DNA of 64,000 bases from Acidimicrobiia bacterium. Its GTDB lineage: Bacteria > Actinomycetota > Acidimicrobiia > IMCC26256 > PALSA-610. The notes beneath the pieces are model-generated. The model made no database searches, was not told where the DNA came from, and saw nothing but the letters and a program-made list of their open reading frames with translations. A program made the translations under genes and the position numbers. The number at the start of each line of letters is the position of its first letter. Positions within the stretch are counted from its first letter, which is position 1. Below are positions 1 to 64,000 of this stretch, one piece after another. The stretch covers positions 15,528 through 79,527 of the forward strand of contig JBBREP010000004.1 of NCBI GenBank assembly GCA_038202885.1, given 5' to 3'.

Positions 1-175
1 CCGCCGACGGCACGACCGTCATCCCAAGCAATGTCACAAGCGCCGTGGCGCGCGCCATACCCACCGCCAGCGAGCGAGACCGCCGAACCTGTCCGTTGCG
101 CACTGGCCCTCCCAAGGCTGTCGACCGAGCGCACACTATTCGCCGACGATGCGTAGCGCACGCGAAGGCGCTGAC

Positions 176-1375
176 CTACGGGCGGCTGAACGCGGGGCTT
201 TGGTTCTGTGGCAGTTCGTGCAGCGGTGTCGCCAGTTCGGCGACGGTCGGTCCATGCGCGTCGGCGAGGGGCGCGAGCTTGTCGAGATCGAAGCCGTACA
301 CATTGGCCGCCGTCTCGGCGAGCACCATTTGCAGCTCCTCAGGCTTCCAGCCGACAAAGGTGCGCCGTAACGATTCGCGTGAGTGCGGTGAGCTTGCTTC
401 CATGTGCGGGTAGTCGCTGCCCCACATGATCCGGTCGATACCGACCTTGCGCATCGCGTCGGCGTCGCTCGGCGATGGGAAGGCAGCGCCGATGTAGACG
501 TTGCGACGGAAGTAGTCGCTCGGCTGCATGGGCAGGATGATCGACGGATCGACGCCCAGCTCGCCGATGCGCCCGTTCTGGCGCATCTCGGTGTTGAACC
601 GGTCCATGCTGGTCAGCACGCCTGGCACCCAGCCCGTTCCCTGCTCGGTGAGCACGAGTTGCAGGCCCGGGAAGCGTTCGAACACGCCGGAGAGGGTGAG
701 GTGCCACAGCGCCCGGTTCGCCCAGAAACCGGCCTCCATCACGAACATCAACACCGACGACGGTGCCTTGGGGAGTTTCGGCACACCCGTGCCGCCTGCG
801 TGATGGGTGACCGGGATGCCGCGCTCTTCGCAGAGCCGCCAAATCGGGTCGTACGTCGCGGAGAAGAGCGGTTCGATCCACGGCGTGTCGGGGGACACGC
901 CCGGAAGCAGTACCCCGCGCAAGCCGTGTTCCTGGCCCCAGACGATGTCCTGTAATGCCTCGCCGACATCGTTCAAGAAGATCTGTGTCTGGCCCGCGCG
1001 CCGATGCGGCGCTTCGGCGCAGAAGTCGGCGAGCCAGCGGTTGTGCGCCCGGATGCCGGCCAGGCGGGCGGGAAACTCCTCGGGGCTTGGTGCGGGCGCG
1101 ATCACCGACCCGGTCGGGAAGAACGGTGGGACCGTGTTCGGGAACAGCACCTCGGCAACGACGCCTTCGGCGTCCTGATCCGCAATGCGCCGCGCACCGT
1201 CCCAGTTACGGGTCCGCCCATCACCTTGGAGATCGCGGAACGGATTCGCGTACCGCGCGCGCCACGCGTCGAACTCGTCGCGCCATTGTGGATCGAGGTA
1301 CTCGCGGTACTGAGCGTGTGATGCCCCGGCGTGGCAGTCGGCCGAAATGACGGTGTAGTGATCGGTGGCATGCAT
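176..1375 (-). CDS. amidohydrolase-2 family metal-dependent hydrolase (ACMSD-like)
   Basis: ORF 176..1669 trimmed to the internal Met before 'MHATDHYTVISADCHAG'. Amidohydrolase-like His/Asp signature. The long Arg-rich N-terminal extension is implausible. Confidence 0.65.
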   Translation of the reverse strand: MHATDHYTVISADCHAGASHAQYREYLDPQWRDEFDAWRARYANPFRDLQGDGRTRNWDGARRIADQDAEGVVAEVLFPNTVPPFFPTGSVIAPAPSPEEFPARLAGIRAHNRWLADFCAEAPHRRAGQTQIFLNDVGEALQDIVWGQEHGLRGVLLPGVSPDTPWIEPLFSATYDPIWRLCEERGIPVTHHAGGTGVPKLPKAPSSVLMFVMEAGFWANRALWHLTLSGVFERFPGLQLVLTEQGTGWVPGVLTSMDRFNTEMRQNGRIGELGVDPSIILPMQPSDYFRRNVYIGAAFPSPSDADAMRKVGIDRIMWGSDYPHMEASSPHSRESLRRTFVGWKPEELQMVLAETAANVYGFDLDKLAPLADAHGPTVAELATPLHELPQNQSPAFSRP

Positions 1376-1392
1376 GTTCGTCTCCTGGCAGA

Positions 1393-2583
1393 TCAGGCGC
1401 GGACGCCGCGGCCGGTCCAGATCGTCTCGATCGAGGTTGGCGGCGTGTTGAAGGTCGGGAACTTCGGGACGGCTCGAGCCCGGAATGTGTCCGTCGAGAT
1501 CACCTCCGGCGACGGGTCGAACTCCGGGATCACGTGCTTGCCGAACAGCTCGATCATTTCGAGCGCCTCGTCGTGCGTGCCGTTGTTCGGGATGCCGAAG
1601 CACAGTTGATCGATGCCGATGTCGGTGTAGCCCTCGAGCTGCTCGCACACGTCTTCTGGTGTTCCGCACAGGAGGAACCCGGCCTTGATCAAGCCGTCGA
1701 TCTCATCATCGCGAATGCGATGTGGCGCGTTTGGCCATCCGGGCACGCCGGGGCGCGGCATCGTGTCGTGGTAGAGGCTCACCATCGTCGTGAGGTACCC
1801 GTGGTCCATCCGCGTGACCTGGTCGCGCGCCCGTTGACGATCGGCGGCGCAACTCACCGCGCTCGTCACCATGGCGTTGTCGTTCACGAACTGACCGACA
1901 GGGTCGGTGCACGCTGCGATGCCGGCCTTGTAGTCGGCGATGCGCGGCTCGAGTTCGCGTATCGACGAGAACGTGAAGCCGAGCGCGCCCTGCCCGAGCA
2001 GTCCGGCCTTGTTCCAGGTCGCGGGGCTCCCGACGGCGAGCCAGAACGGCGGATGACCGGGCCCGTACGGCTTCGGCAACACGTTGTGCGGCGTATCCAT
2101 CGAGAAGTGCTCGCCGTGGAACGTGTAGTCCTTCTGCTCCCACATCCGGTCGATCTCGCGTACGACCTCGTCGTATTCCGCGCGGGTCGACTCCTTGTCG
2201 GCGATGTTGAACGTGGCGACCTCGTGACTCCCCGCGCCGCGCCCGGTGCCGAACTCGAAACGCCGATTGGTCAGGTGGTCGAGCGTCGCGACCTTCTCGG
2301 CGACCTTCACCGGATGGTTCGCGCGCGGCGAAATGTTGAAGATGCCCGACCCGATGTGAATGCGCTCGGTGCACGCCGCGAGGTATCCCGCGTGCACCTC
2401 GTTGGCCGAGAGGTGCGAGTACTCCGTGAGACCGTGATGTTCGGTGAGCCACGCGAACTTCCAGCCGAAGCGATCCGCGGTCTGGACGAGTTCCATCTCG
2501 TGCAGCAGCGCAGCGTGTTCGTGTTCAGTGTCGTGCGCATTTGGCCCCGGGAGATAGCCCTGGACGAACACACCGAATTCCAT
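1393..2583 (-). CDS. LLM-class (luciferase-like) flavin/F420-dependent monooxygenase
   Basis: 396-aa protein with a typical bacterial luciferase-like TIM-barrel sequence ('FGVFVQGYLPG...', 'GTPEDVCEQLEGY'). Only 14 nt separate it from the upstream gene. Confidence 0.8.
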   Translation of the reverse strand: MEFGVFVQGYLPGPNAHDTEHEHAALLHEMELVQTADRFGWKFAWLTEHHGLTEYSHLSANEVHAGYLAACTERIHIGSGIFNISPRANHPVKVAEKVATLDHLTNRRFEFGTGRGAGSHEVATFNIADKESTRAEYDEVVREIDRMWEQKDYTFHGEHFSMDTPHNVLPKPYGPGHPPFWLAVGSPATWNKAGLLGQGALGFTFSSIRELEPRIADYKAGIAACTDPVGQFVNDNAMVTSAVSCAADRQRARDQVTRMDHGYLTTMVSLYHDTMPRPGVPGWPNAPHRIRDDEIDGLIKAGFLLCGTPEDVCEQLEGYTDIGIDQLCFGIPNNGTHDEALEMIELFGKHVIPEFDPSPEVISTDTFRARAVPKFPTFNTPPTSIETIWTGRGVRA

Positions 2584-2596
2584 TGTCGTCTGCCTT

Positions 2597-3844
2597 TCAG
2601 CGCACGGGAGTGAAGATGGTCGGGAGATGTTGGAGCGCGATCACGAGCGAATTCGGAGCGCGGGTTCTGCGGGCGTCGTCGGCGACCCGGATGTCGGGCA
2701 GGCGTCGGAACAATTCCGTGAACACCGTCTTGACCTCCGCGCGCGCGAGGTTCGCGCCGAGGCAGAAGTGGGTGCCGATACCGAACGCGAGGTGCGGGTT
2801 CGGGTCCCGATCGAGGATGAGCTCGTCTGGGCGTTCGAACATGTCGGCGTCGCGGTTCGCCGACTGGTAAAGCATCAGGATGCGGTCGCCGACCTTGAGC
2901 GGTTGCCCGCGATAGATGTGGTCCTTCGTGACCGTCCGGGTGAACGAGATCACGGGCGAGGTCCAGCGGATCAGCTCGTCGACGGCGAGGTCGACGAAGT
3001 GCTCGTCGTCAAGGTGCTCGACGAGACGTTGGCGTTCTTCGGGGAACGCGCTCAATGCGATCATCCCTCCGCTGATCGCATTGCGAGTGGTCTCGTTGCC
3101 GGCGATGACGAGCACGGTCAGGAACAGATTGAGTTCTTCGTCGCCCATCATGTCATTGGCCAGCGGAGCCCCCTGCAGGTCGGCGAAGCCATCCTGGCCA
3201 AGCTCGCCGGCATCGAACTTCTGGGTGAGCACCGAGATCAGATCGTCGGTTGGCGCACGGCGACGTTCTGCGATGAGTTCCGCGCACACGGTGCTGTACT
3301 CGACGAATGATTGGGCGGCGCGTTCGAGGACGGGATCGCCCGGCTCGGTATGACCGTCGCCCGCCATCATGTCGTCCGACCAGCGGTAGAGCTTCATGCG
3401 GGTGTCGGGATCGAGCCCGAGCAATTCGGCGATCACGATCAACGGCACGTGAATCGCGAGTTCTTCGACGAAGTCGATCTCGCCCCGCTCCTGGATCTCG
3501 TCGATGAGCGCATTGGCGAGCTCACGGATGTGGGGCACGAGTTCGCGCACGCGGCGCGGTGTGAAACCCCGATTGATGAGGCGGCGTTTGCGCGTGTGTT
3601 CGGGCTCGTCTTCGCAGATCAGCGACAGCGGCACGTCGAGCTTGGGGCGCACGCCGAGGCTGCTGCAGTAGAGCTCGGGCGCGCGCGAGATGTCGAACAC
3701 GTCCTCGTACTTGCTGACCACCCAGAGGTCGTTGTGCTCGTCTCGGTACAACGGCGCATTGGCGCGCAGCCAGCGATACATCTCCCACGGATCGTCGTAC
3801 ACAGCTGGATCGCAGAAGTCGAACGTGTCCTGAGTACCTGTCAC
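2597..3844 (-). CDS. cytochrome P450
   Basis: Heme-binding loop 'FGIGTHFCLGANLA' (FxxGxHxCxG), an 'ETTRN' EXXR-type motif, 415 aa. Confidence 0.9.
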   Translation of the reverse strand: MTGTQDTFDFCDPAVYDDPWEMYRWLRANAPLYRDEHNDLWVVSKYEDVFDISRAPELYCSSLGVRPKLDVPLSLICEDEPEHTRKRRLINRGFTPRRVRELVPHIRELANALIDEIQERGEIDFVEELAIHVPLIVIAELLGLDPDTRMKLYRWSDDMMAGDGHTEPGDPVLERAAQSFVEYSTVCAELIAERRRAPTDDLISVLTQKFDAGELGQDGFADLQGAPLANDMMGDEELNLFLTVLVIAGNETTRNAISGGMIALSAFPEERQRLVEHLDDEHFVDLAVDELIRWTSPVISFTRTVTKDHIYRGQPLKVGDRILMLYQSANRDADMFERPDELILDRDPNPHLAFGIGTHFCLGANLARAEVKTVFTELFRRLPDIRVADDARRTRAPNSLVIALQHLPTIFTPVR

Positions 3845-4015
3845 GCTCGCCGCTCCTCGGGTCTCCTGGAGATTTAGAACCTGTTATAAATTGTGATGCG
3901 CGGTGTGAACAGGGACCAAAGTCCCATCCGCGCCGCATCCGCTTCCCATCCGTCCGATGCGCGCACCGCGGCATCGACGCCCGCCGCCCGACGCCCGAGA
4001 TACGAGGAACAGCAG

Positions 4016-5086
4016 ATGACGGACGCGCCTGTGCTTGACGAACTGGGCTTCTACGTGCTGGCAGGACAACCGTCGTGCTCGCGCGATCTCATCGAAGAGG
4101 TGCGCGACGCGGAAGCGCTCGGCCTGGGCACTGCCTTCATCTCGGAGCGGTACAACAAAAAGGAAGCGGCGACGCTGTCGGGCGCGGCCGGTGCGGTGAG
4201 CGAACACATCCGGATCGAAACCGCGGCGACGAACCACAACACACGACACCCGATCGTCACCGCTGGCTACGCGCGCACCATGCAGAGCCTGACCAACGGA
4301 CGGTTCGTGTTGGGACTGGGCCGCGGCGTGCCGCTGCTCCAAGATGCGTTCGGGATCGGTCGCATCACCACAGCGCAGATCGAGGACTTCGTCGGGCTCA
4401 TGCGTCGCCTATTTCGCGGCGAAGTGATCTTCGGCCACGACGGACCGGCCGGAAAGTTCCCCGTGCTGCATCTCGACTCGGCACTCGACGAACACCTGCC
4501 GATGAGCCTTGTGGCGTTCGGGCCCAACTCGCTCGAACTCGCTGGTCGCTGCTTCGACGAGGTCATTTTGCACACCTACTTCACCGATGAGACCACGCAC
4601 CGTTGCGTGCAGACGGTGAAACGTGCGGCCGAGCGCGCTGGTCGTGACCCTGCGGCGGTACGCGTCTGGTCGTGCTTCGCCACGATCGGCGATCACCTTC
4701 CCGCCGAGACGCGCCTCATGAAATCCGTCGGGCGTCTGGCCACGTACCTCCAGGGTTACGGCGATCTCCTGGTCCGCACCAACGGTTGGGATCCCGAAGT
4801 GCTCCAGCGGTTCCTCGCCGATGACGTCGTCAGGAGCGTGCCGGGGCTCGATACCGTCGGGACCACCGCACAACTCGAGCACGTGGCAACGTTGATCCCC
4901 GAGCAGTGGTTCGCGGCGAGCGCAACGGGCAACCCGGCGCAGTGTGTGGCTTCTGTACGCCACCAGTTCGCGCTCGGGTGCGACGGCGTGATCCTGCACG
5001 GGTGCAGCCCCGACGAGCTACGCCCCATCATCACCGAGTACCAAGCCACCGCCCCAAGGTTTTCCTCTGCACCAGACGGCGTGTAG
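4016..5086 (+). CDS. LLM-class F420/flavin-dependent oxidoreductase
   Basis: ORF 3893..5086 trimmed to the ATG at 4016, which follows GAGGAA. Luciferase-like fold motifs. The stop TAG lies inside repeat copy A. Confidence 0.75.
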   Translation: MTDAPVLDELGFYVLAGQPSCSRDLIEEVRDAEALGLGTAFISERYNKKEAATLSGAAGAVSEHIRIETAATNHNTRHPIVTAGYARTMQSLTNGRFVLGLGRGVPLLQDAFGIGRITTAQIEDFVGLMRRLFRGEVIFGHDGPAGKFPVLHLDSALDEHLPMSLVAFGPNSLELAGRCFDEVILHTYFTDETTHRCVQTVKRAAERAGRDPAAVRVWSCFATIGDHLPAETRLMKSVGRLATYLQGYGDLLVRTNGWDPEVLQRFLADDVVRSVPGLDTVGTTAQLEHVATLIPEQWFAASATGNPAQCVASVRHQFALGCDGVILHGCSPDELRPIITEYQATAPRFSSAPDGV

Positions 5087-5110
5087 CGCCGTGAGGTGCA
5101 ATCAGACTGC
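5058..5110 (+). repeat. MIRU-like 55-nt intercistronic repeat, copy A (contains an imperfect hairpin and overlaps the upstream stop codon)
   Basis: Sequence ggttttcctctgcaccagacggcgtgtagcgccgtgaggtgcaatcagactgc. About 85% identical to copies at 33039..33092 (+) and 17308..17366 (-). Confidence 0.7.
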
Positions 5111-5192
5111 CCCCACTGGCCCTTTGCTGGCCCCGCTGGCCGGCATAGGACAGAGATGGAAGAATGCCTGCCGGCCGACACAGGAGGCGTAC

Positions 5193-6401
5193 GTGCGACG
5201 GATTGCAGGAGTGGCGACGGCCGGGCGGCGGCGTGGAATGGCGATCGCGTCGATCGGACTGGCTGCGATGTTCGGCACCGCGTGCTCGCCGCTGATGCTC
5301 GACGTGGGGGTGTTGTCGAGCGACGCGCTCGAGGGACGACCCAACGACACGCCGGCGTCGGTCACCGCGCAGGACTATCTCATCGCGCGGCTGACGGAAT
5401 TCGGCGCGGTTGGACTCGACACGACCAAGACGGGCGCCGCAGCATTTCGCCAGGCGTTTCCTGCGGGCACCAACGTCATCGGCATGATTCGCGGGAGCGT
5501 GCTCCCGAACGAATACGTCGTCGTCGGAGCGCATTACGACCACCTCGGATCGCAATGCGCGCACACTCGGCCCGGGGATCTCATCTGCAACGGCGCCACG
5601 GACAACGCGGCCGGCGTCGCCGCGGTGTTACAGGTCGGCCGCGTGATCGCGCACAGCGGCGTACCGAAGCGGTCGGTCGTGCTGGCGCTCTGGGACCGTG
5701 AAGAGGATGGCCTGCTCGGCTCCGCGTACTACGTGCAACACCCGATCGTTCCGCTTGATCACACCGTCGGCTACGTCAACTTCGACATCGCCGGCGCGAA
5801 CCTGCTCCCGTCATTGCGTAACACGAGCTTCGCGCTTGGTGCCGAAACCGGCGGCGCCCAGCTCAAGTCGATCGTCTCGAACGCAGTCGCGCAAGGGACC
5901 TTGCAGACGCGTCAGCTCAGTTACATCTTCGGCCAGGGCCGCAGCGATTACGTGAACTTCATCGCCGGAGGCATACCGACGGTGTTCTTCAGCGACTCGA
6001 CGGGGCCCTGCTACCACACCGTCGAAGACGAATTTGGCATCGTCGACTTCGCGAAGCTCCAACAACAGGCTGCGATTGCCGCGCGGGTGACGCGATCGTT
6101 GATCAACGGTCCGCGGATCACGTTCTCGGGCAACAATCCGCCCGCTACCTACGCGGATGCCGTCGGGCTCCTGGCGGTGGTGAACGGCGCTCTGCCGGAT
6201 CGCGGTCGCTTCACGCCTGAACAACAGACGCAGTTGCTGCAGTTCCGTAGCGATCTGAACCGTATCGTCGGCGACGGCAATGCTGCCTTTGGTGACGACG
6301 ATGCCGGCGTGGTGCTTGGTGGCGCGGCGGCCGCGGTCGGCATCCTCAGCAGCGGATCGTGCGACGGCTTCCTCGCACCGTCGTCGCGGCGCTACAAATA
6401 G
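5193..6401 (+). CDS. M28-family peptidase (aminopeptidase), secreted or lipoprotein
   Basis: 'GAHYDHLG', 'WDREEDGLLGSAYY' and 'NFDIAG' M28 zinc-peptidase motifs. GTG start at 5193 after AGGAGG (alternative ATG at 5238). Signal peptide 'MAIASIGLAAMFGTAC'. Confidence 0.75.
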   Translation: MRRIAGVATAGRRRGMAIASIGLAAMFGTACSPLMLDVGVLSSDALEGRPNDTPASVTAQDYLIARLTEFGAVGLDTTKTGAAAFRQAFPAGTNVIGMIRGSVLPNEYVVVGAHYDHLGSQCAHTRPGDLICNGATDNAAGVAAVLQVGRVIAHSGVPKRSVVLALWDREEDGLLGSAYYVQHPIVPLDHTVGYVNFDIAGANLLPSLRNTSFALGAETGGAQLKSIVSNAVAQGTLQTRQLSYIFGQGRSDYVNFIAGGIPTVFFSDSTGPCYHTVEDEFGIVDFAKLQQQAAIAARVTRSLINGPRITFSGNNPPATYADAVGLLAVVNGALPDRGRFTPEQQTQLLQFRSDLNRIVGDGNAAFGDDDAGVVLGGAAAAVGILSSGSCDGFLAPSSRRYK

Positions 6402-6434
6402 CCGAGGTGGCGGCGAAGCGATCGCTTCGTGCCG

Positions 6435-6908
6435 CTACGAGTCGATCGACTCCCGCACCTTCGCCGCGACCTTCTCGACGCGGGGCGTCACGGCGTCCTG
6501 TGTGGCGCGAGTCGCTTTCTTTGCCGCCTTACGCGCCTTGCGGCCCGCCTTGCGACTGTGCTTGACGGCGTCGTTCGTGGCACTGCGGACTGCGTCGGCG
6601 CCACCGCGGACGATCGGCTCGGAGCCCGAGATCAGCTCGCCGAGGTGCTGGCGGCGGCGACGGCGATTGCGACGCTTCACCTTCTCGAGCTGATGCGCGG
6701 TACGAGCTGACTCGCTGCTGGCGTGGTGCACACGCCGTTCTGCCGAAGCGATCCGCGACTCCGCTGCCTCGCGCGCAGTGTGCTCGCGCTCAAGCGCCCG
6801 TTCGGCGTCTCGTTGCGAACGAGTGGCGCGGGCCAGCTTCTCCTTCTTGCTACGGAACGACACTGTGCCCAGCGTTGCAATCGAGAGTGTCTTTCTGACC
6901 ATGCCCAT
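6435..6908 (-). CDS. hypothetical Lys/Arg-rich coiled-coil protein
   Basis: 157 aa, strongly basic, heptad-like 'ERALEREHTAREAAESRIASAERR', C-terminal 'KAGRKARKAAKKATRA'. No recognisable family. Confidence 0.4.
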   Translation of the reverse strand: MGMVRKTLSIATLGTVSFRSKKEKLARATRSQRDAERALEREHTAREAAESRIASAERRVHHASSESARTAHQLEKVKRRNRRRRRQHLGELISGSEPIVRGGADAVRSATNDAVKHSRKAGRKARKAAKKATRATQDAVTPRVEKVAAKVRESIDS

Positions 6909-7022
6909 CCGCCGTGACCTCCTGGTCGAGTGAATCGCGATGCGATATGCAGTTACATACCCACCGACGGCCGATTCGACACCCTGGAGCGGGTCGTACC
7001 GTGCCGTCTACGGCCGGTCACC

Positions 7023-7498
7023 TCAGTCGGGGAGCATCGGCATCGGTACACCTTGATCGCGATCGAGCATCACGGCGCGGGTGACTGCGCTCGAACCGAA
7101 GCGGTCGCGCACGTCATCGAGGGCCATATCGAGCACAGCGCGACGTGGCTCGAACGGCAGTGCGAGCTGCACGGATCGACTGTCGGTGAGGTGTGCGACC
7201 GACACGCCGACGAGCGTGAGGCCGCGCTGCTCGATCATTGGCAACACGGCGGAAAGGAGCGCTCTGGCCGCTGCGAGGATGGCGTCGGTGGCCGCGGTGG
7301 CATGCGGAAGCGTGTGCGAACGCGTGGCGCGCGTGTAGTCGTCGAAGCGGAGGCGCAACACGACGGTGCGACCAACCCGTGCGGCCACGCGCATACGTCG
7401 TGTCACGCGATCGACGATCTCGACCACGACGGTGTCGATGTCGCTCGAGGAGCGTCGGCGTCGACCGAGCGCACGCTGTGAACCGATCGAAGCACGCC
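7023..7498 (-). pseudogene. dinB: DNA polymerase IV (DinB) remnant: only the C-terminal little-finger domain is present
   Basis: 'GRTVVLRLRFDDYTRATRSHTLPHATAATDAILAAARALLSAV...GLTLVGVSVAHL...QLALPF' matches the Y-family polymerase C-terminal region. The frame is closed by a stop at ~7499-7501 and there is no room for a catalytic domain upstream. Confidence 0.5.
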
Positions 7499-7616
7499 GT
7501 CACGATCGGCGAACACCGCGAACACGGCCGTTTGGTCATCTACCGGTCGTATGTGCCGCTGGCGCGGCAAACGGTCGGGGTGCGGGCGCCGGGCCCCACA
7601 CGTAGGGTGCCCGCCA

Positions 7617-8065
7617 TGCATGGTTCTGTCACGCTGCACATGGCCGCTCCTGCCGGACGGATCTTCGACTTGGTGAGCGACGTCACCAAGATCGGTCGCT
7701 ACAGCCCTGAAACCTTCGAGGGCGAATGGCTTGAAGGTGCGACTGGCCCTGCGGTTGGCGCCAAGTTCCGCGGGCACGTCAAGCGCAACGGCAAGGGACC
7801 GACCTACTGGACGACCTGCACGGTGCTCGAGTGCGAGCCGGGACGTGAGTTCGCCTTCGGCGTGGGGCCGAGTGACAAACCGTTGAACGTGTGGCGCTAT
7901 CGGTTGGAACCTGCCGGTGACGGCACCGACGTGACCGAGTCGTTCGCGTTGACACCGACGCCATGGCTGCGGCTGTATTGGGCGCTGCTCGGCTGGGCGC
8001 GTGGTCGCACGAACTGCAGCGACATGCAGACAACACTCGAACGGATCAAGGCCGAGGTCGAGTAG
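7617..8065 (+). CDS. SRPBCC-family (polyketide cyclase/dehydrase-like) protein
   Basis: 149 aa starting 'MHGSVTLHMAAPAGRIFDLVSDVTKIGRYSPE', typical of Polyketide_cyc2/SRPBCC. Divergent from the MmyB-like regulator. Confidence 0.7.
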
Positions 8066-8900
8066 ACGGCGCTGACGCCAACAATCGTTGCGCACTGTCG
8101 TCGCCGGGAATCGGCAGGTGGACCACGATGCGCTGGTCGGGTTCGTCGACCGGCACGAGTTGCTGGGTCTCGAACTCCAGTGTTCCCGCGTGCGGGTGAT
8201 GAAACACGCGATGGTGGGTTTCGAACGCACCCACATCGTGACGGGGCCACCACTGCGCGAACTCGTCGCTCGACTGTTGGAGTCGGGCGACGAGACGCAC
8301 CACGGCAGGGTCATCGCGCCACGGCACGATTTCGGCCCTGAACTGCGACAGCACGCGGCGCGCCTCGCGCTCCCAATCGCCGATGAGTGCCCGCGCCGCT
8401 GGGTTGGCGAAGACGATCCACACGAGATTGCGTTCCTCGGCGTCGAGTTCGACAACCGGTGGAAACAGCAGCGCGAACGGTGCGTTCCACGCCAGGAGGT
8501 CCCAGCGCGCCCCAAGCACGTAGGCCGGCGCCGGGGCGAGCGCGTCGAGCATGCGCCGCACCGGATTGGATGCTGCATCGGCACCGGGCCGAAGCGGCCC
8601 GCGTTGTGGGTGGCCGGCGAGCGCGAACAGATGATCACGTTCCACGTCGTCGAGCCGCAGTGCCCGCGCGAGCGCGTCGAGCACTTCCGTGGAGGCCTTG
8701 ATCGGCCGGCCTTGTTCGAGCCACGTGTACCAACTCACCGATACATCAGCGAGCAGCGCCACTTCTTCGCGGCGTAATCCTTGGGTGCGGCGCCGTTGTC
8801 CCGGAGCCAACCCGACGTCGGCTGGTGTGAGCGCGCTGCGGCGCGCCCGGAGGAAGTCTGCAAGGTCGGCTCGGCGTTCGATCCTGCTATTCGAGCGCAT
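8046..8900 (-). CDS. MmyB-like XRE-family HTH transcriptional regulator
   Basis: N-terminal 'ADLADFLRARRSALTPADVGL...RREEVALLADVSVSWYTWLEQGR' HTH followed by an MmyB-like C-terminal domain. Confidence 0.8.
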   Translation of the reverse strand: MRSNSRIERRADLADFLRARRSALTPADVGLAPGQRRRTQGLRREEVALLADVSVSWYTWLEQGRPIKASTEVLDALARALRLDDVERDHLFALAGHPQRGPLRPGADAASNPVRRMLDALAPAPAYVLGARWDLLAWNAPFALLFPPVVELDAEERNLVWIVFANPAARALIGDWEREARRVLSQFRAEIVPWRDDPAVVRLVARLQQSSDEFAQWWPRHDVGAFETHHRVFHHPHAGTLEFETQQLVPVDEPDQRIVVHLPIPGDDSAQRLLASAPSTRPRP

Positions 8901-8982
8901 CGGCGGCCGTCAAGGGTGGTACTGCTACTCCCAGGTTCGGCTCGCTCTTGTCCTGGCGTGAGATCGACCGTTCAATGGTCCG

Positions 8983-10191
8983 ATGCGTTCTGACCCGATC
9001 GAGCTCGCTGCCCGAGCCGCGCGCATGCCGTCATCGACGATTCGCGACCTGCTCGCGGTCACCGAACAGCCTGGGATGCGGTCGCTCGCGGGCGGTTTGC
9101 CCGACCCCGCGGCCTTTCCGCGTGATCGCCTCGCCGCCGCGGCCGCAACTGTGCTCGGCTCCGACGGCGGCGTGACCGCACTGCAGTACGGCGCTACGGA
9201 TGGCCTCGTGCGCCTACGGACCTTGCTCGCACATGCGGCCGACCTCCACGGTCTGGGTCCGAGCAACCCCGAGGCCTTCGTCGTCACGACCGGGTCGCAG
9301 CAGGCGATCGATCTCATCGCCCGCGCGCTCGTGGATCCGGGCGACAGCGTCGTTGTCGACGATCCGTGTTACTTGGGTGCCCGACAAGCGCTTGTGGCCA
9401 TGGGCGCTGATCTCGTCGGCATCCCCGTCGATGACGACGGCATGCGTGTCGACGTGCTCGCCGACCGACTCCGCGCGCCCGCGTTCCGTCCCCGCGTCGT
9501 GTACACCGTCGCGAACTTCCAGAATCCGACCGGTGCCGTGCTCACGACCGAGCGGCGTGACGCGCTCGTCGAGCTCGCGCATCACTACGGCTTCGTGGTG
9601 GTCGACGATGATCCTTATCACGCGCTGTGGTTCGATGGACCGTCGCCAATCGCGTTGGGCGCGCTCGATGATGATCGGGTTGTGTCGCTCGGTTCGTGTT
9701 CGAAGGTGCTCGCGCCGGGTTTGCGCGTGGGATGGCTGCGCGCACCGTCGTGGTTGCGCGACACCCTGGTGCGCGTGAAGCAGGCCTGTGATCTGCACAC
9801 TTCGACGCTCGCACAGGCGATCGCGGCCGACGTCCTCGCCGATACTCCATTCATGACCGAGCACCTGTCTCGGTCGCGGTCCGCGTACGCGAGGAAGTCT
9901 CGTGTGCTCGCGGAGGCACTCCAAGGTTGTGGGTCGGGCCGCGCGCCACGCGGTGGCATGTTCTTGTGGCGTCACTTCCACGGTGCCGACACCGAAGCGC
10001 TACTCGCCGCGGCGATTGCCGATCAGGTGGCGTTCGTGCCCGGATCGGCATTCGCGGTTGACCGCTCGTGGACGGCGCACGCCCGTCTCTCGTTCGCGAC
10101 GCTCGACCGTGCTGGTCTGGTCGACGCCGCCGCGGTGCTGCGATCGCTCGTCGATCGCGGTGCTGCGCAGGTCGCCGCCACCCCGGCGTAG
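8983..10191 (+). CDS. PLP-dependent aminotransferase (class I/II, MocR/LysN-like catalytic domain)
   Basis: 'SCSKVLAPGLRVGW' PLP-lysine region, 402 aa, no HTH domain. Confidence 0.8.
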   Translation: MRSDPIELAARAARMPSSTIRDLLAVTEQPGMRSLAGGLPDPAAFPRDRLAAAAATVLGSDGGVTALQYGATDGLVRLRTLLAHAADLHGLGPSNPEAFVVTTGSQQAIDLIARALVDPGDSVVVDDPCYLGARQALVAMGADLVGIPVDDDGMRVDVLADRLRAPAFRPRVVYTVANFQNPTGAVLTTERRDALVELAHHYGFVVVDDDPYHALWFDGPSPIALGALDDDRVVSLGSCSKVLAPGLRVGWLRAPSWLRDTLVRVKQACDLHTSTLAQAIAADVLADTPFMTEHLSRSRSAYARKSRVLAEALQGCGSGRAPRGGMFLWRHFHGADTEALLAAAIADQVAFVPGSAFAVDRSWTAHARLSFATLDRAGLVDAAAVLRSLVDRGAAQVAATPA

Positions 10192-10210
10192 GCGATCTCG
10201 TCGGCGATCG

Positions 10211-12010
10211 TCAGCGATAGCTCTTTGCTTGGATGTTGTAGAGGCTGGCGTACTGGCCACCGCGTGCCATGAGTTCGTCGTGCGTGCCCACCTCGACCAG
10301 CTGGGCGCCGTCGAGCACGACGATGAGGTCGGCCATGCGCACCGTCGAGAAGCGGTGTGACACGAGGATCGTGACCCGTCCGTGTGTTGGCGTCGCGCGT
10401 GACGCGTTCGAGAAGCGCTCGAACAGCGCGTGCTCGGTCTCGGCGTCGAGCGCCGCGGTCGGTTCGTCGAGCATAAGTAACAACGGGTTGTCGCGCATGA
10501 AGCCACGAGCGAGCGCGAGCTTCTGCCACTGACCGAAGCTCACCTCGACGCCCGCGTCCCAGGTGGGTCCGAGCTGGGTGTCGATGCCGTGCGCGAGTCG
10601 TTCGACCACATCGTCGGCACCGGCCCGATCGACCGCGGCCGCAACCGCGGGCCGCTCGTCGAGACGCACGACATCACCGAGGCCGACGGTGTGTTGCACC
10701 GAGAACTCGAAACGGAAGAAGTCTTGGAACGCTCCCGCGAGGCGCGCTCGCCACGCCGGTGAAGCGATACGCGCGATGTCGATGCCGTCGGCCTCGATAC
10801 GTCCGCTTGTGGGGGCGTACATGCGGCAGAGCAACTTCACCAACGTGGTCTTACCGGCGCCGTTTTCGCCGACAATCGCCACGACCGCACCCGCGGGAAA
10901 CTCGACGGTCACGTCGTCGAGCACGAGCTTGTCGGTGCCCGGGTAACGAAACGAGACGTGCTCGAGACGGATGCCGTGCGTGAGGCGTTCGGGGGCGTCG
11001 GCATCGGCGCGCGCATCGATCGCGGCGGCGTAGTCCTCCAACCACGTGAGCCGGCGCGACGAGTCGAGCCAGATCCCGCGCAGGAAACCGATCTCGCCGA
11101 CGGTGGCGCCCACATATTGCGACAACCGACTCCCGGCGACGAGCACCAGAATCACTGCGCTGGGCGATCCGTGCAGCCCCGACGCGACGAACACGATCGC
11201 GCCGACGTAGGCACCGCCGAACAGGGCCCAGGCCGCGGTGTGCCAAGCGGCGGATGACCATCGCGCCGCCGCCACCGGCTCGTACCACTGCTCCCAGGCC
11301 GCGGCTCGGCGGTCGGCGAGCTCGTCGGCCATCCCCGCGACTCGGATCTCTTTGCCGGCCGGCGCGGTCGTGCCGAGCATGAAGAGGTGCCGCGCGAGGC
11401 GGTTGCGTGACGCCACGCGCTCCTCGGTGGCCCGTTCGATTCCCGGCCGCCACGATGCCGACGCCACTGTCGGGATGGCAAACACGATCAGGAGCGCCAG
11501 TGCAGGATGGATCGACATCAACAGCACGATCGTCACGACGAGCCGCAATATCCAACCGAGCGTTGAGAACAGCGACATGAAGAGGTGATCGAGCGCGAAC
11601 ACTTGGTCGCGCAGCACCGAGAGGCGGTCGAGATATTCGGCGCGCTCATGGTGTTCCACTGTCGCCACCGATGCCTGGAGTGACGCCACGTGCGACTCGA
11701 GGACGATCGCAACTCGGTCGCGAAAGCGGCGCTGGAGACGGTCGAACACGACTTTGAGGAACCAGGTCGCGGTCGCCGACACGGCGAGCCCGAGCGACGC
11801 GACCGTGATCGTGGTGCGCTGATGGTGCAACACCCCGCGGGTGAGCAGACTCAACCAGAGCGCGACGAGCGCATCGGGCAGAGCTGTGAACAGCACCATT
11901 GCAAACGACACGCTGAGTAGGCGGGGTTCGGCGCGGTAGCCGAGCTTGACCGTGCGCCACAACGACGACATCGCCGGCGGCAGATCGCCGGGTTCACGCG
12001 AGCGTGTCAT
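10211..12010 (-). CDS. ABC transporter, fused permease and ATP-binding protein (exporter half-transporter)
   Basis: Six-TM N-terminal region plus Walker A 'GENGAGKTT', signature 'FGQWQKLALAR' and Walker B 'LLMLDEPTAALD'. Start trimmed to the ATG at 12010, which overlaps the upstream stop. Confidence 0.85.
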   Translation of the reverse strand: MTRSREPGDLPPAMSSLWRTVKLGYRAEPRLLSVSFAMVLFTALPDALVALWLSLLTRGVLHHQRTTITVASLGLAVSATATWFLKVVFDRLQRRFRDRVAIVLESHVASLQASVATVEHHERAEYLDRLSVLRDQVFALDHLFMSLFSTLGWILRLVVTIVLLMSIHPALALLIVFAIPTVASASWRPGIERATEERVASRNRLARHLFMLGTTAPAGKEIRVAGMADELADRRAAAWEQWYEPVAAARWSSAAWHTAAWALFGGAYVGAIVFVASGLHGSPSAVILVLVAGSRLSQYVGATVGEIGFLRGIWLDSSRRLTWLEDYAAAIDARADADAPERLTHGIRLEHVSFRYPGTDKLVLDDVTVEFPAGAVVAIVGENGAGKTTLVKLLCRMYAPTSGRIEADGIDIARIASPAWRARLAGAFQDFFRFEFSVQHTVGLGDVVRLDERPAVAAAVDRAGADDVVERLAHGIDTQLGPTWDAGVEVSFGQWQKLALARGFMRDNPLLLMLDEPTAALDAETEHALFERFSNASRATPTHGRVTILVSHRFSTVRMADLIVVLDGAQLVEVGTHDELMARGGQYASLYNIQAKSYR

Positions 12011-13870
12011 GGACGACCTCCTCCCCGTGCTCGTCGTACTCGATGTCAGACGCGGCGAGCGTGAAGCGCGACGCCTGGAGCTGGAACATCGTGTAATAGC
12101 GACCGCCAAGTGCCATCAGCTCATCGTGACTACCGAGCTCGACCACTTTCCCGTGTTCGAGCACGCAAATGCGGTCGGCCTGGCGGACGGTCGAGAAACG
12201 ATGGCTCACGAGGATGGTCGTGCAGTCGCGCGTCGCGGTGAGGATGCGCTCGAAGATCTCGGCTTCGCCACGCACATCGAGTTGCGCGGTCGGCTCGTCG
12301 AGTAAGACGACCCCGGCGCCGAGGCGGACCGCGCACAGCGCTCGCGCGAGCGCCACTCGCTGCCATTGGCCGCCGGACAGCTCGGTGCCGTCGTCGTAGC
12401 CACGGGCCAGGATCGTGTCGAGCGATGCGAGCTCGGACGCCCCGGCATCATGCAACGCTGCGGCGACGATGGCATCGTGTTCGGCGGTGATGTGGTTGGT
12501 ACCCGGCATCACGTTCTCGCGCAGCGACAATTCGTAGCGTACGAAGTCCTGAAACACGGCGGTGATGCGGGAGCGCCACTCGTCGAGACGAAGGTCGCGC
12601 AGGTCAACGCCGTCGACTTCGATGGCGCCCTGCTGTGGGTCGTAGAGCCGGCACAGCAGCTTGGCGAGCGTGGTCTTGCCCGCGCCGTTCTGCCCCACGA
12701 TCGCGAGCGATGAGCCGGCCGGAATCGTGAGGTCGAAATGATCGAGCACGGCGCGCCCGTCGGAGTCGTACGAGAACGTCACGTCGCGGAAGCGGATGTC
12801 ACGTGCGGGCATGCCACGCGCTGGGTGCGTACCGTTGGGCAACGCGCCCGCCGGCGCCATCGCGGCTTCGAGCCGCAGCACCGCGGCCACCGGCGCGGCG
12901 GCGCCGTCGAGGGCCCAACTCAATCCGCCGAACGCGATGGCACTCGTGCCGATCGCGGTCTGGAGGTACACCAATACCTCGGCCAGCGTGACCCGCCCGT
13001 CCGCGGCAGCATTCGCCAGGGCCCAGAAGACGACGAGGTTCGCGCCGAGGACGATCGCGAGACATCCGAGTACCGGCTTCTCGCGCAGGCGCGTCGCCTT
13101 CCATTGCAGTTCGTACAGGTGTCGGCGCCGCGAGATGAAGCGTTCCACGACCCAAGGCGCGAGTCCGAAGAGCCGGAGCTCCTTCGCCGCGGGAGGGTCG
13201 ACGGCGAGGCGGTACGCGTAGTCGGCGTGACGCTGCGCGTCGCGCACCTCATCGGTGTTGCGGTCTCGCCAGACTGCACTCTCACGCAGCAACCAGTGCG
13301 TGGAGAACCAGGCCGCAAGTAGCAAAGGCGGGGCCCAGAAGTTGAAGCGCAACAAGACCAACGCGGCGCCGACACCGGCGACGATCTCGACGAACCCGGT
13401 CGCGATGAAGTCCATCGCAAGGCTGAGCGGTGGCCCGCTGATCCCGAGGTCGAAGTTGCGGGCCATCGTGAGATCGTTTGTGAGCGCAGGGTCTTCGAGA
13501 TGACGCATGCCGGGCGGTGTGACGCACGCCCGCAAGAGCCGGTCGTTGAGCCACGTCGCGCCGCGGCTGCCGAGGTTGGCTCCCACGGCCTGATGGAGGG
13601 GCGTGAGCACCTGGAATAACACGAACGCGATCCCAACGAGCGTCAGCGGAGCGGCGAGCGAGTCGTGGTGCTGCACGGAGTTGATCAGCACGCCGATCGC
13701 GATGGCCACGAGGGGACCGAGCAAGCCGCGCAGGATGAGCAGCACCCACCAGAAGATCGCCAGCGATGGCGCGGCGCTGCGGAGCGCGCCGAAGAATTGC
13801 ACTTCCTGGCGGGCGCGTAGGCGCTCGAGCGGGCTGCCCTTGGCCGTCACCGCTGTGTCATCGTCCATCG
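11994..13870 (-). CDS. ABC transporter, fused permease and ATP-binding protein (partner of the downstream gene)
   Basis: Walker A 'GQNGAGKTT', signature 'LSGGQWQRVALAR', Walker B 'VLLDEPTAQLD'. Start at 'MDDDTAV' (13870), since the stop of glnD lies at 13915. Confidence 0.85.
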
Positions 13871-13914
13871 CGTGTTCGTCGTTGCGAGCAACTCGTTTCC
13901 GACGGCCCAACCCC

Positions 13915-16209
13915 TCAATCATCCACGCTGTGTTGCACTGCGAGCGTGATCTCGCGGATCGTATCGGCGTCGGTGATCTTGCGTCCAAGCCGATCGCGCA
14001 CGTAGAACGCGTCGAGCACGTGGCTGCCCATGGTGTTGACGCGTGCCGATCGGATGTCGAGATCGAAGTCGGCGAACGCGGCCGTAACTCGGAAAAGGAC
14101 GCCGACCCCGTCCACGGCTCGCACGTCGATCACGGTTGCGGTATCCGACACATCGTTGTCGAACGCGACCGTCGTCCGGGCGTCATGCACGGGGCCGCGC
14201 CGTCGTTCGTAACGTCGTGCCCGGTCGGCAACTCGCGCGCGCAGCGCCAATCCCTCACCGAGCGCGCGCGCGAGGTCATCAGAGATGGCCGACCACGCCA
14301 GCTCGTTGCCGAACGGATCGTCGACCGAAAACACCGACAAGGCTCGTCCGGAGTCGCTGGAGTATGCCGTGGCTGTCGTGACATCGAGGCCATGCAACGC
14401 CAACACGCCAGCCACGCGGCTGAAGATGCCGGGCCGGTCGTCGGTCATCACAGTCAGGACGTTGGCGTCACCAGTGATACGCGTGCCGGGCGCCTTCAGT
14501 GCATCGAGATGGGCAACCGTCGGGAACTCGGCGGCCTCGGCGGCGCCACTCGCGCCGCTGCGCAGGAGCCGGTCGGCGCGTTCGACGAGCAGCGCGACGA
14601 GTCGAGCCTTGCTCGGCCCCCACGCGGTTGGTCCCGTCGCGAGCGAGTCGGCCTCGGTGAGCGCGGCGAGTAACGACAACGTCTCTGCATCGAGCACGCG
14701 CTCGGCAACATGTCGGATCGTGGCTGGGTCGTCGAGGTCGCGCCTCGTCGCGATCTCCGACAACAAGAGGTGTTGTTCGATCAGGCGCACGACGGTGTTG
14801 ATGTCGCCATCGGCGCAGCCCATGCGCGCCAACACGTCGCGAGCGACCGGGATGCCTACTTCAGTGTGATCGCCGGCGTAGCCCTTGCCGATGTCATGCA
14901 GGAGCGCGGCAAGCACAAGCAGGTCGGGACGCCGCACCCGACCGGCAACCCGTGCCGCATTGGCAGCGGTTTCGAGCAAATGACGATCCACGGTGAATCG
15001 GTGATAGGCGTTGCGTTGCGGCTTACTGCGCACCATCGACCACTCCGGCAGCATTGCGGTGAGCGCGCCGCAACGATCGAGCGCCTCGAGCGCGCCAATC
15101 GCAGGTCGCCCGGCGAGCAGCAACCCGACAAAGAGTTCGCGCATCTCCGCAGGCCAGTGCGCTCCTGATGCAACGACGTGTTCGCCGAGCGCGCTGAGCG
15201 CGTCGCGATCGATCGTCGCTGCGTGTTCCACAGCAAGGTTCGCGATGCGCAACCCGAGCAGCGGATCGTCGGTCGGCAGCTCGCCGGCAAGCGTGTGCAC
15301 CCGTGTGCCGCGCAGAACGATCCCAGGCCCAAGTGGTCGATCGCGCTGCGAACGGCGTGCAAGTCGAACGCGTGTCGGATCGGCGACACGTTGCCAAGTA
15401 TCGTCGCCGATCCAACTGATCGTTCGTGCTGCGGTCGCGACCCGCGCCATCAACGCGTCGGCGTCAGCATCGCCGCACGCACGGGCCAGAACATCTTGAT
15501 CCTGCAACGCAACGATATTGCTCGCTCGACCCGTGTAGCGCTGGAGTTCGACGCGCACTGCGAGCAATGTCGCATAGGCAACGTTCAGTTCTTCGATGTC
15601 GCCGGGGCGAAGCGTCGGTTGCGCCGCTTCGAGCCAGAACAACGAATGCACATCGCGTAACCCGCCCCGTCCCTCCTTGATGTCTGGTTCGAGCGTGAAG
15701 GCGACGTCGTTGACGCTCGCGTGTCGGTCGATGACACGCGCCGTCAGCGCGGGCACGCGCTTTCGCGCGAGTTCCTGCCACCGCGCCCGCGAGCGCGAGG
15801 CGAGTTCCTCGATGAGTTCGCGGTCTCCTGCGATATGACGCGTGGAGAGCAATGCCGTTGCCGCGTCGAGATCGCGGTCGCCAAGGGCGACAAGTTCGGT
15901 GACGGTGCCGACGTTGTGGCCGAGCTTGAAATCGGAGTCCCAGATCGGATACCAGATCTGTTCCGCGATCGCCGCGATCTCAGGGCGGCCCCGATGCACG
16001 AGCACGAGGTCGAGATCGCTCTGTGGGCAGAGTTCGGCGCGCCCGAATCCGCCGACGGCGGCGAGGGCCACGTCGTGGGCGCCGATCGCGGCCAGCTGGT
16101 CGGCGAACATCGCCTGAAGCCACCCGTCGACCAGGTTGCTGTAACGCCGGGACCACACCGGACCGGTCAGCGTGCGGTCGGCCAGCAGCGGCGCACGATC
16201 GAGCTTCAC
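13915..16209 (-). CDS. glnD: [protein-PII] uridylyltransferase / uridylyl-removing enzyme
   Basis: Nucleotidyltransferase motif 'AVGGFGRAELCPQSDLDLVLV', HD domain 'HDIGKG', two C-terminal ACT-like regions. GTG start. Confidence 0.85.
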   Translation of the reverse strand: MKLDRAPLLADRTLTGPVWSRRYSNLVDGWLQAMFADQLAAIGAHDVALAAVGGFGRAELCPQSDLDLVLVHRGRPEIAAIAEQIWYPIWDSDFKLGHNVGTVTELVALGDRDLDAATALLSTRHIAGDRELIEELASRSRARWQELARKRVPALTARVIDRHASVNDVAFTLEPDIKEGRGGLRDVHSLFWLEAAQPTLRPGDIEELNVAYATLLAVRVELQRYTGRASNIVALQDQDVLARACGDADADALMARVATAARTISWIGDDTWQRVADPTRVRLARRSQRDRPLGPGIVLRGTRVHTLAGELPTDDPLLGLRIANLAVEHAATIDRDALSALGEHVVASGAHWPAEMRELFVGLLLAGRPAIGALEALDRCGALTAMLPEWSMVRSKPQRNAYHRFTVDRHLLETAANAARVAGRVRRPDLLVLAALLHDIGKGYAGDHTEVGIPVARDVLARMGCADGDINTVVRLIEQHLLLSEIATRRDLDDPATIRHVAERVLDAETLSLLAALTEADSLATGPTAWGPSKARLVALLVERADRLLRSGASGAAEAAEFPTVAHLDALKAPGTRITGDANVLTVMTDDRPGIFSRVAGVLALHGLDVTTATAYSSDSGRALSVFSVDDPFGNELAWSAISDDLARALGEGLALRARVADRARRYERRRGPVHDARTTVAFDNDVSDTATVIDVRAVDGVGVLFRVTAAFADFDLDIRSARVNTMGSHVLDAFYVRDRLGRKITDADTIREITLAVQHSVDD

Positions 16210-16452
16210 GCGGGCGAGGCTACGGGTGCGTCAGGGTCCCCTGTGCACCTGGTCGCGCATCCGTCAGGCCCGAGACGGGCCGAACAGATGTCCGTCAGTG
16301 ATGCAAAGATGTCGTAACACGCGGCACATCGCTTGGAAACGGTCGGTCCTTAGGTTCTCAGGTCATGATCAGATATGACGTGCTCGACGGGTGTCGCACA
16401 CCATCACCGAACGTGTCGCCCTCGACGACGGACATTCGCACTCTTTGTGTAG

Positions 16453-16803
<351 letters not shown>

Positions 16804-16854
16804 ACGCGATCCGGCGGCGTGGGTGCGGGGCGGGCTGCGCTCGTTTCCAAGCCG

Positions 16855-17244
16855 TTAGGCCGCGAGGCCGGCCTGGCGCATGTATTGGCCGAGATCGAAG
16901 TAGTCGCGCCACGCGGCGATCTTGCCGTCGACGATCTCGAAGACGCCCATGACGGGAAGTTCGATGGTGCGTTCGGGCTGCACGAACGTATCGACCCGCT
17001 CCGTGAGCACGACATTGTCATGGGCCACGAGGTGGCGCACCTGGAATTCGATGCGCTCGACCCCGGTCGTGAACATCTCCATCATCGATCGGATCGCTTC
17101 GACACCGACCACGGGGTCGATCGGGATGTTGTGGTACACGGCGTCCGGCGTGAAATAGCCGAGCAGCTCGTCGAGATCGAGGCGCGCCCATGCGGCGCAG
17201 AAGTCGCTGACGATGTCGGAGGCGGTGCGCGTGGTCTGGCTCAT
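16855..17244 (-). CDS. SnoaL-like / NTF2-fold protein (limonene-epoxide-hydrolase-like)
   Basis: 129 aa 'SDIVSDFCAAWARLDLDELLGYFTPDAVYHNIP...GKIAAWRDYFDL', typical of the NTF2-like superfamily. Confidence 0.6.
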   Translation of the reverse strand: MSQTTRTASDIVSDFCAAWARLDLDELLGYFTPDAVYHNIPIDPVVGVEAIRSMMEMFTTGVERIEFQVRHLVAHDNVVLTERVDTFVQPERTIELPVMGVFEIVDGKIAAWRDYFDLGQYMRQAGLAA

Positions 17245-17307
17245 GCGGCCAGTCTGGCGCGCCCGATCGCGGGCGCGCCAGACCACGGCGTCAACCGAGG
17301 CCTCGAG

Positions 17308-17366
17308 CGCACTTTGATTGCACTGGGCGGCGCTGTACGCCGTCAGGTGCAGAGGAAAACGGCTTG
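17308..17366 (-). repeat. MIRU-like intercistronic repeat, copy C (reverse orientation)
   Basis: The reverse complement reads ccacaagccgttttcctctgcacctgacggcgtacagcgccgcccagtgcaatcaaagtgcgc, which aligns with copies A and B. Confidence 0.65.
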
Positions 17367-17777
17367 TGGGGTTTATGGAGGGGGGGTTATGGGGTGTCTC
17401 GGGTGATGACGGGGTCGGCGTGGAGTCGGGAGAAGGCCGCTCGGAACGCGGCCTCGGCTGCGTCGGGATCGCCGAGCGCGGTGCGCAGCTCCGAGCCGGC
17501 CGGCAGGGCCGAAGCGATCAGGCTTTCCGCCCCTGGCGACGCGTAGGTGCGGCCATCGGTCCACAGGAACCACTCGCGGGTGCCACTCAATGTCGCCTGG
17601 GCCGAAACTCGCATCGTTGCCTCTTCCTCGTGACCAACGTACGGCGCGTGGCGCCGGCCCGAGCATCGCTGTGACGCAGATCACTCCGGCTCTCGGTCAA
17701 CAAGCGCGACATCGCGTAGCGTCTCGCCCCGGACCCGCGGGGCCACGGTGCGGACCACGACGAGGAGCGGTTCTCAG

Positions 17778-18092
17778 ATGGCAGTGCAACTCAAAGCCGG
17801 TGAGCGTTGGAAGAGCGCGGTGTGCGACACGCAGGTCGTGATTGTGCGGGCGCCCGACACGGCCATCGAGCTCGAGATCGGTGGTCATCCCGTGGTGGCG
17901 CTCGGCGACGAACCAGCCGGCAACCGGGCGCTCGATCCCGCGCACAGTGACGGGAGCCTCGCCGGGAAGCGTTACGCCGACGAGGAGATCGGTCTCGAGA
18001 TTCTCGTGACCAAGCCCGGTGCGGGTTCCCCGTCGATCGGCGGCGCGGCCCTGGGCCTCAAAGAAGCCAAGCCCCTCCCGTCGTCTGACTAG
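17778..18092 (+). CDS. hypothetical protein (first gene of the ferredoxin-ligase-SDR-LLM cluster)
   Basis: ATG at 17778 preceded by GAGGAGCGG. 104 aa with no recognisable motif. Confidence 0.4.
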   Translation: MAVQLKAGERWKSAVCDTQVVIVRAPDTAIELEIGGHPVVALGDEPAGNRALDPAHSDGSLAGKRYADEEIGLEILVTKPGAGSPSIGGAALGLKEAKPLPSSD

Positions 18093-18108
18093 CCCGAAAG
18101 TTGGCCCC

Positions 18109-18300
18109 ATGCGCCTCTCGATCGATGCTGTTGCCTGCACGGGACACGGCCGGTGTTACGTGCTCGCGCCCGAGTTGTGCGAACCCGACGATCGTGGACG
18201 CGGCGTCGTGACGGGCGCGGAGGTTCCGCCCGAACTCGTTGGCCAAGCGCGCGCAGCGGTGGCGAACTGTCCCGAACGCGCCGTCTCGCTCGACGACTGA
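18109..18300 (+). CDS. ferredoxin (3Fe-4S/4Fe-4S type)
   Basis: 63 aa with Cys cluster 'ACTGHGRC...ANCPERA' (CxxHxxC...CP). Confidence 0.65.
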   Translation: MRLSIDAVACTGHGRCYVLAPELCEPDDRGRGVVTGAEVPPELVGQARAAVANCPERAVSLDD

Positions 18301-18310
18301 CGGTGCGGCG

Positions 18311-19816
18311 ATGAACATTGTCATGTTGCTCGAGATGGCCGCCGACTGCATTGGCGATCGCGTCGCCGTCGGTTCGCGTGACGGCGGCCTCACCTACGCC
18401 GATCTCCTCGACCGCTCGCGCCGCGTCGGCGCCATCGTGGTGGCTTCGCACGCGGAACGCCTTGGCCTGGTCGACGTCAACTCCGAGATCGTGCCGCTGC
18501 TGCTGTTCGCCGGCGCGATCGCGGGCGTGCCGTTTGCGCCGATCAACTATCGCCTCGCCGACGATCGGCTGCAGGCGGTCGCGAACCGGATCGCGCCGGC
18601 GATGGTCGTATGTGGCGACGGCACCGCCGGACGCCTCGCGGGCGTCGAACTGCTTGCCGTTGTCGGTCGCAGCGAGCTCGCCGCTTCGATCGGTGACGCC
18701 GAACCCAAAGCCGACTCGCACACCGATCCCGACGAGGTCGCAATCTGGCTGTTCACGAGCGGCACCACCGGTGCGCCCAAAGCCGCACTGCTGCGGCACC
18801 GGCACTTGGTGTCGTACGTGCTGTCGACCGTCGACTTCATGGCCGCCGAGGCCGACGAAGCGACGCTCGTGAGTGTGCCGCCGTATCACATCGCCGGGAT
18901 GGCGACGATCTTGTCGAACACCTACGCCGGGCGGCGCATTGTGTACCTGCCGCAGTTCGACGCGCACGAGTGGGTTGCGCTCGCCGAGCAAGAAGCGGTG
19001 ACGCACGCCATGGTCGTGCCGACGATGCTCGGGCGGATTCTCGACGCGCTCGAGGCGCGCGGGACGACGCTTCCCGCGTTGCGCCACCTGTCCTATGGCG
19101 GCGGCCGCATGCCCGTCTCTGTCATCGAGCGGGCGATGGAATTGCTTCCCCACGCCGGATTCGTCAATGCCTACGGGCTCACCGAGACAAGCTCTACCGT
19201 TGCCGTGCTCGGCCCGGACGATCATCGCGCCGCCTTCGCCAGCGACGATCCGCTCGTGCGAGTCCGGTTGGGTTCGGTGGGCCGGCCGTTGCCGACGCTG
19301 GAACTCGAGATCCGCGACGCGATGGGCGCAGCCGTGGCGGTCGGCGAAACCGGCGAGATCTATGTGCGCGGCGACCAAATCGCGGGCGAGTATCACGGCC
19401 GGAGCGCGCTCACCGCCGACGGCTGGTTCCCCACGAACGATGGCGGTCGCCTCGACGCCGCCGGGTTCTTGTTCGTTGAGGGGCGCCTCGACGATGTGAT
19501 CGTGCGCGGCGGCGAGAACATGTCGCCCGGCGAGATCGAGGACGTCCTGCTGGCGCATCCCTGTGTCGCCGACGCCGCGGTAACAGGCGTGCCCGACGAC
19601 GAATGGGGCGAGGTGGTTGCGGCCGCCGTCGTCCTGCAGACTGGCACCGCAGCGAACGAAGTCGAATTGCAGACCTGGGTGCGAGAGCACCTCCGGTCGT
19701 CGCACACGCCGACGATCGTCGACGTGCGCGCCGAGTTGCCCTACAACGAGACCGGCAAGCTCGTGCGGCGCGTGCTGCGAGACGAGCTCGCCGCGATCGC
19801 CCGGGCGCGATCGTGA
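18311..19816 (+). CDS. AMP-dependent synthetase/ligase (acyl-CoA synthetase family)
   Basis: AMP-binding motif 'LFTSGTTGAPKA', 'YGLTETS', C-terminal 'PYNETGKLVRRVL'. Confidence 0.85.
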   Translation: MNIVMLLEMAADCIGDRVAVGSRDGGLTYADLLDRSRRVGAIVVASHAERLGLVDVNSEIVPLLLFAGAIAGVPFAPINYRLADDRLQAVANRIAPAMVVCGDGTAGRLAGVELLAVVGRSELAASIGDAEPKADSHTDPDEVAIWLFTSGTTGAPKAALLRHRHLVSYVLSTVDFMAAEADEATLVSVPPYHIAGMATILSNTYAGRRIVYLPQFDAHEWVALAEQEAVTHAMVVPTMLGRILDALEARGTTLPALRHLSYGGGRMPVSVIERAMELLPHAGFVNAYGLTETSSTVAVLGPDDHRAAFASDDPLVRVRLGSVGRPLPTLELEIRDAMGAAVAVGETGEIYVRGDQIAGEYHGRSALTADGWFPTNDGGRLDAAGFLFVEGRLDDVIVRGGENMSPGEIEDVLLAHPCVADAAVTGVPDDEWGEVVAAAVVLQTGTAANEVELQTWVREHLRSSHTPTIVDVRAELPYNETGKLVRRVLRDELAAIARARS

Positions 19817-20568
19817 TGGCGTCGTTCGACCTGGCGGGCAAGGTCGCGGTGGTCACAGGTGGGAGCCGGGGGCTCGGCCGTGCGATCGTGCGTGGCTTGG
19901 CCGAGGCCGGCGCCGACGTCGTGGTGGCGTCGAGAAAGCTCGAAGCATGTGACACGGTGGCGCGCGAGGTCGCGGGCGCGACGGGCCGCGAGACGCTGGC
20001 GGTTGCGTGCCACGTCGGACGCTGGGCCGACTGCGACGCGCTCGTGGCCACGACGCTGGAACGATTCGGTCGGATCGACGTGCTCGTCAGCAACGCTGGG
20101 ATGTCGCCGCTGTACGACGATCTCGCGAGTGTCACCGAGGAGCTCTACGACAAGACGCTCGCGGTGAACCTCAAAGGTCCGTTCCGCCTTGGTGCGCTCG
20201 TCGGCACGCACATGCGCGAACGCGGTGGTGGTTCGATCATCAACGTGGGCACGATCGGTTCGCTCATCGCAAGTCCCCACGAGCTTCCGTACGCCTGTGC
20301 GAAAGCCGGCCTCAACGCGTTGACCGTCGGCCTCGCGGAAGCGTTCGCGCCGACGGTGCGGGTGAACGCGATCCTTCCCGGCGCCTTTCGCACCGACGTG
20401 ACCAAGGCGTGGCCGCCCGACATGCTCGATGGACGCTTCGTTCCACTGGGCCGCCTCGGTGAGCCCGAAGAAATCGTCGGGCTCGCGCTCTACCTCGCGA
20501 GCGGGGCATCGAGCTACACCACTGGGGCGATCATGCGCGTCGATGGTGGCGTCGCTCGCAAGGTGTGA
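19816..20568 (+). CDS. SDR-family oxidoreductase
   Basis: 'GKVAVVTGGSRGLGRAI' Rossmann motif, 'NAG' and YxxxK ('YACAKAG'). ATGA overlap with the ligase stop. Confidence 0.85.
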   Translation: MASFDLAGKVAVVTGGSRGLGRAIVRGLAEAGADVVVASRKLEACDTVAREVAGATGRETLAVACHVGRWADCDALVATTLERFGRIDVLVSNAGMSPLYDDLASVTEELYDKTLAVNLKGPFRLGALVGTHMRERGGGSIINVGTIGSLIASPHELPYACAKAGLNALTVGLAEAFAPTVRVNAILPGAFRTDVTKAWPPDMLDGRFVPLGRLGEPEEIVGLALYLASGASSYTTGAIMRVDGGVARKV

Positions 20569-21533
20569 CGCTCACCACGGGTAGGTTCTTGGCGATGGCC
20601 AGTCTTCGACCATTTCGATTCGCCGCCGACATGCAGCATCCGATCGCAGGCCGTTCGTGGACTGACTCGGCTCGTGAGCTCGAGGCGCTTGGCTACTCGA
20701 CGCTGTTCGTGCCCGACCACTTCGACGAGGGCTTGGGGCCGATCGCCGCCATGGCCGCGGCCGCGGTGGTCACCACCACCCTGCGCATCGGCGCGCTGGT
20801 GTTCGACTGCGACTTCCGTCATCCGGCTGTACTTGCTCGTGAACTCGCGACGATCGACCAGCTGTCGGAGGGGCGACTTGAAGTCGGTCTCGGCGCGGGA
20901 TGGAAACGAATCGATTATGAGCGGTCCGGCATTCCGATGGACGCGCCCAAGGTTCGTGTCGATCGCATGATCGAGCACACACGTGTGTTGCAGGGGCTGT
21001 TCGGCGCAACGCCGTTCACCTTTCACGGCGAGCACTACCAGATCACCGAGCTCGACGGCACTCCGAAGCCGTATCGCCCGGAAGGCCCACCGTTCCTTAT
21101 TGGTGGCGGCGCGCCGCGAGTGCTGCGATTCGCAGCGCGCGAGGCCGACATCGTGGGCGTCAACGCCTCGATCCACTCGGGCCAGGTCGACACCGCGGCG
21201 GCGCACGACGCGCTCCCTGCGAGTATCGACGAAAAGGTGGCCTGGGTACGCGCCGCGGCGGGCGAGCGCCTTGCGGACCTCGAGATCAACGCGTGGTTGT
21301 CCGTGGCGGCGGTCACCGACGATGCCGCAGGGCTTGCCGAGGCGCTCTCCGGCGTGTTCGCCGCCAGCCCCGACGAGGTGTTGGGTTCGCCGCTCACGCT
21401 CATTGGGTCGTTGCCCGAGATCGTGGATCGCCTCCAGGAACGGCGAGAACGTTGGGGGTACTCGTATCACGTGATCCCGCACGACAAGCTCGTCGAATTC
21501 GGGCCGGTCGTCGCCGCACTTGCCGGGGGCTGA
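20565..21533 (+). CDS. LLM-class F420-dependent oxidoreductase
   Basis: 'LGYSTLFVPDHF', 'LSEGRLEVGLGAGW', 'FTFHGEHYQ' luciferase-like motifs. A GTG start overlaps the SDR stop; the alternative ATG is at 20595. Confidence 0.8.
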   Translation: MTLTTGRFLAMASLRPFRFAADMQHPIAGRSWTDSARELEALGYSTLFVPDHFDEGLGPIAAMAAAAVVTTTLRIGALVFDCDFRHPAVLARELATIDQLSEGRLEVGLGAGWKRIDYERSGIPMDAPKVRVDRMIEHTRVLQGLFGATPFTFHGEHYQITELDGTPKPYRPEGPPFLIGGGAPRVLRFAAREADIVGVNASIHSGQVDTAAAHDALPASIDEKVAWVRAAAGERLADLEINAWLSVAAVTDDAAGLAEALSGVFAASPDEVLGSPLTLIGSLPEIVDRLQERRERWGYSYHVIPHDKLVEFGPVVAALAGG

Positions 21534-21695
21534 ATCGCGTCTATTGATGCATGACAACCCGCTTGGATGAGCCGGTATTTTGTTTGAGCCGGTGATTGTC
21601 CGCGAACGTTCGTCGCCACGCGATGATGCGGCATTGCTCCTAATCTCTGCTAACTTCGTGAGCGCTCGTGGGGATCCAGCCATCCCAGAAAGTAG

Positions 21696-22109
21696 ATGTC
21701 TATGCCCCGTAAGAGCACGAAGATGACCGACGCGCACAAGGCTGCGCTGGCGGCCGGACGTGAACAGAGCCGAGCGGTTCGCGATTACCTCGAAGCGTTC
21801 GAGGCCGCCAAGCCCCGCCGCGGTCGCAAGCGCACGCCGGCCTCGATCAAGAAGCGCCTGACCGCGATCGAGAGCGCATTGGCCGACGCCTCGGCGTTGC
21901 AGCGTCTCCTTCTGACTCAGGAGCGGACCGACCTCGAGTACGAACTCGAGACGATCAGCGAAGGCGTCGATCTCACGTCGTACGAAAAGGGCTTCGTCAA
22001 GCACGCCCGCGCGTACGCAGAGACGAAGGGCATCACCTACGCCACGTTCCGCAGCGTCGGTGTTCCACCCGAGGTGCTCCAGCGCGCTGGTATCACCCGC
22101 GGAATGTGA
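21696..22109 (+). CDS. hypothetical protein
   Basis: 137-aa ORF after a 160-bp AT-richer intergenic region. No recognisable domain. The start may be at 21723. Confidence 0.45.
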   Translation: MSMPRKSTKMTDAHKAALAAGREQSRAVRDYLEAFEAAKPRRGRKRTPASIKKRLTAIESALADASALQRLLLTQERTDLEYELETISEGVDLTSYEKGFVKHARAYAETKGITYATFRSVGVPPEVLQRAGITRGM

Positions 22110-22320
22110 CCGACCGCCGCGAGCGCGGCGACCGGTCACCGAGAAGGGCAAGTTGGTTCTTGCGGCATGGAGTTCCCGAGCGGAGCGACACGCCATGAGA
22201 ATGCGCCGCACGGCGCGTCACGGGCAGTGAGTGTTATGACTTGTCGAATGGCTTGCCATCGGCGCCGAGGTACTACCAGTTGTTACCGAGGCCTTGCCCG
22301 TTGACGTTGCCGGGCGGAAG

Positions 22321-23136
22321 TCAACCCATCTTGGGAAGGTTCGCCTCGAGTTGCCCCGACACCATGGCGCCGAGGAAACCGCCATCGACGTGGAGTGATT
22401 CACCGGCGATGTAGCTCGAACGGGGGCTGTTGAGGTACAGCAGCGGCCACGCCTGTTCCTCTGCGGTCGAGCGCCGCCCCGAAGGGCCGACGAACGCGTC
22501 GATCAGGTCCTTGCCGTTCTCGTTCTCGAAGAACGGCATCATCGCTGTATCGGTCGGTCCGGGATTCGTGCAGTTCAAACGGATGCCCTGCTTGATGAGC
22601 GCCGACGCACGCCATGCGACCCATGCATTGATGGCCTTCTTGGAAAAGAGATAGCCCGGCGCGATCAACTTCGGATTGGCCTCGCACCACGCCTTGGCCT
22701 CTGCGAAGTCGGTCATCGTCACAAAAGCCAGCAACGTAGCGATCTCGTTTTGCCAACCGAGCCCGGCGTTTGACGCCACGCATACCGCGGCAGATCCGGC
22801 CGGCATCTTGGGTACGAGTGCATCAATGAGATACCGCGCGCCGATGAAGTTCACGGTGACGGTGTCGACGTCCGAGAACGGCGGACCGGGAAGGCCAGCC
22901 ACGCTGAAGACGCCGTCGACCGGAGCGTCGATCGAAGCCACGACGGCGTCGATCGACGACCGATCGCGCAGGTCGATCGTCTGTGATGTGGCGCCGGCGA
23001 GTTCCGTCGGCTTCACGTCGAGTGCGGTGACGTGCGCGCCGAGCTCGATGAGCAACGCTGCGGTCGCGGCACCCATGCCCGATGCCGCGCCGGTGACGAG
23101 CACTCGCTTGCCGGCATAACCCAAGACGTCGTCCAC
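22321..23136 (-). CDS. SDR-family oxidoreductase
   Basis: 'GKRVLVTGAASGMGAA' Rossmann motif, 271 aa. Confidence 0.85.
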   Translation of the reverse strand: MDDVLGYAGKRVLVTGAASGMGAATAALLIELGAHVTALDVKPTELAGATSQTIDLRDRSSIDAVVASIDAPVDGVFSVAGLPGPPFSDVDTVTVNFIGARYLIDALVPKMPAGSAAVCVASNAGLGWQNEIATLLAFVTMTDFAEAKAWCEANPKLIAPGYLFSKKAINAWVAWRASALIKQGIRLNCTNPGPTDTAMMPFFENENGKDLIDAFVGPSGRRSTAEEQAWPLLYLNSPRSSYIAGESLHVDGGFLGAMVSGQLEANLPKMG

Positions 23137-23211
23137 GTGTGGACTCCTTTGTTCGCATTCGCCCGCACGTCCGTGCGACGCGGAGCGTGCATCGTCGCGG
23201 CCTCGGGGCCT

Positions 23212-25806
23212 TTACGCAAACCCGAGGCCGGTCACTGCCACGTCGGCGAAGGTGTCATGCACTTCGAGGCGCTGCCTGCGCACCAGCCATCGTGCGAGGT
23301 CGCGCTCGGGAATCGGCCGACTCAGGTGGTAGCCCTGCGCCTCGTCGCAGCCGAGCAACATGAGCTGCTCCCAGGTGAGCCGGTCTTCGACGCCCTCGGC
23401 GACCACGGTGAGGCCGAGGTTGTGACCGAGGTCGATGATCGCCTTGACGATTCCGGGGTCACCGTCGGGCGATGCGAGGCGTTGCACGAACCGTTGGTCG
23501 ATCTTGACCTCTTGCACCGGCAACGTGTGCAGGTACGCGAGCGACGAGTATCCGGTGCCGAAGTCGTCGACCGACAGGCGCACGCCGAGTTCGTGCAGCG
23601 CTGTGATGATGGCCCGCGCCCGACTGAGTTCGAGCACGCCCGACTCGGTGATCTCGAGTGTCACCTGCTCGGCCGGAACGACACGACGGGTCAGCATCTC
23701 GCGGAGGCGTTCGGGGAACTTCATGTCGACGAGGCAGGTCGCCGAGACGTTCACGGCCACGCCGATGGGCGCGCCGAGCGACCGCCAGTGTGCGCAATCG
23801 AGCAACGCCCGGTCGAGGACGTAGTCGGTGAGTTGGCCGATGAGTCCGTTCTGCTCCGCCACCGAAATGAACTCCGATGGTGCGATGAGCCCGTACTCCT
23901 CGTGCTGCCAGCGCGCGAGGGCCTCAGCGCCGACGATCGCACCATCGAGGCGCGCCTTTGGCTGGTAGTAGACGACAATGTCGCCTCGCTCCATGGCCGC
24001 GCGCATCGAACTCGCGAATTCGAGTCGCTCGAGCGAGTGTGGGTCTTGCGTCGGGTCATACAGCTGCACGCCACTCTTGGTGCGTTTGGCCTCGTACATG
24101 GCGACATCAGCCCGTTGGAGCAAGAGCGACGACTCGGCGCCGTCTTCGGGCGCGAGCGCGATCCCGATACTCGACTGGATCTCGATGACGACGTCGCCGA
24201 CGCGCACCGGGAGATCGAGCGCGCCGCGGATCGCGTCGGCGACGTTGACGGCGTCGCCGGCGATCGTTACCGCCGGTAACAGCACCGCGAACTCATCGCC
24301 GCCAAAGCGGGCCACGGTCGCGGTCTCGTCGATGCTCTGGTGAACTCGGCGCGCGACCTCTTGCAGGAGCACGTCACCGGAAAAGTGCCCGAGCGTGTCG
24401 TTCACCTCCTTGAAGCGGTCGAGGTCCATGAGTAACACCCCGACCATCGGCGCGCCGTCGTTGAAGCCTCGGGTTTCCGCGGCGGCGAGGGAATGATCGA
24501 GCCGGCGGAGGAACTCGGTGCGGTTCGGCAGGCCCGTCAGCGCGTCGTGCAAGGCCTGGAACTCACGTTCACGCGCTTCGGTGGTCAGCCGGTCGATCAG
24601 ACGGCTGTTCTCGAGTGCGACGCTCGCGTGGTTCGCGAGCGTTTCGACGAGCATGCCGTCGTGTTCGTCGAACGTGCTTGTCTCACCGATGCGTTCGCCG
24701 AGGACGAGCACGCCAACCACGCTGCCATCGCCCTGGAGCGGTGCCACGACGTAGTCCCGCACTTGCAACGTCTCTCGCAGACTGACCTCGTGCGCATCGT
24801 TCGCCCAGCGGGCGACCACCGCAACCGATCGCCGCGTCACGGCCTCACGCACAATCGGTTCGGCGAGGATCGCGCCCGTTCGGTCGGGGCGGATCTCGAG
24901 CTCACGCGAGCCTCGGAGCTCGCAGAACACCGTCTCGCCGGTCCCATCGTCACTGGCGAGCAGCACGATGAGCGCGTACTCGACGCGCATCAGTTGGCGG
25001 GCCTGTTGAAGCACGCGTTCCATCACGATCGGCGCCGAGTTGCCGCTGCCGATGGCCCTTGTGAAGTCGTGGAACAGTTGCAGCCGTTCGAAGCGGCGTT
25101 GCAGCGACGTGTAGCTGCGGTACGCCATCGAAAGGTTGCACGCGACCACGCCCAGGAGAAGCAATGCCAGCCACGATCGTTCGACGATCATCGCGACGAG
25201 CAGTGCGATCGTGGTGTTCGTGACCGCGGTGAACGCGCCCGCGAGCAGGACTTGGCGGGCACTCGCGACCGCACCGTGCCAGCGAATCGCAAGAAAAACC
25301 GCGCCGATGCTCACGACATCGGCACCAGCGATGGCGACGATCATCGCGAACCACACCACGGGCGAGTCGACGGGTCGACCGTGGGCGATCCATTGCAACA
25401 ACGCCAGTGCCGCGACGCACTCCGCGAGGAACATGCTCAAGTTGAAGAAGACTTTGTGGAGTCGCGTACGTTCGTCGAGCAGCAGGTAGACCAGCTCGCC
25501 CACCATGCGCGCCACAATCAGGCCGAGTGGTGAGGCGAAGAGCAGTCCGAGCACGAGCGGTGCTTCGCTGAACGTGAACGTGTGCGTCTCGTGGTCGATT
25601 TCGAGGTGGAATTTGAGCGTCTCGGCGAGGGCGAATCCGACTGCGAGCGCCCACCACGCAACGGGATGACGTGGTGTCGACAAGTGCGGGGCGAGCGGCA
25701 CGAGTGCCGCAAGCGAGACCGCGCTCAACGCCGCGCCGAGAGCGATGGTGTTGCGTTCGGCCCGTCGCCGCGCGTGCTCGCGGCGTTGCATTTGGTCTGT
25801 GCCCAT
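23212..25806 (-). CDS. membrane-anchored GAF-GGDEF-EAL protein (c-di-GMP cyclase/phosphodiesterase)
   Basis: Multi-TM N-terminus, 'RFGGDEFAVLL' (GGDEF), 'EALARW', 'YYQPK', 'DDFGTGYSSLAYL' (EAL). Start trimmed to the ATG at 25806 with GGTGGGA upstream. Confidence 0.9.
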   Translation of the reverse strand: MGTDQMQRREHARRRAERNTIALGAALSAVSLAALVPLAPHLSTPRHPVAWWALAVGFALAETLKFHLEIDHETHTFTFSEAPLVLGLLFASPLGLIVARMVGELVYLLLDERTRLHKVFFNLSMFLAECVAALALLQWIAHGRPVDSPVVWFAMIVAIAGADVVSIGAVFLAIRWHGAVASARQVLLAGAFTAVTNTTIALLVAMIVERSWLALLLLGVVACNLSMAYRSYTSLQRRFERLQLFHDFTRAIGSGNSAPIVMERVLQQARQLMRVEYALIVLLASDDGTGETVFCELRGSRELEIRPDRTGAILAEPIVREAVTRRSVAVVARWANDAHEVSLRETLQVRDYVVAPLQGDGSVVGVLVLGERIGETSTFDEHDGMLVETLANHASVALENSRLIDRLTTEAREREFQALHDALTGLPNRTEFLRRLDHSLAAAETRGFNDGAPMVGVLLMDLDRFKEVNDTLGHFSGDVLLQEVARRVHQSIDETATVARFGGDEFAVLLPAVTIAGDAVNVADAIRGALDLPVRVGDVVIEIQSSIGIALAPEDGAESSLLLQRADVAMYEAKRTKSGVQLYDPTQDPHSLERLEFASSMRAAMERGDIVVYYQPKARLDGAIVGAEALARWQHEEYGLIAPSEFISVAEQNGLIGQLTDYVLDRALLDCAHWRSLGAPIGVAVNVSATCLVDMKFPERLREMLTRRVVPAEQVTLEITESGVLELSRARAIITALHELGVRLSVDDFGTGYSSLAYLHTLPVQEVKIDQRFVQRLASPDGDPGIVKAIIDLGHNLGLTVVAEGVEDRLTWEQLMLLGCDEAQGYHLSRPIPERDLARWLVRRQRLEVHDTFADVAVTGLGFA

Positions 25807-26064
25807 GGTTCCCACCTTGTGTGAGCAAAACATCGGCGGGCCTACGCGCGTGCCCAATGGCACATTCGACCTGGTCCATTCGGTTGACGTATTGACGCTG
25901 CGGGCAGGTGTGCTCAGGATCAGCCCGACAACAAACCCCGCGGCTGGCAGCAGTTCCAGTGTGGACGAGGTGTTGATTCGCAGGCGTGAACTGGTCGCCT
26001 GAGCCTGCGGGGAGCCAGTGGCGAAACCGGCGTCCGGCCGCACAACTGGAACAGGAGCATCATC

Positions 26065-26295
26065 ATGGGCAACCTTCTCCGCGGCGTTCGCCGCGCCGCT
26101 GTCTCGCTCTGTCTCATCGCCGCCGCCGGCGGGATGGCCGCGGCCTCGGGCGCGGGTGCGCACCGCGAGGCTGGCATCAAGTGGAACCTCGTGCAGGTCA
26201 TACCGCGAACGCCCGCCACGACGTCATCGCCGGCGCCGGGCACCCTGAACAAGCCGCGGCCGATCGCGTCGACGAAGGGCATTCGCTGGTCCTAG
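26065..26295 (+). CDS. small predicted secreted protein (signal peptide plus 44-aa mature part)
   Basis: AGGAGC sits 6 nt before the ATG. 'MGNLLRGVRRAAVSLCLIAAAGGMAAASGAGA' looks like a signal peptide. 84 nt upstream of the large membrane protein gene. Confidence 0.35.
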   Translation: MGNLLRGVRRAAVSLCLIAAAGGMAAASGAGAHREAGIKWNLVQVIPRTPATTSSPAPGTLNKPRPIASTKGIRWS

Positions 26296-26378
26296 TGAGC
26301 CATAGCTGAACGTTGGCCCACCTCATAGGTGCGTGATACTGGTGGGGTGATCGCTTCTGGCCGGGATAGCTGCGCGCT

Positions 26379-27980
26379 GTGACGGCCGCGATCGCCCCGA
26401 CGGCCCACGAGATTCGTGTCGGTCGCCGCACCATCGCGGTGATCGGGCCGACAACGCGCGATCCGCGGATGTGGATCGCGATCGTGATCACGTCGCTCCA
26501 AGTGCTGGGTCAGACGCTGCTGCACTTCGATGTGTCGATCGCCCAGATCCTCGTGTCGATTGGAACGTGCGCGCTCATCGAACTGGTGGTGACTGCACGG
26601 CGGACGCACGCGATCGTGTGGCCCGCAAGCGCGATGCTCACGGGCAACGGCATCGCATTGTTGTTGCGCATTCCCGGCACGGCCCACGGCGATTGGTGGA
26701 GCCTCCAAGGAGCGTGGATCTATGCCGCGACGGGTGCAGTTGCGTTGGCGTCGAAGTACGTGATCCGTGTGCGCGGCGCCCACATCTTCAACCCGTCGAA
26801 CTTCGGGCTGCTGGTGTGTTTTCTCGTGCTCGGCCCGAAGCGTGTCGAGCCGCTCGACTTCTGGTGGGGCCCGGTGTCGTTCGGTCTCGCGCTCGCGCTC
26901 ACCGTGATCGTTGTCGGCGCGGCGGTGATCCTTTCGAGGATACGGATGTTGCGCGTGGCGATTGCATTCCTCGTACCCTTCGCCGCGGTTCTTGGCTTGG
27001 TCGCCGTGTTCGGGCATTGCATGACCGCGCGTTGGCATGTGGGCGCGTTGTGCGGTGCCAGCTTTTGGTGGATCCTCGCCACGTCGCCCGAGATACTCGT
27101 GTATTGCTGTTTCATGATCACCGATCCCAAGACTGCGCCGCGGGGCGAAGTCAGCCGATTCGTGTACGCCGTGTCGATCGGTGTTGTTGCCGCGCTGCTC
27201 GTCGCGCCGCAACGCACTGAGTATGCGTCGAAGGTCGCGGTGCTCGGCGCGCTGGCATTCGTGTGTGCGTTGCAGCCGTTCGTCGAGCGACTGTTCCCCG
27301 CCGCAGGGAGTGCCGAGGATCGACTGGGCGCCTGGTTCCCCGGCGCGGCGCTTCGACGCCGGCGCTCGCGTGGCCGTCTCGTCGTCGCTGCGATTGCAGG
27401 CGTCGCGCTCGTTGGCGGCGCGGCCTACGGCGCGGGAGTCCCCGCGCGTTCGGGCCGCGTGGTGTTGTCGGATCGTGTCGCGAGTGGCGGCGGGCGTCCG
27501 GGGCTTGTGCGTACACCGCACGTGCCTTCGGTGCGTGTGGTGCACGATCGCATGTCGTCGCAGATCGATGCCAAGACCGCGCGAGCGATCGCGCACGACG
27601 TTGCCGAGGATCTTGTGATCCAGCAGGAGGCGTTGCGTCGACGGGCGGCACCGTTGGCGATCGAAGCGGCCGATCGTGCGTGGGTCGAACGTTTGCTGCA
27701 CGAGATCTCGTCGCATCGCACCTCGTCGATCACCGTGCCCGAGTACGAGGCTGAACGCATGGTGATCTCGGTGGGATTGCGCCCTGGGCAGGCTGCTCCT
27801 GCGGTACTCGTGACCATGCGGGTACGCGCGCGAGACGTCACCTACGACTCGGGCGGCCACCAGACGGACGCGACGGCGATGCGGTCTGCGGTGCTCACGT
27901 GGGAAGCGTGGTGGTCGGGCGAGCACTACCTCTTGGTGTCGAACGTCGTTCCGCCCCGCTGGCACCGCCCCGCGATCTAA
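26379..27980 (+). CDS. polytopic integral membrane protein with a C-terminal soluble domain, unknown function
   Basis: Eight or more predicted TM helices, conserved-looking 'FNPSNFGLL' and 'ITDPKTAP'. The antisense ORF 26292..28022 is judged spurious. Confidence 0.6.
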   Translation: MTAAIAPTAHEIRVGRRTIAVIGPTTRDPRMWIAIVITSLQVLGQTLLHFDVSIAQILVSIGTCALIELVVTARRTHAIVWPASAMLTGNGIALLLRIPGTAHGDWWSLQGAWIYAATGAVALASKYVIRVRGAHIFNPSNFGLLVCFLVLGPKRVEPLDFWWGPVSFGLALALTVIVVGAAVILSRIRMLRVAIAFLVPFAAVLGLVAVFGHCMTARWHVGALCGASFWWILATSPEILVYCCFMITDPKTAPRGEVSRFVYAVSIGVVAALLVAPQRTEYASKVAVLGALAFVCALQPFVERLFPAAGSAEDRLGAWFPGAALRRRRSRGRLVVAAIAGVALVGGAAYGAGVPARSGRVVLSDRVASGGGRPGLVRTPHVPSVRVVHDRMSSQIDAKTARAIAHDVAEDLVIQQEALRRRAAPLAIEAADRAWVERLLHEISSHRTSSITVPEYEAERMVISVGLRPGQAAPAVLVTMRVRARDVTYDSGGHQTDATAMRSAVLTWEAWWSGEHYLLVSNVVPPRWHRPAI

Positions 27981-28134
27981 CCCAAGCTCGCGATTCGAGG
28001 CGTGTCGCGCAATATCGGTCATTTCCGGCGCGTTCGGAGCGTCGAGTGCTCGCTGAACGTCCAGGTCAGAGCGTCGCGATGCCGTCTCTACAGAATCTTC
28101 GAATCTCGTTGTCCGGTGTGTCGTACTAGAAGCA

Positions 28135-29361
28135 GTGCGGGGTCCTATCGTCGAGAAGGTGACCAGCCTCTGGGAGCGTCCCGGGTACGGCTTTCGTGCC
28201 GACGCCGTAGCTCCCGTATCGATTGAATCCTTCGGCGACCCGCAGCGTTATGCGCGCGAGCAGGCGACGATCCTGCGACCGGGCGCCGGCCTGCTGTACC
28301 TGGGCCACGATGTGCTCCTGCCGGGGAAGGGCTACCGCCGCGCCGATGGCGATTCCCGGGTCCTGCTGACCCGCGATGAAGACGGGATCGTGCGGGCGCT
28401 CGCGAACCTGTGCACGCACACGTTGCGCCCGATCGCGAGCACCGATGAGTTGGTCGACCGTTCGTGCATCACGTGCCCGTTCCACCAGTGGTCGTTCCGC
28501 CGTGACGGCACCCTCATCGGCGGGCGCGACATCACGTTCGGGAGTGGCGCCGAAGCCGAGGCGGCCAAGGAATTGTTGTCGCTTGCGCAGTTTGAGCTGA
28601 TCTCGTGGCACGGTTTCCACTTCGCGATCGATCCGGCGCGGCGCGCTGAGTACGACGCCGATTTCGCGAGGATCGACGCCGACTTTGCCGAGCGCGGGCT
28701 TTCGGAGCATCTCGACTTCGATGGCTGGACCGTCTACGCCACCGACGACGCGCCGTACCGCGCGGACTGGAAGACCTTCCTCGAGGTGTTCGGCGACTGC
28801 TATCACGTGCCGCCGTATCACTCGGGTCTCGCGTCGTTCACGGACTGCGACACGCTCGATTGGGCGTTCGGGCCGAACTTCCATGTGCAGTTCCTCGACC
28901 TCCACGAAGATCGCGGCGGCGGCTCAGCGATGTACAAGACGTGGGTCGACGGCCTTGAGCGTTATCACGAAGCGCGCGGCGAAGCGATGGGCGAGTTCGC
29001 GGTGGCGTGGCTCGGGATTTATCCCAACATCATGATCGAGCTCTACCAGGGCTTGCGCGTGCTGTCGATCGTCATCCCGACGGGGCCTGATACGCATGTG
29101 AACCGGGCCCATTACTGCGTGCCGACCGACATGGAGATGCACGTGCCGGGCCTCCCCGCGGCGATGAAGACGGCATTCGACGAGACGGGCGCCGAAGATG
29201 CGGTGCTCATCGAGAGCCGCTACGAGGGCATCCAGGTGGCGCGGTCTCTGGGGCTCGACGTGGCGCCGTACCACGTGAATCTCACTGGGTTGGCGCCCGA
29301 GGCCGGCACCGCGCACTTCTACGACTGGTATCACCGCGAGATGGGCGAAGCCTCGCGCTGA
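28135..29361 (+). CDS. Rieske [2Fe-2S] non-heme-iron oxygenase, alpha subunit-type
   Basis: Rieske 'CTHTLRP...CPFHQW' and mononuclear Fe site 'DCYHVPPYH' (DxxHxxxxH). No adjacent beta subunit or reductase. Confidence 0.85.
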   Translation: MRGPIVEKVTSLWERPGYGFRADAVAPVSIESFGDPQRYAREQATILRPGAGLLYLGHDVLLPGKGYRRADGDSRVLLTRDEDGIVRALANLCTHTLRPIASTDELVDRSCITCPFHQWSFRRDGTLIGGRDITFGSGAEAEAAKELLSLAQFELISWHGFHFAIDPARRAEYDADFARIDADFAERGLSEHLDFDGWTVYATDDAPYRADWKTFLEVFGDCYHVPPYHSGLASFTDCDTLDWAFGPNFHVQFLDLHEDRGGGSAMYKTWVDGLERYHEARGEAMGEFAVAWLGIYPNIMIELYQGLRVLSIVIPTGPDTHVNRAHYCVPTDMEMHVPGLPAAMKTAFDETGAEDAVLIESRYEGIQVARSLGLDVAPYHVNLTGLAPEAGTAHFYDWYHREMGEASR

Positions 29362-30863
29362 ACGTACGTCGGGATGCGCCACGCCACGATCGCGCCCGCG
29401 AATGCGATGAGAACCGGTACCGGGTACGCGAGCACGATGCCGGTGCGTGGCGTCCAGCCGCGTATGTCGGCGAGGCGGATGCACGCGCCACCGATCCCTG
29501 TCGTGATGGCGACGAAGAGGTTTTCGGTGACCGCGAGCGCGCCGCTGGCGTCACCCTGGCGTGCGGGGTCGGCGAGCGCGAGCATCGCGACCGAGACCGC
29601 CGAAAAGCCAAGGCCCATGCCGAAGCTCGCCAGCCCGAAGGCGACGATCGCGAACGCGATCGGTACCGACGGCGATGTTCCGACGATCAACCCGGTGCCA
29701 CCAAGACCGATCATCACGAGCCCACTCGATACGATCGATCGCGGCGTCGCCCGCCGGTAGAGACGCTCCTGTGCCCACGAACCGGCGGTCCACGCGACCA
29801 CGCCCGTCGCGAGCGCGAGCGCAGTGATGTTGAGCGACTTGCCGCGCACGTCGCTCACCAGGTGCGGTAGGAACGCGTCCAGGCCGAACAGCGCAAACAT
29901 CTGGAACGCGCGTACGGCGATCGTGACGGGCAGGCCGCGCCGCAACGTCAAGGTGCCCGCGGGTACAAGCCGCGCGTAGGCGCGTGCCGCAATGACGGCG
30001 CCGACGGCCACGAACGCGATCGCGAGTGGGAGCGCGACTCCGCCGGTGCCGACAAACACGATGCCCACGCCGAACACGACGGCGATCGCGGCGCGGCGTC
30101 GGTCTCCCGCCGCCGACTCCGGCTGCGTTGTCGCGGGCGTTGGCGTGTGCCGTTCGAGCGAGCGCAGCGCGATGAGCGTCGCGAGACCGGCCGGTACCGC
30201 GAGCGGCACCAACAGGAGAAACACCCAACGCCAACCGAGCGTGTTCGTGATGAACGCGCTCAACACCGGGCCAACGATGCCGGGAATGACCCATGCGCTC
30301 GACATGATCGCGAACACGCGGGGACGCAGTTCGGGCGGGTAGCCGCGGCCGACCACGACGTACGCGATCGCAGGGATGGCACCCCCGCCGAGACCCTGCA
30401 CGAAGCGTGCGACGACGAGTAACCACATCGCCGGTGCCGTCCCGGCGGCGACGAGTCCGAGGCTGAACACGACCATGCCGATCGCGAACGGCCGCGAGGG
30501 ACCGTGGCGGTCGGCGCTGCTGCCGGCAAGCACCGAACCGAGCAGGGTGCCGAGCATGTAGGCACTGAAGACCCAACCGTACAGCGCCAAACCGTGGAGT
30601 TCGTCTTTGATCTTGGGCAGGGCCGTCGACACCGCGAGCGCTTCGAACCCCACGAGCGTGACGGTCAGCACAAGGCCAGTCGTCAGGATGTTCCTGCCTC
30701 CTGCGCCTACTTTGCTACTGGCTCGCTTGGGCTTTCGGCCAACCAGCTTCCCGGAAGGGCCTTCGCGTCGCTCACTGTCCGGCGCTGCGAGCGAGCGCTT
30801 GTGCCGGTCCTTTCTGTTTGAGGCTGTGCGGTCGCGGCCTGGAGTGGGGGAGGGTGGTTCCAA
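29331..30863 (-). CDS. MFS transporter
   Basis: 12-14 TM helices, 'GSSADRHGPSRP' MFS loop motif. The true start may lie downstream of 30863; the N-terminus is Arg/Lys-rich. Confidence 0.8.
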   Translation of the reverse strand: MEPPSPTPGRDRTASNRKDRHKRSLAAPDSERREGPSGKLVGRKPKRASSKVGAGGRNILTTGLVLTVTLVGFEALAVSTALPKIKDELHGLALYGWVFSAYMLGTLLGSVLAGSSADRHGPSRPFAIGMVVFSLGLVAAGTAPAMWLLVVARFVQGLGGGAIPAIAYVVVGRGYPPELRPRVFAIMSSAWVIPGIVGPVLSAFITNTLGWRWVFLLLVPLAVPAGLATLIALRSLERHTPTPATTQPESAAGDRRRAAIAVVFGVGIVFVGTGGVALPLAIAFVAVGAVIAARAYARLVPAGTLTLRRGLPVTIAVRAFQMFALFGLDAFLPHLVSDVRGKSLNITALALATGVVAWTAGSWAQERLYRRATPRSIVSSGLVMIGLGGTGLIVGTSPSVPIAFAIVAFGLASFGMGLGFSAVSVAMLALADPARQGDASGALAVTENLFVAITTGIGGACIRLADIRGWTPRTGIVLAYPVPVLIAFAGAIVAWRIPTYVQREASPISR

Positions 30864-30974
30864 GGGTTGGAGGGTATTCGCGTGCGCGGGCGAAATAGTG
30901 GGTACCAGTCAGGGGTTGGCTCGAATGGTTGACTCACTGATGGCCCAGGGTGGGCTGAGAAAAGGGGACTGGTC

Positions 30975-33026
30975 ATGACGGGCGTGGCGATCATTGTTGT
31001 CGTCGTTGTTGTGTGTGTCGTACTCATGGTGTTTCTGTCGTTGCACAGCATCGGGCCGACCGAAATCGGCCTGGTGGTGAAACGGTTTTCGTTGAAAAAC
31101 ATCAAGGACGACAACCCGATCGCATTCCACGGCGAGGCAGGCTTCCAGGCCGATCTGTTGATGCCCGGATTGCGATTCAAGCTCTGGCCACTGTTCGGCG
31201 TCACGAAGTATCCGTGGGTGCAGGTGCCCGCCGGCGAGATCGCCGTCGTGGTTGCGCAGGTGGGTGAGCCGCTGCCGATCGGTGCCAAGAGCGCGCGGTA
31301 CGCCCCCGCGTTCGGCGATTTCTCGAACGTGCGCACGTTCATCACAGGCGGTGGCGGCAAGGGTGTGCAACGACCGGTGCTGCCTCCGGGAACACTGGTA
31401 CCGATCCACCCGGTGGCCTTCCTGGTCCTCACGATGCGCCAGGTGTACGGCGTGCCGGTCGCGCCCGAAATGCAGCAGCGCGCCAAGCAAACGGGCGGCG
31501 TGTTACGCAGCGAATCATTCGGCCTGTCGGCCGAACAGCTCCGGGTGATGGTCATCTCGCCGGTCGGACCGCAGGACATGGTGGGGATCGTCATCGCACT
31601 CGAAGGTGAGCCGCTGCACTCGGGCGACATCGCGAGTCGCCTCGGTGGTTTCGAGGATGTGGTCGCCGCCGAGCAGGTCGGCGCAACCGACGCCGACGTC
31701 ATCGAGCTGCTGCTGGGCAGCAAGAACACGTTGCACAACAACTACCAAGACTTCCAGCGGTTTCTCGACAACGGCGGCAAGATCGGTCTGCAGCACGACC
31801 CGCTGCTCTACGGCGCGTACCTGCTGAACCCGTTCCTGATCCAGGTCGAACTCGTTCCGATGCTCATCGTGAATCAGGGCGAAGTTGCAGTGGTGAAGGG
31901 CTACGTGGGCCTGCCCACCTCCGACACCTCGGGCGCTGAGTTCAAGTTCGGCGCGATCGTGCGCCCGGGCCACCGCGGCATCTGGCAGGAACCACTGCGC
32001 ACCGGCAAATATCCGATCAACCCGCGTGTGTACGCGGCCGAGATCGTGCCCACGTCGATTCTCACGCTCAACTGGAGCGACACCGTGAGCTCCGCGCACA
32101 GCCTCGACGCGAACCTGAAAGCGATCGACGGCAAGAGCCGCGAAGGTTTCGTGTTCACGATCGAGCTCCAAGTGCAGATCCACGTGCCCGACACGCATGC
32201 GCCCAAGGTGATCTCGATGGTGGGCACGATGCTCAACCTCGTGAACGAGGTGTTGCAGTCCGCCGTTGGCAACCACTTCCGCAACACCCTGCAAGACCTC
32301 GAAGCCGTCCGTTTCATCGAGACCCGCATGCAGGTGCAGCAGGCCGCGCTGGCAGCAGTGACGCAGTACCTGAGCGCGTACGAGGTCGAGACGAAGGGCG
32401 TATACCTCCAAGACGTCGTGTTCCCGCCCGAGCTTGTCGAGGTGTTGACCAAGCGCGAGATCGCGAACCAGGAAAAGGCAACGTTCGCCGAAGAAGAGCG
32501 CGCCCAAGTCGTGCGAATCCAGATGGAAAAGGCCAAGGGCACGGCCGAGATGCAAAAGACGCTCGCGAGTTCGCAGGTCGGCATCGACATCAAGGCGAAC
32601 GAGGCCCAAGCTCGCCAGGCAACGGCGCGAGGCGAAGCCGCCTATGTGGAGTTGACCGGTAAGGCCGAGGCAACCAGGACTGAAGCGATCGGTCTGGCGG
32701 AGGCCAAGGCGGTCGAGGCGCTCGGGCTGGCACGCGCCCAGGGCTTCGACGCGCAGCGCCGGGCGATCGGTGAGATGGCCACCGCACTCGTCGCGGTGGC
32801 GAACGCGGTCGCCGAAGGCCACATCACCGTGGTGCCCGAGGTTCTGGTCACCGGTGGTGGCGGCGCGCTCGACGGCCTCGCCGCAACGCTGATGCGCACC
32901 CTGCGCGGCACTGGCGGCCCGCCCGCGCCCGACGAAGCCGACAAGATCGACGAGCGCGAAGACCTACCGGTCCCAGCCGAAATGGTCGCGGCCGGCAAAG
33001 AGCTCAACACCCCCCACACAGCCTGA
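30975..33026 (+). CDS. flotillin-like SPFH/Band-7 family protein (long form, 683 aa)
   Basis: N-terminal TM 'VAIIVVVVVVCVVLMVFL', SPFH domain, then an EA-rich coiled coil 'EAQARQATARGEAAYVELTGKAEATRTEAIGLAEAKAVEALGLA'. Confidence 0.85.
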   Translation: MTGVAIIVVVVVVCVVLMVFLSLHSIGPTEIGLVVKRFSLKNIKDDNPIAFHGEAGFQADLLMPGLRFKLWPLFGVTKYPWVQVPAGEIAVVVAQVGEPLPIGAKSARYAPAFGDFSNVRTFITGGGGKGVQRPVLPPGTLVPIHPVAFLVLTMRQVYGVPVAPEMQQRAKQTGGVLRSESFGLSAEQLRVMVISPVGPQDMVGIVIALEGEPLHSGDIASRLGGFEDVVAAEQVGATDADVIELLLGSKNTLHNNYQDFQRFLDNGGKIGLQHDPLLYGAYLLNPFLIQVELVPMLIVNQGEVAVVKGYVGLPTSDTSGAEFKFGAIVRPGHRGIWQEPLRTGKYPINPRVYAAEIVPTSILTLNWSDTVSSAHSLDANLKAIDGKSREGFVFTIELQVQIHVPDTHAPKVISMVGTMLNLVNEVLQSAVGNHFRNTLQDLEAVRFIETRMQVQQAALAAVTQYLSAYEVETKGVYLQDVVFPPELVEVLTKREIANQEKATFAEEERAQVVRIQMEKAKGTAEMQKTLASSQVGIDIKANEAQARQATARGEAAYVELTGKAEATRTEAIGLAEAKAVEALGLARAQGFDAQRRAIGEMATALVAVANAVAEGHITVVPEVLVTGGGGALDGLAATLMRTLRGTGGPPAPDEADKIDEREDLPVPAEMVAAGKELNTPHTA

Positions 33027-33038
33027 CGCCCCCCAAAG

Positions 33039-33092
33039 CGGTTTTCCTCTTCACCCGACGGCGTGTAGCGCCGTCGGGTGCAATCAAACCGC
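33039..33092 (+). repeat. MIRU-like intercistronic repeat, copy B (perfect 12-bp stem cacccgacggcg/cgccgtcgggtg)
   Basis: Sequence cggttttcctcttcacccgacggcgtgtagcgccgtcgggtgcaatcaaaccgc, between the flotillin stop and the serine-hydrolase start. Confidence 0.7.
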
Positions 33093-33120
33093 GGGTCAAC
33101 ACACGCTGCGCCCGCCGCGC

Positions 33121-34275
33121 ATGTACGGTCGGCATGTGGATACTGACCTGGACATTGACAATGTGGAAGCGGCTGGCTTCGACCGGGAGAAGGTCGACGC
33201 GCTGGTGGCGCGAGCGCGCAAAGAGGTCGACGAGGAGCGGCTGCCGTCGTGTCAGTTCGCGCTCCTGCGCAACGGCGTGGTGGGTGCCGCGGCAACGTTC
33301 GGCGCGCCGAGCGATGCTCGCTATGTGATCTTTTCGGCCACGAAGGCCGTCGTGGCCTTCGCCACGTGGATCGCGATCGACGAGGGCCATATCCGCGTGG
33401 ATGCCAAGGTCGCCGACTACATCCCCGAGTTCGCCTCGAACGGCAAGGACGTCGTCACGGTCGAACAAGTGATGTTGCACACATCGGGGTTTCCGCACGC
33501 GCCGCTCGGTGCACCGCAGTGGGACACGCGCGAGGGTCGCCTCGCCGCGTTCGCGCGCTGGAGGCTCAACTGGGAACCGGGGACTCGCTTCGAATATCAC
33601 CCGACCTCGGCGCACTGGGTGCTCGCCGAGCTGATCGAGCGCGCCACAGCAACGCCGTACGCGTCGTTCGTTGCCGAACGCGTGGTGCAACCGCTCGGCC
33701 TGGCACGGCTGCAGCTTGGTGTTCCGCCGGCCGACCAGGACGACGTGATGGAACTGTCGAAGGTTGGCGAACTCGCGTCGCCCGATGAGTTGGAAGCTGC
33801 GATCGGAGTGCGCTCGCTCCCGATCTCGGAGGTGACGGCAGAGGTGTTGCTCCAGTTCAACCGGTCCGCGGACCGCGCGCTCGGCGTACCGGGTGGCGGT
33901 GGCATCTCCGATGCCGTCGATCTGGCGCGGTTCTACCAAGCGCTGCTCGCCGGCGGCGCTGGCCTGTTGTCGGCTTCGGCGATGTACGAATTCACCGTGC
34001 ACGTGCGCAACACCCTTCCCGACTACATGGGTACGCCCGCGAACCGCACGCTCGGCCTGGTGGTAGCGGGCGACGACGGACGCTCGTCGTTGCGCGGGAT
34101 GGGCAAAACCGTGTCGCCGCGCGCGTTCGGCCACAACGGCGCCGGCGGCCAGATCGCGTTCGCGGACCCCGACACCGGCATCTCGTTCGTCTATCTCACG
34201 AACGGGCTGGAACAGCACGTGCTGCGCGAAGGACGCCGCACCACCGCGATCGCGAGCCGCGCCGCCGTCTGCTGA
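33121..34275 (+). CDS. serine hydrolase, beta-lactamase/esterase family
   Basis: 'FSATKAVVAFA' S-x-x-K motif, 384 aa. Confidence 0.85.
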   Translation: MYGRHVDTDLDIDNVEAAGFDREKVDALVARARKEVDEERLPSCQFALLRNGVVGAAATFGAPSDARYVIFSATKAVVAFATWIAIDEGHIRVDAKVADYIPEFASNGKDVVTVEQVMLHTSGFPHAPLGAPQWDTREGRLAAFARWRLNWEPGTRFEYHPTSAHWVLAELIERATATPYASFVAERVVQPLGLARLQLGVPPADQDDVMELSKVGELASPDELEAAIGVRSLPISEVTAEVLLQFNRSADRALGVPGGGGISDAVDLARFYQALLAGGAGLLSASAMYEFTVHVRNTLPDYMGTPANRTLGLVVAGDDGRSSLRGMGKTVSPRAFGHNGAGGQIAFADPDTGISFVYLTNGLEQHVLREGRRTTAIASRAAVC

Positions 34276-34333
34276 GCACATGGCTGGCTGGCCTACAGAG
34301 CAGGGGTGCTGCCGCCCCGATACTGTGCGCGCC

Positions 34334-35872
34334 ATGAAGGTTGCCTTGACGGTCAACGATTTCCTGGAGCGCGCCGAGCTTGTGTACGGCAACCGGATCG
34401 GGCTCATCGACGAGCCGGATCAGCCGGCGCCGTCGTGGGGTTCGCTCACCTGGCGTGACGTGGCGGCGCGGGCGCGAGCCCAGGCCGCCGGGCTCGACGC
34501 GCTCGGTATCGACGAAGGCGAGCGCGTCGCCATCGTGTCGCACAACTCGGCTCGCCTGATGACGTCGTTCTTCGGAGTGGCCGGATCGGGTCGGATTCTC
34601 GTGCCGATCAACTTCCGGCTCAACGCCGAAGAGATCGGCTACATCGTCGAGCATTGCGGAGCGTCGATGTTGCTCATCGACCCAGAACTCGTTGCGGCGC
34701 TGGGCTCGGTGGACGCGCCGCACCGCTTCGTCATCGGTGCCGAAGCCGACGAACAGCTGTATCGCTACGACCGCGAGCCACGCGGCTGGAGCCGGCCCGA
34801 CGAGGATGCGACTGCGACGATCAACTACACGAGTGGCACGACCGCCCGACCGAAGGGCGTGCAACTCACGCACCGTAATGTGTGGCTCAACGCGACCACG
34901 TTCGGCTGGCAGACCGGCGTGAACGATCGTGACGTGTTGCTGCACACTCTGCCGATGTTCCATTGCAACGGCTGGGGGATGCCGTTTGCAGTCACCGGCA
35001 TGGGCGGTACCCACGTAGTGCTGCGCAAGATCGACGGTGCCGAGGTGCTACGTCGCGTCGCGGCGCATGACGTCACGCTGATGTGTGGCGCGCCCGCCGT
35101 GGTGTCGGCTGTGCTCGATGCCGCGACTGAGTGGGACGGCGCGATTCCCGGCGCTGGTCGCACGCGCATCGTCGTTGCGGGCGCACCGCCACCGACGCGC
35201 ACGATCGAACGGGTCGAGACCGAGCTCGGGTGGGAGTTCATTCAGATCTATGGCCTCACCGAAACCGCGCCGTTGCTCACGATGAATCGCAGCCGTGCTG
35301 AGTACGACGAGCTCGCGCCGGCCGCCCGGGCCGCGAAGCTCGGCCGGGCCGGAGCGCCGGCGATCGGCGTCACGGTGCAGATCGACGACGAGGGTGAGGT
35401 GCTCGCCCGCTCGAACGTCGTCATGGAGGGGTACTGGCAACAGCCCGAGGCCACCGCCGACGCGATCGTCGACGGTTTCTTCCACACCGGTGACGGTGGG
35501 ATGATCGACGACGAGCACTACCTTTCGATCCTCGACCGCAAGAAGGACGTGATCATCTCGGGCGGTGAGAACGTGTCGTCGATCGAGGTCGAAGACTGCG
35601 TGTTCTCGCACACCGCGGTTGCCGAGGTCGCCGTGATCGGCGTGCCGCACGAGAAGTGGGGCGAGACCGTGATGGCGCTCGTCGTACTGGCGCCGGGCTC
35701 GTCGGCGACCGAGGCCGAGATCATCGCGCACTGCCGGGAGCACCTCGCGCACTACAAGTGCCCGACATCGGTCGAGTTCCGTACCGAACTCGCACGCACG
35801 GCAACGGGCAAGCTGCAGAAGTTCAAGCTCAGGGCCGCGTTCTGGGAGGGTCGCGAACGGCTCGTGAATTGA
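34334..35872 (+). CDS. acyl-CoA synthetase (AMP-forming, FadD-like)
   Basis: 'YTSGTTARPKGV', 'YGLTETAP', 'GEN...K' motifs. ATG at 34334. Confidence 0.85.
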   Translation: MKVALTVNDFLERAELVYGNRIGLIDEPDQPAPSWGSLTWRDVAARARAQAAGLDALGIDEGERVAIVSHNSARLMTSFFGVAGSGRILVPINFRLNAEEIGYIVEHCGASMLLIDPELVAALGSVDAPHRFVIGAEADEQLYRYDREPRGWSRPDEDATATINYTSGTTARPKGVQLTHRNVWLNATTFGWQTGVNDRDVLLHTLPMFHCNGWGMPFAVTGMGGTHVVLRKIDGAEVLRRVAAHDVTLMCGAPAVVSAVLDAATEWDGAIPGAGRTRIVVAGAPPPTRTIERVETELGWEFIQIYGLTETAPLLTMNRSRAEYDELAPAARAAKLGRAGAPAIGVTVQIDDEGEVLARSNVVMEGYWQQPEATADAIVDGFFHTGDGGMIDDEHYLSILDRKKDVIISGGENVSSIEVEDCVFSHTAVAEVAVIGVPHEKWGETVMALVVLAPGSSATEAEIIAHCREHLAHYKCPTSVEFRTELARTATGKLQKFKLRAAFWEGRERLVN

Positions 35873-36840
35873 GCGAGCATCGGCGGCGGTTCACGACACC
35901 GTTTCCTGTCGATCTCGCAGGCAATCTCGGGCCGATCTGGCGAGGCCGCGGTGACCCGACGTGCCGTCTCCAGGCTACGGAAGTGTGGCGCGCACAGCAC
36001 ACGCCGCTCGGGCCAGCAACCGTGCATGTGCGCGTCGAGGCGGACGCCCGAACGGTGCATGCGCGCGCGTGGGGCGACGGTGCCGAGTGGTCGATCGCGC
36101 ACGCCGACGATCTCGTCGGCGCCTCCGATGATCCGCACGCGTTTCAACCGTCTGATCCCATGCTTCGCTCACTTGTCGCGCGCCTCCCGCGCCTTCGTCT
36201 CGCGCGCACCGTTGCTGTCTACGACATAGCGGTCGCGGCGGTCATCGATCAGCGCGTGAGCGGGCGTGAAGCGCGCGGCACATGGAACGCGCTCGTGCGG
36301 CGTTTCGGTACGCCCGCACCCGGGCCAACCACTGGTCGACCGCCAGGACTGCGTTTGTTGCCGTCGCCCGATGTGCTTGCGGGGCTTGGTGATGCGGCGC
36401 GCCGCACGCTCGGGCTCGAAATGCGACGTGGAGTCGCGCTCTCGTCGGTCGCGGCCGATGCCCGCGGCCTCGAGCGCGCCGCGACGCTGGGTGCCGACGT
36501 ACTCGATCGCCGACTCCAGTCCATCGCCGGGGTGGGCGTGTGGACCTCGGCGACGGTGCGGGCGTACGCGCTCGGCGACACTGACGCGCTGCCCCTCGGC
36601 GACTGGCACCTGCCCCACGAGATCGGTGCGGCCTTGGCTGGTGAACGGCGCGCCGACGACGCGCGGATGGTCGAACTGCTGGAGCCGTATCGTCCGCAGC
36701 GATTCCGAGTCGTTCGCCTCGTGCTTGCGTCGGGCGCAACGCTGGCGCGTCGAGCGCCTCGGGCCGAGATTCCCGACCTCTTGCGCAAGGAGGCCACCGG
36801 GCGCCCGTTCACGGTTCGTCGGCGGTTGCGCTTCGAGTGA
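35869..36840 (+). CDS. HhH-GPD DNA glycosylase (AlkA-like 3-methyladenine glycosylase II)
   Basis: 'LQSIAGVGVWTSATVRAYALGDTDALPLGDWHL' helix-hairpin-helix GPD motif with the catalytic Asp. The start is uncertain (TTG at 35869 or a downstream GTG). Confidence 0.65.
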   Translation: MSEHRRRFTTPFPVDLAGNLGPIWRGRGDPTCRLQATEVWRAQHTPLGPATVHVRVEADARTVHARAWGDGAEWSIAHADDLVGASDDPHAFQPSDPMLRSLVARLPRLRLARTVAVYDIAVAAVIDQRVSGREARGTWNALVRRFGTPAPGPTTGRPPGLRLLPSPDVLAGLGDAARRTLGLEMRRGVALSSVAADARGLERAATLGADVLDRRLQSIAGVGVWTSATVRAYALGDTDALPLGDWHLPHEIGAALAGERRADDARMVELLEPYRPQRFRVVRLVLASGATLARRAPRAEIPDLLRKEATGRPFTVRRRLRFE

Positions 36841-36862
36841 GCCTTGTGCGTATTGCCCCGCG

Positions 36863-36908
36863 CCGGACGTGCAAGCCGGACGTGCAAGCCGGACGTGCAA
36901 GCCGGGGG
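36863..36908. repeat. 13-nt tandem repeat (ccggacgtgcaag) x 3.5 in the intergenic region
   Basis: Reads cgccGGACGTGCAAGccGGACGTGCAAGccGGACGTGCAAGccggggg, between the glycosylase stop (36840) and the ATG at 36985. Confidence 0.8.
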
Positions 36909-36984
36909 CGGCGTTTGGGCCCGGTGGTCAGGAGCCAGCAAGCGGGGTACTGTTTGCATTCATCGTGCAACCCCGGGGGAACGC

Positions 36985-38103
36985 ATGAACCCACGTAAGA
37001 CCGGCACCGCCATGGTGCTTGCTGGCGCCGCGACGCAAGCCGTCGGAATGCTGTGGGAGGCGATCCGTCGTTCGGGCGCGTCGGCCAAGAGCACCGACCT
37101 GTTCGACCTCGGTGTCGCGGCCCACGCGCTGTTCTTCGCCGGCATCGCAGTGGTGGTGCTCGGCGCGGCGATGATGTTCCTCGGCCCCATCCTCTACGCG
37201 CCGGGCGCGCAACCAGGCCGGCGCTTCGCGCAATTGCTCGCGCCCGTCGTCGCGTTCGCTGGCATCGCGGGTTGCGCGTCGGCTGCCGATCGGTCGGCAA
37301 CTCCGATCGCCGTGCGCGCAGCAAACAGCAGCGGCAAGCTGGCCGCAGGCGCTCCCGCAGCGTCGGTGGCAAGTCCACCCACGACCGCGCACGTGCACGA
37401 TCACGGCTCGATCATCGCCGGTACGGGCGTGGGCGATTCGCCCTGCGAGAAGGCGTCGGTGAAGCCGGCCTCCCCAGGAGAGGTTGGCGACGGCACCGGC
37501 GGCGCCGCGAGCAACACCGATGCCGAAGGTGGCCACGGTCACCGCGGCATGCTCAAGCAGACGCCGTTGACGACCGCCGAACGCAAGTTGCTGATCACCC
37601 AGATGCAACAGGCGCGTAGCGTCGTTGCGAAGTATCCGACAGTCGCGGCCGGCGAGGCTGCGGGCTACCGACAGTCGACGGTCTTCGTGCCGTGCATCGG
37701 TGCGCACTACACGAACATGAAGCTCGTCACGCGCTTCGATCCTGCCGCGCCGTCGGAGTTGTTGTTCGACGGCACCTCGCCTGATTCCAAGATCGTCGGA
37801 CTCAGCTATCTCGTGTGGCACCCGGGTGGTCCGCCGGAGGGCTTCGCCGGCAAGAACGACCTGTTCCACCAGCACAACGCGAACGGCGGCCTGTGCTTGA
37901 AGGGTGGGCTGGTCATCGGCGGCGAAGCAATGAAGGTGTCCGACTGTGAGAAAGCTGGCGGCAAGAAGTCGTCGAAGCTCATGGCCGACGTCTACATGGC
38001 GCACGCCTGGGTTGCTCCCGGGTGGGAGTGCAGTTGGGGCGTGTTCGCAGGAGAGTGTCCCGAACTCGGCGGCAAACTCGGCGGCACCGCCTTCGATAAC
38101 TAG
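36985..38103 (+). CDS. membrane-anchored His/Cys-rich protein of unknown function
   Basis: ATG after GGGGGA. Three N-terminal TM helices, then 'HVHDHGS', 'GGHGHRG' and several Cys pairs ('WECSWGVFAGECPE'). Confidence 0.5.
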   Translation: MNPRKTGTAMVLAGAATQAVGMLWEAIRRSGASAKSTDLFDLGVAAHALFFAGIAVVVLGAAMMFLGPILYAPGAQPGRRFAQLLAPVVAFAGIAGCASAADRSATPIAVRAANSSGKLAAGAPAASVASPPTTAHVHDHGSIIAGTGVGDSPCEKASVKPASPGEVGDGTGGAASNTDAEGGHGHRGMLKQTPLTTAERKLLITQMQQARSVVAKYPTVAAGEAAGYRQSTVFVPCIGAHYTNMKLVTRFDPAAPSELLFDGTSPDSKIVGLSYLVWHPGGPPEGFAGKNDLFHQHNANGGLCLKGGLVIGGEAMKVSDCEKAGGKKSSKLMADVYMAHAWVAPGWECSWGVFAGECPELGGKLGGTAFDN

Positions 38104-38271
38104 TACCGCATCAGCAAACGTTTGCGGCGTTCTGGCGGCCGGACGACGCCGCTGTTTCGTCCTCGTCCTCGACGTAGGGCCCCGGCTATGCCATCGTCCT
38201 GCGTCCTTGCCTGCACCGCCGCCGACTCGCCACAACACTCGCAACGTTCACTGACACGGCACTCGATAGAT

Positions 38272-38973
38272 CTACTCCAGGGGTGACCAGCGGCTGGTGC
38301 GCAGGAGACGACTCTCCCAGTCGTCGCGCACGGCGAGCGCGTCGTGCATCCAGGTGCCCGGCGCCTGAACCTCGGGCGGTAGGTCGCGGGTGAACAAACC
38401 GGCGAGCCGTTCGGGGTAGAGCACCCGCTGCCACAGCACCACCTCTCGACGGCGTGGCGCGCCGAGTGCGGCCTGGAACACGGCGGCGAGTTCGAGCAGC
38501 GAACGCTCGGAATGTTCTTGGAGACTCGGCGCGTAGTGCGTGCGGGCCGCGTCGAGATACTCGTCGAGCTTTGCTTCATGGGGCCAGGCGCTGTCTTCCA
38601 TGAACAACGTCGGTGCGCGCTCGGCACCGTCGGTGGGGATGGCGTCGAGCGTGGGAAGCGGTGGCGACCACGGCACGGGGAGCAACAGTTTGCCGGTGAC
38701 GTCGTGACGCAACGTGTCGGCGTGTGCGGCCCACGCGCGCAGGTCGCCGTCCTGAACGCGGCGCGCGAGTCGTTCGTAGGCGTTGCCGTCGGCGAGTGCG
38801 GTGATCGTGACATGGAGATACGCGCGGTTGGTGCCGAACGCCAACTTGAGATGCCACGCGAGGCGTGCGTCGTCGCCGGTCGCGAGTGCAGCCATCCAAC
38901 CGTCGCGCACGTGGAGTTCGAACTCGTCATCTCGGCCGCCGACCAGGCGATGCACCTCATGCAACAACAACAT
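38272..38973 (-). CDS. hypothetical protein
   Basis: 233 aa, no recognisable motif. Confidence 0.45.
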   Translation of the reverse strand: MLLLHEVHRLVGGRDDEFELHVRDGWMAALATGDDARLAWHLKLAFGTNRAYLHVTITALADGNAYERLARRVQDGDLRAWAAHADTLRHDVTGKLLLPVPWSPPLPTLDAIPTDGAERAPTLFMEDSAWPHEAKLDEYLDAARTHYAPSLQEHSERSLLELAAVFQAALGAPRRREVVLWQRVLYPERLAGLFTRDLPPEVQAPGTWMHDALAVRDDWESRLLRTSRWSPLE

Positions 38974-39003
38974 GTACGAAAGTGTCGCACGCCAACGCCC
39001 ACC

Positions 39004-39047
39004 GATGCGTCGTTTGACCGCTGTATAGAGGGGTCAAACGACGCATC
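39004..39047. repeat. perfect 16-bp-arm palindrome overlapping the TGA stop of the UGSC gene
   Basis: Reads GATGCGTCGTTTGACC-gctgtatagagg-GGTCAAACGACGCATC. Its arms resemble those of the palindrome at 50293..50340. Confidence 0.8.
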
Positions 39048-39576
39048 AGGGTGGTGAGGGGGTGCGGGTGAGGGCGGCGATGAGGGCTGGGAAGGCGGCG
39101 TCGGCGAGCGCGCGGAGTTCGGCGTTGGTGCGGTCTTGAATCGGGTGCGCCACGAACACCGATGCGGGGTCGGCGCCGAGCGCAGCTGACTGTGCCGCGG
39201 CCGCGGTGATGAACTCGGTCGATGCCACGAACACGGTCGGTACGCCGACCGATTCGAGGTTGACGGTGTCGTGCACACTGCACGACGTGCATGAGCCTCA
39301 GTCGGCGAGCGCTTCGATCACCACGTCGCACTTCGCCGCGATCTCGTGTCGAAGGTCGACGGGCGCGGGCTTCGTGAACGTCGGTTTGGCGAACCGCTCG
39401 ACCGTGCTGCCGTGCTCGTGCAACAACTCCTCGAGCCGATCGAGGAACACGCTGCCGCGCGGTTTGCTGATGTCGAGCAACCCCACGCGCGTGCCGCGCA
39501 CGTGCGCGGGACGGCTCGCTCGCGTGCGCGTCAGCGCCGCTTGTTCTCCGGTGGGATCGAGGAGCACATGGGTCAT
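39046..39576 (-). CDS. UGSC-family selenoprotein candidate (in-frame TGA = Sec at 39298..39300)
   Basis: Track ORFs 39298..39576 and 39046..39276 are in the same frame, separated by a TGA. Read-through gives '...EALAD-U-GSCTSCSVHDTVNLE...' with the motif U-G-S-C. A hairpin lies 11 nt downstream. ATGA overlap with the upstream gene. Confidence 0.6.
39268..39286 (-). promoter_or_regulatory. candidate bacterial SECIS hairpin
   Basis: On the coding strand: UGA-ggcucaugcac-GUCGUGCA-gug-UGCACGAC. An 8-bp stem with its apical loop ~21 nt from the UGA. Confidence 0.5.
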
Positions 39577-41051
39577 GGCGTGATCTCCTTCGTGACGATC
39601 TCACTACCGATCGCGCCGCTTGCCCAGCCGCCGATCACTGCCGAGAACATACCGGCTTCGCCGCCCGCGTGAACGATGACGAGTCCACCGTCGCGGAACT
39701 TCGCCAAGGTCGACGTCGCGAAACCCTCCGGAAGTCCCTCGCTGATGCCGCCCGCGCCCCGAACGAGTTCAGCGCCCGGGCACTGCAGCAGCGTGGTCAG
39801 TTCCTCGCGCAGGCGCGCCTTCGACCAACCCGCGTCGCGAAAGACGCGGGCGTGCTCGGGTGATACCACCAGCATGGCGTCCCACACCATGACGTTCTTC
39901 GGGTGCCCGACCGTACGCAGGCATGCAGCAAACGTGCGCGAGAGTGACTCCGGTGTGCGGCTCAATTGGTCGACGACGCCTTGTACGCCCGAGGCGGCGA
40001 ACAACGTGATGGCGCTCTGGGCCGCCGACATCCCAGCTCGCTCCACGTGCAGCGGCTCCCACGGCGAGTCGTGCTCGCGCTCGGCGAAGCAGAACGTGTA
40101 CTTGCCCGGATTGCCGAGGGTGGCCCGGTCGATCTCGCCCGGACGACCGCCACCGACATTGCGGATCACAAGTTGCAGCGCTCGTCCGATCGTGGCGTTC
40201 GCACGGTTGCCCTGGCCGAGCGCGTTGACGCCGCTGTTCATTCCAATCGAGCGACTGATCGGCCCGTTCACAAGCACCAATGGGCCGGAAAACCACGTGG
40301 TGCACAGCAGTCCGTGCGCGTTGAATTCGTCGGTGCAGGCCGCCTCTACCGCGGCGAGCACCACGGGAAGATATTCGGGCGTGCAGCCGGCCATCACCGC
40401 GTTCACCGCGACCTTCTCGACGGTGCACTCCACGAGGTCGGGAGGTATCACCGCCACGATGTCCTGCGGATCTCGCGTGGTGCCGGCGAGCATCCGCGCA
40501 ACTCGTTGCGCCGTCGGCGGAACGACGGGGAGGCCGTCGGTGAAGCCGCGTGCAAACAGTGCCTCCATCTCGTCCTCGGACGAACCGAGATCGAGGTGAC
40601 GGCTCCGTAGTTGGCTCACCGTGCGTGCGATGGCGCGCTGCTCGACGATTTCGGGCTCGACGCTGCGTGAGCCGCAACCAGGGCGGAAGTCGGGGAGCCC
40701 GGCACCGATCCCGGCGAGGCCGGTCAGCTGTTCCCACTGCTCGCGTGACCAGCCGACGGTGCGCCTCGTTTCCCGGCCCGCGACGACACGCGCGAGTGTG
40801 GGCACGGTGTCGATGTCCAGCGCGAACGACACGTCGAGATCGCGATCGTCACGAACGACGATGGTGCCGAGGTTGTCGGGGAACGTCGGGTCGTCCTGGC
40901 TGAACACGGCGACGAGCACGCCTGCGTCCGCGAGTTCGCGCAGCACGGGCGCAACGAACTCACACGTCGGGCAATCGCGTTTCACGATGGCGATGACGCC
41001 GTCGGGGATCGAAGTGAGTGGCGTACTCGACCCGTCGACGTCGACCGTCAT
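39573..41051 (-). CDS. thioredoxin-like (CPTC) domain fused to a large uncharacterised domain
   Basis: N-terminal 'AIVKRDCPTCEFVAPVLRELADAGV' CxxC thioredoxin fold plus ~400 aa of unknown function. Start codon 2 nt after the serC stop; stop overlaps the UGSC start. Confidence 0.7.
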   Translation of the reverse strand: MTVDVDGSSTPLTSIPDGVIAIVKRDCPTCEFVAPVLRELADAGVLVAVFSQDDPTFPDNLGTIVVRDDRDLDVSFALDIDTVPTLARVVAGRETRRTVGWSREQWEQLTGLAGIGAGLPDFRPGCGSRSVEPEIVEQRAIARTVSQLRSRHLDLGSSEDEMEALFARGFTDGLPVVPPTAQRVARMLAGTTRDPQDIVAVIPPDLVECTVEKVAVNAVMAGCTPEYLPVVLAAVEAACTDEFNAHGLLCTTWFSGPLVLVNGPISRSIGMNSGVNALGQGNRANATIGRALQLVIRNVGGGRPGEIDRATLGNPGKYTFCFAEREHDSPWEPLHVERAGMSAAQSAITLFAASGVQGVVDQLSRTPESLSRTFAACLRTVGHPKNVMVWDAMLVVSPEHARVFRDAGWSKARLREELTTLLQCPGAELVRGAGGISEGLPEGFATSTLAKFRDGGLVIVHAGGEAGMFSAVIGGWASGAIGSEIVTKEITP

Positions 41052-41053
41052 GG

Positions 41054-42199
41054 TCAGCCCGCGAACCGTTCGATGACGTAGTCGATCGAGCGCGTGAGTT
41101 GGGCCACATCGTCGGGGTCGATCGCGGGGAACAGCGCGATGCGGAGTTGGTTGCGACCGAGTTTGCGGTACGGATCGACGTCGAGGATGCCGTTGGCGCG
41201 TAGGGCGGCCACCACCTGTTCGGCGTCGATGGCCGGATCGAAGTCGATCGTCGCGGTCACGTGACTGCGCGCGGCCTCGGCCACGAACGGCGTGGCGTAC
41301 TTGTGGGCCTCAGCCCACCCGTAGACGATCCCAGCCGATTCGTCGCAACGAGTCGCGCATGCCTCGAGGCCACCGATCGCCAGCATCCACTCGACCTGGT
41401 GGGCGAGCAGGAAGATCGTCGCGAGCGCCGGCGTGTTGTACGTCTGGTTGAGCCGAGACTGGGCGAGCGCGATCCCAAGGTCGAGCGATGCCGGTCGCCA
41501 CCGATCACTCGCTGCGAGTCGCTCGATGCGCGCGATGGCCGCGGGTGAACACAGCGTGATCCACAACCCGCCGTCGCCACCGAAGCATTTCTGGGGCGCG
41601 AAGTAGTACACGTCGGTGTCGGCCGCGTCGAACCGCAAACCGCCCGCGCCCGACGTGGCGTCGACCAGTACGAGTGCGGTGTCGGCTGTGGTGCCGACGG
41701 GTCGCCGGATCTCGCAGACTGCGCCGGTCGAGGTCTCGTTGTGGGGGTAGCAATACGCGTCGATGCCAGGCGTGGCGTGACACGGCGTGGGCACGAGCCC
41801 GGGCGCGGTGTCGATGACCTCGGGATCTTCGAGATGCGGCGCGGCGCGTGTGACGGCCGCGAACTTGGCCGAGAACTCGCCGATCGTCACGTGTTGGCTG
41901 CGGCGCTCGATGAGTCCGAAGCTCGCGGCATCCCAGAATGAGGTGGTGCCGCCATTGCCGAGCAGTACCTCGTAGCCGTCGGGCAGCGAGAAGAGATCGC
42001 GCATGCCGTCACGAACCCGCCCGACGACCGAACGCACGGTGGGCTTGCGGTGGCTCGTACCAAGGAAACCCGTGGACGCGTCGGCGAGTGCAAGCACAGC
42101 TTCGGGCCGCACCTTGGAAGGTCCGGAGCCGAAGCGGCCGTCACGCGGTCGGAGCGCGTCGGGAATGATGATCTCGGGGTTGTCCGCCGTGTCGGCCAC
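41054..42199 (-). CDS. serC: phosphoserine aminotransferase (actinobacterial short type)
   Basis: 381 aa class-V aminotransferase, 'FAPQKCFGGDGGLW' PLP-Lys region, architecture like mycobacterial SerC. Confidence 0.8.
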   Translation of the reverse strand: MADTADNPEIIIPDALRPRDGRFGSGPSKVRPEAVLALADASTGFLGTSHRKPTVRSVVGRVRDGMRDLFSLPDGYEVLLGNGGTTSFWDAASFGLIERRSQHVTIGEFSAKFAAVTRAAPHLEDPEVIDTAPGLVPTPCHATPGIDAYCYPHNETSTGAVCEIRRPVGTTADTALVLVDATSGAGGLRFDAADTDVYYFAPQKCFGGDGGLWITLCSPAAIARIERLAASDRWRPASLDLGIALAQSRLNQTYNTPALATIFLLAHQVEWMLAIGGLEACATRCDESAGIVYGWAEAHKYATPFVAEAARSHVTATIDFDPAIDAEQVVAALRANGILDVDPYRKLGRNQLRIALFPAIDPDDVAQLTRSIDYVIERFAG

Positions 42200-42208
42200 G
42201 CAACGAGG

Positions 42209-42871
42209 TTACGGGGATACCTCGACCCACGCGGAACCGGTTTCGTTCGTTGGCCCCGAATCGGCGGCGTCGATGGTCTCCAACGCCGTGACCTCGGCGT
42301 ACCAGCGCGGGTGTTCGTGGCGCGCCCATGCTCGCGGGACGCGCCCCGTGACCATGCCCCGCAGCGATGCCGGCCTCGACAGAGCGATCAGGATGTGGCC
42401 GAACGTGACGAGGAGCAGCGCGAACGCGAACCAGCGGTGTGTGAAGTCGGCACCGCTGCGCCAGTGCAACGCGAACACTGTGGGGAAGCGCAGAAACGTG
42501 CCCGTCACGGGCATCACGATGATGCACGCCCCGATGAACGCGGCGTTCAGCTTCTGGCCGGGGTTGAATTTGCCGATGCGCGCCTGGGGTTTCGTCGACC
42601 GACGCCACCAGCGCCGATCGTCGGCCGTCCAGCGCGAGAAGCGATGCAGGTCGCTGCGGAGTTGCTTGCCGGCGTGCGTGGCGATGCCCAACAAGATCGG
42701 AATCGGCATCGCGTAACCGACCCACGTGTGGATTTCTTTGATGCTGAGGCGATTCCCGACCCATCCGGTGCCGGGCGCGCCGTACAGGGTGAAGCCGGTG
42801 CCGAGCAGTACGAGGAAGAGCAACCCGTTCGTCCAGTGCACCGCGCGTTCGACACGATCGAATCGCGCCAT
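42209..42871 (-). CDS. cytochrome b561/b-type di-heme membrane protein (MsrQ/YedZ-like partner)
   Basis: 'RFDRVERAVHWTNGLLFLVLLGTGF' with conserved His in TM helices. Start trimmed to 'MARFDRV'. Confidence 0.65.
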   Translation of the reverse strand: MARFDRVERAVHWTNGLLFLVLLGTGFTLYGAPGTGWVGNRLSIKEIHTWVGYAMPIPILLGIATHAGKQLRSDLHRFSRWTADDRRWWRRSTKPQARIGKFNPGQKLNAAFIGACIIVMPVTGTFLRFPTVFALHWRSGADFTHRWFAFALLLVTFGHILIALSRPASLRGMVTGRVPRAWARHEHPRWYAEVTALETIDAADSGPTNETGSAWVEVSP

Positions 42872-42947
42872 GCGCCCACCGGCCGCGTCTGCTGGCGTGC
42901 GTGACGGCGTGGTGCGCGTCGTCGCTGCGCTCACCGTCGTCGTGCGC

Positions 42948-43754
42948 TCAGCTCGTGGGGTCATCGCCGCGGCCGTTGCTCTGGCCGACCCACGCGTCGA
43001 CGTCGTAGCCGTAGTCCTCCCAGTAGCCAGGGCGAACTCGGTCGACGACCTCGATCGTGTCGAGCCACTTGATCGACTTGTAGCCGTACATCGGCGCGGC
43101 GTACAAGCGCACCGGGCCGCCGTGCTCGGTCGAGATCGGGTGGTCTTCGAGCTTGTAGGCCACCATCACATCGGGGCGGCGCGCCTGTTCGAGAGTCAGG
43201 CTTTCGGTGTAGGTGCCGTCGAAGCTCGTGAAATGGAGCGCCTTGGCCGACGGTTGTACGCCGACCTCGTCGAGCAGATCCGACAGCAGCACGCCGGTCC
43301 ACGGCACCTTTGGCACGCGCCAACCGGTGACGCATTGAAAGTCTTTGATGATGCGCGTCGCGCGGCGGCTGACCAGGTCGCTGTATCTGAGTTCGAGCGG
43401 CTTGTCGACCAGGCCATGGACGCGCAACGTGTACTCGGCCTCGGTGCGCTTCGGGTAGCCGTCGGTGACCGTGAAGATCGTCCAGCGGCCGTGCGGCACG
43501 AAACCGCCGACGAGTCCGGTCGGGTCGGCCTGCGCGATCTTGCTGACCACGGGATCGAGCCAGTCGGACACCTGCTTGCCGACGGCGATGCCGAGTATGC
43601 CGAGCGCACTGAGCGAAAGAAACACGCGGCGCCCGATCGGGTTCGAGGGTTGCAGCAGTTCCGACTCGGCCACCGCGCGCGCGAGGTCGGTTCGTTCGGG
43701 GCTGGATTGGCCCTCGGGGCCGGTCGCGCTGGGATCGCGTGGGGGAGTGGGCAT
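42948..43754 (-). CDS. molybdopterin-dependent oxidoreductase, sulfite-oxidase family (MsrP/YedY-like), Tat-secreted
   Basis: Twin-arginine 'GRRVFLSLSALGILG'. Molybdenum-cofactor domain 'QCVTGWRVPKVPWTGV', 'YGYKSIKWL'. Confidence 0.8.
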   Translation of the reverse strand: MPTPPRDPSATGPEGQSSPERTDLARAVAESELLQPSNPIGRRVFLSLSALGILGIAVGKQVSDWLDPVVSKIAQADPTGLVGGFVPHGRWTIFTVTDGYPKRTEAEYTLRVHGLVDKPLELRYSDLVSRRATRIIKDFQCVTGWRVPKVPWTGVLLSDLLDEVGVQPSAKALHFTSFDGTYTESLTLEQARRPDVMVAYKLEDHPISTEHGGPVRLYAAPMYGYKSIKWLDTIEVVDRVRPGYWEDYGYDVDAWVGQSNGRGDDPTS

Positions 43755-43834
43755 GGCCTATTCGGTCTACGGAGCGGATCGGGGTTGCAGACGTCGCATC
43801 GCGCCAACGAGCGCCGGGCGCGGCCGAAGGCGCG

Positions 43835-45301
43835 TCACCGGGCACCCACCGCGAGCACGTCGTCGATGCCGCCCCGCAGGTCGCTGAGCATGGCCTCGCC
43901 GTCGGGAATGGCAGCGGTGTCGCTGACCACGCCGACGCAGCAGGTGTCGACGTGCGACAGCAGCGTCACGTTCACGGCCGCGCCCGACGGTGGCCCGAAC
44001 GCGTAGAGCCGCTCGACTTTGGCGCCGCCGAGATACACCGGCACCGGGGCTCCAGGAACGTTCGAGGTCACGAAATCGACGCACTTCAACATGCCGCCGA
44101 ACAGGGCTGTTGTGGTCGATGTGGGTAGGCGGTTGAGCACGCCGGCCAACGTACCGGTAAGGCCGAGCGCGGGCTCGTGGCGCCACTCGCGCACGAGTGC
44201 ACCGACAGCCTGCATCCGTTCGATTGGGTCGGTGATGCTCGCTGGTACCGCGAAACGCGCTGGTGCAAAGTGATTCCCGCCCGCGGTGCTGCCTTCGTTG
44301 CGGAGGTTGATGGGCATCGTCATGCGCAGCTCGTCGACGGGGGAGCCGTGGCGCTCGTGATAGCTGGAGAGGCCGCCAATCACGCCAGCGACAAACGCGT
44401 CGTTCAAGCTGCGCTGGGCCTTCTTTGCGGCGCGTTTCAAGTCGTCGAGGGAGATGTCGAACGCGTCGAGGCGACGGCCCATCCCGCGCCGGGTCATCAA
44501 CGGCGACATTGGTGCGCTCGCGGGCGCGATGGCGCGGCCGATCGAGCGTGCGGTGTCGACCGCGCGCACTGCACTGCCGAAGGGGTCGCGTGCCGCGCTC
44601 GTGATCGTGTCGAGTGCGCCCGTGGGTACTCGACGGCCGATCCCCATCCAGCGCCGCGTGGTGTGCGCCACCGAGTCGAGTACGAGGTCGCCGCTTCCCA
44701 TCGGTTCGGCGTGTGGCGCGGCGACGAAATCACGCGCCTTGGCGACGCCCGGCGCCAGGTCGACGAGCTGCGCGAGCAGCTCGACGCCGCCCACGCCGTC
44801 AGTGACGGAGTGGTGCACCTTCATGATCATCGCGGCGCGCCCGTCGGCGAGGCCATCGAGCACGATCGTTTCCCACAGTGGGCGGGCCCGGTCGAAGCTC
44901 GATTGTGCGAGCGGACCCAGGAAGTCGAGGAGTTGTCTATCGTTACCGGGTGGCGGCAGCACCATGTGGCGCAGGTGATAGTCGATGTCGAAGTTCGATT
45001 CGACGGCCCAGCGCGGTGGACCGATGCGCATCGGGGGCGTGAGCACGCGCTGGCGCAGCCGCGGAATCGTGACGCTCGCGTGTTCGTACCGGCGACGCAG
45101 CCGCGCGAAGTCGGGCGCGTGATCAAGGATGGCGACCGCGAGGATCGTGGAGCGCAGGATCGGGTCCTTTTCGATGTTCCACATCAGCGCGTCGGCATCG
45201 CTCATGTGTCGATCGAATTGGGCCCCGCTGCCAATGTCAGGCATCGCCGGACCCGATGATTCCTGCGCGGGTTCGCGCTGGGGAGGTGCGACGTCGCTCA
45301 C
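43835..45301 (-). CDS. wax ester synthase / diacylglycerol acyltransferase (WS/DGAT)
   Basis: Catalytic 'HHSVTDGVGG' (HHxxxDG), ~480 aa. Confidence 0.8.
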   Translation of the reverse strand: MSDVAPPQREPAQESSGPAMPDIGSGAQFDRHMSDADALMWNIEKDPILRSTILAVAILDHAPDFARLRRRYEHASVTIPRLRQRVLTPPMRIGPPRWAVESNFDIDYHLRHMVLPPPGNDRQLLDFLGPLAQSSFDRARPLWETIVLDGLADGRAAMIMKVHHSVTDGVGGVELLAQLVDLAPGVAKARDFVAAPHAEPMGSGDLVLDSVAHTTRRWMGIGRRVPTGALDTITSAARDPFGSAVRAVDTARSIGRAIAPASAPMSPLMTRRGMGRRLDAFDISLDDLKRAAKKAQRSLNDAFVAGVIGGLSSYHERHGSPVDELRMTMPINLRNEGSTAGGNHFAPARFAVPASITDPIERMQAVGALVREWRHEPALGLTGTLAGVLNRLPTSTTTALFGGMLKCVDFVTSNVPGAPVPVYLGGAKVERLYAFGPPSGAAVNVTLLSHVDTCCVGVVSDTAAIPDGEAMLSDLRGGIDDVLAVGAR

Positions 45302-45359
45302 ACTGCCACGCTACCCACGGTCGCAAGCCCGCAGTCCGCGAGCGCGAGGTCGTGGAGCG

Positions 45360-45466
45360 GGCGAGCGGGGGTGCAGCGAAGGAGCCCTTGGGGGCGCGAG
45401 CCGAAGGCGAGCGGGGGTGCAGCGAAGGAGCCCTTGGGGGCGCGAGCCGAGGGCGAGCGGGGGTGG
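45360..45466. repeat. GC-rich 46-nt tandem repeat (2.3 copies) in a divergent promoter region
   Basis: Unit ggcgagcgggggtgcagcgaaggagcccttgggggcgcgagccgaa, in two full copies plus 15 nt. A related copy lies at 48541..48590 (reverse). Confidence 0.8.
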
Positions 45467-45489
45467 ACAGGCAGTTAGCGTGCCGGGCC

Positions 45490-46371
45490 ATGCGAGAGCG
45501 CTACGTGGTTGCCAATGGGATGCGCCTCTACTGCCTTGAAGCGGGCGATCCCAGTGATCCGTTGGTGTTGCTGTGCCACGGCTTCCCTGAACTGGCGCTG
45601 TCGTGGCGACACCAAATCGACACGCTCGCGGCACTCGGCTATCACGTCGTCGCGCCCGATATGCCGGGTTACGGACGCTCCGACAAGCCCGATGTGGCCT
45701 ACGACGTCGTGTTCCTGAACGGCACGCTTGCCGCGCTCGTCCGGGCGCTCGGCCACCACCGGTGTGTGATCGCGGGCCACGACTGGGGTGGGATCCTCGT
45801 GTGGCATTTCGCGCGGATGTTTCCCGACATCACTGCGGGTGTGGTCGGAGTGAACACCCCGGACCTGCCACGGCCGCCGATTCCGCCCGTCGAGTTGCTG
45901 CGGTCGATCTTCGTCGACACCCCGATCTACATCATTCAGTTCCAAGAACCCGGCCTGGCCGAGTGGGTGTTGTCGTGGGGGCGTGGCGCGGATGACTTCA
46001 TCGAGATGATCTTCCTCAACGAGATGTTGCGAAATCGCGAGGCGTTCCCACCCGAAATACTCGAGCAGTACAAGCAGGCCTTTCGACCCGCTGGCGCGTT
46101 GACACCGCCGATCGAGTACTACCGCAACATGGATCGCAACTGGGAGCTGTCGGCGGCGTGGGCCGATCGCACGATCGACGTGCCGTGCCTCATGATCTCG
46201 GCGGCCGACGACCCGGTGCTCACCCCCGCGATGACGATCGGTATGGAGGAACGGGTACCGACGCTCATGCGGGTGGTGATCGACGATTGTGGTCACTGGA
46301 CGCAACAGGAACGTCCCGAACAGACAAACGCAGCGTTCGCCCAGTATCTCGCCACGCTCGAGCGTTGGTGA
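45490..46371 (+). CDS. alpha/beta hydrolase (epoxide-hydrolase/haloalkane-dehalogenase-like)
   Basis: 'LLCHGFPELALSWRHQ', nucleophile elbow 'GHDWGG', 'DMPGYGRSD'. ATG at 45490. The upstream in-frame extension consists of repeat sequence. Confidence 0.85.
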   Translation: MRERYVVANGMRLYCLEAGDPSDPLVLLCHGFPELALSWRHQIDTLAALGYHVVAPDMPGYGRSDKPDVAYDVVFLNGTLAALVRALGHHRCVIAGHDWGGILVWHFARMFPDITAGVVGVNTPDLPRPPIPPVELLRSIFVDTPIYIIQFQEPGLAEWVLSWGRGADDFIEMIFLNEMLRNREAFPPEILEQYKQAFRPAGALTPPIEYYRNMDRNWELSAAWADRTIDVPCLMISAADDPVLTPAMTIGMEERVPTLMRVVIDDCGHWTQQERPEQTNAAFAQYLATLERW

Positions 46372-46405
46372 GCACCCACCGAAGCGAGCGTTACGCTTCG
46401 GCGTG

Positions 46406-46753
46406 ATGGACAAGCTCAAGGCCGTGTGCGGGTGCGGCGTGCATCATTCGACGCCGGCGTGGATGTGGCTGCTCGTGGTCGGCGCGGCCATTGCCGCGAT
46501 GGCAGTGTCGCCACTGCTGCGCCGGTCCGTCCGCCGGCACGGGTTTGGGGCTCGCGGCGAACGCAGCGCCGCGCAGCGCGCCAACATCGTCGTGTGCGGG
46601 GCGACCTTCGTGGTGTGTGCAGCAATCGGTTGGCGACTCGTGCTCGTGGCCGCGGTGTTCGTCGCGGCGATCATCGGTCGTGCCGTAACACTTGGCGCAC
46701 GCGAACACGCCGAGGATCGCGCTCAGGCGCCGAAGCGGGTGCCCAGCGCGTAG
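46406..46753 (+). CDS. small membrane protein (hypothetical)
   Basis: 115 aa with two TM helices. Follows a hairpin at 46379..46401. Low support. Confidence 0.35.
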   Translation: MDKLKAVCGCGVHHSTPAWMWLLVVGAAIAAMAVSPLLRRSVRRHGFGARGERSAAQRANIVVCGATFVVCAAIGWRLVLVAAVFVAAIIGRAVTLGAREHAEDRAQAPKRVPSA

Positions 46754-47778
46754 CAATCGAGCGCCGTTTCTCCCATGACGGCGTCGAGCGCCGTCGCGTC
46801 GAGCGAGGGGTTCTCGTGCAGGAACTCTTCGACGGCGTCGGGAAACGCCGCGTCGGGATGCGGAAAGTCGCTCGCCCACAGCACGTGGTCTGCGCCAACC
46901 GTCTCCACCGTGCGCCCCACGAGGTGGTCTTCGGGATCACACGAGATCACACATTGACGCGCGAAGTACTCCGACGCCGACAGCGACAAGTGCTTCGTAT
47001 CGGAGTCGCGCATCCACGCGATGTGATCATCGAGACGCGCCAGCCAGTAGGGGAGCCACCCGGTGCCGGACTCGAGGAATGCCACCCGCATCGCGGGATG
47101 ACGCTCGAGCGCGCCGTCGAGCACCAGACTCGTCATTGCGGCCATCTGCTCCATCGGATGCGAGCACAAGTGGCGGGCGGTGAAGCCAGAGAAACGATCG
47201 GCACCGATGGTGGGGCCACCCTGTACGCCGAGGCCCTCATGCACCGCGAGCACCAGACCCGTGGCTTCGAGTTCGTCATACAGCGGATCGAAGAACGGGT
47301 CGCCGAGGTTGCGGCCGTACATGAAGTTCGGCCGGACCATCATGGCGACGAGCCCGAGCCCATGGACGCGTGACGCCTCTCGCGCTGCGGCCAGCGGATC
47401 GAGCGTGCACGCGATACCCGCGCCGGCGAGTCGGTCCGGCGCGTGCGCGCAGTACTGCGCGATCCAGTCGTTGTAACCGCGGCAGGCTGCGACCTGGTCG
47501 TCGGCGGTCAGGTCGGCCTGGAACGGCACGAACAGTCCGACCGATGGGTACAGCACGGCGGCGTCGATACCCTGCGCGTTCATCGCGTGGAGATACGACG
47601 GCGCATTCCAACCCTGGTCCCACTGTTCTGTGAGATCGGCGCCACCGCACGCTTCGAACGGCGTGTTGGGCGAGATCGTGATCGGGTTGTGATCGGCGCG
47701 GTGTGCCGCGCCGAAGATGCCGCCCGGTTCGATCACGTGACCGTCACCGTCGACGACGAGACGGGGGCGTCGCGTCAC
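46723..47778 (-). CDS. amidohydrolase-2 family hydrolase
   Basis: 'MRVAFLESGTGWLPYWLARLD', 'HVLWASDFPHPD' C-terminal motif. A GTG start at 47778 overlaps the upstream SDR stop. Confidence 0.75.
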   Translation of the reverse strand: MTRRPRLVVDGDGHVIEPGGIFGAAHRADHNPITISPNTPFEACGGADLTEQWDQGWNAPSYLHAMNAQGIDAAVLYPSVGLFVPFQADLTADDQVAACRGYNDWIAQYCAHAPDRLAGAGIACTLDPLAAAREASRVHGLGLVAMMVRPNFMYGRNLGDPFFDPLYDELEATGLVLAVHEGLGVQGGPTIGADRFSGFTARHLCSHPMEQMAAMTSLVLDGALERHPAMRVAFLESGTGWLPYWLARLDDHIAWMRDSDTKHLSLSASEYFARQCVISCDPEDHLVGRTVETVGADHVLWASDFPHPDAAFPDAVEEFLHENPSLDATALDAVMGETALDCYALGTRFGA

Positions 47779-48539
47779 GGCCGGCGTGCGGCGAGACCGC
47801 CGTCGAGCGGAATCACCGCGCCTGAGATGTAGGCCGCGCTTGGCGAACACAGGAATGCGATCGTGTCGGCCACCTCCGACGCAGTCCCGAGCCTGCGCAT
47901 CGGCGAGTTGCTCGTCACCATGTCGATGATGCGCTGCGGATCTCCGGTGCTCTTTGCCATCTGCATGAACAGCCCGGCGTCGGTCGCCGACGGTGACACC
48001 ACGTTCACCCGCACACCCTCGGCGGCGTGCTCGATCGCGGCTTGTTTTGCGAGGTTGTTGAGCGCGCCCTTCGATGCGCAGTACGCGGCGTACCCGGGTG
48101 ACCCAATCGCACCCAACACCGATCCGAGCAGCACGACCGCACCTCCGCCGCTCGTCGCGATGTGCGGTATCGCGTGCTTCATGCAGAGGAACGGACCTTT
48201 GAGGTTCACATCGAGCACGCGTTGCCAATCGTCATCACTGCAGTCGACAGCCGCGGCGCGCACTTCGATGGCCGCACTGCACACGAGGATGTCGATGCGT
48301 CCGTGACGCTCGACGACGGCGTCGACCATCGCGGCGACCTCGCCCTCGTCGGTGACATCGACCGTCTCGGCCTCCACGGGAAGGCCGGACGCGCGCAGGT
48401 TGTCGGCGACCTGTTGCCCGCCGCGCTCATTGATGTCGGCAACGATCACGATGGCTTTGTCGGCTGCGAGCCGGCGCACGGTCGCCTCACCGAGGCCGGC
48501 GGCACCGCCCGTGACGATGGCAACGCTCTGTATGTTCAC
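47775..48539 (-). CDS. SDR-family oxidoreductase
   Basis: 'VAIVTGGAAGLGEA' motif. The GTG start at 48539 is preceded by GGGGGTGGAG, which is part of the GC-rich repeat. Confidence 0.8.
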   Translation of the reverse strand: MNIQSVAIVTGGAAGLGEATVRRLAADKAIVIVADINERGGQQVADNLRASGLPVEAETVDVTDEGEVAAMVDAVVERHGRIDILVCSAAIEVRAAAVDCSDDDWQRVLDVNLKGPFLCMKHAIPHIATSGGGAVVLLGSVLGAIGSPGYAAYCASKGALNNLAKQAAIEHAAEGVRVNVVSPSATDAGLFMQMAKSTGDPQRIIDMVTSNSPMRRLGTASEVADTIAFLCSPSAAYISGAVIPLDGGLAARRP

Positions 48540-48540
48540 T

Positions 48541-48590
48541 CTCCACCCCCGCTCGCCGTCGGCTCGCGCCCCCAGGGGCTCTCGGGCACC
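48541..48590 (-). repeat. single copy of the GC-rich 46-nt motif in the SDR-SDR intercistronic spacer
   Basis: The reverse complement reads ggtgcccgagagcccctgggggcgcgagccgacggcgagcgggggtggag, about 85% identical to the 45360 unit. Confidence 0.7.
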
Positions 48591-48591
48591 G

Positions 48592-49365
48592 TCATCGCAG
48601 CGCCGCCAGGCCGCCGTCGACGGGGATGATCGCGCCGCTCGTGTACGCCGAGCGATCGCTTGCGAGGAACAGTGCAGTCGCTGCGATGTCGTCGGTGGTG
48701 CCGAGTCGGCGCAGCGGCATGTTCGCCGTGAGCATGCGCAGGAATCCGTCGGCGTCGGCCGTCTCGTCGAGCACCTTGCGAAAGCGCGGCGTGTCGATCG
48801 AACCCGGCGCGATGACGTTTGCCCGCACGACGGGCCCGTACTCGGTGGCAAGCTGTTTCGTGAGCGCCACGAGTCCGGCCTTGGCCGCGCCGTACGCGGC
48901 GTACCCATCGCTGCCGATCAGACCGAGCGTGGACGCGGTGTTGATGATCGACCCCGCGCCGCTCTCGAGCATCGCAGGGATCGCAGCGCGGCACGCCCAG
49001 AAGATGGCCGAAAGGTTCGTGGCGATCGTGAGATCCCATTGCGCTTCGCTGCACTCGACGAGTCGCCCCGACATCTGCACCGCAGCGTTGTTGTAGAGAA
49101 CATCGAGCCGTCCGAAACGATCCAACACGGCGCGCACCATCTCGTCACAATCGGCGCGGAGCGACACGTCGGCGTGCACTGCGAAGGCCTCACCGCCGAT
49201 CGCTTCGACCTCGGCGATCGTGGTGCGAGCACCGGTGTCATCGATGTCGATCACTCCGATGCGAGCACCATGGCGCGCGAACAACAGCGCGGCGGCGCGG
49301 CCCTGACCTGAGCCGGAGCCCGTGATCAGCGCGACCTTGCCATCGAGCCACCGTTCCTCGGGCAC
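48592..49365 (-). CDS. SDR-family oxidoreductase
   Basis: 'GKVALITGSGSGQGRA', 257 aa. Confidence 0.85.
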   Translation of the reverse strand: MPEERWLDGKVALITGSGSGQGRAAALLFARHGARIGVIDIDDTGARTTIAEVEAIGGEAFAVHADVSLRADCDEMVRAVLDRFGRLDVLYNNAAVQMSGRLVECSEAQWDLTIATNLSAIFWACRAAIPAMLESGAGSIINTASTLGLIGSDGYAAYGAAKAGLVALTKQLATEYGPVVRANVIAPGSIDTPRFRKVLDETADADGFLRMLTANMPLRRLGTTDDIAATALFLASDRSAYTSGAIIPVDGGLAALR

Positions 49366-49462
49366 GACATCGCAACGTACGCAGCGCTGACGGGTGTGTC
49401 AACCAGGGCGGTAGGCACGGGTCGATCATGGCGCGTCAGCCGCGGTGGGCAAGGATGGGTGC

Positions 49463-50296
49463 ATGGATCCCATCTCCGAACACGAGGCGCTGTTTCTCCC
49501 CGACGGCGACGCGATGGTCGCCACGCCCCTCGCGCGCGGTCCGTGGAGCCCCAATGCGCTCCACGGCGGGCCGGTCGCGGCACTCCTTGCACGCGCCGCG
49601 CAGGCTTGCGACCCCGGGCCGGCGAACTTCGTCACGCGCATCACCGTGGAGTTGTACCGACCGGTGCCACTCGGTCGGCTGCGTGTCGAGGCTCGCACCG
49701 TTCGGCCTGGGCGCAAGGTGCAATGGATCGATGTGCTGTTGCACGACGACGGCGGCACGCTCGTGGCCGGCGCGCACGCGCTGCGTGTTGAGCGGTCGGA
49801 ATCGCCGCGTTACGACGTTGGTGCGCGTGCGATTCCGCCCGGCGTGACGATGCCGGCCCCACCCGAGGGGCTCGCGCCCGCGGCGCTCGGACTGATGGGC
49901 CACGTAGGTTTTTGGAACGCGACCGAACTGCGGCTTGCCGCAGGCGACTGGCAGGACGCCGGACCGGGTGCCGCGTGGCTGTACCTGCGCGCGCCGGTCG
50001 TGCCCGGCGAGGAGCCGACGGCGCTGGAACGCGTTGCCGCGGCAGCCGACTTCGCGAGTGGCGTCGGTAACCCCGTGCGCACGGCCGCGGCAGGCACGAT
50101 CAATGCGGAGCTGTCGATCCATGTGCATCGACCCGCGGTAGGTACGTGGATCGGGCTCGACGCGAGGGCGTGGGCGCACGCCGAAGGCGGCGGACTCTGC
50201 GAATCAGTGATTCATGACGAACGCGGTCCGGTCGGCCGCAGCGCCCAAGCCCTCGTCGTGATCGAGTCCGTCCCCTGGGAAACCCCACCCCGCTGA
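49463..50296 (+). CDS. acyl-CoA thioesterase (double hot-dog, TesB-like)
   Basis: ~278 aa, two hot-dog halves ('GGPVAALLARAA', 'NAELSIHVHRP'). Start at 'MDPISEHEAL'. Confidence 0.7.
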   Translation: MDPISEHEALFLPDGDAMVATPLARGPWSPNALHGGPVAALLARAAQACDPGPANFVTRITVELYRPVPLGRLRVEARTVRPGRKVQWIDVLLHDDGGTLVAGAHALRVERSESPRYDVGARAIPPGVTMPAPPEGLAPAALGLMGHVGFWNATELRLAAGDWQDAGPGAAWLYLRAPVVPGEEPTALERVAAAADFASGVGNPVRTAAAGTINAELSIHVHRPAVGTWIGLDARAWAHAEGGGLCESVIHDERGPVGRSAQALVVIESVPWETPPR

Positions 50297-50340
50297 TGCG
50301 TGGTTTCGGGGGTCTATATGACCCCGAAACGACGCATCAG
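50293..50340. repeat. 19-bp-arm imperfect palindrome between convergent genes; overlaps the thioesterase stop
   Basis: Reads CTGATGCGTGGTTTCGGGG-gtctatatga-CCCCGAAACGACGCATCAG. The outer arms match the 39004 palindrome. Confidence 0.8.
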
Positions 50341-50355
50341 GTTTGCCGCTGGTGG

Positions 50356-50853
50356 CTATTCGTCGTCTTCGTCGTCGCCGCTGCGGTCGACGTCGGCCGC
50401 GAGCAGATCGAACTCGCCGTTGCGAAACACGATCATCGTCGGGCGCCCTTCGAGCGGCGGGCGCAGGCCACCACGCGCAGTGTCGACGCGCACCGCGATC
50501 GTGCGCCGCCCCTTCGCCGTCGGCAGCGCGACCTTGCCGTCGGAGCTCCACTTGAACGCGCCGGGAGGCAACGTGAGCGACTGGTACGTCGAGAACTTCG
50601 GCTGCTTGCCGGCCCGGCGTTCGAGCGACAGTTCGACGCGTTCGGTGATCGGCGTTACGAACGTCTCCGGCAGCTTGTGTGCGTCGACGACTTCCTTGAC
50701 AAGCTCCCGCAGCTCGCGCCCCGAGAACGCGCTGTGTTGGAGCGCGGCGGCTCGGGCCAGGTTGCTGACCTTGTTCGCCCGCTCGAGCGTCGCACGCAAC
50801 AGCTCATGCGTCTGCGGATCGGGCAGGACGTGGACGTCGTCGATATCGGCCAT
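50356..50853 (-). pseudogene. TnpB (IS200/IS605 OrfB) N-terminal fragment: no RuvC or zinc-finger region
   Basis: 'KFSTYQSLTLPPGAFKWSSDGKVALPTAKGRRTIAVRVDTARGGLRPPLEGRPTMIVFRNGEFDLLAADV' resembles the TnpB WED/REC segment. It ends after 165 aa with an acidic tail. Confidence 0.4.
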
Positions 50854-51115
50854 GGCAACGCGGATGGTAGATGCTTGGCGCTCGGCAGACCCGAGGCCTT
50901 TGCGCTGGCGAGAGGCCAGCGGCACCCGCAATGGGTATCAGGAACGCTTGCCAGCGTTCGGACGCTTGCCGTGGTTCGCCTTTTTGCGCTTGGCGTTCAG
51001 ACGGCGCATCTTGGTTTTCTTGCTCACAAGTCGAGGAGGCTAGCTGGCCGGGGCACTACCCATCGAACCGCACGCCGTTGCGATGTCACGCGCGGCCCTC
51101 GATACCCTGGCCGCG

Positions 51116-52150
51116 ATGGAGAATGTCGGGCTCGTCGGATGGTCGGACGCGGGCTCGAACCGCCTATTCAGCGCGCTGACCGGCCTTGGCGATCCCGGGC
51201 TGTTCGAGCGGGCCGTCGGGATTGCCCATGTGGTCGACGACCGACTCCAGCGGCTGGCGGTGATGTCGGAGTCGAAGAAAGTCGTACCCGCGGGCTTCGA
51301 GCTTGCGCACATCGCGCTGCCGCCCGGCTCCAAGCCCGGCGAAGGTCTCGGCGCCAAGTTCCTCGGCGAACTGCGCAATTGCGACGCAATTTGTTTCGTG
51401 CTGCGGGCCCACGACGGCGACCTGGGCCCGGCCGACCCCGCCGGCGACCTCGAGGGCCTCGAACTCGAACTCGTGGTGGCCGACCTCGCCACTGTCGAAC
51501 AGCGACTCGACAAGCAACGCCGAGCGGCCAAGAGCGGCGACAAGGCCATCGTCGCCGAGGTGGCCGCGCTGGAACTCGCGCACGCGCCTTTGTCGGACGG
51601 TGTGCCGTTGTATCGCGCCAATCTCGATCCCGATGTGCGTGCGCTGCTCGTGCCCTGTTTCTTGCTCACGAACAAGTCGACGCTCGTCGTGCTCGGTATT
51701 GACGAGACCCAACTCGACCAGGCCGACGCGATCGCAGCGCCGTTCGGTAGCGACGCGCTTGCCGTTGCCATCGACATCGAAGCCGAGATCGCGGCGTGCG
51801 CACCCGAGGATCGCCCCGAGATGCTCGAGACGTTCGGCATCGGTGAGAGCGTGCTGCCCCGTCTCGCACGCGCGGCGTACCACTGTCTGGGGCGGCGCAC
51901 GTTCCTGACGACCGGCGACACCGAATCGCGCGCCTGGACGTTTCGGGCCGGCGCCAAGGCGCCCGAGTGCGCGGGTGTGATCCACAGCGATCTGCAGCGC
52001 GGCTTCATTCGCGCCGAGGTGATCCGCTGGGACGATCTGCTCGAGATCGGCTCGTGGGCCAAGGCCAAGGAGCTGAAGAAGATCCGCGTCGAAGGCAAGG
52101 ACTACGAAGTCCTCGACGGCGATGTCCTCGAAATCCGCTTCAACGTGTGA
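51116..52150 (+). CDS. YchF-like Obg-family GTPase paralog with degenerate G1/G3 motifs
   Basis: C-terminal TGS domain 'VIHSDLQRGFIRAEVIRWDDL...RVEGKDYEVLDGDVLEIRFNV' is conserved. The P-loop reads 'GLVGWSDAGSN' instead of GxPNVGKST, and DxxG is replaced by 'HIALPPG'. Confidence 0.7.
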   Translation: MENVGLVGWSDAGSNRLFSALTGLGDPGLFERAVGIAHVVDDRLQRLAVMSESKKVVPAGFELAHIALPPGSKPGEGLGAKFLGELRNCDAICFVLRAHDGDLGPADPAGDLEGLELELVVADLATVEQRLDKQRRAAKSGDKAIVAEVAALELAHAPLSDGVPLYRANLDPDVRALLVPCFLLTNKSTLVVLGIDETQLDQADAIAAPFGSDALAVAIDIEAEIAACAPEDRPEMLETFGIGESVLPRLARAAYHCLGRRTFLTTGDTESRAWTFRAGAKAPECAGVIHSDLQRGFIRAEVIRWDDLLEIGSWAKAKELKKIRVEGKDYEVLDGDVLEIRFNV

Positions 52151-52361
52151 AGAATATCTGTCTGGTCGACGAGGCCATGCCCACGTGCGGCGATCGCAGC
52201 CATGCTTCGGCGAGACCGGTACAAGCGATCGCTCGCCGCGCCGGACGGAGTAGGCGCAAGAGAGCAGCGCCGCGTGTAACTGGCGCGAAAGCTGCCGCAA
52301 CGCGCGTCAATTCGCCGTAAAGGCCATATGCATCTGTTCGTTTCCGGCGTACAACCGAAGT

Positions 52362-53138
52362 GTGGCTACGTGGCGCAGAGGCGAATCGCTCGGTCGAGAG
52401 ACCGCAGGCTTTGTTGTCGGCGGCTTCGGCGCGCTGGTAGTGGCTGGCACTTTGGTGCCGCTGCGGTCCCACATGCAGAACGCCGACGTGGCGCTCGTCC
52501 TCGTGCTTCCTGTGCTCGTCGCCGCCGTTATCGGCGGTCGGTGGGCCGGGTTCGAAGCAGCGGTCATCGCCGCGATGACGTTCGACTTCTTCTTCACTGA
52601 TCCCTACCAGTCGCTGAAGATGACCGATGGCAGCGATGTGGTGACGCTCGTGTTGCTCGCGGTGGTCGGGCTCGTGTCGGCCGAAGTCGGCATCCGGGCT
52701 CGGCGCGTCACGCGATCGGCGAGCGACGCCCGCACCGAGCTGCAACGCTTGTTCCGTATCGCCGAACTCTCGGCTGGTGGTGGCGAGCCTGATGACGTGG
52801 TGTCGGCGGTGCGCGCCGAATTGATGGGCATGTTCGCGCTCGACGAGTGCACGTTTGAACCGAACGACGCACAGTCGGACCGAGCTCGGCTCGGCCGGCG
52901 CGGTGCCATCGTGGGCGCCACGTTGCGGTTCGAGGGCGACGACTTTTCGCTCCCTCCGAGTGGGATCGACCTTCCCGTTGTCGGCCGTGGCCGTGCGTTC
53001 GGGCGTCTCGTGCTCCAGCCCGGCCCGCGCTCGAGCGCATCGGCCGAGAAGCGCTTTGTTGCGGTCGCGCTCGCCGACGAGCTCGGGGTGGTGCTCGCGG
53101 CCGAGCGCAACGACGGCGATCCGCCGCGTTCGGGCTGA
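52362..53138 (+). CDS. stand-alone DUF4118 plus GAF-like protein (KdpD sensor-core paralog without kinase domains)
   Basis: 'AVIAAMTFDFFFTDPYQSL' DUF4118 signature, parallel to the KdpD region at 57898..60444. The start may be at the internal 'MQNADV'. Confidence 0.65.
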   Translation: MATWRRGESLGRETAGFVVGGFGALVVAGTLVPLRSHMQNADVALVLVLPVLVAAVIGGRWAGFEAAVIAAMTFDFFFTDPYQSLKMTDGSDVVTLVLLAVVGLVSAEVGIRARRVTRSASDARTELQRLFRIAELSAGGGEPDDVVSAVRAELMGMFALDECTFEPNDAQSDRARLGRRGAIVGATLRFEGDDFSLPPSGIDLPVVGRGRAFGRLVLQPGPRSSASAEKRFVAVALADELGVVLAAERNDGDPPRSG

Positions 53139-53209
53139 GTGCGGCCCGCGCCGGCCAAGTCCGATCACCCGTTTCTTCGATCCATCCGAGCAACATTCGA
53201 GGAGTCCTC

Positions 53210-53365
53210 GTGGCCGACATCGTGTATCTCGCTGTGATCGTCGCCTTCTTCGCGCTGTGCGTCGCGTTCGTGCGCGCGTGCGATCGCATCATCGGGCCCG
53301 ACGAGCTCGCGCCCTTGATCCCAGCCGACGGCGACGATGCCGGCGCGAGCGAGGTGGCCGCGTGA
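53210..53365 (+). CDS. candidate 51-aa membrane micro-protein upstream of kdpF
   Basis: GTG after GAGGAG, '[23 protein letters not shown]' TM helix plus acidic tail. The TGA stop overlaps the GTG start of kdpF (GTGA). Confidence 0.35.
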
Positions 53366-53451
53366 GTTACGACAACGCGCTCGGTCTCATCTTGTCGATC
53401 CTCGTGACCGCGTACCTCGTGTTCGCACTCGTCGCGCCGGAGAAGCTCTGA
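53362..53451 (+). CDS. kdpF: K+-transporting ATPase subunit F
   Basis: 29 aa '[29 protein letters not shown]'. Its stop overlaps the kdpA ATG. Confidence 0.7.
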
Positions 53452-55163
53452 TGGCCGGCTGGCTGCAGCTCCTCCTGATCGTCGCGCTGCTCGCGGTCTC
53501 GATCCCGCTGATCGGTGCGTACCTCGCGAAGGTCTACGGCAACGGCCGTGCACCTGGCGATCGCGTGTTCCTGCCCGTCGAACGGGCGATCTTCCGTGTG
53601 TGCGGTGTCGATCCCGAGCGTGAGCAGCGGTGGAACGTCTACACGCTGTCGTTGCTCGCGTTCAGCGCGGTGTCATTGCTCGTGTTGTACGCGCAGCTCC
53701 GACTCCAGCACTACTTACCGTTCAACGCCGATCACCAGAAGAACGTCCCCGCGGGTCTGTCGTTCAACACGTCGGTGAGCTTCCTCACGAACACCAACTG
53801 GCAGAACTACTCGGGTGAGTCGACGATGAGCCATCTCACCCAGATGAGCGGGCTCGCGTTCCACAACTTCGTGTCGGCCGCGGCCGGTGCTGCCGTCGCC
53901 GTCGCGCTGATTCGCGGCCTCACGCGTACGCGCTCGGCAACCATTGGCAACTTCTGGGCTGATCTTGTGCGCACGTGCACGCGCGTGCTGCTGCCGTTGT
54001 CGTTCGCGTTCGCGCTCGTGCTGGTGAGCCAGGGCGCGATCCAGAACTTCCACGCGGCCCGTCCGGTCACGACCGTGACGGGTCAGACCCAGACCATTCC
54101 CGGCGGTCCGATCGCCAGCCAAGAGGCCATCAAGGAGATCGGCGAGAACGGCGGCGGGCCGTTCAACGCCAACGCGTCGCATCCGTTCGAGAATCCGAAC
54201 GGGGTCACGAACGTGCTCGAGATTTGGCTGTTGCTTGCCATTCCGTTCGCGTTCCCATTCGCCTTCGGTCGGATGGCCGGCAGCGCCAGGCAGGGCTGGG
54301 TCGTGTTCGCCGCGATGTTCCTGCTGTGGTTCGGCGCGTCGGCCGCGGCGATGACGTTCGAGACTCGAGGCAGTCCAAAGATCGCGACGGCAGGGGTGAG
54401 CCAACAGACCACCGCCGCGCAGTCGGGCGGCGGCAACCTCGAAGGGAAAGAGACCCGGTTCGGGGCGGCGGGGTGCGGCGTGTTCGCGGCGAGCACAACC
54501 GGCACCTCGACGGGATCGGTCGATTGCATGCATGACAGCATGACGCCGCTCGGCGGTGGCGTGACGATCGTCAACATCATGCTCGGGGAGGTGAGTCCCG
54601 GCGGCGCCGGCTCGGGTATGTACGGGATGCTCGTGTTCGCACTGCTGAGTGTGTTCATCGCCGGTCTGATGGTCGGGCGCACACCGGAGTACCTCGGCAA
54701 GAAGATCCAGGCCGCCGAGATGAAGCTCGTCGTGCTCTACATCCTCGTTGTGCCGCTCGCGATCCTCACGTTCAGCGCGATTTCGGTGGTGTTGCACAGC
54801 GCGCAATCCTCGCTCCTCAACGCGGGGCCTCACGGCCTCAGCGAGATGACGTATGCGTTCACGAGTGCGGCGAACAACAACGGCTCGGCCTTTGGCGGGC
54901 TCTCGGGTAACACGCAGTGGTTCAACACCACGCTTGGCCTGTGCATGCTGGTCGGGCGGTATCTGCTGATGATCCCGGTGTTGGCGATCGCAGGCTCGCT
55001 CGCTCGCAAGCAACCGGTCCCGCCCTCCGCGGGCACGTTCCCCACCGGCACGCCGCTGTTCTCTGCGTTGCTCGGCGGCGTGGTGATCATCGTCGTCGGT
55101 TTGACGTTCTTCCCCGTTGTGGCGCTCGGCCCCGTGGTCGAGCACCTCGTCGGCAAGTTCTGA
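53451..55163 (+). CDS. kdpA: K+-transporting ATPase subunit A
   Basis: '[29 protein letters not shown]', ~570 aa, 10 TM helices. Confidence 0.9.
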
Positions 55164-55173
55164 TGGAGTGCAG

Positions 55174-57255
55174 ATGACCACGGACATGCTCGCAAGTGAA
55201 ACACCGTCGCCCGATCTTGAGCCGCACGCGTCTGCGGGCACGTCGAAGCGCCGAGCGACATCGATGTTCGACCCGACGATCCTGAAGCGTGCGGTGGTCG
55301 ACTCGATCCGCAAGCTCGACCCTCGCCAGATGGCTCGCAACCCAGTGATGTTCGTCGTCGAGGTCGGCAGCGTGCTCACGACGTTCCTTGCGATTCGCGA
55401 CACCGATGGCTTCGCCACGCTGGTGACGGTCTGGTTGTGGTTCACGGTGTTGTTCGCGAACTTCGCCGAAGCCGTCGCCGAAGGGCGCGGCAAGGCGCAG
55501 GCCGACACGCTGCGCAAGACCCGCGCCGAGACGGTCGCGTACGTGCGCCAAGCCGACGGCACGGTGCGCGAGACGCCATCGACCGAACTCCAGGTGGGTG
55601 ATCTGTGCGTGGTCGATGCGGGCCAGCTCATCCCCGGTGACGGCGACGTGGTCGAAGGGATCGCGTCGATCGACGAATCGGCGATCACTGGTGAGTCGGC
55701 GCCGGTGATCCGCGAATCGGGCGGTGACCGCTCGGCGGTCACGGGCGGTACCGGGGTGCTGTCCGACCAGATCGTGGTGCGCATCAGCTCGAAACCGGGC
55801 GAGACGTTCCTCGATCGCATGATCGCACTCGTCGAAGGCGCGAGCCGTCAAAAGACCCCCAACGAGATCGCGCTCAACATCTTGCTGGCGGGTCTCACGA
55901 TCATCTTCTTGCTCGCGGTGGTGACGCTCCAGCCGTTCGCGATCTATTCGCACGCGCAGCAATCACTCACCGTGTTGGTAGCGCTGCTGGTGTGCCTGAT
56001 CCCCACCACGATCGGTGCGTTGCTGTCGGCGATCGGGATCGCAGGCATGGACCGCCTCGTGCAGCGCAATGTGCTGGCCATGAGCGGGCGCGCCGTCGAG
56101 GCGGCGGGCGACTGCAGCACCTTGTTGCTCGACAAGACCGGCACGATCACCTATGGCAACCGCATGGCCGCGGAGTTCTTGCCGGTCGGCGGCGTCACCG
56201 AAGCCGAGCTGGCCGAAACCGCGCTCCTATCGAGCCTCGCCGACGAGACGCCCGAAGGCCGTTCGATCGTCAAGCTCGCGATCGACGCGCATGGTCTGGT
56301 TGCTCGCGACATGCCAGGGGCCGAGCTCGTGGCGTTCACCGCGCAGACTCGTATGTCGGGCTTCGACTTCGAAGGTCGCATGGTCCGCAAAGGCGCGACC
56401 GATTCGGTGAAGCGTTGGGTGGAGGAGCAGGGCGGTCACGTGCCCGACGACCTCGAGCCAATCGTCGAGCGCATCGCCACGACCGGCGGTACGCCGTTGA
56501 CCGTTGCCGACGGGCAACGCGTGCTTGGTGTGATTCACCTCAAAGACACCGTCAAAGCCGGCATGCGCGAACGCTTCGACGAGATGCGCCGCATGGGCAT
56601 CCGCACGATCATGATCACCGGCGACAACCCGCTCACGGCGCGCGCGATCGCAGCCGAGGCCGGCGTCGACGACTTCCTGGCCGAGGCCACACCCGAAGAC
56701 AAGATGGCCCTCATCAAGAAGGAACAGCAGGGCGGCTACCTCGTGGCCATGACGGGTGACGGCACGAACGACGCGCCGGCGCTCGCGCAAGCCGATGTAG
56801 GCGTGGCCATGAACACTGGTACCCAAGCCGCCAAAGAGGCCGGCAACATGGTCGACCTCGACTCGGATCCGACGAAACTCATTGAGATCGTCGAAATTGG
56901 TAAGCAGCTCCTCATCACGCGTGGATCGTTGACGACCTTCTCCATCTCAAACGACATCGCCAAGTACTTCGCGATCATCCCAGCCATGTTCCAAGGCGTG
57001 TTCCCCGCGTTGAGTTCGCTCAACATCATGAAGCTGGACAACCCGCACTCCGCGATCCTGTCGGCCGTGATCTTCAACGCGCTCATCATCGTGGCGCTCA
57101 TCCCGCTTGCACTGCGAGGTGTGAAATACCGCGCCATGGGGGCCGCCGCGATTCTGCGCCGCAACCTCTTGATCTACGGCGTGGGCGGGGTGGTCGCGCC
57201 GTTTGCGGGGATCAAGCTCATCGACATGATCATCACTGCGATGGGGGTGAAGTAA
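55174..57255 (+). CDS. kdpB: K+-transporting P-type ATPase subunit B
   Basis: '[10 protein letters not shown]' phosphorylation motif, '[13 protein letters not shown]', 694 aa. Confidence 0.95.
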
Positions 57256-57890
57256 TGCGTCGCCAACTTCTCACCGGTCTGCTCATGACCGTTGTACTCA
57301 CGGTGTTGCTGGGCGTCGTGTATCCGCTTGCGGTCACGGGCGTCTCGCAGCTGGCGTTCGCGCACAAGGCCAACGGGTCGTTCGTCAAGGACAAGGCCGG
57401 CAAGGTGGTCGGCTCGTCGTCGCTCGGTCAGCAGTTCGTCGATGCCGACGGGAATCCCGTCGCGAAGTACTTCCAACCCCGGCCTTCGGCATACCACTAC
57501 GACGCCATGTCGAGCGGGGGGTCGAACTACGGGCCGTCGAACCCGAGGCTCATCGCTACGTGCCTGAAGATCACCGACAACAAGGGGGTCAGCTGCGATC
57601 CCAACACCATCCCACAGCGGGCCAAGGCGTACCGTACGTTGAATGGGCTTGCAACGGATGCAACCGTGCCGGTCGACGCTGTGACCGCATCGGCATCGGG
57701 TCTCGACCCCGACATCTCGCCTGCGAATGCTCGCTTGCAGGCCGCCCGGGTGGCCAAGGCGCGAGGCCTGTCGCTCACTGAGGTACTCGCGCTCGTCCAC
57801 AGCAACACGGCCGACCGAAACCTCGGATTCATCGGTGAACCCATCGTGCATGTACTCGCGCTGAACCTCGCGCTCGACAAGTTGGCGTGA
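57255..57890 (+). CDS. kdpC: K+-transporting ATPase subunit C
   Basis: '[24 protein letters not shown]...', 211 aa. Confidence 0.9.
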   Translation: MRRQLLTGLLMTVVLTVLLGVVYPLAVTGVSQLAFAHKANGSFVKDKAGKVVGSSSLGQQFVDADGNPVAKYFQPRPSAYHYDAMSSGGSNYGPSNPRLIATCLKITDNKGVSCDPNTIPQRAKAYRTLNGLATDATVPVDAVTASASGLDPDISPANARLQAARVAKARGLSLTEVLALVHSNTADRNLGFIGEPIVHVLALNLALDKLA

Positions 57891-57897
57891 GCGGCGC

Positions 57898-60444
57898 GTG
57901 GCCCGAGGGCATCTTCGCATTTACCTCGGCGCCGCGCCGGGTGTGGGCAAGACTTTTGCGATGCTCAACGAAGGCCGTCGGCGTGCGAGCCGCGGCACCG
58001 ATGTTGCCGTCGCGTACATCGAAACGCACGGTCGCGCGAACACCGCAGCACAGATCGGCGATTTGCCGCTGATCCCGCGCCAGCGCGTGGAGTATCGCGG
58101 CCGCACCTTCGAGGAGCTCGACCTCGATGCGGTGCTCGCCCGCAAACCTGACGTCGTGCTCGTCGATGAACTCGCGCACACCAACGTTCCCGGTTGTCGC
58201 CACGAGAAGCGATGGCAGGACGTCGAGACGATGCGCGACGCCGGCATCAACGTCATTTCGACCGTCAACGTGCAACACCTCGAGTCGCTGCATGATGTGG
58301 TCGAGCAGATCACCGGTATTGATCAGCAGGAGACGATTCCTGACAGCGTCGTTCGGGGCGCCGATCAGGTCGAGCTGGTCGACCAGACCCCCGAGGCGTT
58401 GCGGCGCCGCATGGCGCACGGCAACATCTATGCCGCGGAGAAGGTCGACGCTGCGCTCGGGAACTATTTCCGCGTCGGCAACCTCACGGCGCTGCGCGAA
58501 CTTGCGTTGCTGTGGCTTGCCGACAAGGTCGATCTGTCGCTGCAGGACTACCGAGAGCGTCACGGCATCGCTGCGCCGTGGGAGACCAAGGAACGCGTCT
58601 TGGTCACCATCACGGGAGCGCCGGGGGGTGACGATCTCATTCGCCGCTCAGCTCGAATGGCCCGGCGCACGCGTGGCGAGCTCATCGGCGTCCATGTGGT
58701 GCGCAGCGACGGGTTGCGTGCCGGCTCGGAACGCGACGGTGCCGACACCATCACGCAGCGGCGTGTCCTGCTGGAAGAGGTAGGGGGACGATACGTCGAG
58801 GTGGTCGGCGCCGACATCGCCGACGCGCTCCTCCAGGTGGCGCGGGCCGAGAACGCGACGCAGATCGTGCTCGGTGCCAGCCGGAACTCGCGCTGGAGCG
58901 ATTTGTGGCGCGGTTCGGTGGTGCACCGGTTGGTGCGCAACGCCATGGGTCAACTCGACGTGCACGTCATCTCGGGTGAGGACCACCACGGCGAACCCCG
59001 CGGCGCGGCAACGTTCACCCGATCGAGCCGGCTGCAGTCGGTCAGCCCGACCCGGCGTGCCATCGCCCTCGCGCTCGCCGCCGCCGGTTTACCGCTATTC
59101 ACGGTGGCGCTCGTCGCGGCGCGCGACTCGATGGGGCTACAGAACACGCTGCTCTGTTACCTGCTCGCTGTGGTGGGGATTGCCACCGTCGGCGGTGTCG
59201 CTCCCGGACTGCTCGCGTCGGTCGTGGCGTTCTTGCTGCTCAACTTCTACTTCACACCGCCGCTGCACACGTTCACGATCGCGAACGGGCGCGATGGGTT
59301 TGCGTTGTTCGCCCTCCTGGTGATTGGTGGCGTTGTCAGCGTGCTCGTCGACCTCGCCGCTCGCCGGCGGGCCGAGGCCTATCGAGCACGCGCCGAAGCG
59401 CGCATGCTCGCGACGATGGCCGGGATCACCGCCGACGATCCCGATCCGCTCCCGCGACTCGTCGACCAACTCGGGTCGGCGTTCGGGCTCGCTGGCCTCG
59501 CGGTGATGGCGCCGCGCGGCGATAGGTGGGAGGTCGAAGCTGCTGCCGATGCGGCGGGGCTCATACGGCATCCCGACGAGGCGGACCACCGTGTGGCACT
59601 CGCCGACGGCGCGGTGCTCGTGTGGAGCGGCCGCAGCCTCACCGGTGAGGAACGTGAGGTGCTCGCGTCGTTCACGACGCAGGTGACGCTCGCCCGCCAC
59701 CGCCGCGTGCTGCAACGCGAAGCCGAGCAGGCGATGGCGCAGGCGAAGGCGAACGAATTGCGCAACGCGCTGCTCGCAGCGGTGAGCCACGACCTGCGTA
59801 CGCCCTTGGCGTCGATCCGGGCCGCGGCGACGAGTCTGTTGGCGCGCGACATCGAGTGGCAACCCGAGGCGCGCGAGGAATTGCTGCGGACCATTGATGA
59901 TGAAGCGGCTCGCCTCAACAATCTGGTCGGCAACTTGCTCGACATGAGCCGGCTCCGCACGGGCGAGGTTGCGACGAGACCTCAGGTGGTCGGCGCCGAC
60001 GAGGTTGTAGGCGCGGCGTTGGCGTCGTTGCGTGGCGCGACGCATGCTGTGGTGCTCGACGTGCCCGACGGTCTGCCGCCGCTCATCGTCGATCCGGCGT
60101 TGCTCGAGCGGGCGCTCGCGAATCTCGTCGACAACGCGCTGCGCTGCTCGCCGGACGGTGCCGCAGTGCGCGTGGAAGCTGGTGCGGTTGGCGACACGGT
60201 GCATGTGCGCGTGATCGATCGCGGCCCCGGTATTCCTGCCGCCGACCGCGATCGGGTCGTGCTGCCGTTCCAGCGCCTCGGTGATCAGCCTGGTGGTCTG
60301 GGTGTCGGTCTCGGGCTCGCGGTCGCGAAGGGATTCGTCGAGGCCGTCGGCGGCGAGTTGCGTATCGAAGACACACCGGGCGGTGGCGCGACCATGGTCG
60401 TCGTGCTGCCTACCGATGGTCACGCGGTCGCGATCGCGCCGTGA
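57898..60444 (+). CDS. kdpD: sensor histidine kinase KdpD
   Basis: N-terminal KdpD P-loop 'GAAPGVGKT', Usp, DUF4118, GAF, HisKA 'SHDLRTPL', HATPase. Confidence 0.9.
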   Translation: MARGHLRIYLGAAPGVGKTFAMLNEGRRRASRGTDVAVAYIETHGRANTAAQIGDLPLIPRQRVEYRGRTFEELDLDAVLARKPDVVLVDELAHTNVPGCRHEKRWQDVETMRDAGINVISTVNVQHLESLHDVVEQITGIDQQETIPDSVVRGADQVELVDQTPEALRRRMAHGNIYAAEKVDAALGNYFRVGNLTALRELALLWLADKVDLSLQDYRERHGIAAPWETKERVLVTITGAPGGDDLIRRSARMARRTRGELIGVHVVRSDGLRAGSERDGADTITQRRVLLEEVGGRYVEVVGADIADALLQVARAENATQIVLGASRNSRWSDLWRGSVVHRLVRNAMGQLDVHVISGEDHHGEPRGAATFTRSSRLQSVSPTRRAIALALAAAGLPLFTVALVAARDSMGLQNTLLCYLLAVVGIATVGGVAPGLLASVVAFLLLNFYFTPPLHTFTIANGRDGFALFALLVIGGVVSVLVDLAARRRAEAYRARAEARMLATMAGITADDPDPLPRLVDQLGSAFGLAGLAVMAPRGDRWEVEAAADAAGLIRHPDEADHRVALADGAVLVWSGRSLTGEEREVLASFTTQVTLARHRRVLQREAEQAMAQAKANELRNALLAAVSHDLRTPLASIRAAATSLLARDIEWQPEAREELLRTIDDEAARLNNLVGNLLDMSRLRTGEVATRPQVVGADEVVGAALASLRGATHAVVLDVPDGLPPLIVDPALLERALANLVDNALRCSPDGAAVRVEAGAVGDTVHVRVIDRGPGIPAADRDRVVLPFQRLGDQPGGLGVGLGLAVAKGFVEAVGGELRIEDTPGGGATMVVVLPTDGHAVAIAP

Positions 60445-60448
60445 GACG

Positions 60449-61144
60449 ATGGGCGCGATGACTCGCATTCTCGTGATCGACGACGAGGTGCGCTTCGCTC
60501 GTGCGCTGGGGATCAGTCTCGAGGCGCGCGGGTACGAGGTGGTCGTCGCGCCCACCGGAACCGAGGGTCTCGAGCACGCCGCTCGATCGCATCCTGATCT
60601 GGTGGTGCTCGACCTCGGACTTCCCGACCTCGACGGCGTCGATGTGCTCAGGGCGCTACGAGGCTGGACGAATGTTCCGGTCGTCGTGTTGTCCGCGCGC
60701 CACGAGGAACGGGCGAAGGTCGACGCGCTCGACCTCGGCGCCGACGACTACGTGACCAAACCGTTCGGCATGGACGAGTTACTCGCACGCGTGCGCGCCG
60801 CGCTACGGCGTGGGACTGATGCTGACGACGAGCCCACTGTGACGACAGAAGATTTCGTCGTCGACCTCGAGGCGAAGGTAGTGCGCCGTAGCGACGGCAC
60901 CGTCGTGAAGCTCACGCCTACGGAGTGGCACGTGCTCGAGGTGCTGGTGCGCAACGAGGGCAAGCTCGTCGGACAACGCCGACTGTTACAAGAAGTTTGG
61001 GGTCCGGGGTACGACACCCAGACCGAGTATCTGCGCGTGTATCTCGCCGCACTGCGGCGCAAGCTCGAACCCGAACCGTCGCGGCCGCGCTATTTCATGA
61101 CCGAGCCGGGAATGGGCTACCGCTTCCTCTCGAACGGCCTGTGA
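60449..61144 (+). CDS. kdpE: response regulator KdpE (OmpR family)
   Basis: Receiver 'ILVIDDE...DLVVLDLGLPDLDG', winged helix 'YLRVYLAALRRKLE'. Confidence 0.9.
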   Translation: MGAMTRILVIDDEVRFARALGISLEARGYEVVVAPTGTEGLEHAARSHPDLVVLDLGLPDLDGVDVLRALRGWTNVPVVVLSARHEERAKVDALDLGADDYVTKPFGMDELLARVRAALRRGTDADDEPTVTTEDFVVDLEAKVVRRSDGTVVKLTPTEWHVLEVLVRNEGKLVGQRRLLQEVWGPGYDTQTEYLRVYLAALRRKLEPEPSRPRYFMTEPGMGYRFLSNGL

Positions 61145-61244
61145 ACGTCGGGCGCTCGGATCCGGCGCCGGAGCATCCGGGCGCGGCGCGGCTTCGTTGC
61201 CGTCGCCATCGGCGAGACGCGTGGCGGTGACGACGTCATTGTCG

Positions 61245-61520
61245 TCACGACACGCTCATCGCTGGATGCTGCAGCTTCTCGGCACCCGGTTCGGCATTCG
61301 GGCACACCGCCACCGAAACCAACGGTTCGCTCAGCGCGACCCGGCAGTCGTGGTGCAGTTCGAGCCAGACCGCCTTCGGATGCACGGCGAGCAGACGTCC
61401 TCGGTACCGCATGCGCAGCGTGACGATCTCGACGTCGTCGCCCACGAGCTGATGCAGGCGGGCCATGAGCCGCGGCCCACAGAGCCTCGTCGGTGTCGTC
61501 GTTGCGGTCGTGGCGGACAT
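61245..61520 (-). CDS. hypothetical small protein
   Basis: 91 aa, ATG at 61520 after GGGAG. Convergent with kdpE, with a hairpin between them (~61218..61240). Confidence 0.4.
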   Translation of the reverse strand: MSATTATTTPTRLCGPRLMARLHQLVGDDVEIVTLRMRYRGRLLAVHPKAVWLELHHDCRVALSEPLVSVAVCPNAEPGAEKLQHPAMSVS

Positions 61521-61786
61521 CAGACTCCCTTGGCTCGGTGTGCTGACAGGGCCCAGTGTCGCGGGGGAGAATCTCCGGTCGGTCACGACAATGTGAACAG
61601 AGTGAGACAGACCTCTGGCGCCTACTTCGTCCGGCGCGGGCGAGCTTCCTGGGCACCCCAGCTCGCTCGTCTCTCGCTCGTGGGCTGCTTCGGTCGCCGC
61701 GCGTGCGCACGTGCCACGGACCGTTCTTGGGGCGTTCTTCCCCCTGTGAAGGGGAATTCGGGTACAAGAACCGGGCCTGGGCCGGT

Positions 61787-62641
61787 TCAGCGTGCCGCGA
61801 GGGGGCGGTGGAGCCAGCGGGGTAGGGAGGCGTCGGGGATCGTATGGACGGCCTCGAACGGTGCGCCCGGGACCACGTGGGTTTCCACGGATGTGGGCGA
61901 CTCGACCTCGGGCGGCCACGCCTCGGCGATGCCCACGATGGTGGTGATCGCGGCATAGCCGGCCTCAACGAGTCCCTGGTCGGAGTCGGGGGGCGGTGTG
62001 GCGCCGGTGGTCTGGAGCTCGAATTGCAAGCGGCCGTCGGCAGACTCCGCGATCGCCGCGCGCGCGGCACCGAACGCTGCGAGACGCGCCCAACGCACGC
62101 CGAGGACCTCGGCGTACTCGGTTCCGGGAACATTGAGGTTGATCACGGTGCGCGCCGGTGCGTCGGTGAAACGATCGAGAACCTCCACGGCAAGGCGCGC
62201 CGCGGTCGACCAGTGCCACCGACCCGTTCCGGCTTCGGACGCGATGCTCACGGCGAGGCCCGACACGCCGAAATTCTGACCGGTGAGCGCGGCGCCGACG
62301 GTGCCCGAATGCAGGATCGAGCGGCCCGTGTTGAGACCCGCGTTGATCCCTGAGACGATCAGTTCGGGTGGGGGACCGAACGCACCGAGACGCGCCGCGA
62401 CCACGCACATCCCCGGTGGACCGTCGAGCGCGTACGCAGCGCCGCCGAAGTCGTCGACCTCGACGCGGCGGGTATCGAGGCGCTGATCGGAGTGGATCAG
62501 GCCGAGCGCGGCACCGACACCGCTGCGATCGGAATTCGGCGCCACGATGACGGTGTCGTGCCCCGCGCCGGCGATTGCGCGCGCGAGCACATGGATCCCT
62601 TCGGATTCAATGCCGTCGTCATTCGTCACCAAGATCCGCAT
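61787..62641 (-). CDS. surE: 5'/3'-nucleotidase SurE
   Basis: 'MRILVTNDDGIESEGI...APNSDRSGVG' signature. Confidence 0.85.
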   Translation of the reverse strand: MRILVTNDDGIESEGIHVLARAIAGAGHDTVIVAPNSDRSGVGAALGLIHSDQRLDTRRVEVDDFGGAAYALDGPPGMCVVAARLGAFGPPPELIVSGINAGLNTGRSILHSGTVGAALTGQNFGVSGLAVSIASEAGTGRWHWSTAARLAVEVLDRFTDAPARTVINLNVPGTEYAEVLGVRWARLAAFGAARAAIAESADGRLQFELQTTGATPPPDSDQGLVEAGYAAITTIVGIAEAWPPEVESPTSVETHVVPGAPFEAVHTIPDASLPRWLHRPLAAR

Positions 62642-62934
62642 GTGCGTCGCCGCCTCTCGTCGTGCAGTCTCGCGCCGCGATCGCCCAGGCGTCTCGCGCC
62701 GCGCGCGCTCGCACCCGAGACGTCGCCCGACCGCTACCCGAAGTTGGCCTTGTCGTCACGGTGTCGACACGTCGATCGTGCACGATTTTGGTCATGGCCC
62801 TGCGCGGCGGCGCCGTCTCCCCCGCATCGCGTCGCTCCGCGGGGCCAGGGCCCGTCTCCCGTGGGGTCAGGCCGCGATCGAGACGTGACCGGGCCGAGAC
62901 CCCGGCGTGCTGAACTACGTGCTGAACTACCGGC

Positions 62935-64000
62935 ATGCCCGCACCGTCGACTCCGGGCGCGCTCGAGGGCATCAGGGTGATCGACCTGTCGCGGGTGCTC
63001 GCTGGGCCTCACGCGACAATGATCCTCGGCGATCTTGGTGCCGACGTCGTCAAGGTGGAGCGACCGGACGTCGGTGACGACACCCGCGGTTGGGGCCCGC
63101 CGTTTCATCACGGCACCAGCACGTACTTCCAGGCCGCGAACCGTAACAAGTCGTCGGTCACCGCCGATCTCTCGCAGGCGAGCGAACGGGCGCGCGTGGC
63201 CGAGTGGTTTGGCGACGCCGACGTGGTGGTCGAGAACTTCAAGCCGGGAACGATGGCGCGGTGGGGCATGGACCCAGCCGTGCTGGTCGAGCGCCATCCA
63301 CGTCTCGTCGTATGTTCGATCACCGGGTTCGGCTCGACGCCCGCAGCACGCGAGCTGCCCGGGTACGACCTGCTCGTGCAGGGTGCGAGCGGTCTGATGA
63401 GCATCACTGGAGACCCCGATGGGCCGCCGATGAAGGTGGGCGTCGCCGTGGTCGACGTGCTCTGTTCGTTGTATGTGACGATCGGCGTGCTCGCCGCGCT
63501 CACCGAACGAGCGAGCAGCGGTCGGGGCCAGCATCTCGAGGTGTCGCTGCTCGACACCGCGCTGGCGGCGCAGGTGAACCAGGTGAGTGGATACCTCCTT
63601 GGCGGCGTTGACCCAAGCCGTCTTGGCAATGATCATCCGTCGATCGTGCCGTACGGCGTGTATCCGGCGGCCGATGGCGACTTCATCCTCGCGTGCGGCA
63701 ACGACGGCCAGTTCGAGGCCGTCGCCCGCGTGTTGGGCAAGCCCGACCTTGCGATCGATCCGCGCTTTGCCGTGAACGGTGCTCGCGTCGCGCACCGCAA
63801 CGAACTCGATCTGATCCTGCGGGCTGGCTTCATTGCGCGGCCGCGTGACGCATGGATCGCGGCGTTGACCGCGGCAGGCGTGCCGGCGGGTGGCATCAAC
63901 TCTGTGGGTGAAGCGGTCGGGCTCGCGCAGCGCCTCGGGCTCGAACCAGTGGTCGAACTCGTTGACGGCGAAGGCGTCTTCCCGTCGATCCGTTCGCCGC
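62935..64000 (+). CDS. CoA-transferase family III (CaiB/BaiF), 3'-partial at the window end
   Basis: Manual translation: 'GIRVIDLSRVLAGPHATMILGDLGADVVKVERPDVGDDTRGWGPP'. The frame is open to the end of the window. The antisense ORF 62734..63795 is judged spurious. Confidence 0.85.
   Translation, partial: MPAPSTPGALEGIRVIDLSRVLAGPHATMILGDLGADVVKVERPDVGDDTRGWGPPFHHGTSTYFQAANRNKSSVTADLSQASERARVAEWFGDADVVVENFKPGTMARWGMDPAVLVERHPRLVVCSITGFGSTPAARELPGYDLLVQGASGLMSITGDPDGPPMKVGVAVVDVLCSLYVTIGVLAALTERASSGRGQHLEVSLLDTALAAQVNQVSGYLLGGVDPSRLGNDHPSIVPYGVYPAADGDFILACGNDGQFEAVARVLGKPDLAIDPRFAVNGARVAHRNELDLILRAGFIARPRDAWIAALTAAGVPAGGINSVGEAVGLAQRLGLEPVVELVDGEGVFPSIRSP

Follow-up and report, generated by a model that had tools for sequence, protein, structure and literature searches.

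In Proteobacteria, Firmicutes and mycobacteria, small interspersed repeats of palindromic sequence are a familiar feature. To our knowledge, which here reflects a limited literature search, there are hardly any descriptions of them from Acidimicrobiia, a class represented mainly by metagenome-assembled genomes. The REP and BIME elements of Enterobacteria and Pseudomonas and the SMAG elements of Stenotrophomonas maltophilia are short, GC-rich, imperfect palindromes scattered over extragenic spacers. Transcribed together with the gene upstream, they alter the stability of the mRNA through their hairpin, and they are regarded as non-autonomous mobile DNA (PMC3184786). The MIRU, a repeat of 40-100 bp, lies between co-transcribed genes and shows filled and empty sites across related species (PMC3184786).

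Here we describe a repeat that occurs three times in a 64-kb stretch of DNA from an uncultured acidimicrobiian (the stretch is referred to below as the window), which has a G+C content of 66.6% and encodes proteins most similar to those of Acidimicrobiia MAGs. The repeat is best filed with REP, SMAG, the MITEs and MIRU, in the wide group of small interspersed repeats of palindromic type. Like REP and SMAG it is a short, GC-rich, imperfect palindrome in an extragenic position, but its host belongs to the Acidimicrobiia, and it lies between co-directional genes, in contrast to the convergent-gene bias reported for Pseudomonas REPs. With MITEs such as Correia/CREE, ERIC/IRU, RUP and BOX it shares the size class of 50-150 nt, the ability of the whole element to fold back on itself, insertion within or beside the ends of genes, and the occasional provision of stop codons or C-terminal tails to neighbouring open reading frames (ORFs). 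It differs from them in that its terminal inverted repeats are just 7 bp long and intact in one copy (B) alone, in the lack of a consistent target-site duplication, and in that no parent insertion sequence is seen within the window. The resemblance to MIRU lies in the co-directional spacers of an actinobacterium, in a site (that of copy B) that is empty in two relatives, and in an upstream stop codon placed inside the element (copy A). Finally, a stable GC-rich hairpin right after a stop codon recalls an intrinsic terminator, from which the element differs in having no 3' U-tract.

Copies and anatomy of the element

An earlier note on this DNA had reported three copies of a hairpin repeat of ~55 nt with ~85% identity. 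All three copies are recovered where it had placed them, by pattern, HMM and covariance model alike (Table 1). The unit proved longer than had been proposed, about 64-69 nt, since the conserved sequence also takes in a C-rich stretch, CCCC..CAAG(C), on the 5' side and reaches YGC on the 3' side, and the identity spans 81-89% over the three pairwise alignments (A/B, 89% over 53 nt; A/C, 83% over 52 nt; B/C, 81% over 64 nt). A degenerate pattern derived from the left flank and the left stem arm, GTTTTCCTCTNCACCNNNCGGCG, with up to three mismatches allowed, has exactly three sites in the window (5059 +, 33041 + and 17360 -), whereas 0.01 matches are expected by chance in a shuffled window. An nhmmer search with a profile HMM of the three copies returned each of them at E ~1e-18, with no fourth copy in the window and nothing else below E = 0.004; the weaker matches are the reverse strand of the palindromes and chance loci known from the flank-pattern scans. 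The covariance model R1, built from the three copies and the hairpin and run with filters off, scored them at 94, 85 and 83 bits and likewise found no fourth copy in the window, where the next non-self match reached 15 bits. Solo flanks of the repeat were found nowhere else in the window, and the known density is three copies per 64 kb.

Table 1. Location, hairpin and neighbouring genes of the three copies (window coordinates)
Copy	Position	Strand	Hairpin and loop	State of the stem	Upstream gene	Downstream gene
A	5047..5113	+	hairpin 5069-5099; loop TGTAG 5082-5086	two adjacent mismatches	LLM-class F420 oxidoreductase, 3893-5086 (TAG stop 5084-5086)	M28 peptidase, start GTG 5193
B	33027..33095	+	12-bp stem 33052-33063 with 33069-33080; loop TGTAG	best-preserved	Band7/SPFH, 30975-33026	β-lactamase family, start ATG 33121 or GTG 33136
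C	17306..17374	-	hairpin 17320-17350; loop TACAG	most decayed; three sense-strand mismatches	75-aa ORF, 17387-17614	LEH (limonene-epoxide-hydrolase)/SnoaL-like, 16855-17244 or 16855-17286

From 5' to 3', the element consists of a C-rich stretch ending in CAAG(C), the sequence (G/C)GTTTTCCTCT, a GC-rich stem of 12-13 bp (CACCNGACGGCG) around a 5-nt loop, the return arm, GTGCAATCA(A/G)A and a final YGC; its two ends read CCCC..CAAGCGGTTTTCC and GCAATCAAACCGC. The flanks GTTTTCCTCT and GTGCAATCA, of 10 nt and 9 nt, are invariant in all three copies. With regard to the stem, the earlier description holds for copy B (12 bp, perfect) and copy A (two mismatches), but copy C has three mismatches on its sense strand instead of two, and these become one mismatch and two G-U pairs on the opposite strand. 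Copy B possesses an additional outer stem of 7 bp, GCGGTTT/AAACCGC, which is perfect; in A and C this outer stem is degraded, with some pairs broken, reduced to wobble or falling at an alignment gap. Copy B thereby folds over its whole length into a single hairpin, interrupted by an asymmetric internal loop in which UCCUCUU faces CAAUC, and its RNA has a minimum free energy (MFE) of -38.5 kcal/mol (z = -6.2), whereas the sense strand of copy C folds poorly (z = -1.1) and its antisense strand folds better. Across the 20 proposed pairs, all differences among the three copies disrupt pairing, and none is compensated on the other arm. Since the stem differences are all disruptive and copy B is a near-perfect long palindrome, the copies look like products of decay from a palindromic master. 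With the little power that three sequences offer, the stem pattern yields no positive sign that RNA structure has been under selection.

A terminator scan found no intrinsic terminator-like site at any of the three loci: the stem is followed by CAAUCA, with a U-rich run before the stem and an A-rich run after it, which is the reverse of the layout of a terminator. A promoter scan of the same loci found no σ70-type promoter. By inspection, the copies lack a consistent target-site duplication (GCGG borders B alone), and no matching direct repeats occur at the ends of A and C. An integron attC site, parS and dif were also considered and rejected by inspection, as neither R''/R' core sites nor a consensus match could be recognised.

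Genomic setting and comparison with relatives

All three copies lie in sense orientation after a stop codon and ahead of the next co-directional gene, and the genes around them are functionally unrelated according to Pfam (LLM to M28 peptidase, Band7 to β-lactamase-like, small ORF to LEH). Copy A is the only one to overlap the upstream stop codon: it encodes the last 10 codons of the LLM gene (PRFSSAPDGV) together with the TAG stop, which sits in the hairpin loop as had been noticed earlier; the start of the M28 peptidase gene is preceded by AGGAGG. Copy B is found 13 nt past the stop of the Band7/SPFH gene and 29-44 nt ahead of the β-lactamase-like start. Copy C lies 13-20 nt downstream of the stop of the 75-aa ORF, for which one full-length homologue is known (56% identity, E = 1.5e-14). 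The downstream starts lie 22-83 nt past the element, and no copy overlaps a downstream start codon. Confinement to spacers between co-directional genes, as the earlier note had it, is thus borne out in three of three cases, which is suggestive at this number and depends for copy C on the 75-aa ORF. If ~47% of intergenic bases are assumed to lie in co-directional spacers, a figure taken from a rough gene map, the chance of three out of three is ~0.10, or ~0.013 when sense orientation is included. Since GC skew is positive throughout, the window is one replichore; copy C is inverted together with its genes despite this uniform skew, so orientation, at n=3, tracks transcription and not replication.

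Hairpins are not a general habit of gene ends in this DNA. The 3' ends of genes in the window have a mean best MFE of -19.2 kcal/mol versus -18.6 kcal/mol for the background, and being no different from the background they lend no support to a general practice of terminator hairpins. Downstream of the reverse-strand string AGAGGAAAA, which the earlier note had called SD-like, the only ORFs are short (8, 10 and 60 codons) and not conserved, and the one of 60 codons runs antisense to a real gene; thus the string is not the ribosome-binding site (RBS) of any credible gene. A separate feature of the copy C spacer is a perfect 32-bp palindrome, GTCTGGCGCGCCCGATCGCGGGCGCGCCAGAC, at 17252-17283, which is unique in the window and lies between copy C and the ATG of the LEH/SnoaL-like gene, 8 nt from the probable ATG (17244). 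This palindrome may be an operator, a terminator of the small ORF or a hairpin that occludes the RBS.

Comparison with relatives is most direct at the site of copy B. The nearest non-self Band7 homologues are 84-86% identical, and the succession of Band7 and β-lactamase-like genes is kept in the two closest syntenic relatives, L007 (GCA_017882905.1) and L011. The two genes are separated by 59 nt in L007, by 17 nt in L011 and by 94-109 nt in the window, and the element is not present in the orthologous spacer of either relative; that of L007 carries a different small hairpin. In addition, R1 found no copy in ~100 kb of non-redundant DNA of related Acidimicrobiia, where ~4.7 would be expected at the density of the window. 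At the site of copy A, the comparison is one of protein C-termini, the LLM orthologues of relatives having no M28 peptidase gene after them. These orthologues stop 2-9 residues past a conserved EY(R/Q)AT, after which the window protein continues with a 10-residue, element-encoded tail, PRFSSAPDGV*, and the NCBI-annotated protein P0121 carries an identical PRFSSAPDGV tail. By this comparison, the tail encoded by copy A has taken the place of the original C terminus of the LLM protein. The element was gained in this lineage, at unrelated sites and probably after the split from the nearest sequenced relatives.

Some further observations concern the neighbourhood of copy B. A motif, TACGGTC(C)GG, is found 3-4 nt before the GTG of the β-lactamase-like gene in the window (33124-33132), in L007 (6779-6788) and in L011 (3699-3707), while the rest of the spacer around it is not alignable. 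Its conservation before the GTG suggests that the gene starts at GTG 33136 and not at ATG 33121. The order Band7, β-lactamase-like, two UGSC genes, aminotransferase-V and molybdopterin-oxidoreductase, with other genes interspersed, is kept in the relatives L007, L008 and L022 (compare 30975-43754 in the window). L008 and L022 have three extra minus-strand genes, one of them glyoxalase-like, between the Band7 and β-lactamase-like genes, and on account of these extra genes this spacer is a site of recurrent rearrangement in the clade.

To assess the wider distribution, a flank pattern consisting of exact GTTTTCCTCTNCAC, a gap of 18-40 nt and exact GTGCAATC was used. It gave six matches in 185,579 species representative genomes and five in JGI metagenomes, in both cases about the number expected by chance and none with the hairpin. 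With flank matches in the species genomes at chance level, the element does not seem to be common to other bacteria, although diverged members of the family may have escaped because the flank pattern is exact. Two pattern scans of viral contigs gave zero matches, and blastn against plasmids and phages found no copy, with partial matches of 18-32 nt alone. Translations of the open frames across the element gave 27 word-sharing candidates in a protein database, none of which scored. No Rfam family matches the element at gathering thresholds; the best match in E-value mode is the ffh sRNA (20.6 bits versus a gathering score of 35), which is noise from the hairpin only.

Several further features of the window were recorded alongside. 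A second, unrelated repeat has a 46-nt unit, GGCGAGCGGGGGTGCAGCGAAGGAGCCCTTGGGGGCGCGAGCCGAA, arranged in tandem 2.3 times at 98% identity (45360-45465, +) with an internal sub-period of 23 nt; the array occupies the divergent spacer of a WS/DGAT gene and an α/β-hydrolase gene, and an inverted single copy, 93% complementary, lies at 48539-48581, just downstream of an SDR gene (48592-49365). Being both tandem and dispersed, this family is formally more MIRU/VNTR-like than the hairpin element. A c-di-GMP-II-GAG riboswitch (RF03169) is predicted at 25957-26041 (+), where it scores 57.7 bits (gathering score 40), and 23 nt beyond it comes an AGGAG-preceded ORF of ~76 aa (26065-26295, +) with a signal-peptide-like N terminus. 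The riboswitch is divergent from the gene of a GAF-GGDEF-EAL protein (23212-~25900, -), whose true start is probably further downstream, as the 983-aa ORF call overlaps the riboswitch. A perfect 13-nt tandem repeat, GCCGGACGTGCAA, present 3.4 times at 36862-36905, lies at the 5' end of the ORF 36844-38103, which has no Pfam match and whose start or frame is doubtful because the repeat period is not divisible by 3. The window also holds a complete kdp locus (52362-61144: a DUF4118 protein, KdpA, KdpB, KdpC, KdpD and a KdpE-like response regulator) and convergent P-II and GlnD genes (13915-16803), and it is rich in LLM/F420, SDR, amidohydrolase, Rieske and P450 genes.

Origin of the element and alternative explanations

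We favour, with a confidence slightly better than even, the reading that the element is a repeat of the REP/MITE type, palindromic, interspersed and non-autonomous, which is young and specific to this lineage and is kept as a tolerated and possibly useful intercistronic hairpin. This retains the general idea of the earlier note, a small hairpin repeat in short spacers between co-oriented genes, and gives up the identity with MIRU. According to this model, a master of ~65 nt would have been copied into unrelated intergenic sites after the lineage had split from its nearest sequenced relatives. The master would have comprised a 5' C-rich CAAG stretch, GTTTTCCTCT, a GC hairpin of 12-13 bp, GTGCAATCAAAC and YGC, would have been close to a long imperfect palindrome, and its copies would then have decayed through point mutation. 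Mobility itself is presumed from presence and absence between species alone. The mover may be a transposase or an HUH/RAYT-like protein, and it is placed elsewhere in the genome because no transposase, RAYT or IS200/IS605 gene was found by Pfam among the ~50 genes of the 64-kb window. Copies would persist where they do little harm, that is, right after a stop codon and in sense orientation. Where co-transcribed, they would add a stable hairpin to the mRNA, which by analogy with REP and SMAG elements may act as a barrier to 3' exonucleases or as a partial terminator between cistrons. The evidence base for this model is three copies, with clear terminal inverted repeats in B alone. As copy A demonstrates, the element is able to supply a gene with its stop codon and a protein with its C-terminal tail.

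One may argue that selection instead maintains the element as a cis-acting RNA module. It would be transcribed together with the flanking genes and serve the cell between cistrons, as a processing site, insulator or attenuator, possibly in the form of a hairpin that is recognised by a protein or an RNase and displays the single-stranded UCCUCU and CAAUC strands of its internal loop. The sense placement of all three copies between a stop and the next gene (~0.013 by chance), an orientation that follows transcription and not replication, and a stable fold, in copy B above all, would fit such a role. So would the contrast between a variable mid-stem and the invariant flanks that make up the internal loop, which could reflect selection on these flanks for a cellular function. 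Nevertheless, there is no covariation and all stem changes break pairs, copy C folds better in antisense than in sense, the neighbouring genes have no common function, no Rfam family matches, and the orthologous site of relatives lacks the element, so the downstream gene evidently needs no copy of it. Taken together, these points make a selected RNA module fairly unlikely. A more specific version, to which we give a still smaller share of belief, is an undescribed sense-strand RNA module of Acidimicrobiia that tunes or uncouples adjacent cistrons, or else a mobilisation that reads the direction of transcription. In the proposed module, the stable stem would show an invariant, anti-SD-like UUCCUCU opposite CAAUC in the internal loop and may act as a recognition site for an RNase or protein or through SD sequestration.

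A narrower hypothesis of origin, which we consider unlikely, ties the element to a particular mover, either as a REP mobilised by a RAYT or as a one-hairpin derivative of an IS200/IS605 end. Here an HUH Y1 transposase, encoded in another part of the genome, would recognise a single-stranded DNA hairpin together with a flanking guide or cleavage sequence. The reverse strand of the element starts with TTGAT, which we take to be the target pentanucleotide of ISDra2. The architecture of the element, a GC-rich imperfect palindrome with asymmetric conserved flanks, is the type of target that HUH Y1 enzymes recognise (for REP/RAYT systems see PMC3184786). On the other hand, the 64-kb window has no Y1_Tnp or RAYT gene, and the 5' foot of the palindrome reads TCT(G/T)CACC, without the conserved GT[AG]G-type tetranucleotide of REPs; GTAG occurs in the loop of A and B alone and is lost in C. 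The copies are also single, in contrast to the inverted REPIN pairs and BIME clusters of such systems, and both orientations are found among them in a single replichore, whereas insertion of IS200/IS605 elements favours the lagging-strand template, a point that carries the weight of n=3. A double-stranded site for a regulator or nucleoid-associated protein, with the 29-bp palindrome as the operator of a small hydrolase regulon, would account for the palindromic core, for copies 22-83 nt upstream of gene starts, and for downstream genes that all encode hydrolases (M28 peptidase, β-lactamase-like, epoxide-hydrolase-like). This is very improbable, since a unit of 64-69 nt with strongly asymmetric flanks far exceeds an operator in length, the half-sites of A and C have diverged asymmetrically, promoter-like sequence is absent nearby, a palindromic operator needs no strict sense orientation, and the orthologous β-lactamase-like gene of relatives lacks the site. 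Least credible of all is membership in the true mycobacterial MIRU family, even though the size class, the position between co-directional genes and the upstream stop inside copy A are similar. The element forms no tandem array at any copy (TRF), has no tetranucleotide direct repeats, and contains no ORF that bridges the upstream stop and the downstream start, the latter being overlapped by no copy. It is dominated by a strong central hairpin, and its host is an acidimicrobiian and not a Mycobacterium. A sequence relationship is likewise not seen in the flank-pattern scan of 185,579 species genomes, where matches are at chance level.

Significance for Acidimicrobiia genomes

As a lineage-specific palindromic repeat, the element is a modest addition to a known class and introduces no new principle. 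Its covariance model could nevertheless be of practical use. R1 could serve as a strain or lineage marker, and it could flag gene-calling artefacts, as copy A changes a protein C terminus and open frames cross the element. Applied to the full genome, R1 could also point the way to the enzyme that mobilises the element. Should the sense orientation after stop codons prove to hold genome-wide, the family would be a helpful system in which to examine whether transcription filters such repeats or is exploited by them.

Follow-up and report, generated by a model that had tools for sequence, protein, structure and literature searches.

A probable REP/MIRU-like interspersed repeat at two intergenic sites of an Acidimicrobiia contig

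Introduction

Two kinds of described repeats resemble the element reported here. MIRU elements (Supply et al. 1997, as summarized in PMC3184786) are units of 40-100 bp that occur singly or in short tandem arrays in the intercistronic spacers of operons. Their description in PMC3184786 also includes filled and empty sites, short direct repeats, and an internal ORF that overlaps the flanking stop and start codons. REP and BIME elements are short, GC-rich, imperfect palindromes, which fold as single strands, are extragenic, and are often located just 3' of genes (Nunvar 2010; Bertels and Rainey 2011, PMC3116915). They are present as monomers, inverted doublets, and mosaics, and a position between inward-facing inverted copies is the hallmark of RAYT genes.

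In this study, a motif with a 46-nt unit was analyzed in the window, that is, the whole stretch of 64,000 nucleotides under consideration; the view of the source genome consisted of two loci within these 64 kb. The motif is probably a small, non-coding, structured interspersed repeat of the REP/MIRU kind, which was inserted at two intergenic sites, and not an ancestral regulatory site. The label that fits it best is REP/MIRU-like repeat.

Repeat Units in the Window

Tandem Repeats Finder reported a head-to-tail array at 45360-45465(+) with a period of 46, 2.3 copies, 98% matches, and a score of 205, in agreement with a preliminary description of this DNA, which had placed a tandem 46-nt motif of 2.3 copies at 45360. 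The related single copy seen there near 48541-48590 was also recovered, and its extent was determined as 48540-48591(-). The units and their core hairpins (HP2) are listed below.

45360..45373, plus strand: leading partial unit of 14 nt, GGCGAGCGGGGGTG (start of the Tandem Repeats Finder array and 14-mer match)
45374..45419, plus strand: full unit 1, CAGCGAAGGAGCCCTTGGGGGC-GCGAGCCGAAGGCGAGC-GGGGGTG, phased like the single copy (covariance model, 45.5 bits, E=1.2e-6)
45396-45412, plus strand: HP2 of unit 1, loop GAA
45420..45465, plus strand: full unit 2, terminus 24 nt 5' of the hydrolase ATG 45490 (covariance model, 41.4 bits, E=6.2e-6)
45442-45458, plus strand: HP2 of unit 2, loop GAG in place of GAA
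48540..48591, minus strand: single copy, which makes up the entire SDR1-SDR2 intercistronic spacer of 52 nt (covariance model, 44.1 bits, E=2.1e-6)
48551-48567, minus strand: HP2 of the single copy, loop GAC

The third loop base (GAA, GAG, GAC) is the sole difference among the HP2 hairpins of the three units. The 30-mer GGGGGCGCGAGCCGANGGCGAGCGGGGGTG was found three times, at 45390-45419(+), 45436-45465(+), and 48544-48573(-), with 0 occurrences expected from 100 dinucleotide shuffles, and the 14-mer GGCGAGCGGGGGTG occurred 4 times against 0.08 expected. As had been remarked earlier, both sites close with the same sequence shortly 5' of a start codon; this terminus is GCGAGCGGGGGTGGA, and it stands 4 nt from GTG 48539 and 24 nt from ATG 45490.

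An nhmmer profile search over the 64 kb yielded no copies beyond the array and the single copy. The covariance model, run over the whole window with filters off, returned the three units alone (E about 1e-6) and, directly adjoining the array, a weak match of degenerate sequence (45315-45378, 11.2 bits, E=1.5), which is weakly in favor of an extra unit. The partial unit at 45360-45373 could represent the 3' terminus of a third, degenerate unit spanning 45315-45373, but a local alignment of the stretch 5' of the array did not rise above background and gave such a unit no support. Inverted partner arms were sought in and near the window copies, and none were found. The array at the hydrolase site probably arose through tandem amplification, in which the 14-nt direct repeats would have allowed slippage or unequal exchange.

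The repeat unit consists of 52% G, and the window has about 66% G+C. On the sense strand, five G5 tracts, 18 nt apart, are present in the array, and two are present in the single copy. Such a composition and spacing would suit a G-rich leader that acts through a G-quadruplex or is the target of a C-rich-loop small RNA (6C-type) of Actinobacteria. However, a spacing of 18 nt makes for long quadruplex loops, only two G5 runs are present in the single copy, and no 6C RNA was found in the window. Moreover, the G-runs of the family take part in covarying Watson-Crick hairpins. A function of this type was judged very improbable.

Other features of the window were also recorded. A perfect 13-nt tandem repeat, GCCGGACGTGCAA, is present in 3.4 copies with 100% matches at 36862-36905(+); it is intergenic and begins 22 nt past the stop of an ORF that extends to 36840, with the next start near 36986. 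A pair of imperfect tandem repeats (21-24 nt, 2.4-2.6 copies, 69-81% matches) is located at 53230-53287 and 53638-53694 (+), within about 500 nt. In addition, 25957-26041(+) matched the c-di-GMP-II-GAG riboswitch aptamer (RF03169, gathering score 40) with 57.7 bits and E=8e-9.

Neighboring Genes and the Hydrolase Start

The genes next to the two sites are as follows.

43835..45205, minus strand: WS/DGAT acyltransferase, divergent from the hydrolase (Pfam WS_DGAT_cat, 6.8e-53)
45490..46371, plus strand: alpha/beta hydrolase, 3' of the tandem array (Pfam Abhydrolase_1, 6.2e-31)
47775..48539, minus strand: SDR2, directly 3' of the single copy, GTG start at 48539-48537 (Pfam adh_short_C2, 2e-61)
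48592..49365, minus strand: SDR1, directly 5' of the single copy (Pfam adh_short_C2, 4e-62)

The array is situated in the spacer between the divergent WS/DGAT and hydrolase genes, in the leader or promoter region. The gene next after SDR2 matched Amidohydro_2 in Pfam. A public protein 100% identical to SDR2 is available (P0001, 254 aa), and the closest named relatives of SDR2 are proteins of Acidimicrobiia MAGs. The G-rich strand is sense with respect to the downstream gene at the array as well as at the single copy. At 47642-47775(-), where the SDR2 stop meets the amidohydrolase start, the radC RNA motif scored 25.3 bits (E=0.053), below its gathering score of 40; this match is probably due to chance.

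A long open frame, 45256-46371, runs through the repeat into the hydrolase, and the repeat could in principle be translated as an N-terminal extension of the enzyme. The frame is open from 45256, and all sense frames of the element are free of stop codons; however, an A/T-poor composition by itself predicts such openness. The period of 46 nt is no multiple of 3, so each unit would be read in another frame. For the hydrolase orthologue of the related locus L123, the called start is a GTG in exact alignment with ATG 45490, and the two proteins share the N-terminus (M)RERYVVANG. Therefore, the ORF from 45256 was regarded as an artefact, as had been suspected at the outset, and translation of the repeat with the hydrolase is hardly credible. 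The hydrolase ORF of 371 aa should be trimmed to start at 45490.

Filled and Empty Sites in Relatives

The SDR1/SDR2 junction was compared with that of four relatives, which show 80-84% protein identity. In all four, P0007 (L123-L125), P0006, P0002, and P0004 (L127), the SDR1 and SDR2 calls overlap by 4 nt (ATGA), and the element is absent from the junction in 4/4. The L123 locus is fully syntenic with the window and contains the thioesterase, SDR1, SDR2, amidohydrolase, hydrolase, and WS/DGAT genes, while the P0006 contig is syntenic from the thioesterase to the amidohydrolase. The element was sought in the whole L123 locus of ~10.8 kb and in the L124-L127 loci, and none was found. Between its hydrolase and WS/DGAT genes, L123 has a shorter spacer without the element; in the alignment, this spacer was too diverged between the window and L123 to fix the insertion point of the array. 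Because no element was present at the SDR junction of the four relatives or at the hydrolase site of L123, the element was interpreted as a lineage-specific insertion.

The junction DNA reads CTGCGATGAGT in L123 and CTGCGATGAATGGG in L127. In the window, CTGCGATGA is followed by a 56-nt insert ending in GTGA and then by ACATACAG. The SDR2 of L127 begins with MN, and the window SDR2 likewise begins with (M)NIQS. Since both proteins start in this way, the simplest history would be an insertion into an ancestral CGATGAAC junction, with TGA left on either side. The flanks TGA...TGA represent a possible 3-nt target-site duplication that is too short to be decisive, and nothing clear was seen beyond them. 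P0005 was also considered, as its longer N-terminus might have hidden a related insert; with a contig start 86 nt upstream and a different context there, it was uninformative.

These comparisons bear on the earlier proposal of a shared 5'-UTR or cis-regulatory element, in which an RNA leader or an operator would place the hydrolase and SDR-amidohydrolase genes in one regulon. The two copies have the same orientation with respect to the downstream gene, and their termini are near a start codon, which favors the proposal. However, the SDR1/SDR2 junction of the four relatives lacks the element, as do the hydrolase spacer and the whole locus of the syntenic L123. Furthermore, the distance to the start differs (4 nt vs 24 nt), and one of the sites is intercistronic: the single copy fills the 52-nt spacer between SDR1 and SDR2 and is not the 5'-UTR element that had been supposed. 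A common regulon is quite unlikely, and the two catabolic-looking units should not be joined into one on this motif. The alternative offered with that proposal, a REP-like repeat with tandem expansion, is supported. For the window itself, the result is mostly corrective.

Ribosome Binding and a Relay ORF at the Single Copy

Two features at the single copy concern the translation of SDR2.

48540..48550, minus strand: element-borne Shine-Dalgarno (SD)-like sequence, GGGGGTGGAGA, in which GGGGGTG ends 4 nt before the SDR2 GTG (anti-SD duplex of -15.3 kcal/mol)
48536..48595, minus strand: putative relay ORF of 19 codons, MTVPESPWGREPTASGGGE and a stop (translation of the sequence; use predicted)

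As the window does not contain a 16S gene, the anti-SD sequence was assumed from a generic 16S 3' tail. With this tail, the 20 nt before GTG 48539, ACGGCGAGCGGGGGTGGAGA, gave a duplex of -15.3 kcal/mol. The 20-mers of the window gave a mean of -4.8 and a 1st percentile of -12.7 kcal/mol, so the GGGGGTGGAGA region is beyond the latter; neighboring starts, including the hydrolase ATG, gave -1 to -5 kcal/mol. For the hydrolase ATG 45490, no SD was found within 20 nt (-2.5 kcal/mol), and the SD-like sequence of the array, 24 nt from this ATG, is too far to serve as one. Accordingly, the earlier suggestion that the 3' end of the motif doubles as an SD stands for the SDR gene at 48539 (-15.3 kcal/mol, 4 nt) and falls for the hydrolase (24 nt).

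The insert split the ancestral 4-nt ATGA stop/start overlap of SDR1 and SDR2. The ancestral ATG was retained in its overlap with the SDR1 stop (ATGA) and now opens the 19-codon ORF, which terminates in a TGA shared with the GTG start of SDR2 (GTGA). As read from the sequence, the stop/start chain ATGA...GTGA is kept through the insert, although such chaining could be due to chance in roughly 0.1-0.3 of cases. Most likely, SDR2 expression was kept by the strong SD GGGGGTGGAGA at the 3' end of the element, and the short ORF most likely relays ribosomes from ATGA to GTGA. The single copy is thus a clear case, found in nature, of a stop/start overlap disrupted by an insertion, and the insertion appears to be tolerated because of its own strong ribosome-binding site and the relay ORF.

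Fold and Covariation of the Repeat Family

The HP2 core hairpin has the form 5'-GC-GA-GCC-GAN-GGC-GA-GC-3', in which a triloop is closed by three G-C pairs, followed outward by a tandem G.A pair and two further G-C pairs. G5 runs flank the hairpin, and a short C-run/G-run hairpin (HP1) is located 5' of it; HP1 comprises about 4 bp in the window copies. Compared with shuffled sequence, the window copies folded no better (z = +0.7 to +1.7), while the commonest metagenome form (class 1, described below) and the copy of locus L001 folded better than shuffles (z = -2.3 for the class-1 consensus and z = -2.4 for L001). Among the matches listed, a hairpin of >=7 bp was located directly 5' of the core in 64/106 unique upstream flanks vs 4% of controls, with several distinct stem sequences in use.

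A covariation analysis, which had been proposed along with the preliminary description, was conducted on 44 distinct copies, the window units among them, which were aligned and scored against the two-hairpin structure. Compensatory changes were found in both the core and the upstream hairpins across the family: 93% of cells were paired, six pairs showed double changes, and 0/500 shuffles equaled this result. When the partner column was slid by 1-3 positions, pairing fell to 36-57%. In the same 44-copy alignment, HP2 pair 32-46 was C-G in 34 copies, U-A in 5, and U.G in 4, and the tandem G.A was invariant. In some copies, the inner stem was wholly replaced with the GCGA...GAGC frame kept, for example GCGA-CCCCCGCG-TA-CGCGGGGG-GAGC. 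Because of the U.G intermediates, the G-rich strand was taken as the folding strand, either as RNA or as single-stranded DNA.

A search of 44800-49200 against Rfam with E up to 10 gave no match overlapping the elements, and none was obtained at the elements at gathering score in the window and 20 related loci; a dimer gave sub-threshold hairpin-like matches alone. No intrinsic terminator (hairpin plus U-tract) was found in 45100-45600, and the window units end in GGGGGTG without a T-run. That no Rfam family matched and that the window copies fold no better than shuffles both speak further against the regulon proposal.

Copies in Other Genomes and Metagenomes

One genome per species was scanned, covering 185,579 species genomes, with the pattern GCGAGCCGANGGCGAGCGGGGGT, which is the 5-G form of the core and left out the 6-G class-1 form. 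The 5-G core was present at two loci, L001 and L002. Because only these two matches were obtained among 185,579 species genomes, the window-type 5-G variant is rare among sequenced genomes.

L002 belongs to an unrelated Acidimicrobiia MAG, in which GGAGCCCTTCGGGGCGCGAGCCGAAGGCGAGCGGGGGTGAAG lies between a DUF192-like gene and rsmI. The element, at L002:5775-5831(-), is inside the sole open frame leading into rsmI, with its G-rich strand sense and directly after a co-oriented gene. The frame into rsmI is opened by a GTG that shares bases with the stop codon of the DUF192-like gene before it. Either the element is translated as an N-terminal extension (containing SPSGREPKASGGE, in the frame of the window relay ORF), or the rsmI start is non-canonical. 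The orientation of this copy agrees with that of the window copies and favors the regulon proposal, but its position inside the sole open frame into rsmI does not, and in other phyla the core is found beside many unrelated genes. At the three Acidimicrobiia-type sites, the G-rich strand is sense and just 5' of a gene in 3/3, a number that leaves room for a selected role in expression.

L001 is a Minisyncoccia (CPR) MAG with an identical core. Its copy, L001:6779-6818(+), is a perfect hairpin, CCCGC-GA-GCC-GAA-GGC-GA-GCGGG, in a lower-G+C stretch, and GGTTGTGCTGTT follows it. This copy may represent a terminator; alternatively, the contig may have been mis-binned.

A metagenome sample selected by the exact 21-nt core comprised at least 120 contigs with this core, mostly from soil. 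Among the contigs listed, the core was combined with differing flanking modules. The commonest form among the matches listed, class 1, is GACCCCCTGAYAAGGGGGTC-core-GGTTGGTTTT, and its copies occurred as monomers, tandem arrays (L089, L120), and inverted dimers. The loop of the inverted dimers was about 20 nt (L006, L018, L030, L066, L098, L103, L104). In L014, L093, and L120, a second palindromic repeat, AAATCGGGGTCAGA(G/C)CCCGATTT, adjoins class-1 copies, which suggests mosaic repeat clusters of the BIME type. Other conserved flanks lack the C-run/G-run hairpin: one ends in CGTCACGTTTAGCC-core-AAC (L013, L020, L042, L046, L049, L073, L116, L117), and another is TAACGGACCAA.GG..CGCTTGC-core (L010, L075, L080), each with the exact 21-nt core. 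Since the exact core stands behind such other conserved flanks, it was considered a module common to different repeat types.

A plasmid collection was searched by blastn with the class-1 consensus and the window array without a match, viral contigs did not contain the exact core, and a literature search on the core sequence returned nothing relevant. Within the family, variation of the inner stem is tolerated, and yet this stem is identical across phyla; such identity would point to horizontal spread and not to convergence.

The orientation of class-1 copies was compared with that of the upstream gene. Among the matches listed, the upstream flank was coding in the orientation of the copy in 45 cases and in the reverse orientation in 7, as judged with a strand caller (GC3>GC1>GC2 rule) that was 85% correct on known window genes and was used for this orientation count alone. 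The bias could reflect a REP-like RNA that acts after transcription, by protecting the upstream cistron from 3'-exonucleases or by attenuating read-through, and so tunes the SDR1:SDR2 ratio. The U.G wobble intermediates, which mark the G-rich strand as the folding strand, are consistent with such an RNA, as is the location of the window single copy and the L002 copy directly after a co-oriented gene. However, the window copies are no more stable than shuffles, the window sites lack a hairpin-plus-U-tract terminator, and a divergent gene lies 5' of the tandem copy. Moreover, the 45:7 count depends on a strand caller of about 85% accuracy, and recognition as single-stranded DNA would explain the covariation equally well. 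Such a role at SDR1-SDR2 was considered unlikely. The same doubt applies to a 3'-end element across the wider family, a role that would be compatible with a mobile repeat.

DUF559 Nuclease Genes between Inverted Copies

A 120-aa DUF559 gene (PF04480, E=4.3e-30) adjoins the core in 26 metagenome loci among those listed. Its bracketing was counted with the class-1 profile in units with both sides on the contig among the metagenome matches listed, and inward-facing class-1 copies (plus on the left, minus on the right) surrounded the gene in 24/24. One arm per unit had been chosen by the search pattern, and the other arm was free of that selection. The copies are located 5-100 nt from the DUF559 gene and are at times tandemly multiplied. 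In 17 units, nucleotide identity was 72% for the ORFs and 88-90% for the arms across units, with 96% for the arms within a unit. The units are about 540 bp long with 50-nt two-hairpin arms (L032:3375-3883, L025, L057, L058, L119, L017, L035, L106, and others). The short inverted dimers resemble a DUF559 unit minus the gene. Close named DUF559 homologues belong to Burkholderiales MAGs.

No DUF559 gene was present in the window, L001, L002, or L123-L125, and no RAYT or transposase match was found next to window-type elements. In the literature searched, DUF559 was described as Vsr-like or homing-endonuclease-like only, and no description of the flanking-repeat arrangement was found.

As a tentative extension of the REP/MIRU-like reading, the window element may be a solo member of an undescribed cross-phylum family of folded repeats, each composed of HP1 and a GCGA-stem-GAGC hairpin with the invariant tandem G.A, the master units of which would be the ~540-bp DUF559 units. 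The nuclease would recognize the G.A hairpin and propagate or preserve the repeats, with transfer between Proteobacteria and Actinobacteriota as one of the routes. The DUF559-type nuclease is only a candidate for the mover of the element.

An exact hairpin module of 21-30 nt is common to Actinobacteriota, Proteobacteria-like soil contigs, and a CPR MAG. The covarying module, together with the strict DUF559 arrangement, provides a testable handle on the common, uncharacterised DUF559 nucleases. The DUF559 link is an interesting lead, and this wider result is of more potential value than that of the window.

Comparison with Known Repeat Systems

The element resembles MIRU in its 46-nt unit, which is present as the 2.3-copy array at 45360-45465 and one copy at 48540-48591. 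The single copy is also MIRU-like in its intercistronic position and in the arrangement ATGA...19 codons...GTGA, whereas the tandem site is unlike MIRU in lying between divergent genes. The filled window site contrasts with the 4-nt overlap in the four relatives, and the TGA...TGA flanks recall the short direct repeats of MIRU but are too short to decide. The present host is Acidimicrobiia-like and not Mycobacterium, and the comparison was made by description. The element here also differs from MIRU in its two-hairpin architecture, its tandem G.A, and its relatives in other phyla. Because the nearest named relatives of the window genes belong to Acidimicrobiia MAGs, MIRU membership by descent is unlikely.

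As a small, non-autonomous insert that lacks stops in every frame and permits read-through, as in L002, the element also has likeness to MITEs and to RPE-type repeats, which can insert within or beside genes and carry no stop codons. The short inverted dimers of the metagenomes add to this likeness. Unlike MITEs, the window copies carry neither terminal inverted repeats nor a clear target-site duplication.

The likeness to REP lies, for the family as a whole, in copies that fold as a single strand, are extragenic and often just 3' of genes, and occur as monomers, inverted dimers, and mosaics with other modules. REPs number tens to hundreds of extragenic copies per genome; the 64 kb considered here contain two loci. 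The palindromic trait is seen at the family level as compensatory changes; the window copies keep HP2 and an HP1 of 4 bp and fold no better than shuffles. In contrast to REPs, in which a GTAG tetranucleotide is conserved at the 5' end, GTAG is absent from all window units and from the class-1 consensus, and the core is identical across phyla, while REPs are normally species-specific. The window also differs in having neither a nuclease gene nor doublets. In the metagenome relatives, a small nuclease gene between inward-facing inverted copies resembles the REPIN-RAYT arrangement, but the bracketed gene is DUF559 (PD-(D/E)XK, Vsr-like) and not a Y1 (IS200-like) transposase. If the proposed role of DUF559 is true, it would represent a REPIN-RAYT-like partnership built on a mismatch-type endonuclease and a second REP-nuclease pairing besides RAYTs.

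What the first reader, a model, noticed from the sequence alone, without database searches (positions are those of the whole stretch)
51116..52150. YchF paralog with degenerate nucleotide-binding motifs (a candidate pseudo-GTPase)
The C-terminal TGS domain and overall length match YchF/EngD, but the Walker A lysine/serine is lost (GWSDAGSN versus GxPNVGKST) and the G3 DxxG is replaced. The protein is probably unable to hydrolyse NTP. It may have been repurposed as a regulatory or ribosome-binding factor. A canonical ychF presumably exists elsewhere.
Basis: partly seen in the sequence, partly recalled or inferred. Interest (0 to 1): 0.5.

Follow-up and report, generated by a model that had tools for sequence, protein, structure and literature searches.

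The report
YchF ortholog that lost its ATPase site
This gene is one Acidimicrobiia lineage's own copy of the near-universal ribosome-associated ATPase YchF, but every residue needed to bind and split ATP has been replaced by a new, strictly conserved set, so it is probably a natural nucleotide-independent YchF and not a spare paralog.

Summary
Window 51116-52150 (+) encodes an intact 344-aa protein that aligns end to end with YchF and is predicted with high confidence to have the full three-domain YchF fold. G1 (GWSDAGSN), the G2 threonine, G3 DxxG, the catalytic His114 and, in this protein, the G4 Asn are all gone. This is not an error or a pseudogene. More than 115 relatives from Acidimicrobiia MAGs carry the same replacement residues, dN/dS is 0.11, and the dead G-domain half is as constrained as the C-terminal TGS-like domain.

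The "paralog" reading is not supported. In every Acidimicrobiia locus examined, canonical and degenerate genes occupy the same slot (ychF-DUF192-rsmI-metG-tatD-ksgA-ispE-glmU). The degenerate clade is nested beside canonical Acidimicrobiia YchF. Intermediate forms make a graded series: His114 lost, then G3 Gly to Ala, then the P-loop lost. A second canonical copy elsewhere in these genomes could not be excluded genome-wide.

The basic tip of the helical hairpin (the 50S contact in E. coli) and the TGS-like domain are retained. The best reading is a nucleotide-independent, ribosome-binding pseudo-ATPase. This is a new variant of a known family, apparently undescribed, and is annotated in public records as an "ATPase".

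The parts
51116..52150 (+). CDS of the P-loop-less YchF ortholog (344 aa plus stop)
   Evidence: ORF; orthologs start at this ATG; full-length alignment to YchF structures; AlphaFold2 pLDDT 93.1 and pTM 0.89; Foldseek TM 0.84-0.87 to 2dby, 8kie_y and 1jal; dN/dS 0.109 against L087.
51083..51115 (+). In-frame upstream extension (11 codons from an alternative ATG), probably not translated
   Evidence: Only the window's own database entry P0001 (355 aa) uses it. 115 of about 119 relatives start at MEN/MEH-LG.
51137..51160 (+). Remnant of G1/Walker A: GWSDAGSN (aa 8-15) in place of GxPNxGK[ST]
   Evidence: In sub-type A the Lys position is A83/S13/T4, the Ser position is N99 and the next residue is R92. 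The beta1-loop-alpha1 geometry is kept in the model.
51179..51220 (+). Shortened switch I/G2 region (TGLGDPGLFERAVG); the G2 Thr and the Cys35-equivalent position lie in a 6-residue deletion
   Evidence: Alignments: G2 Thr is deleted in 100% of sub-type A and kept in 100% of both canonical clades.
51308..51355 (+). Remnant of G3/switch II: HIA-LPPGSKPGEGLGA (aa 65-80)
   Evidence: Asp to His in 97%, DxxG Gly deleted in 100%, GLGN to GLGA in 90%. This is the lowest-pLDDT block of the G domain (78).
51404..51439 (+). Region where the catalytic His114 loop (E. coli VVHV) is missing
   Evidence: no His here in any Acidimicrobiia YchF, canonical or degenerate. His114 is reported critical for ATP hydrolysis in E. 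coli (Rosler 2015, cited in PMC11814078).
51428..51670 (+). Inserted helical hairpin domain (aa 105-185) with the basic tip DKQRRAAKSGDK (51509-51544)
   Evidence: Helices 108-138 and 143-160 in the model. The tip carries 5 K/R in the window and a mean of 4.9 in sub-type A, against 5.2 in canonical Acidimicrobiia and 5 in the E. coli-like reference. The tip lysines contact 23S H62 in the E. coli 50S complex (PMC11814078).
51686..51712 (+). Remnant of G4 (NxxE): VVLGIDETQ, with Asn replaced by Gly in this protein
   Evidence: the G4 Asn is kept in 85% of sub-type A (H9, G3) and Glu in 98%. The window's own sub-group has G or H.
51899..52144 (+). C-terminal YchF-specific TGS-like beta-grasp domain (aa 262-343)
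   Evidence: PF06071 at 113.8 bits. It is the most conserved part: 0.887 pairwise identity within sub-type A, 0.80 between degenerate and canonical clades, omega 0.09.

Best explanation
The gene is the vertically inherited, positional ortholog of ychF in a sub-lineage of uncultured Acidimicrobiia. In this lineage the G domain lost every residue that binds Mg-NTP or catalyses hydrolysis: the P-loop Lys/Ser, the G2 Thr, the G3 Asp/Gly and His114. A new, conserved set of residues became fixed in the old pocket: Asn15, Arg16, His65 and Pro69-Pro70. The three-domain fold, the basic tip of the helical hairpin and the TGS-like domain are retained. Shown here: the motif loss, its conservation, purifying selection, fold retention and the shared genomic slot. 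Inferred: the protein no longer binds or hydrolyses ATP/GTP (a class-i-type pseudo-NTPase); its G domain is locked in one conformation; it still works as a ribosome-associated factor that docks through the helical tip (23S H62, uL14/bL19) and the TGS-like domain. Control would then come from abundance or partners and not from a nucleotide cycle.
For: Motif loss. No PF01926 hit, and TIGR00092 at 230.6 bits against a 279.2 cutoff. The replacement residues are conserved across 115 relatives. Selection: dN/dS is 0.109 overall and 0.068 for the N-terminal half of the G domain. Within-clade identity of that half is 0.776, against 0.803 in the canonical clade. Fold: pLDDT 93.1 and TM 0.84-0.87 to YchF structures, including the 50S-bound 8kie_y. 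Same slot, ychF-(DUF192)-rsmI-metG-tatD-ksgA-ispE-glmU, for degenerate loci L001, L002, L011, L021, L091, L092 and for canonical loci L004-L007, L009, L010, L012-L020, L022, L089, L090. The window keeps the upstream flank; the kdp block is a later insertion. The degenerate clade is monophyletic in the YchF tree (57/60) with canonical L009 as sister, and the neighbour genes put these genomes in one lineage. A graded series fits gradual loss in one orthologous line: TIGR00092 scores fall from 364-378 to 332-334 to 246-264 to 231-261 bits. The basic helical tip is retained and is the main 50S contact in E. coli.
Against: No whole-genome search of any degenerate-bearing assembly was possible. The single genome-collection scan was cut at 600 rows, so a second canonical ychF elsewhere is not excluded. 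Nucleotide binding, hydrolysis and ribosome binding are all inferred. The known E. coli phenotypes (cold-sensitivity rescue, ROS sensitivity on overproduction) need an intact ATP site (PMC8779481), so an ATP-free YchF has no functional precedent. The strict conservation of Asn15, Arg16 and His65, and the partial retention of G4 (N85, E98), could mean the pocket still binds some ligand. In the neighbour-gene tree that includes sub-type B, the position of canonical L009 is unresolved, so a single origin of the loss is not secure.
Confidence: 0.6

Rival explanations
1. One reading: it is an extra, repurposed paralog, and a canonical ychF elsewhere in the same genome does the normal job.
For: Canonical YchF proteins do exist in Acidimicrobiia MAGs.
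Against: The degenerate gene occupies the ancestral ychF slot in 6 of 6 degenerate loci with enough flank; in the window and L087 only the upstream flank is kept. Every canonical Acidimicrobiia gene with enough flank occupies that same slot in other genomes. There is one YchF-like gene in the 64 kb window and one match in the 2.96 Mb contig BPGH01000001.1. No canonical hit shares a contig length with any degenerate hit. From my own knowledge, not checked here, YchF is normally single-copy.
Confidence: 0.1
2. It is still a nucleotide-binding, and possibly hydrolysing, protein with a non-canonical site. Functional groups would have migrated: Arg16 would replace the P-loop Lys, and Asn15 and His65 would replace the Ser and Asp metal ligands.
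For: Asn15 (99%), Arg16 (92%) and His65 (97%) are strictly conserved at or next to the old phosphate and Mg2+ positions. The G4 Asn (85%) and Glu (98%) are mostly kept in the clade. The P-loop backbone geometry is kept in the model. Reviews warn that some apparent pseudoenzymes have migrated catalytic residues (PMC10211241 abstract).
Against: G1, G2, G3 and His114 are lost together, with deletions that shorten both switch regions. The window's own sub-group has also lost the G4 Asn. There is no PF01926 signal at all. I know of no P-loop NTPase that works without both the Lys and the Ser/Thr.
Confidence: 0.15
3. It is neofunctionalised away from the ribosome. The remodelled pocket and switch surfaces would be a new protein- or ligand-binding module, as in eukaryotic class-i pseudoGTPases, with a role unrelated to translation.
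For: There was a burst of change confined to the G domain (between-clade identity 0.49 against 0.80 for the TGS-like domain), followed by re-stabilisation. A conserved unknown gene (window 50356-50931, minus strand) is transcribed divergently next to it only in sub-type A loci. AAGAB shows that pseudoGTPase domains can act as protein-binding modules (PMC12490416).
Against: The elements that contact the ribosome in E. coli, or are proposed to (the basic helical tip and the TGS-like domain), are the best conserved parts. The gene stays in a translation-related housekeeping neighbourhood: rsmI, metG, ksgA.
Confidence: 0.12
4. It is a decaying pseudogene or an assembly or frameshift artefact of a canonical ychF.
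For: It comes from a MAG. Some related MAG genes (L020, P0150, P0218) do look frameshifted.
Against: The ORF is intact and full-length. The same substitutions occur in 115 independent sequences. dN/dS is 0.11 at dS 0.7. The fold prediction is confident.
Confidence: 0.01

Closest known systems
Canonical YchF/OLA1 (E. coli YchF, 8kie/8w51; T. thermophilus 2dby; H. influenzae 1jal; TIGR00092)
   Same: Full-length homology (36-40% identity). The same three-domain fold: G domain, inserted helical hairpin and C-terminal TGS-like domain. The basic hairpin tip is present. The gene occupies the same slot as canonical ychF in sister Acidimicrobiia.
   Different: It lacks the G1 Lys/Ser, G2 Thr, G3 DxxG, His114 and (in the window) the G4 Asn. 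It scores below the TIGR00092 cutoff and has no PF01926 hit. It therefore cannot be assumed to be an ATPase.
Engineered hydrolysis-dead or ATP-site mutants of E. coli YchF (H114A; P-loop mutants)
   Same: His114 is absent, as in H114A. H114A still binds the 50S subunit and is the form captured in the cryo-EM complex (PMC11814078).
   Different: H114A keeps nucleotide binding. In E. coli, ATP-site mutants fail to complement (PMC8779481). Here the loss is natural, affects all motifs, and is fixed under purifying selection.
L009-type Acidimicrobiia YchF (P0390-P0509), the sister clade
   Same: The same slot, the same lineage by neighbour genes, 52-59% identity, the same MExLGLVG N-terminus, and no His114.
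   Different: It keeps the P-loop Lys/Ser and the G2 Thr (100%) and passes TIGR00092 (332-334 bits). Its G3 Gly is Ala in 100% of sequences. It looks like an evolutionary intermediate.
Class i pseudoGTPases (AAGAB psGD, p190RhoGAP pG1/pG2)
   Same: A GTPase fold with G1-G3 residues missing; by analogy, expected to have no nucleotide binding or hydrolysis (PMC12490416, PMC5593906).
   Different: Those are eukaryotic small-GTPase-like domains. This is a bacterial TRAFAC/Obg-family protein that descends from a near-universal ATPase. Lack of binding has not been tested here.

Membership tests
YchF/OLA1 subfamily (Obg family, TRAFAC class) | Three-domain architecture: G domain, inserted helical hairpin and C-terminal TGS-like domain, about 360 aa | tested here: met
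   End-to-end alignment to 2dby, 1jal and 8kie. AF2 model with pLDDT 93.1. Foldseek TM 0.84-0.87 over about 355 columns.
YchF/OLA1 subfamily (Obg family, TRAFAC class) | C-terminal YchF-specific domain (Pfam PF06071) above the gathering score | tested here: met
   113.8 bits against a cutoff of 27.
YchF/OLA1 subfamily (Obg family, TRAFAC class) | NCBIfam equivalog TIGR00092 'redox-regulated ATPase YchF' above the curated cutoff | tested here: not met
   230.6 bits against 279.2. Other degenerate members score 243-264 and canonical Acidimicrobiia 332-378.
YchF/OLA1 subfamily (Obg family, TRAFAC class) | G1 Walker A GxxxxGK[ST] | tested here: not met
   GWSDAGSN. Across the clade Lys is A83/S13/T4 and Ser is N99.
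YchF/OLA1 subfamily (Obg family, TRAFAC class) | G2 switch-I Thr (xPFxTIxPN) | tested here: not met
   It lies in a 6-residue deletion in 100% of sub-type A.
YchF/OLA1 subfamily (Obg family, TRAFAC class) | G3 DxxG | tested here: not met
   Asp to His (97%); Gly deleted (100%).
YchF/OLA1 subfamily (Obg family, TRAFAC class) | G4 NxxE, the YchF-specific variant of NKxD | tested here: not met
   The window has G-I-D-E. Across sub-type A, Asn is kept in 85% and Glu in 98%, so the feature is only partly lost in the clade.
YchF/OLA1 subfamily (Obg family, TRAFAC class) | Catalytic His114 (E. coli numbering) | tested here: not met
   There is no His in this region in any Acidimicrobiia YchF. It is also absent from 39 of 109 canonical-P-loop representatives, so it is not universal.
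YchF/OLA1 subfamily (Obg family, TRAFAC class) | Orthology by genomic position with ychF of related genomes | tested here: met
   The same ychF-DUF192-rsmI-metG-tatD-ksgA-ispE-glmU slot. The window keeps the upstream flank.
YchF/OLA1 subfamily (Obg family, TRAFAC class) | ATP (more than GTP) binding and ribosome-stimulated hydrolysis | not testable with these tools
   Needs purified protein. Sequence predicts loss.
YchF/OLA1 subfamily (Obg family, TRAFAC class) | Ribosome binding through the basic tip of the helical hairpin | tested here: inconclusive
   The sequence feature is retained (5 K/R in the tip). Binding itself cannot be tested here.
Pfam PF01926 MMR_HSR1 (50S ribosome-binding GTPase domain) | Match above the gathering score (21.9 bits) | tested here: not met
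   No hit at E<=1 for the window protein. Canonical and sister proteins score 58-71 bits.
Class i pseudoGTPase/pseudo-NTPase | GTPase fold with the G-motif residues for phosphate and Mg2+ binding absent | tested here: met
Class i pseudoGTPase/pseudo-NTPase | Experimentally shown absence of nucleotide binding and hydrolysis | not testable with these tools
   The definition is taken from PMC12490416. It requires biochemistry.

The most novel reading that the evidence does not exclude
In a whole sub-lineage of Acidimicrobiia the only YchF is a nucleotide-free pseudo-ATPase. If so, the conserved core job of this near-universal protein (ribosome docking through the helical hairpin and the TGS-like domain) does not need an ATP cycle. 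The extant series would then record, step by step, how a universal NTPase switch became hard-wired: canonical without His114, then G3 Gly to Ala, then sub-type B (GHA), then sub-type A (AG[SA]N).
Probability: 0.45. Interest if true: 0.7.

Novelty: new variant of a known kind. Interest (0 to 1): 0.55.

Why it matters
YchF/OLA1 is described as a universally conserved ATPase, yet reviews state that the purpose of its ATP hydrolysis is still unknown (PMC8779481). A natural, strongly selected YchF ortholog without any ATP site, together with living intermediate forms, gives a direct way to separate the nucleotide-dependent functions from the nucleotide-independent ones. There is also a practical point. 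These proteins are labelled "YchF family ATPase", "ribosome-binding ATPase" or "GTP-binding protein YchF" in public records although they almost certainly are not ATPases. They fall below the TIGR00092 cutoff, so marker-based pipelines that use that model will score these genomes as lacking YchF. From memory, TIGR00092 is in the GTDB bac120 marker set; I did not verify this here.

Tried and rejected
- The exact-sequence look-up of the window's own protein found no contig on record, so the source assembly could not be identified. The listing of cluster members gave no name for it.
The co-occurrence test is therefore weak.
- I compared contig lengths between the degenerate and canonical hit lists as a proxy for same-contig co-occurrence. 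There were no coincidences.
- P0150 and P0218 first looked like the closest canonical relatives, but they are frameshifted in the G4 region and were dropped.
- The neighbour-gene tree that includes sub-type B (L021) did not resolve whether canonical L009 lies inside or outside the degenerate group (2/60 bootstrap for monophyly). The four-gene tree without L021 gave 93/100. A single origin of the loss is therefore left open.
- The promoter and terminator scan around the gene was uninformative.
- Literature searches for YchF with Acidimicrobiia, with pseudo-GTPase, or with degenerate Walker A found nothing relevant.
- The upstream unknown gene gave no Pfam, NCBIfam or PDB match.
- Sequencing error and pseudogene readings were considered and rejected.
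- Loss of His114 at first seemed striking, but it is common among divergent YchF-like representatives (39 of 109), so I give it little weight on its own.

Full report
**1. What is there**

Window 51083..52150 (+) is an intact ORF.

The protein aligns end to end with solved YchF proteins: 2dby 4e-63, 1jal 1e-57, 8kie 1e-57. It matches Pfam PF06071 (YchF C-terminal domain, 113.8 bits). It has no PF01926 GTPase-domain hit, and it scores 230.6 bits on the NCBIfam YchF equivalog TIGR00092, below the 279.2 cutoff.

The motifs read as follows:
- G1 is GWSDAGSN in place of GLPNVGKS.
- The G2 Thr lies in a 6-residue deletion.
- G3 DIAGL is HIA-LPPG.
- The loop that carries the catalytic His114 of E. 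coli YchF is missing.
- G4 NxxE is GIDE.

**2. It is not an artefact or a pseudogene**

The 120 best database relatives (68-100% identity) are mostly unnamed metagenome or MAG proteins; those that carry a source name are labelled Acidimicrobiia or Actinomycetota. All carry only PF06071, and all show a degenerate P-loop.

In 115 full-length members, the old catalytic positions hold new, nearly invariant residues:

| Position | Residue in the degenerate clade |
|---|---|
| G1 Lys | A83 / S13 / T4 |
| G1 Ser | N99 |
| Next residue | R92 |
| G3 Asp | H97 |
| G2 Thr | deleted, 100% |
| G3 Gly | deleted, 100% |
| GLGN | GLGA, 90% |

Against an 88%-identical relative (L087), dN/dS is 0.109 at dS 0.72. 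The N-terminal half of the G domain has the lowest ratio (0.068) and the TGS-like domain has 0.091. Pairwise identity of that G-domain half within the degenerate clade (0.776) equals that within the canonical sister clade (0.803). Between the two clades it is only 0.49, against 0.80 for the TGS-like domain. So the G domain went through a burst of change and then settled into a new constrained state.

AlphaFold2 predicts the protein with pLDDT 93.1 and pTM 0.89. The model superposes on YchF structures over the whole length, with TM 0.84-0.87, including 50S-bound E. coli YchF.

**3. Paralog or ortholog**

The exhaustive representative search shows that the nearest canonical-P-loop proteins are Acidimicrobiia YchFs with the same MER[FL]G[FL]VG N-terminus, at 50-57% identity. 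They are named [quoted passage not shown].

Genomic context settles the question of position. The order is always ychF-(DUF192)-rsmI-...-metG-tatD-(rpf)-ksgA-ispE-glmU-prs. It holds for:
- degenerate genes in L001, L002, L011, L091 and L092 (sub-type A) and L021 (sub-type B);
- canonical genes in L004-L007, L009, L010, L012-L020, L022, L089 and L090.

The window keeps the upstream flank (WS_DGAT ... SDR-SDR-4HBT thioesterase-unknown gene). Downstream it has a DUF4118 gene and the kdp genes (kdpA and kdpB confirmed). The 88% relative L087, where the full kdpFABCDE block is called, shares this arrangement. The 78% relative L092 has the same upstream flank and the standard downstream genes. The kdp block is therefore a later insertion.

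In the YchF tree the degenerate forms are monophyletic (57/60), with canonical L009 as sister. Concatenated neighbour genes place L001, L011, L021 and L009 in one lineage, apart from the other canonical-bearing genomes.

No second ychF-like gene was seen by three checks. There is none in the window. The 2.96 Mb contig of KatS3mg009 gave one match only. No canonical hit shares a contig length with any degenerate hit.

These checks are indirect. The one genome-collection scan was truncated at 600 rows, so a canonical copy elsewhere is unlikely but not excluded.

**4. A graded series**

| Stage | Group | State | TIGR00092 bits | PF01926 bits |
|---|---|---|---|---|
| 0 | Typical bacteria | All G motifs plus His114 | n/a | n/a |
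| 1 | Main Acidimicrobiia canonical clade (110 seqs) | G1-G4 kept at 98-100%; no His114 | 364-378 | 67-71 |
| 2 | L009-type sister clade (113 seqs) | Lys, Ser and Thr 100% kept; G3 Gly is Ala in 100%; G2 flanks remodelled | 332-334 | 58-63 |
| 3 | Sub-type B (L021, P0114, P0121) | GLPDSGHA/EHG; G2 deletion; G3 out of register | 246-264 | none |
| 4 | Sub-type A (the window) | As in section 1 | 231-261 | none |

Sources. Loss of His114 or of the G3 Gly alone is not rare among divergent YchF-like proteins. Loss of the P-loop Lys/Ser in a full-length protein is rare.

**5. What is kept, and the likely mechanism**

In the E. coli 50S complex, the helical hairpin is the main contact. Tip lysines K149, K152, K156 and K159 bind 23S H62, and the helices dock on uL14 and bL19. 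The TGS-like domain is proposed to contact 16S h5 (PMC11814078).

The window protein has DKQRRAAKSGDK at the tip. Sub-type A averages 4.9 K/R there, against 5.2 in canonical Acidimicrobiia and 5 in an E. coli-like reference. The TGS-like domain is the most conserved part.

I therefore infer a ribosome-associated factor that docks as YchF does but without a nucleotide cycle, with its G domain fixed in one state. This is inference. In E. coli, ATP-site mutants fail to complement, and ribosome binding is favoured by the ATP-like state (PMC8779481, PMC11814078). E. coli YchF also restrains leaderless-mRNA translation through IF3 (PMC8138138). From my own knowledge, leaderless mRNAs are common in Actinobacteria, which makes that role a plausible one to test.

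**6. Rivals**

- An extra paralog (0.10) is argued against by the shared slot.
- A non-canonical but still active or ligand-binding site (0.15) is kept alive by the strict conservation of Asn15, Arg16 and His65 and by the partial retention of G4.
- A new role unrelated to the ribosome (0.12) is possible but is disfavoured by what is conserved.
- A pseudogene or artefact is excluded.

**7. Comparison with known families, and novelty**

By fold, homology and position the protein belongs to the YchF/OLA1 family. It fails the family's nucleotide-binding features and the curated equivalog cutoff. It is best described as a pseudo-ATPase variant of YchF, analogous to class i pseudoGTPases (PMC12490416).

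Full-text searches found no description of such a YchF. Public records call these proteins ATPases, GTP-binding proteins or DUF933 proteins. I rate it a new variant of a known kind with interest 0.55. It would be a moderately surprising finding for people who work on YchF, and it offers a natural experiment on the still-unknown role of YchF's ATP hydrolysis. Its key functional claims remain untested.

Noticed in passing
window 50356-50931 (-): A conserved protein of unknown function (160-191 aa) with no Pfam, NCBIfam or PDB match. It is transcribed divergently upstream of the degenerate ychF in every sub-type A locus (L001, L002, L003, L011, L087, L091, L092). tblastn did not detect it next to canonical ychF genes. 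It may be a lineage-specific partner.
   Followed up: partly
window 52362-53138 (+), followed by 53210-57255: A stand-alone DUF4118 protein that resembles the membrane domain of KdpD (NF007793 positions 420-553). It sits just before a small ORF (53210-53365; no family hit, only positionally a kdpF candidate), kdpA and kdpB. L087 has the same arrangement plus a second DUF4118 gene on the other side of ychF. The whole kdp block is an insertion between ychF and DUF192-rsmI-metG; the 78% relative L092 lacks it.
   Followed up: partly
L001 8519-9809; L002 1470-2967; L003 535-2032; L011 8387-9800; L091 5335-6817: An ABC ATPase plus UPF0014 permease pair lies directly upstream of the degenerate ychF in several sub-type A genomes. 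From my own knowledge it resembles the FetAB iron exporter. It is absent from the window, L087 and L092.
   Followed up: no
proteins P0140, P0188, P0204, P0222: Other full-length YchF-like representatives outside this clade also have non-canonical P-loops (GLPDAGAS, GLPGSGSS, GLAGSGRR, GIPGSGRT). P-loop loss in YchF-like proteins may therefore have happened more than once. Their taxonomy could not be determined.
   Followed up: no
L009, L089, L090 and proteins P0390-P0509: A large Acidimicrobiia YchF clade keeps the P-loop but has the G3 DxxG glycine replaced by Ala in 100% of 113 sequences, and has no His114. It still passes the YchF equivalog model, although its switch and hydrolysis chemistry is probably altered.
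   Followed up: partly
L020 10001-11081; proteins P0150, P0218: These canonical ychF genes in some MAGs appear frameshifted (nonsense sequence after the P-loop or in the G4 region). Assembly errors are the likely cause, not real pseudogenes.
   Followed up: no
L001 12243-12500 (-); also L002, L006, L011, L021, L091, L092: A small MazE/AbrB-type (PF04014) gene on the opposite strand is conserved between rsmI and metG, close to ychF, in degenerate loci and in one canonical locus. I noted it because E. coli YchF has been linked to MazF-generated leaderless mRNAs (PMC8138138). The adjacency may well be a coincidence.
   Followed up: no
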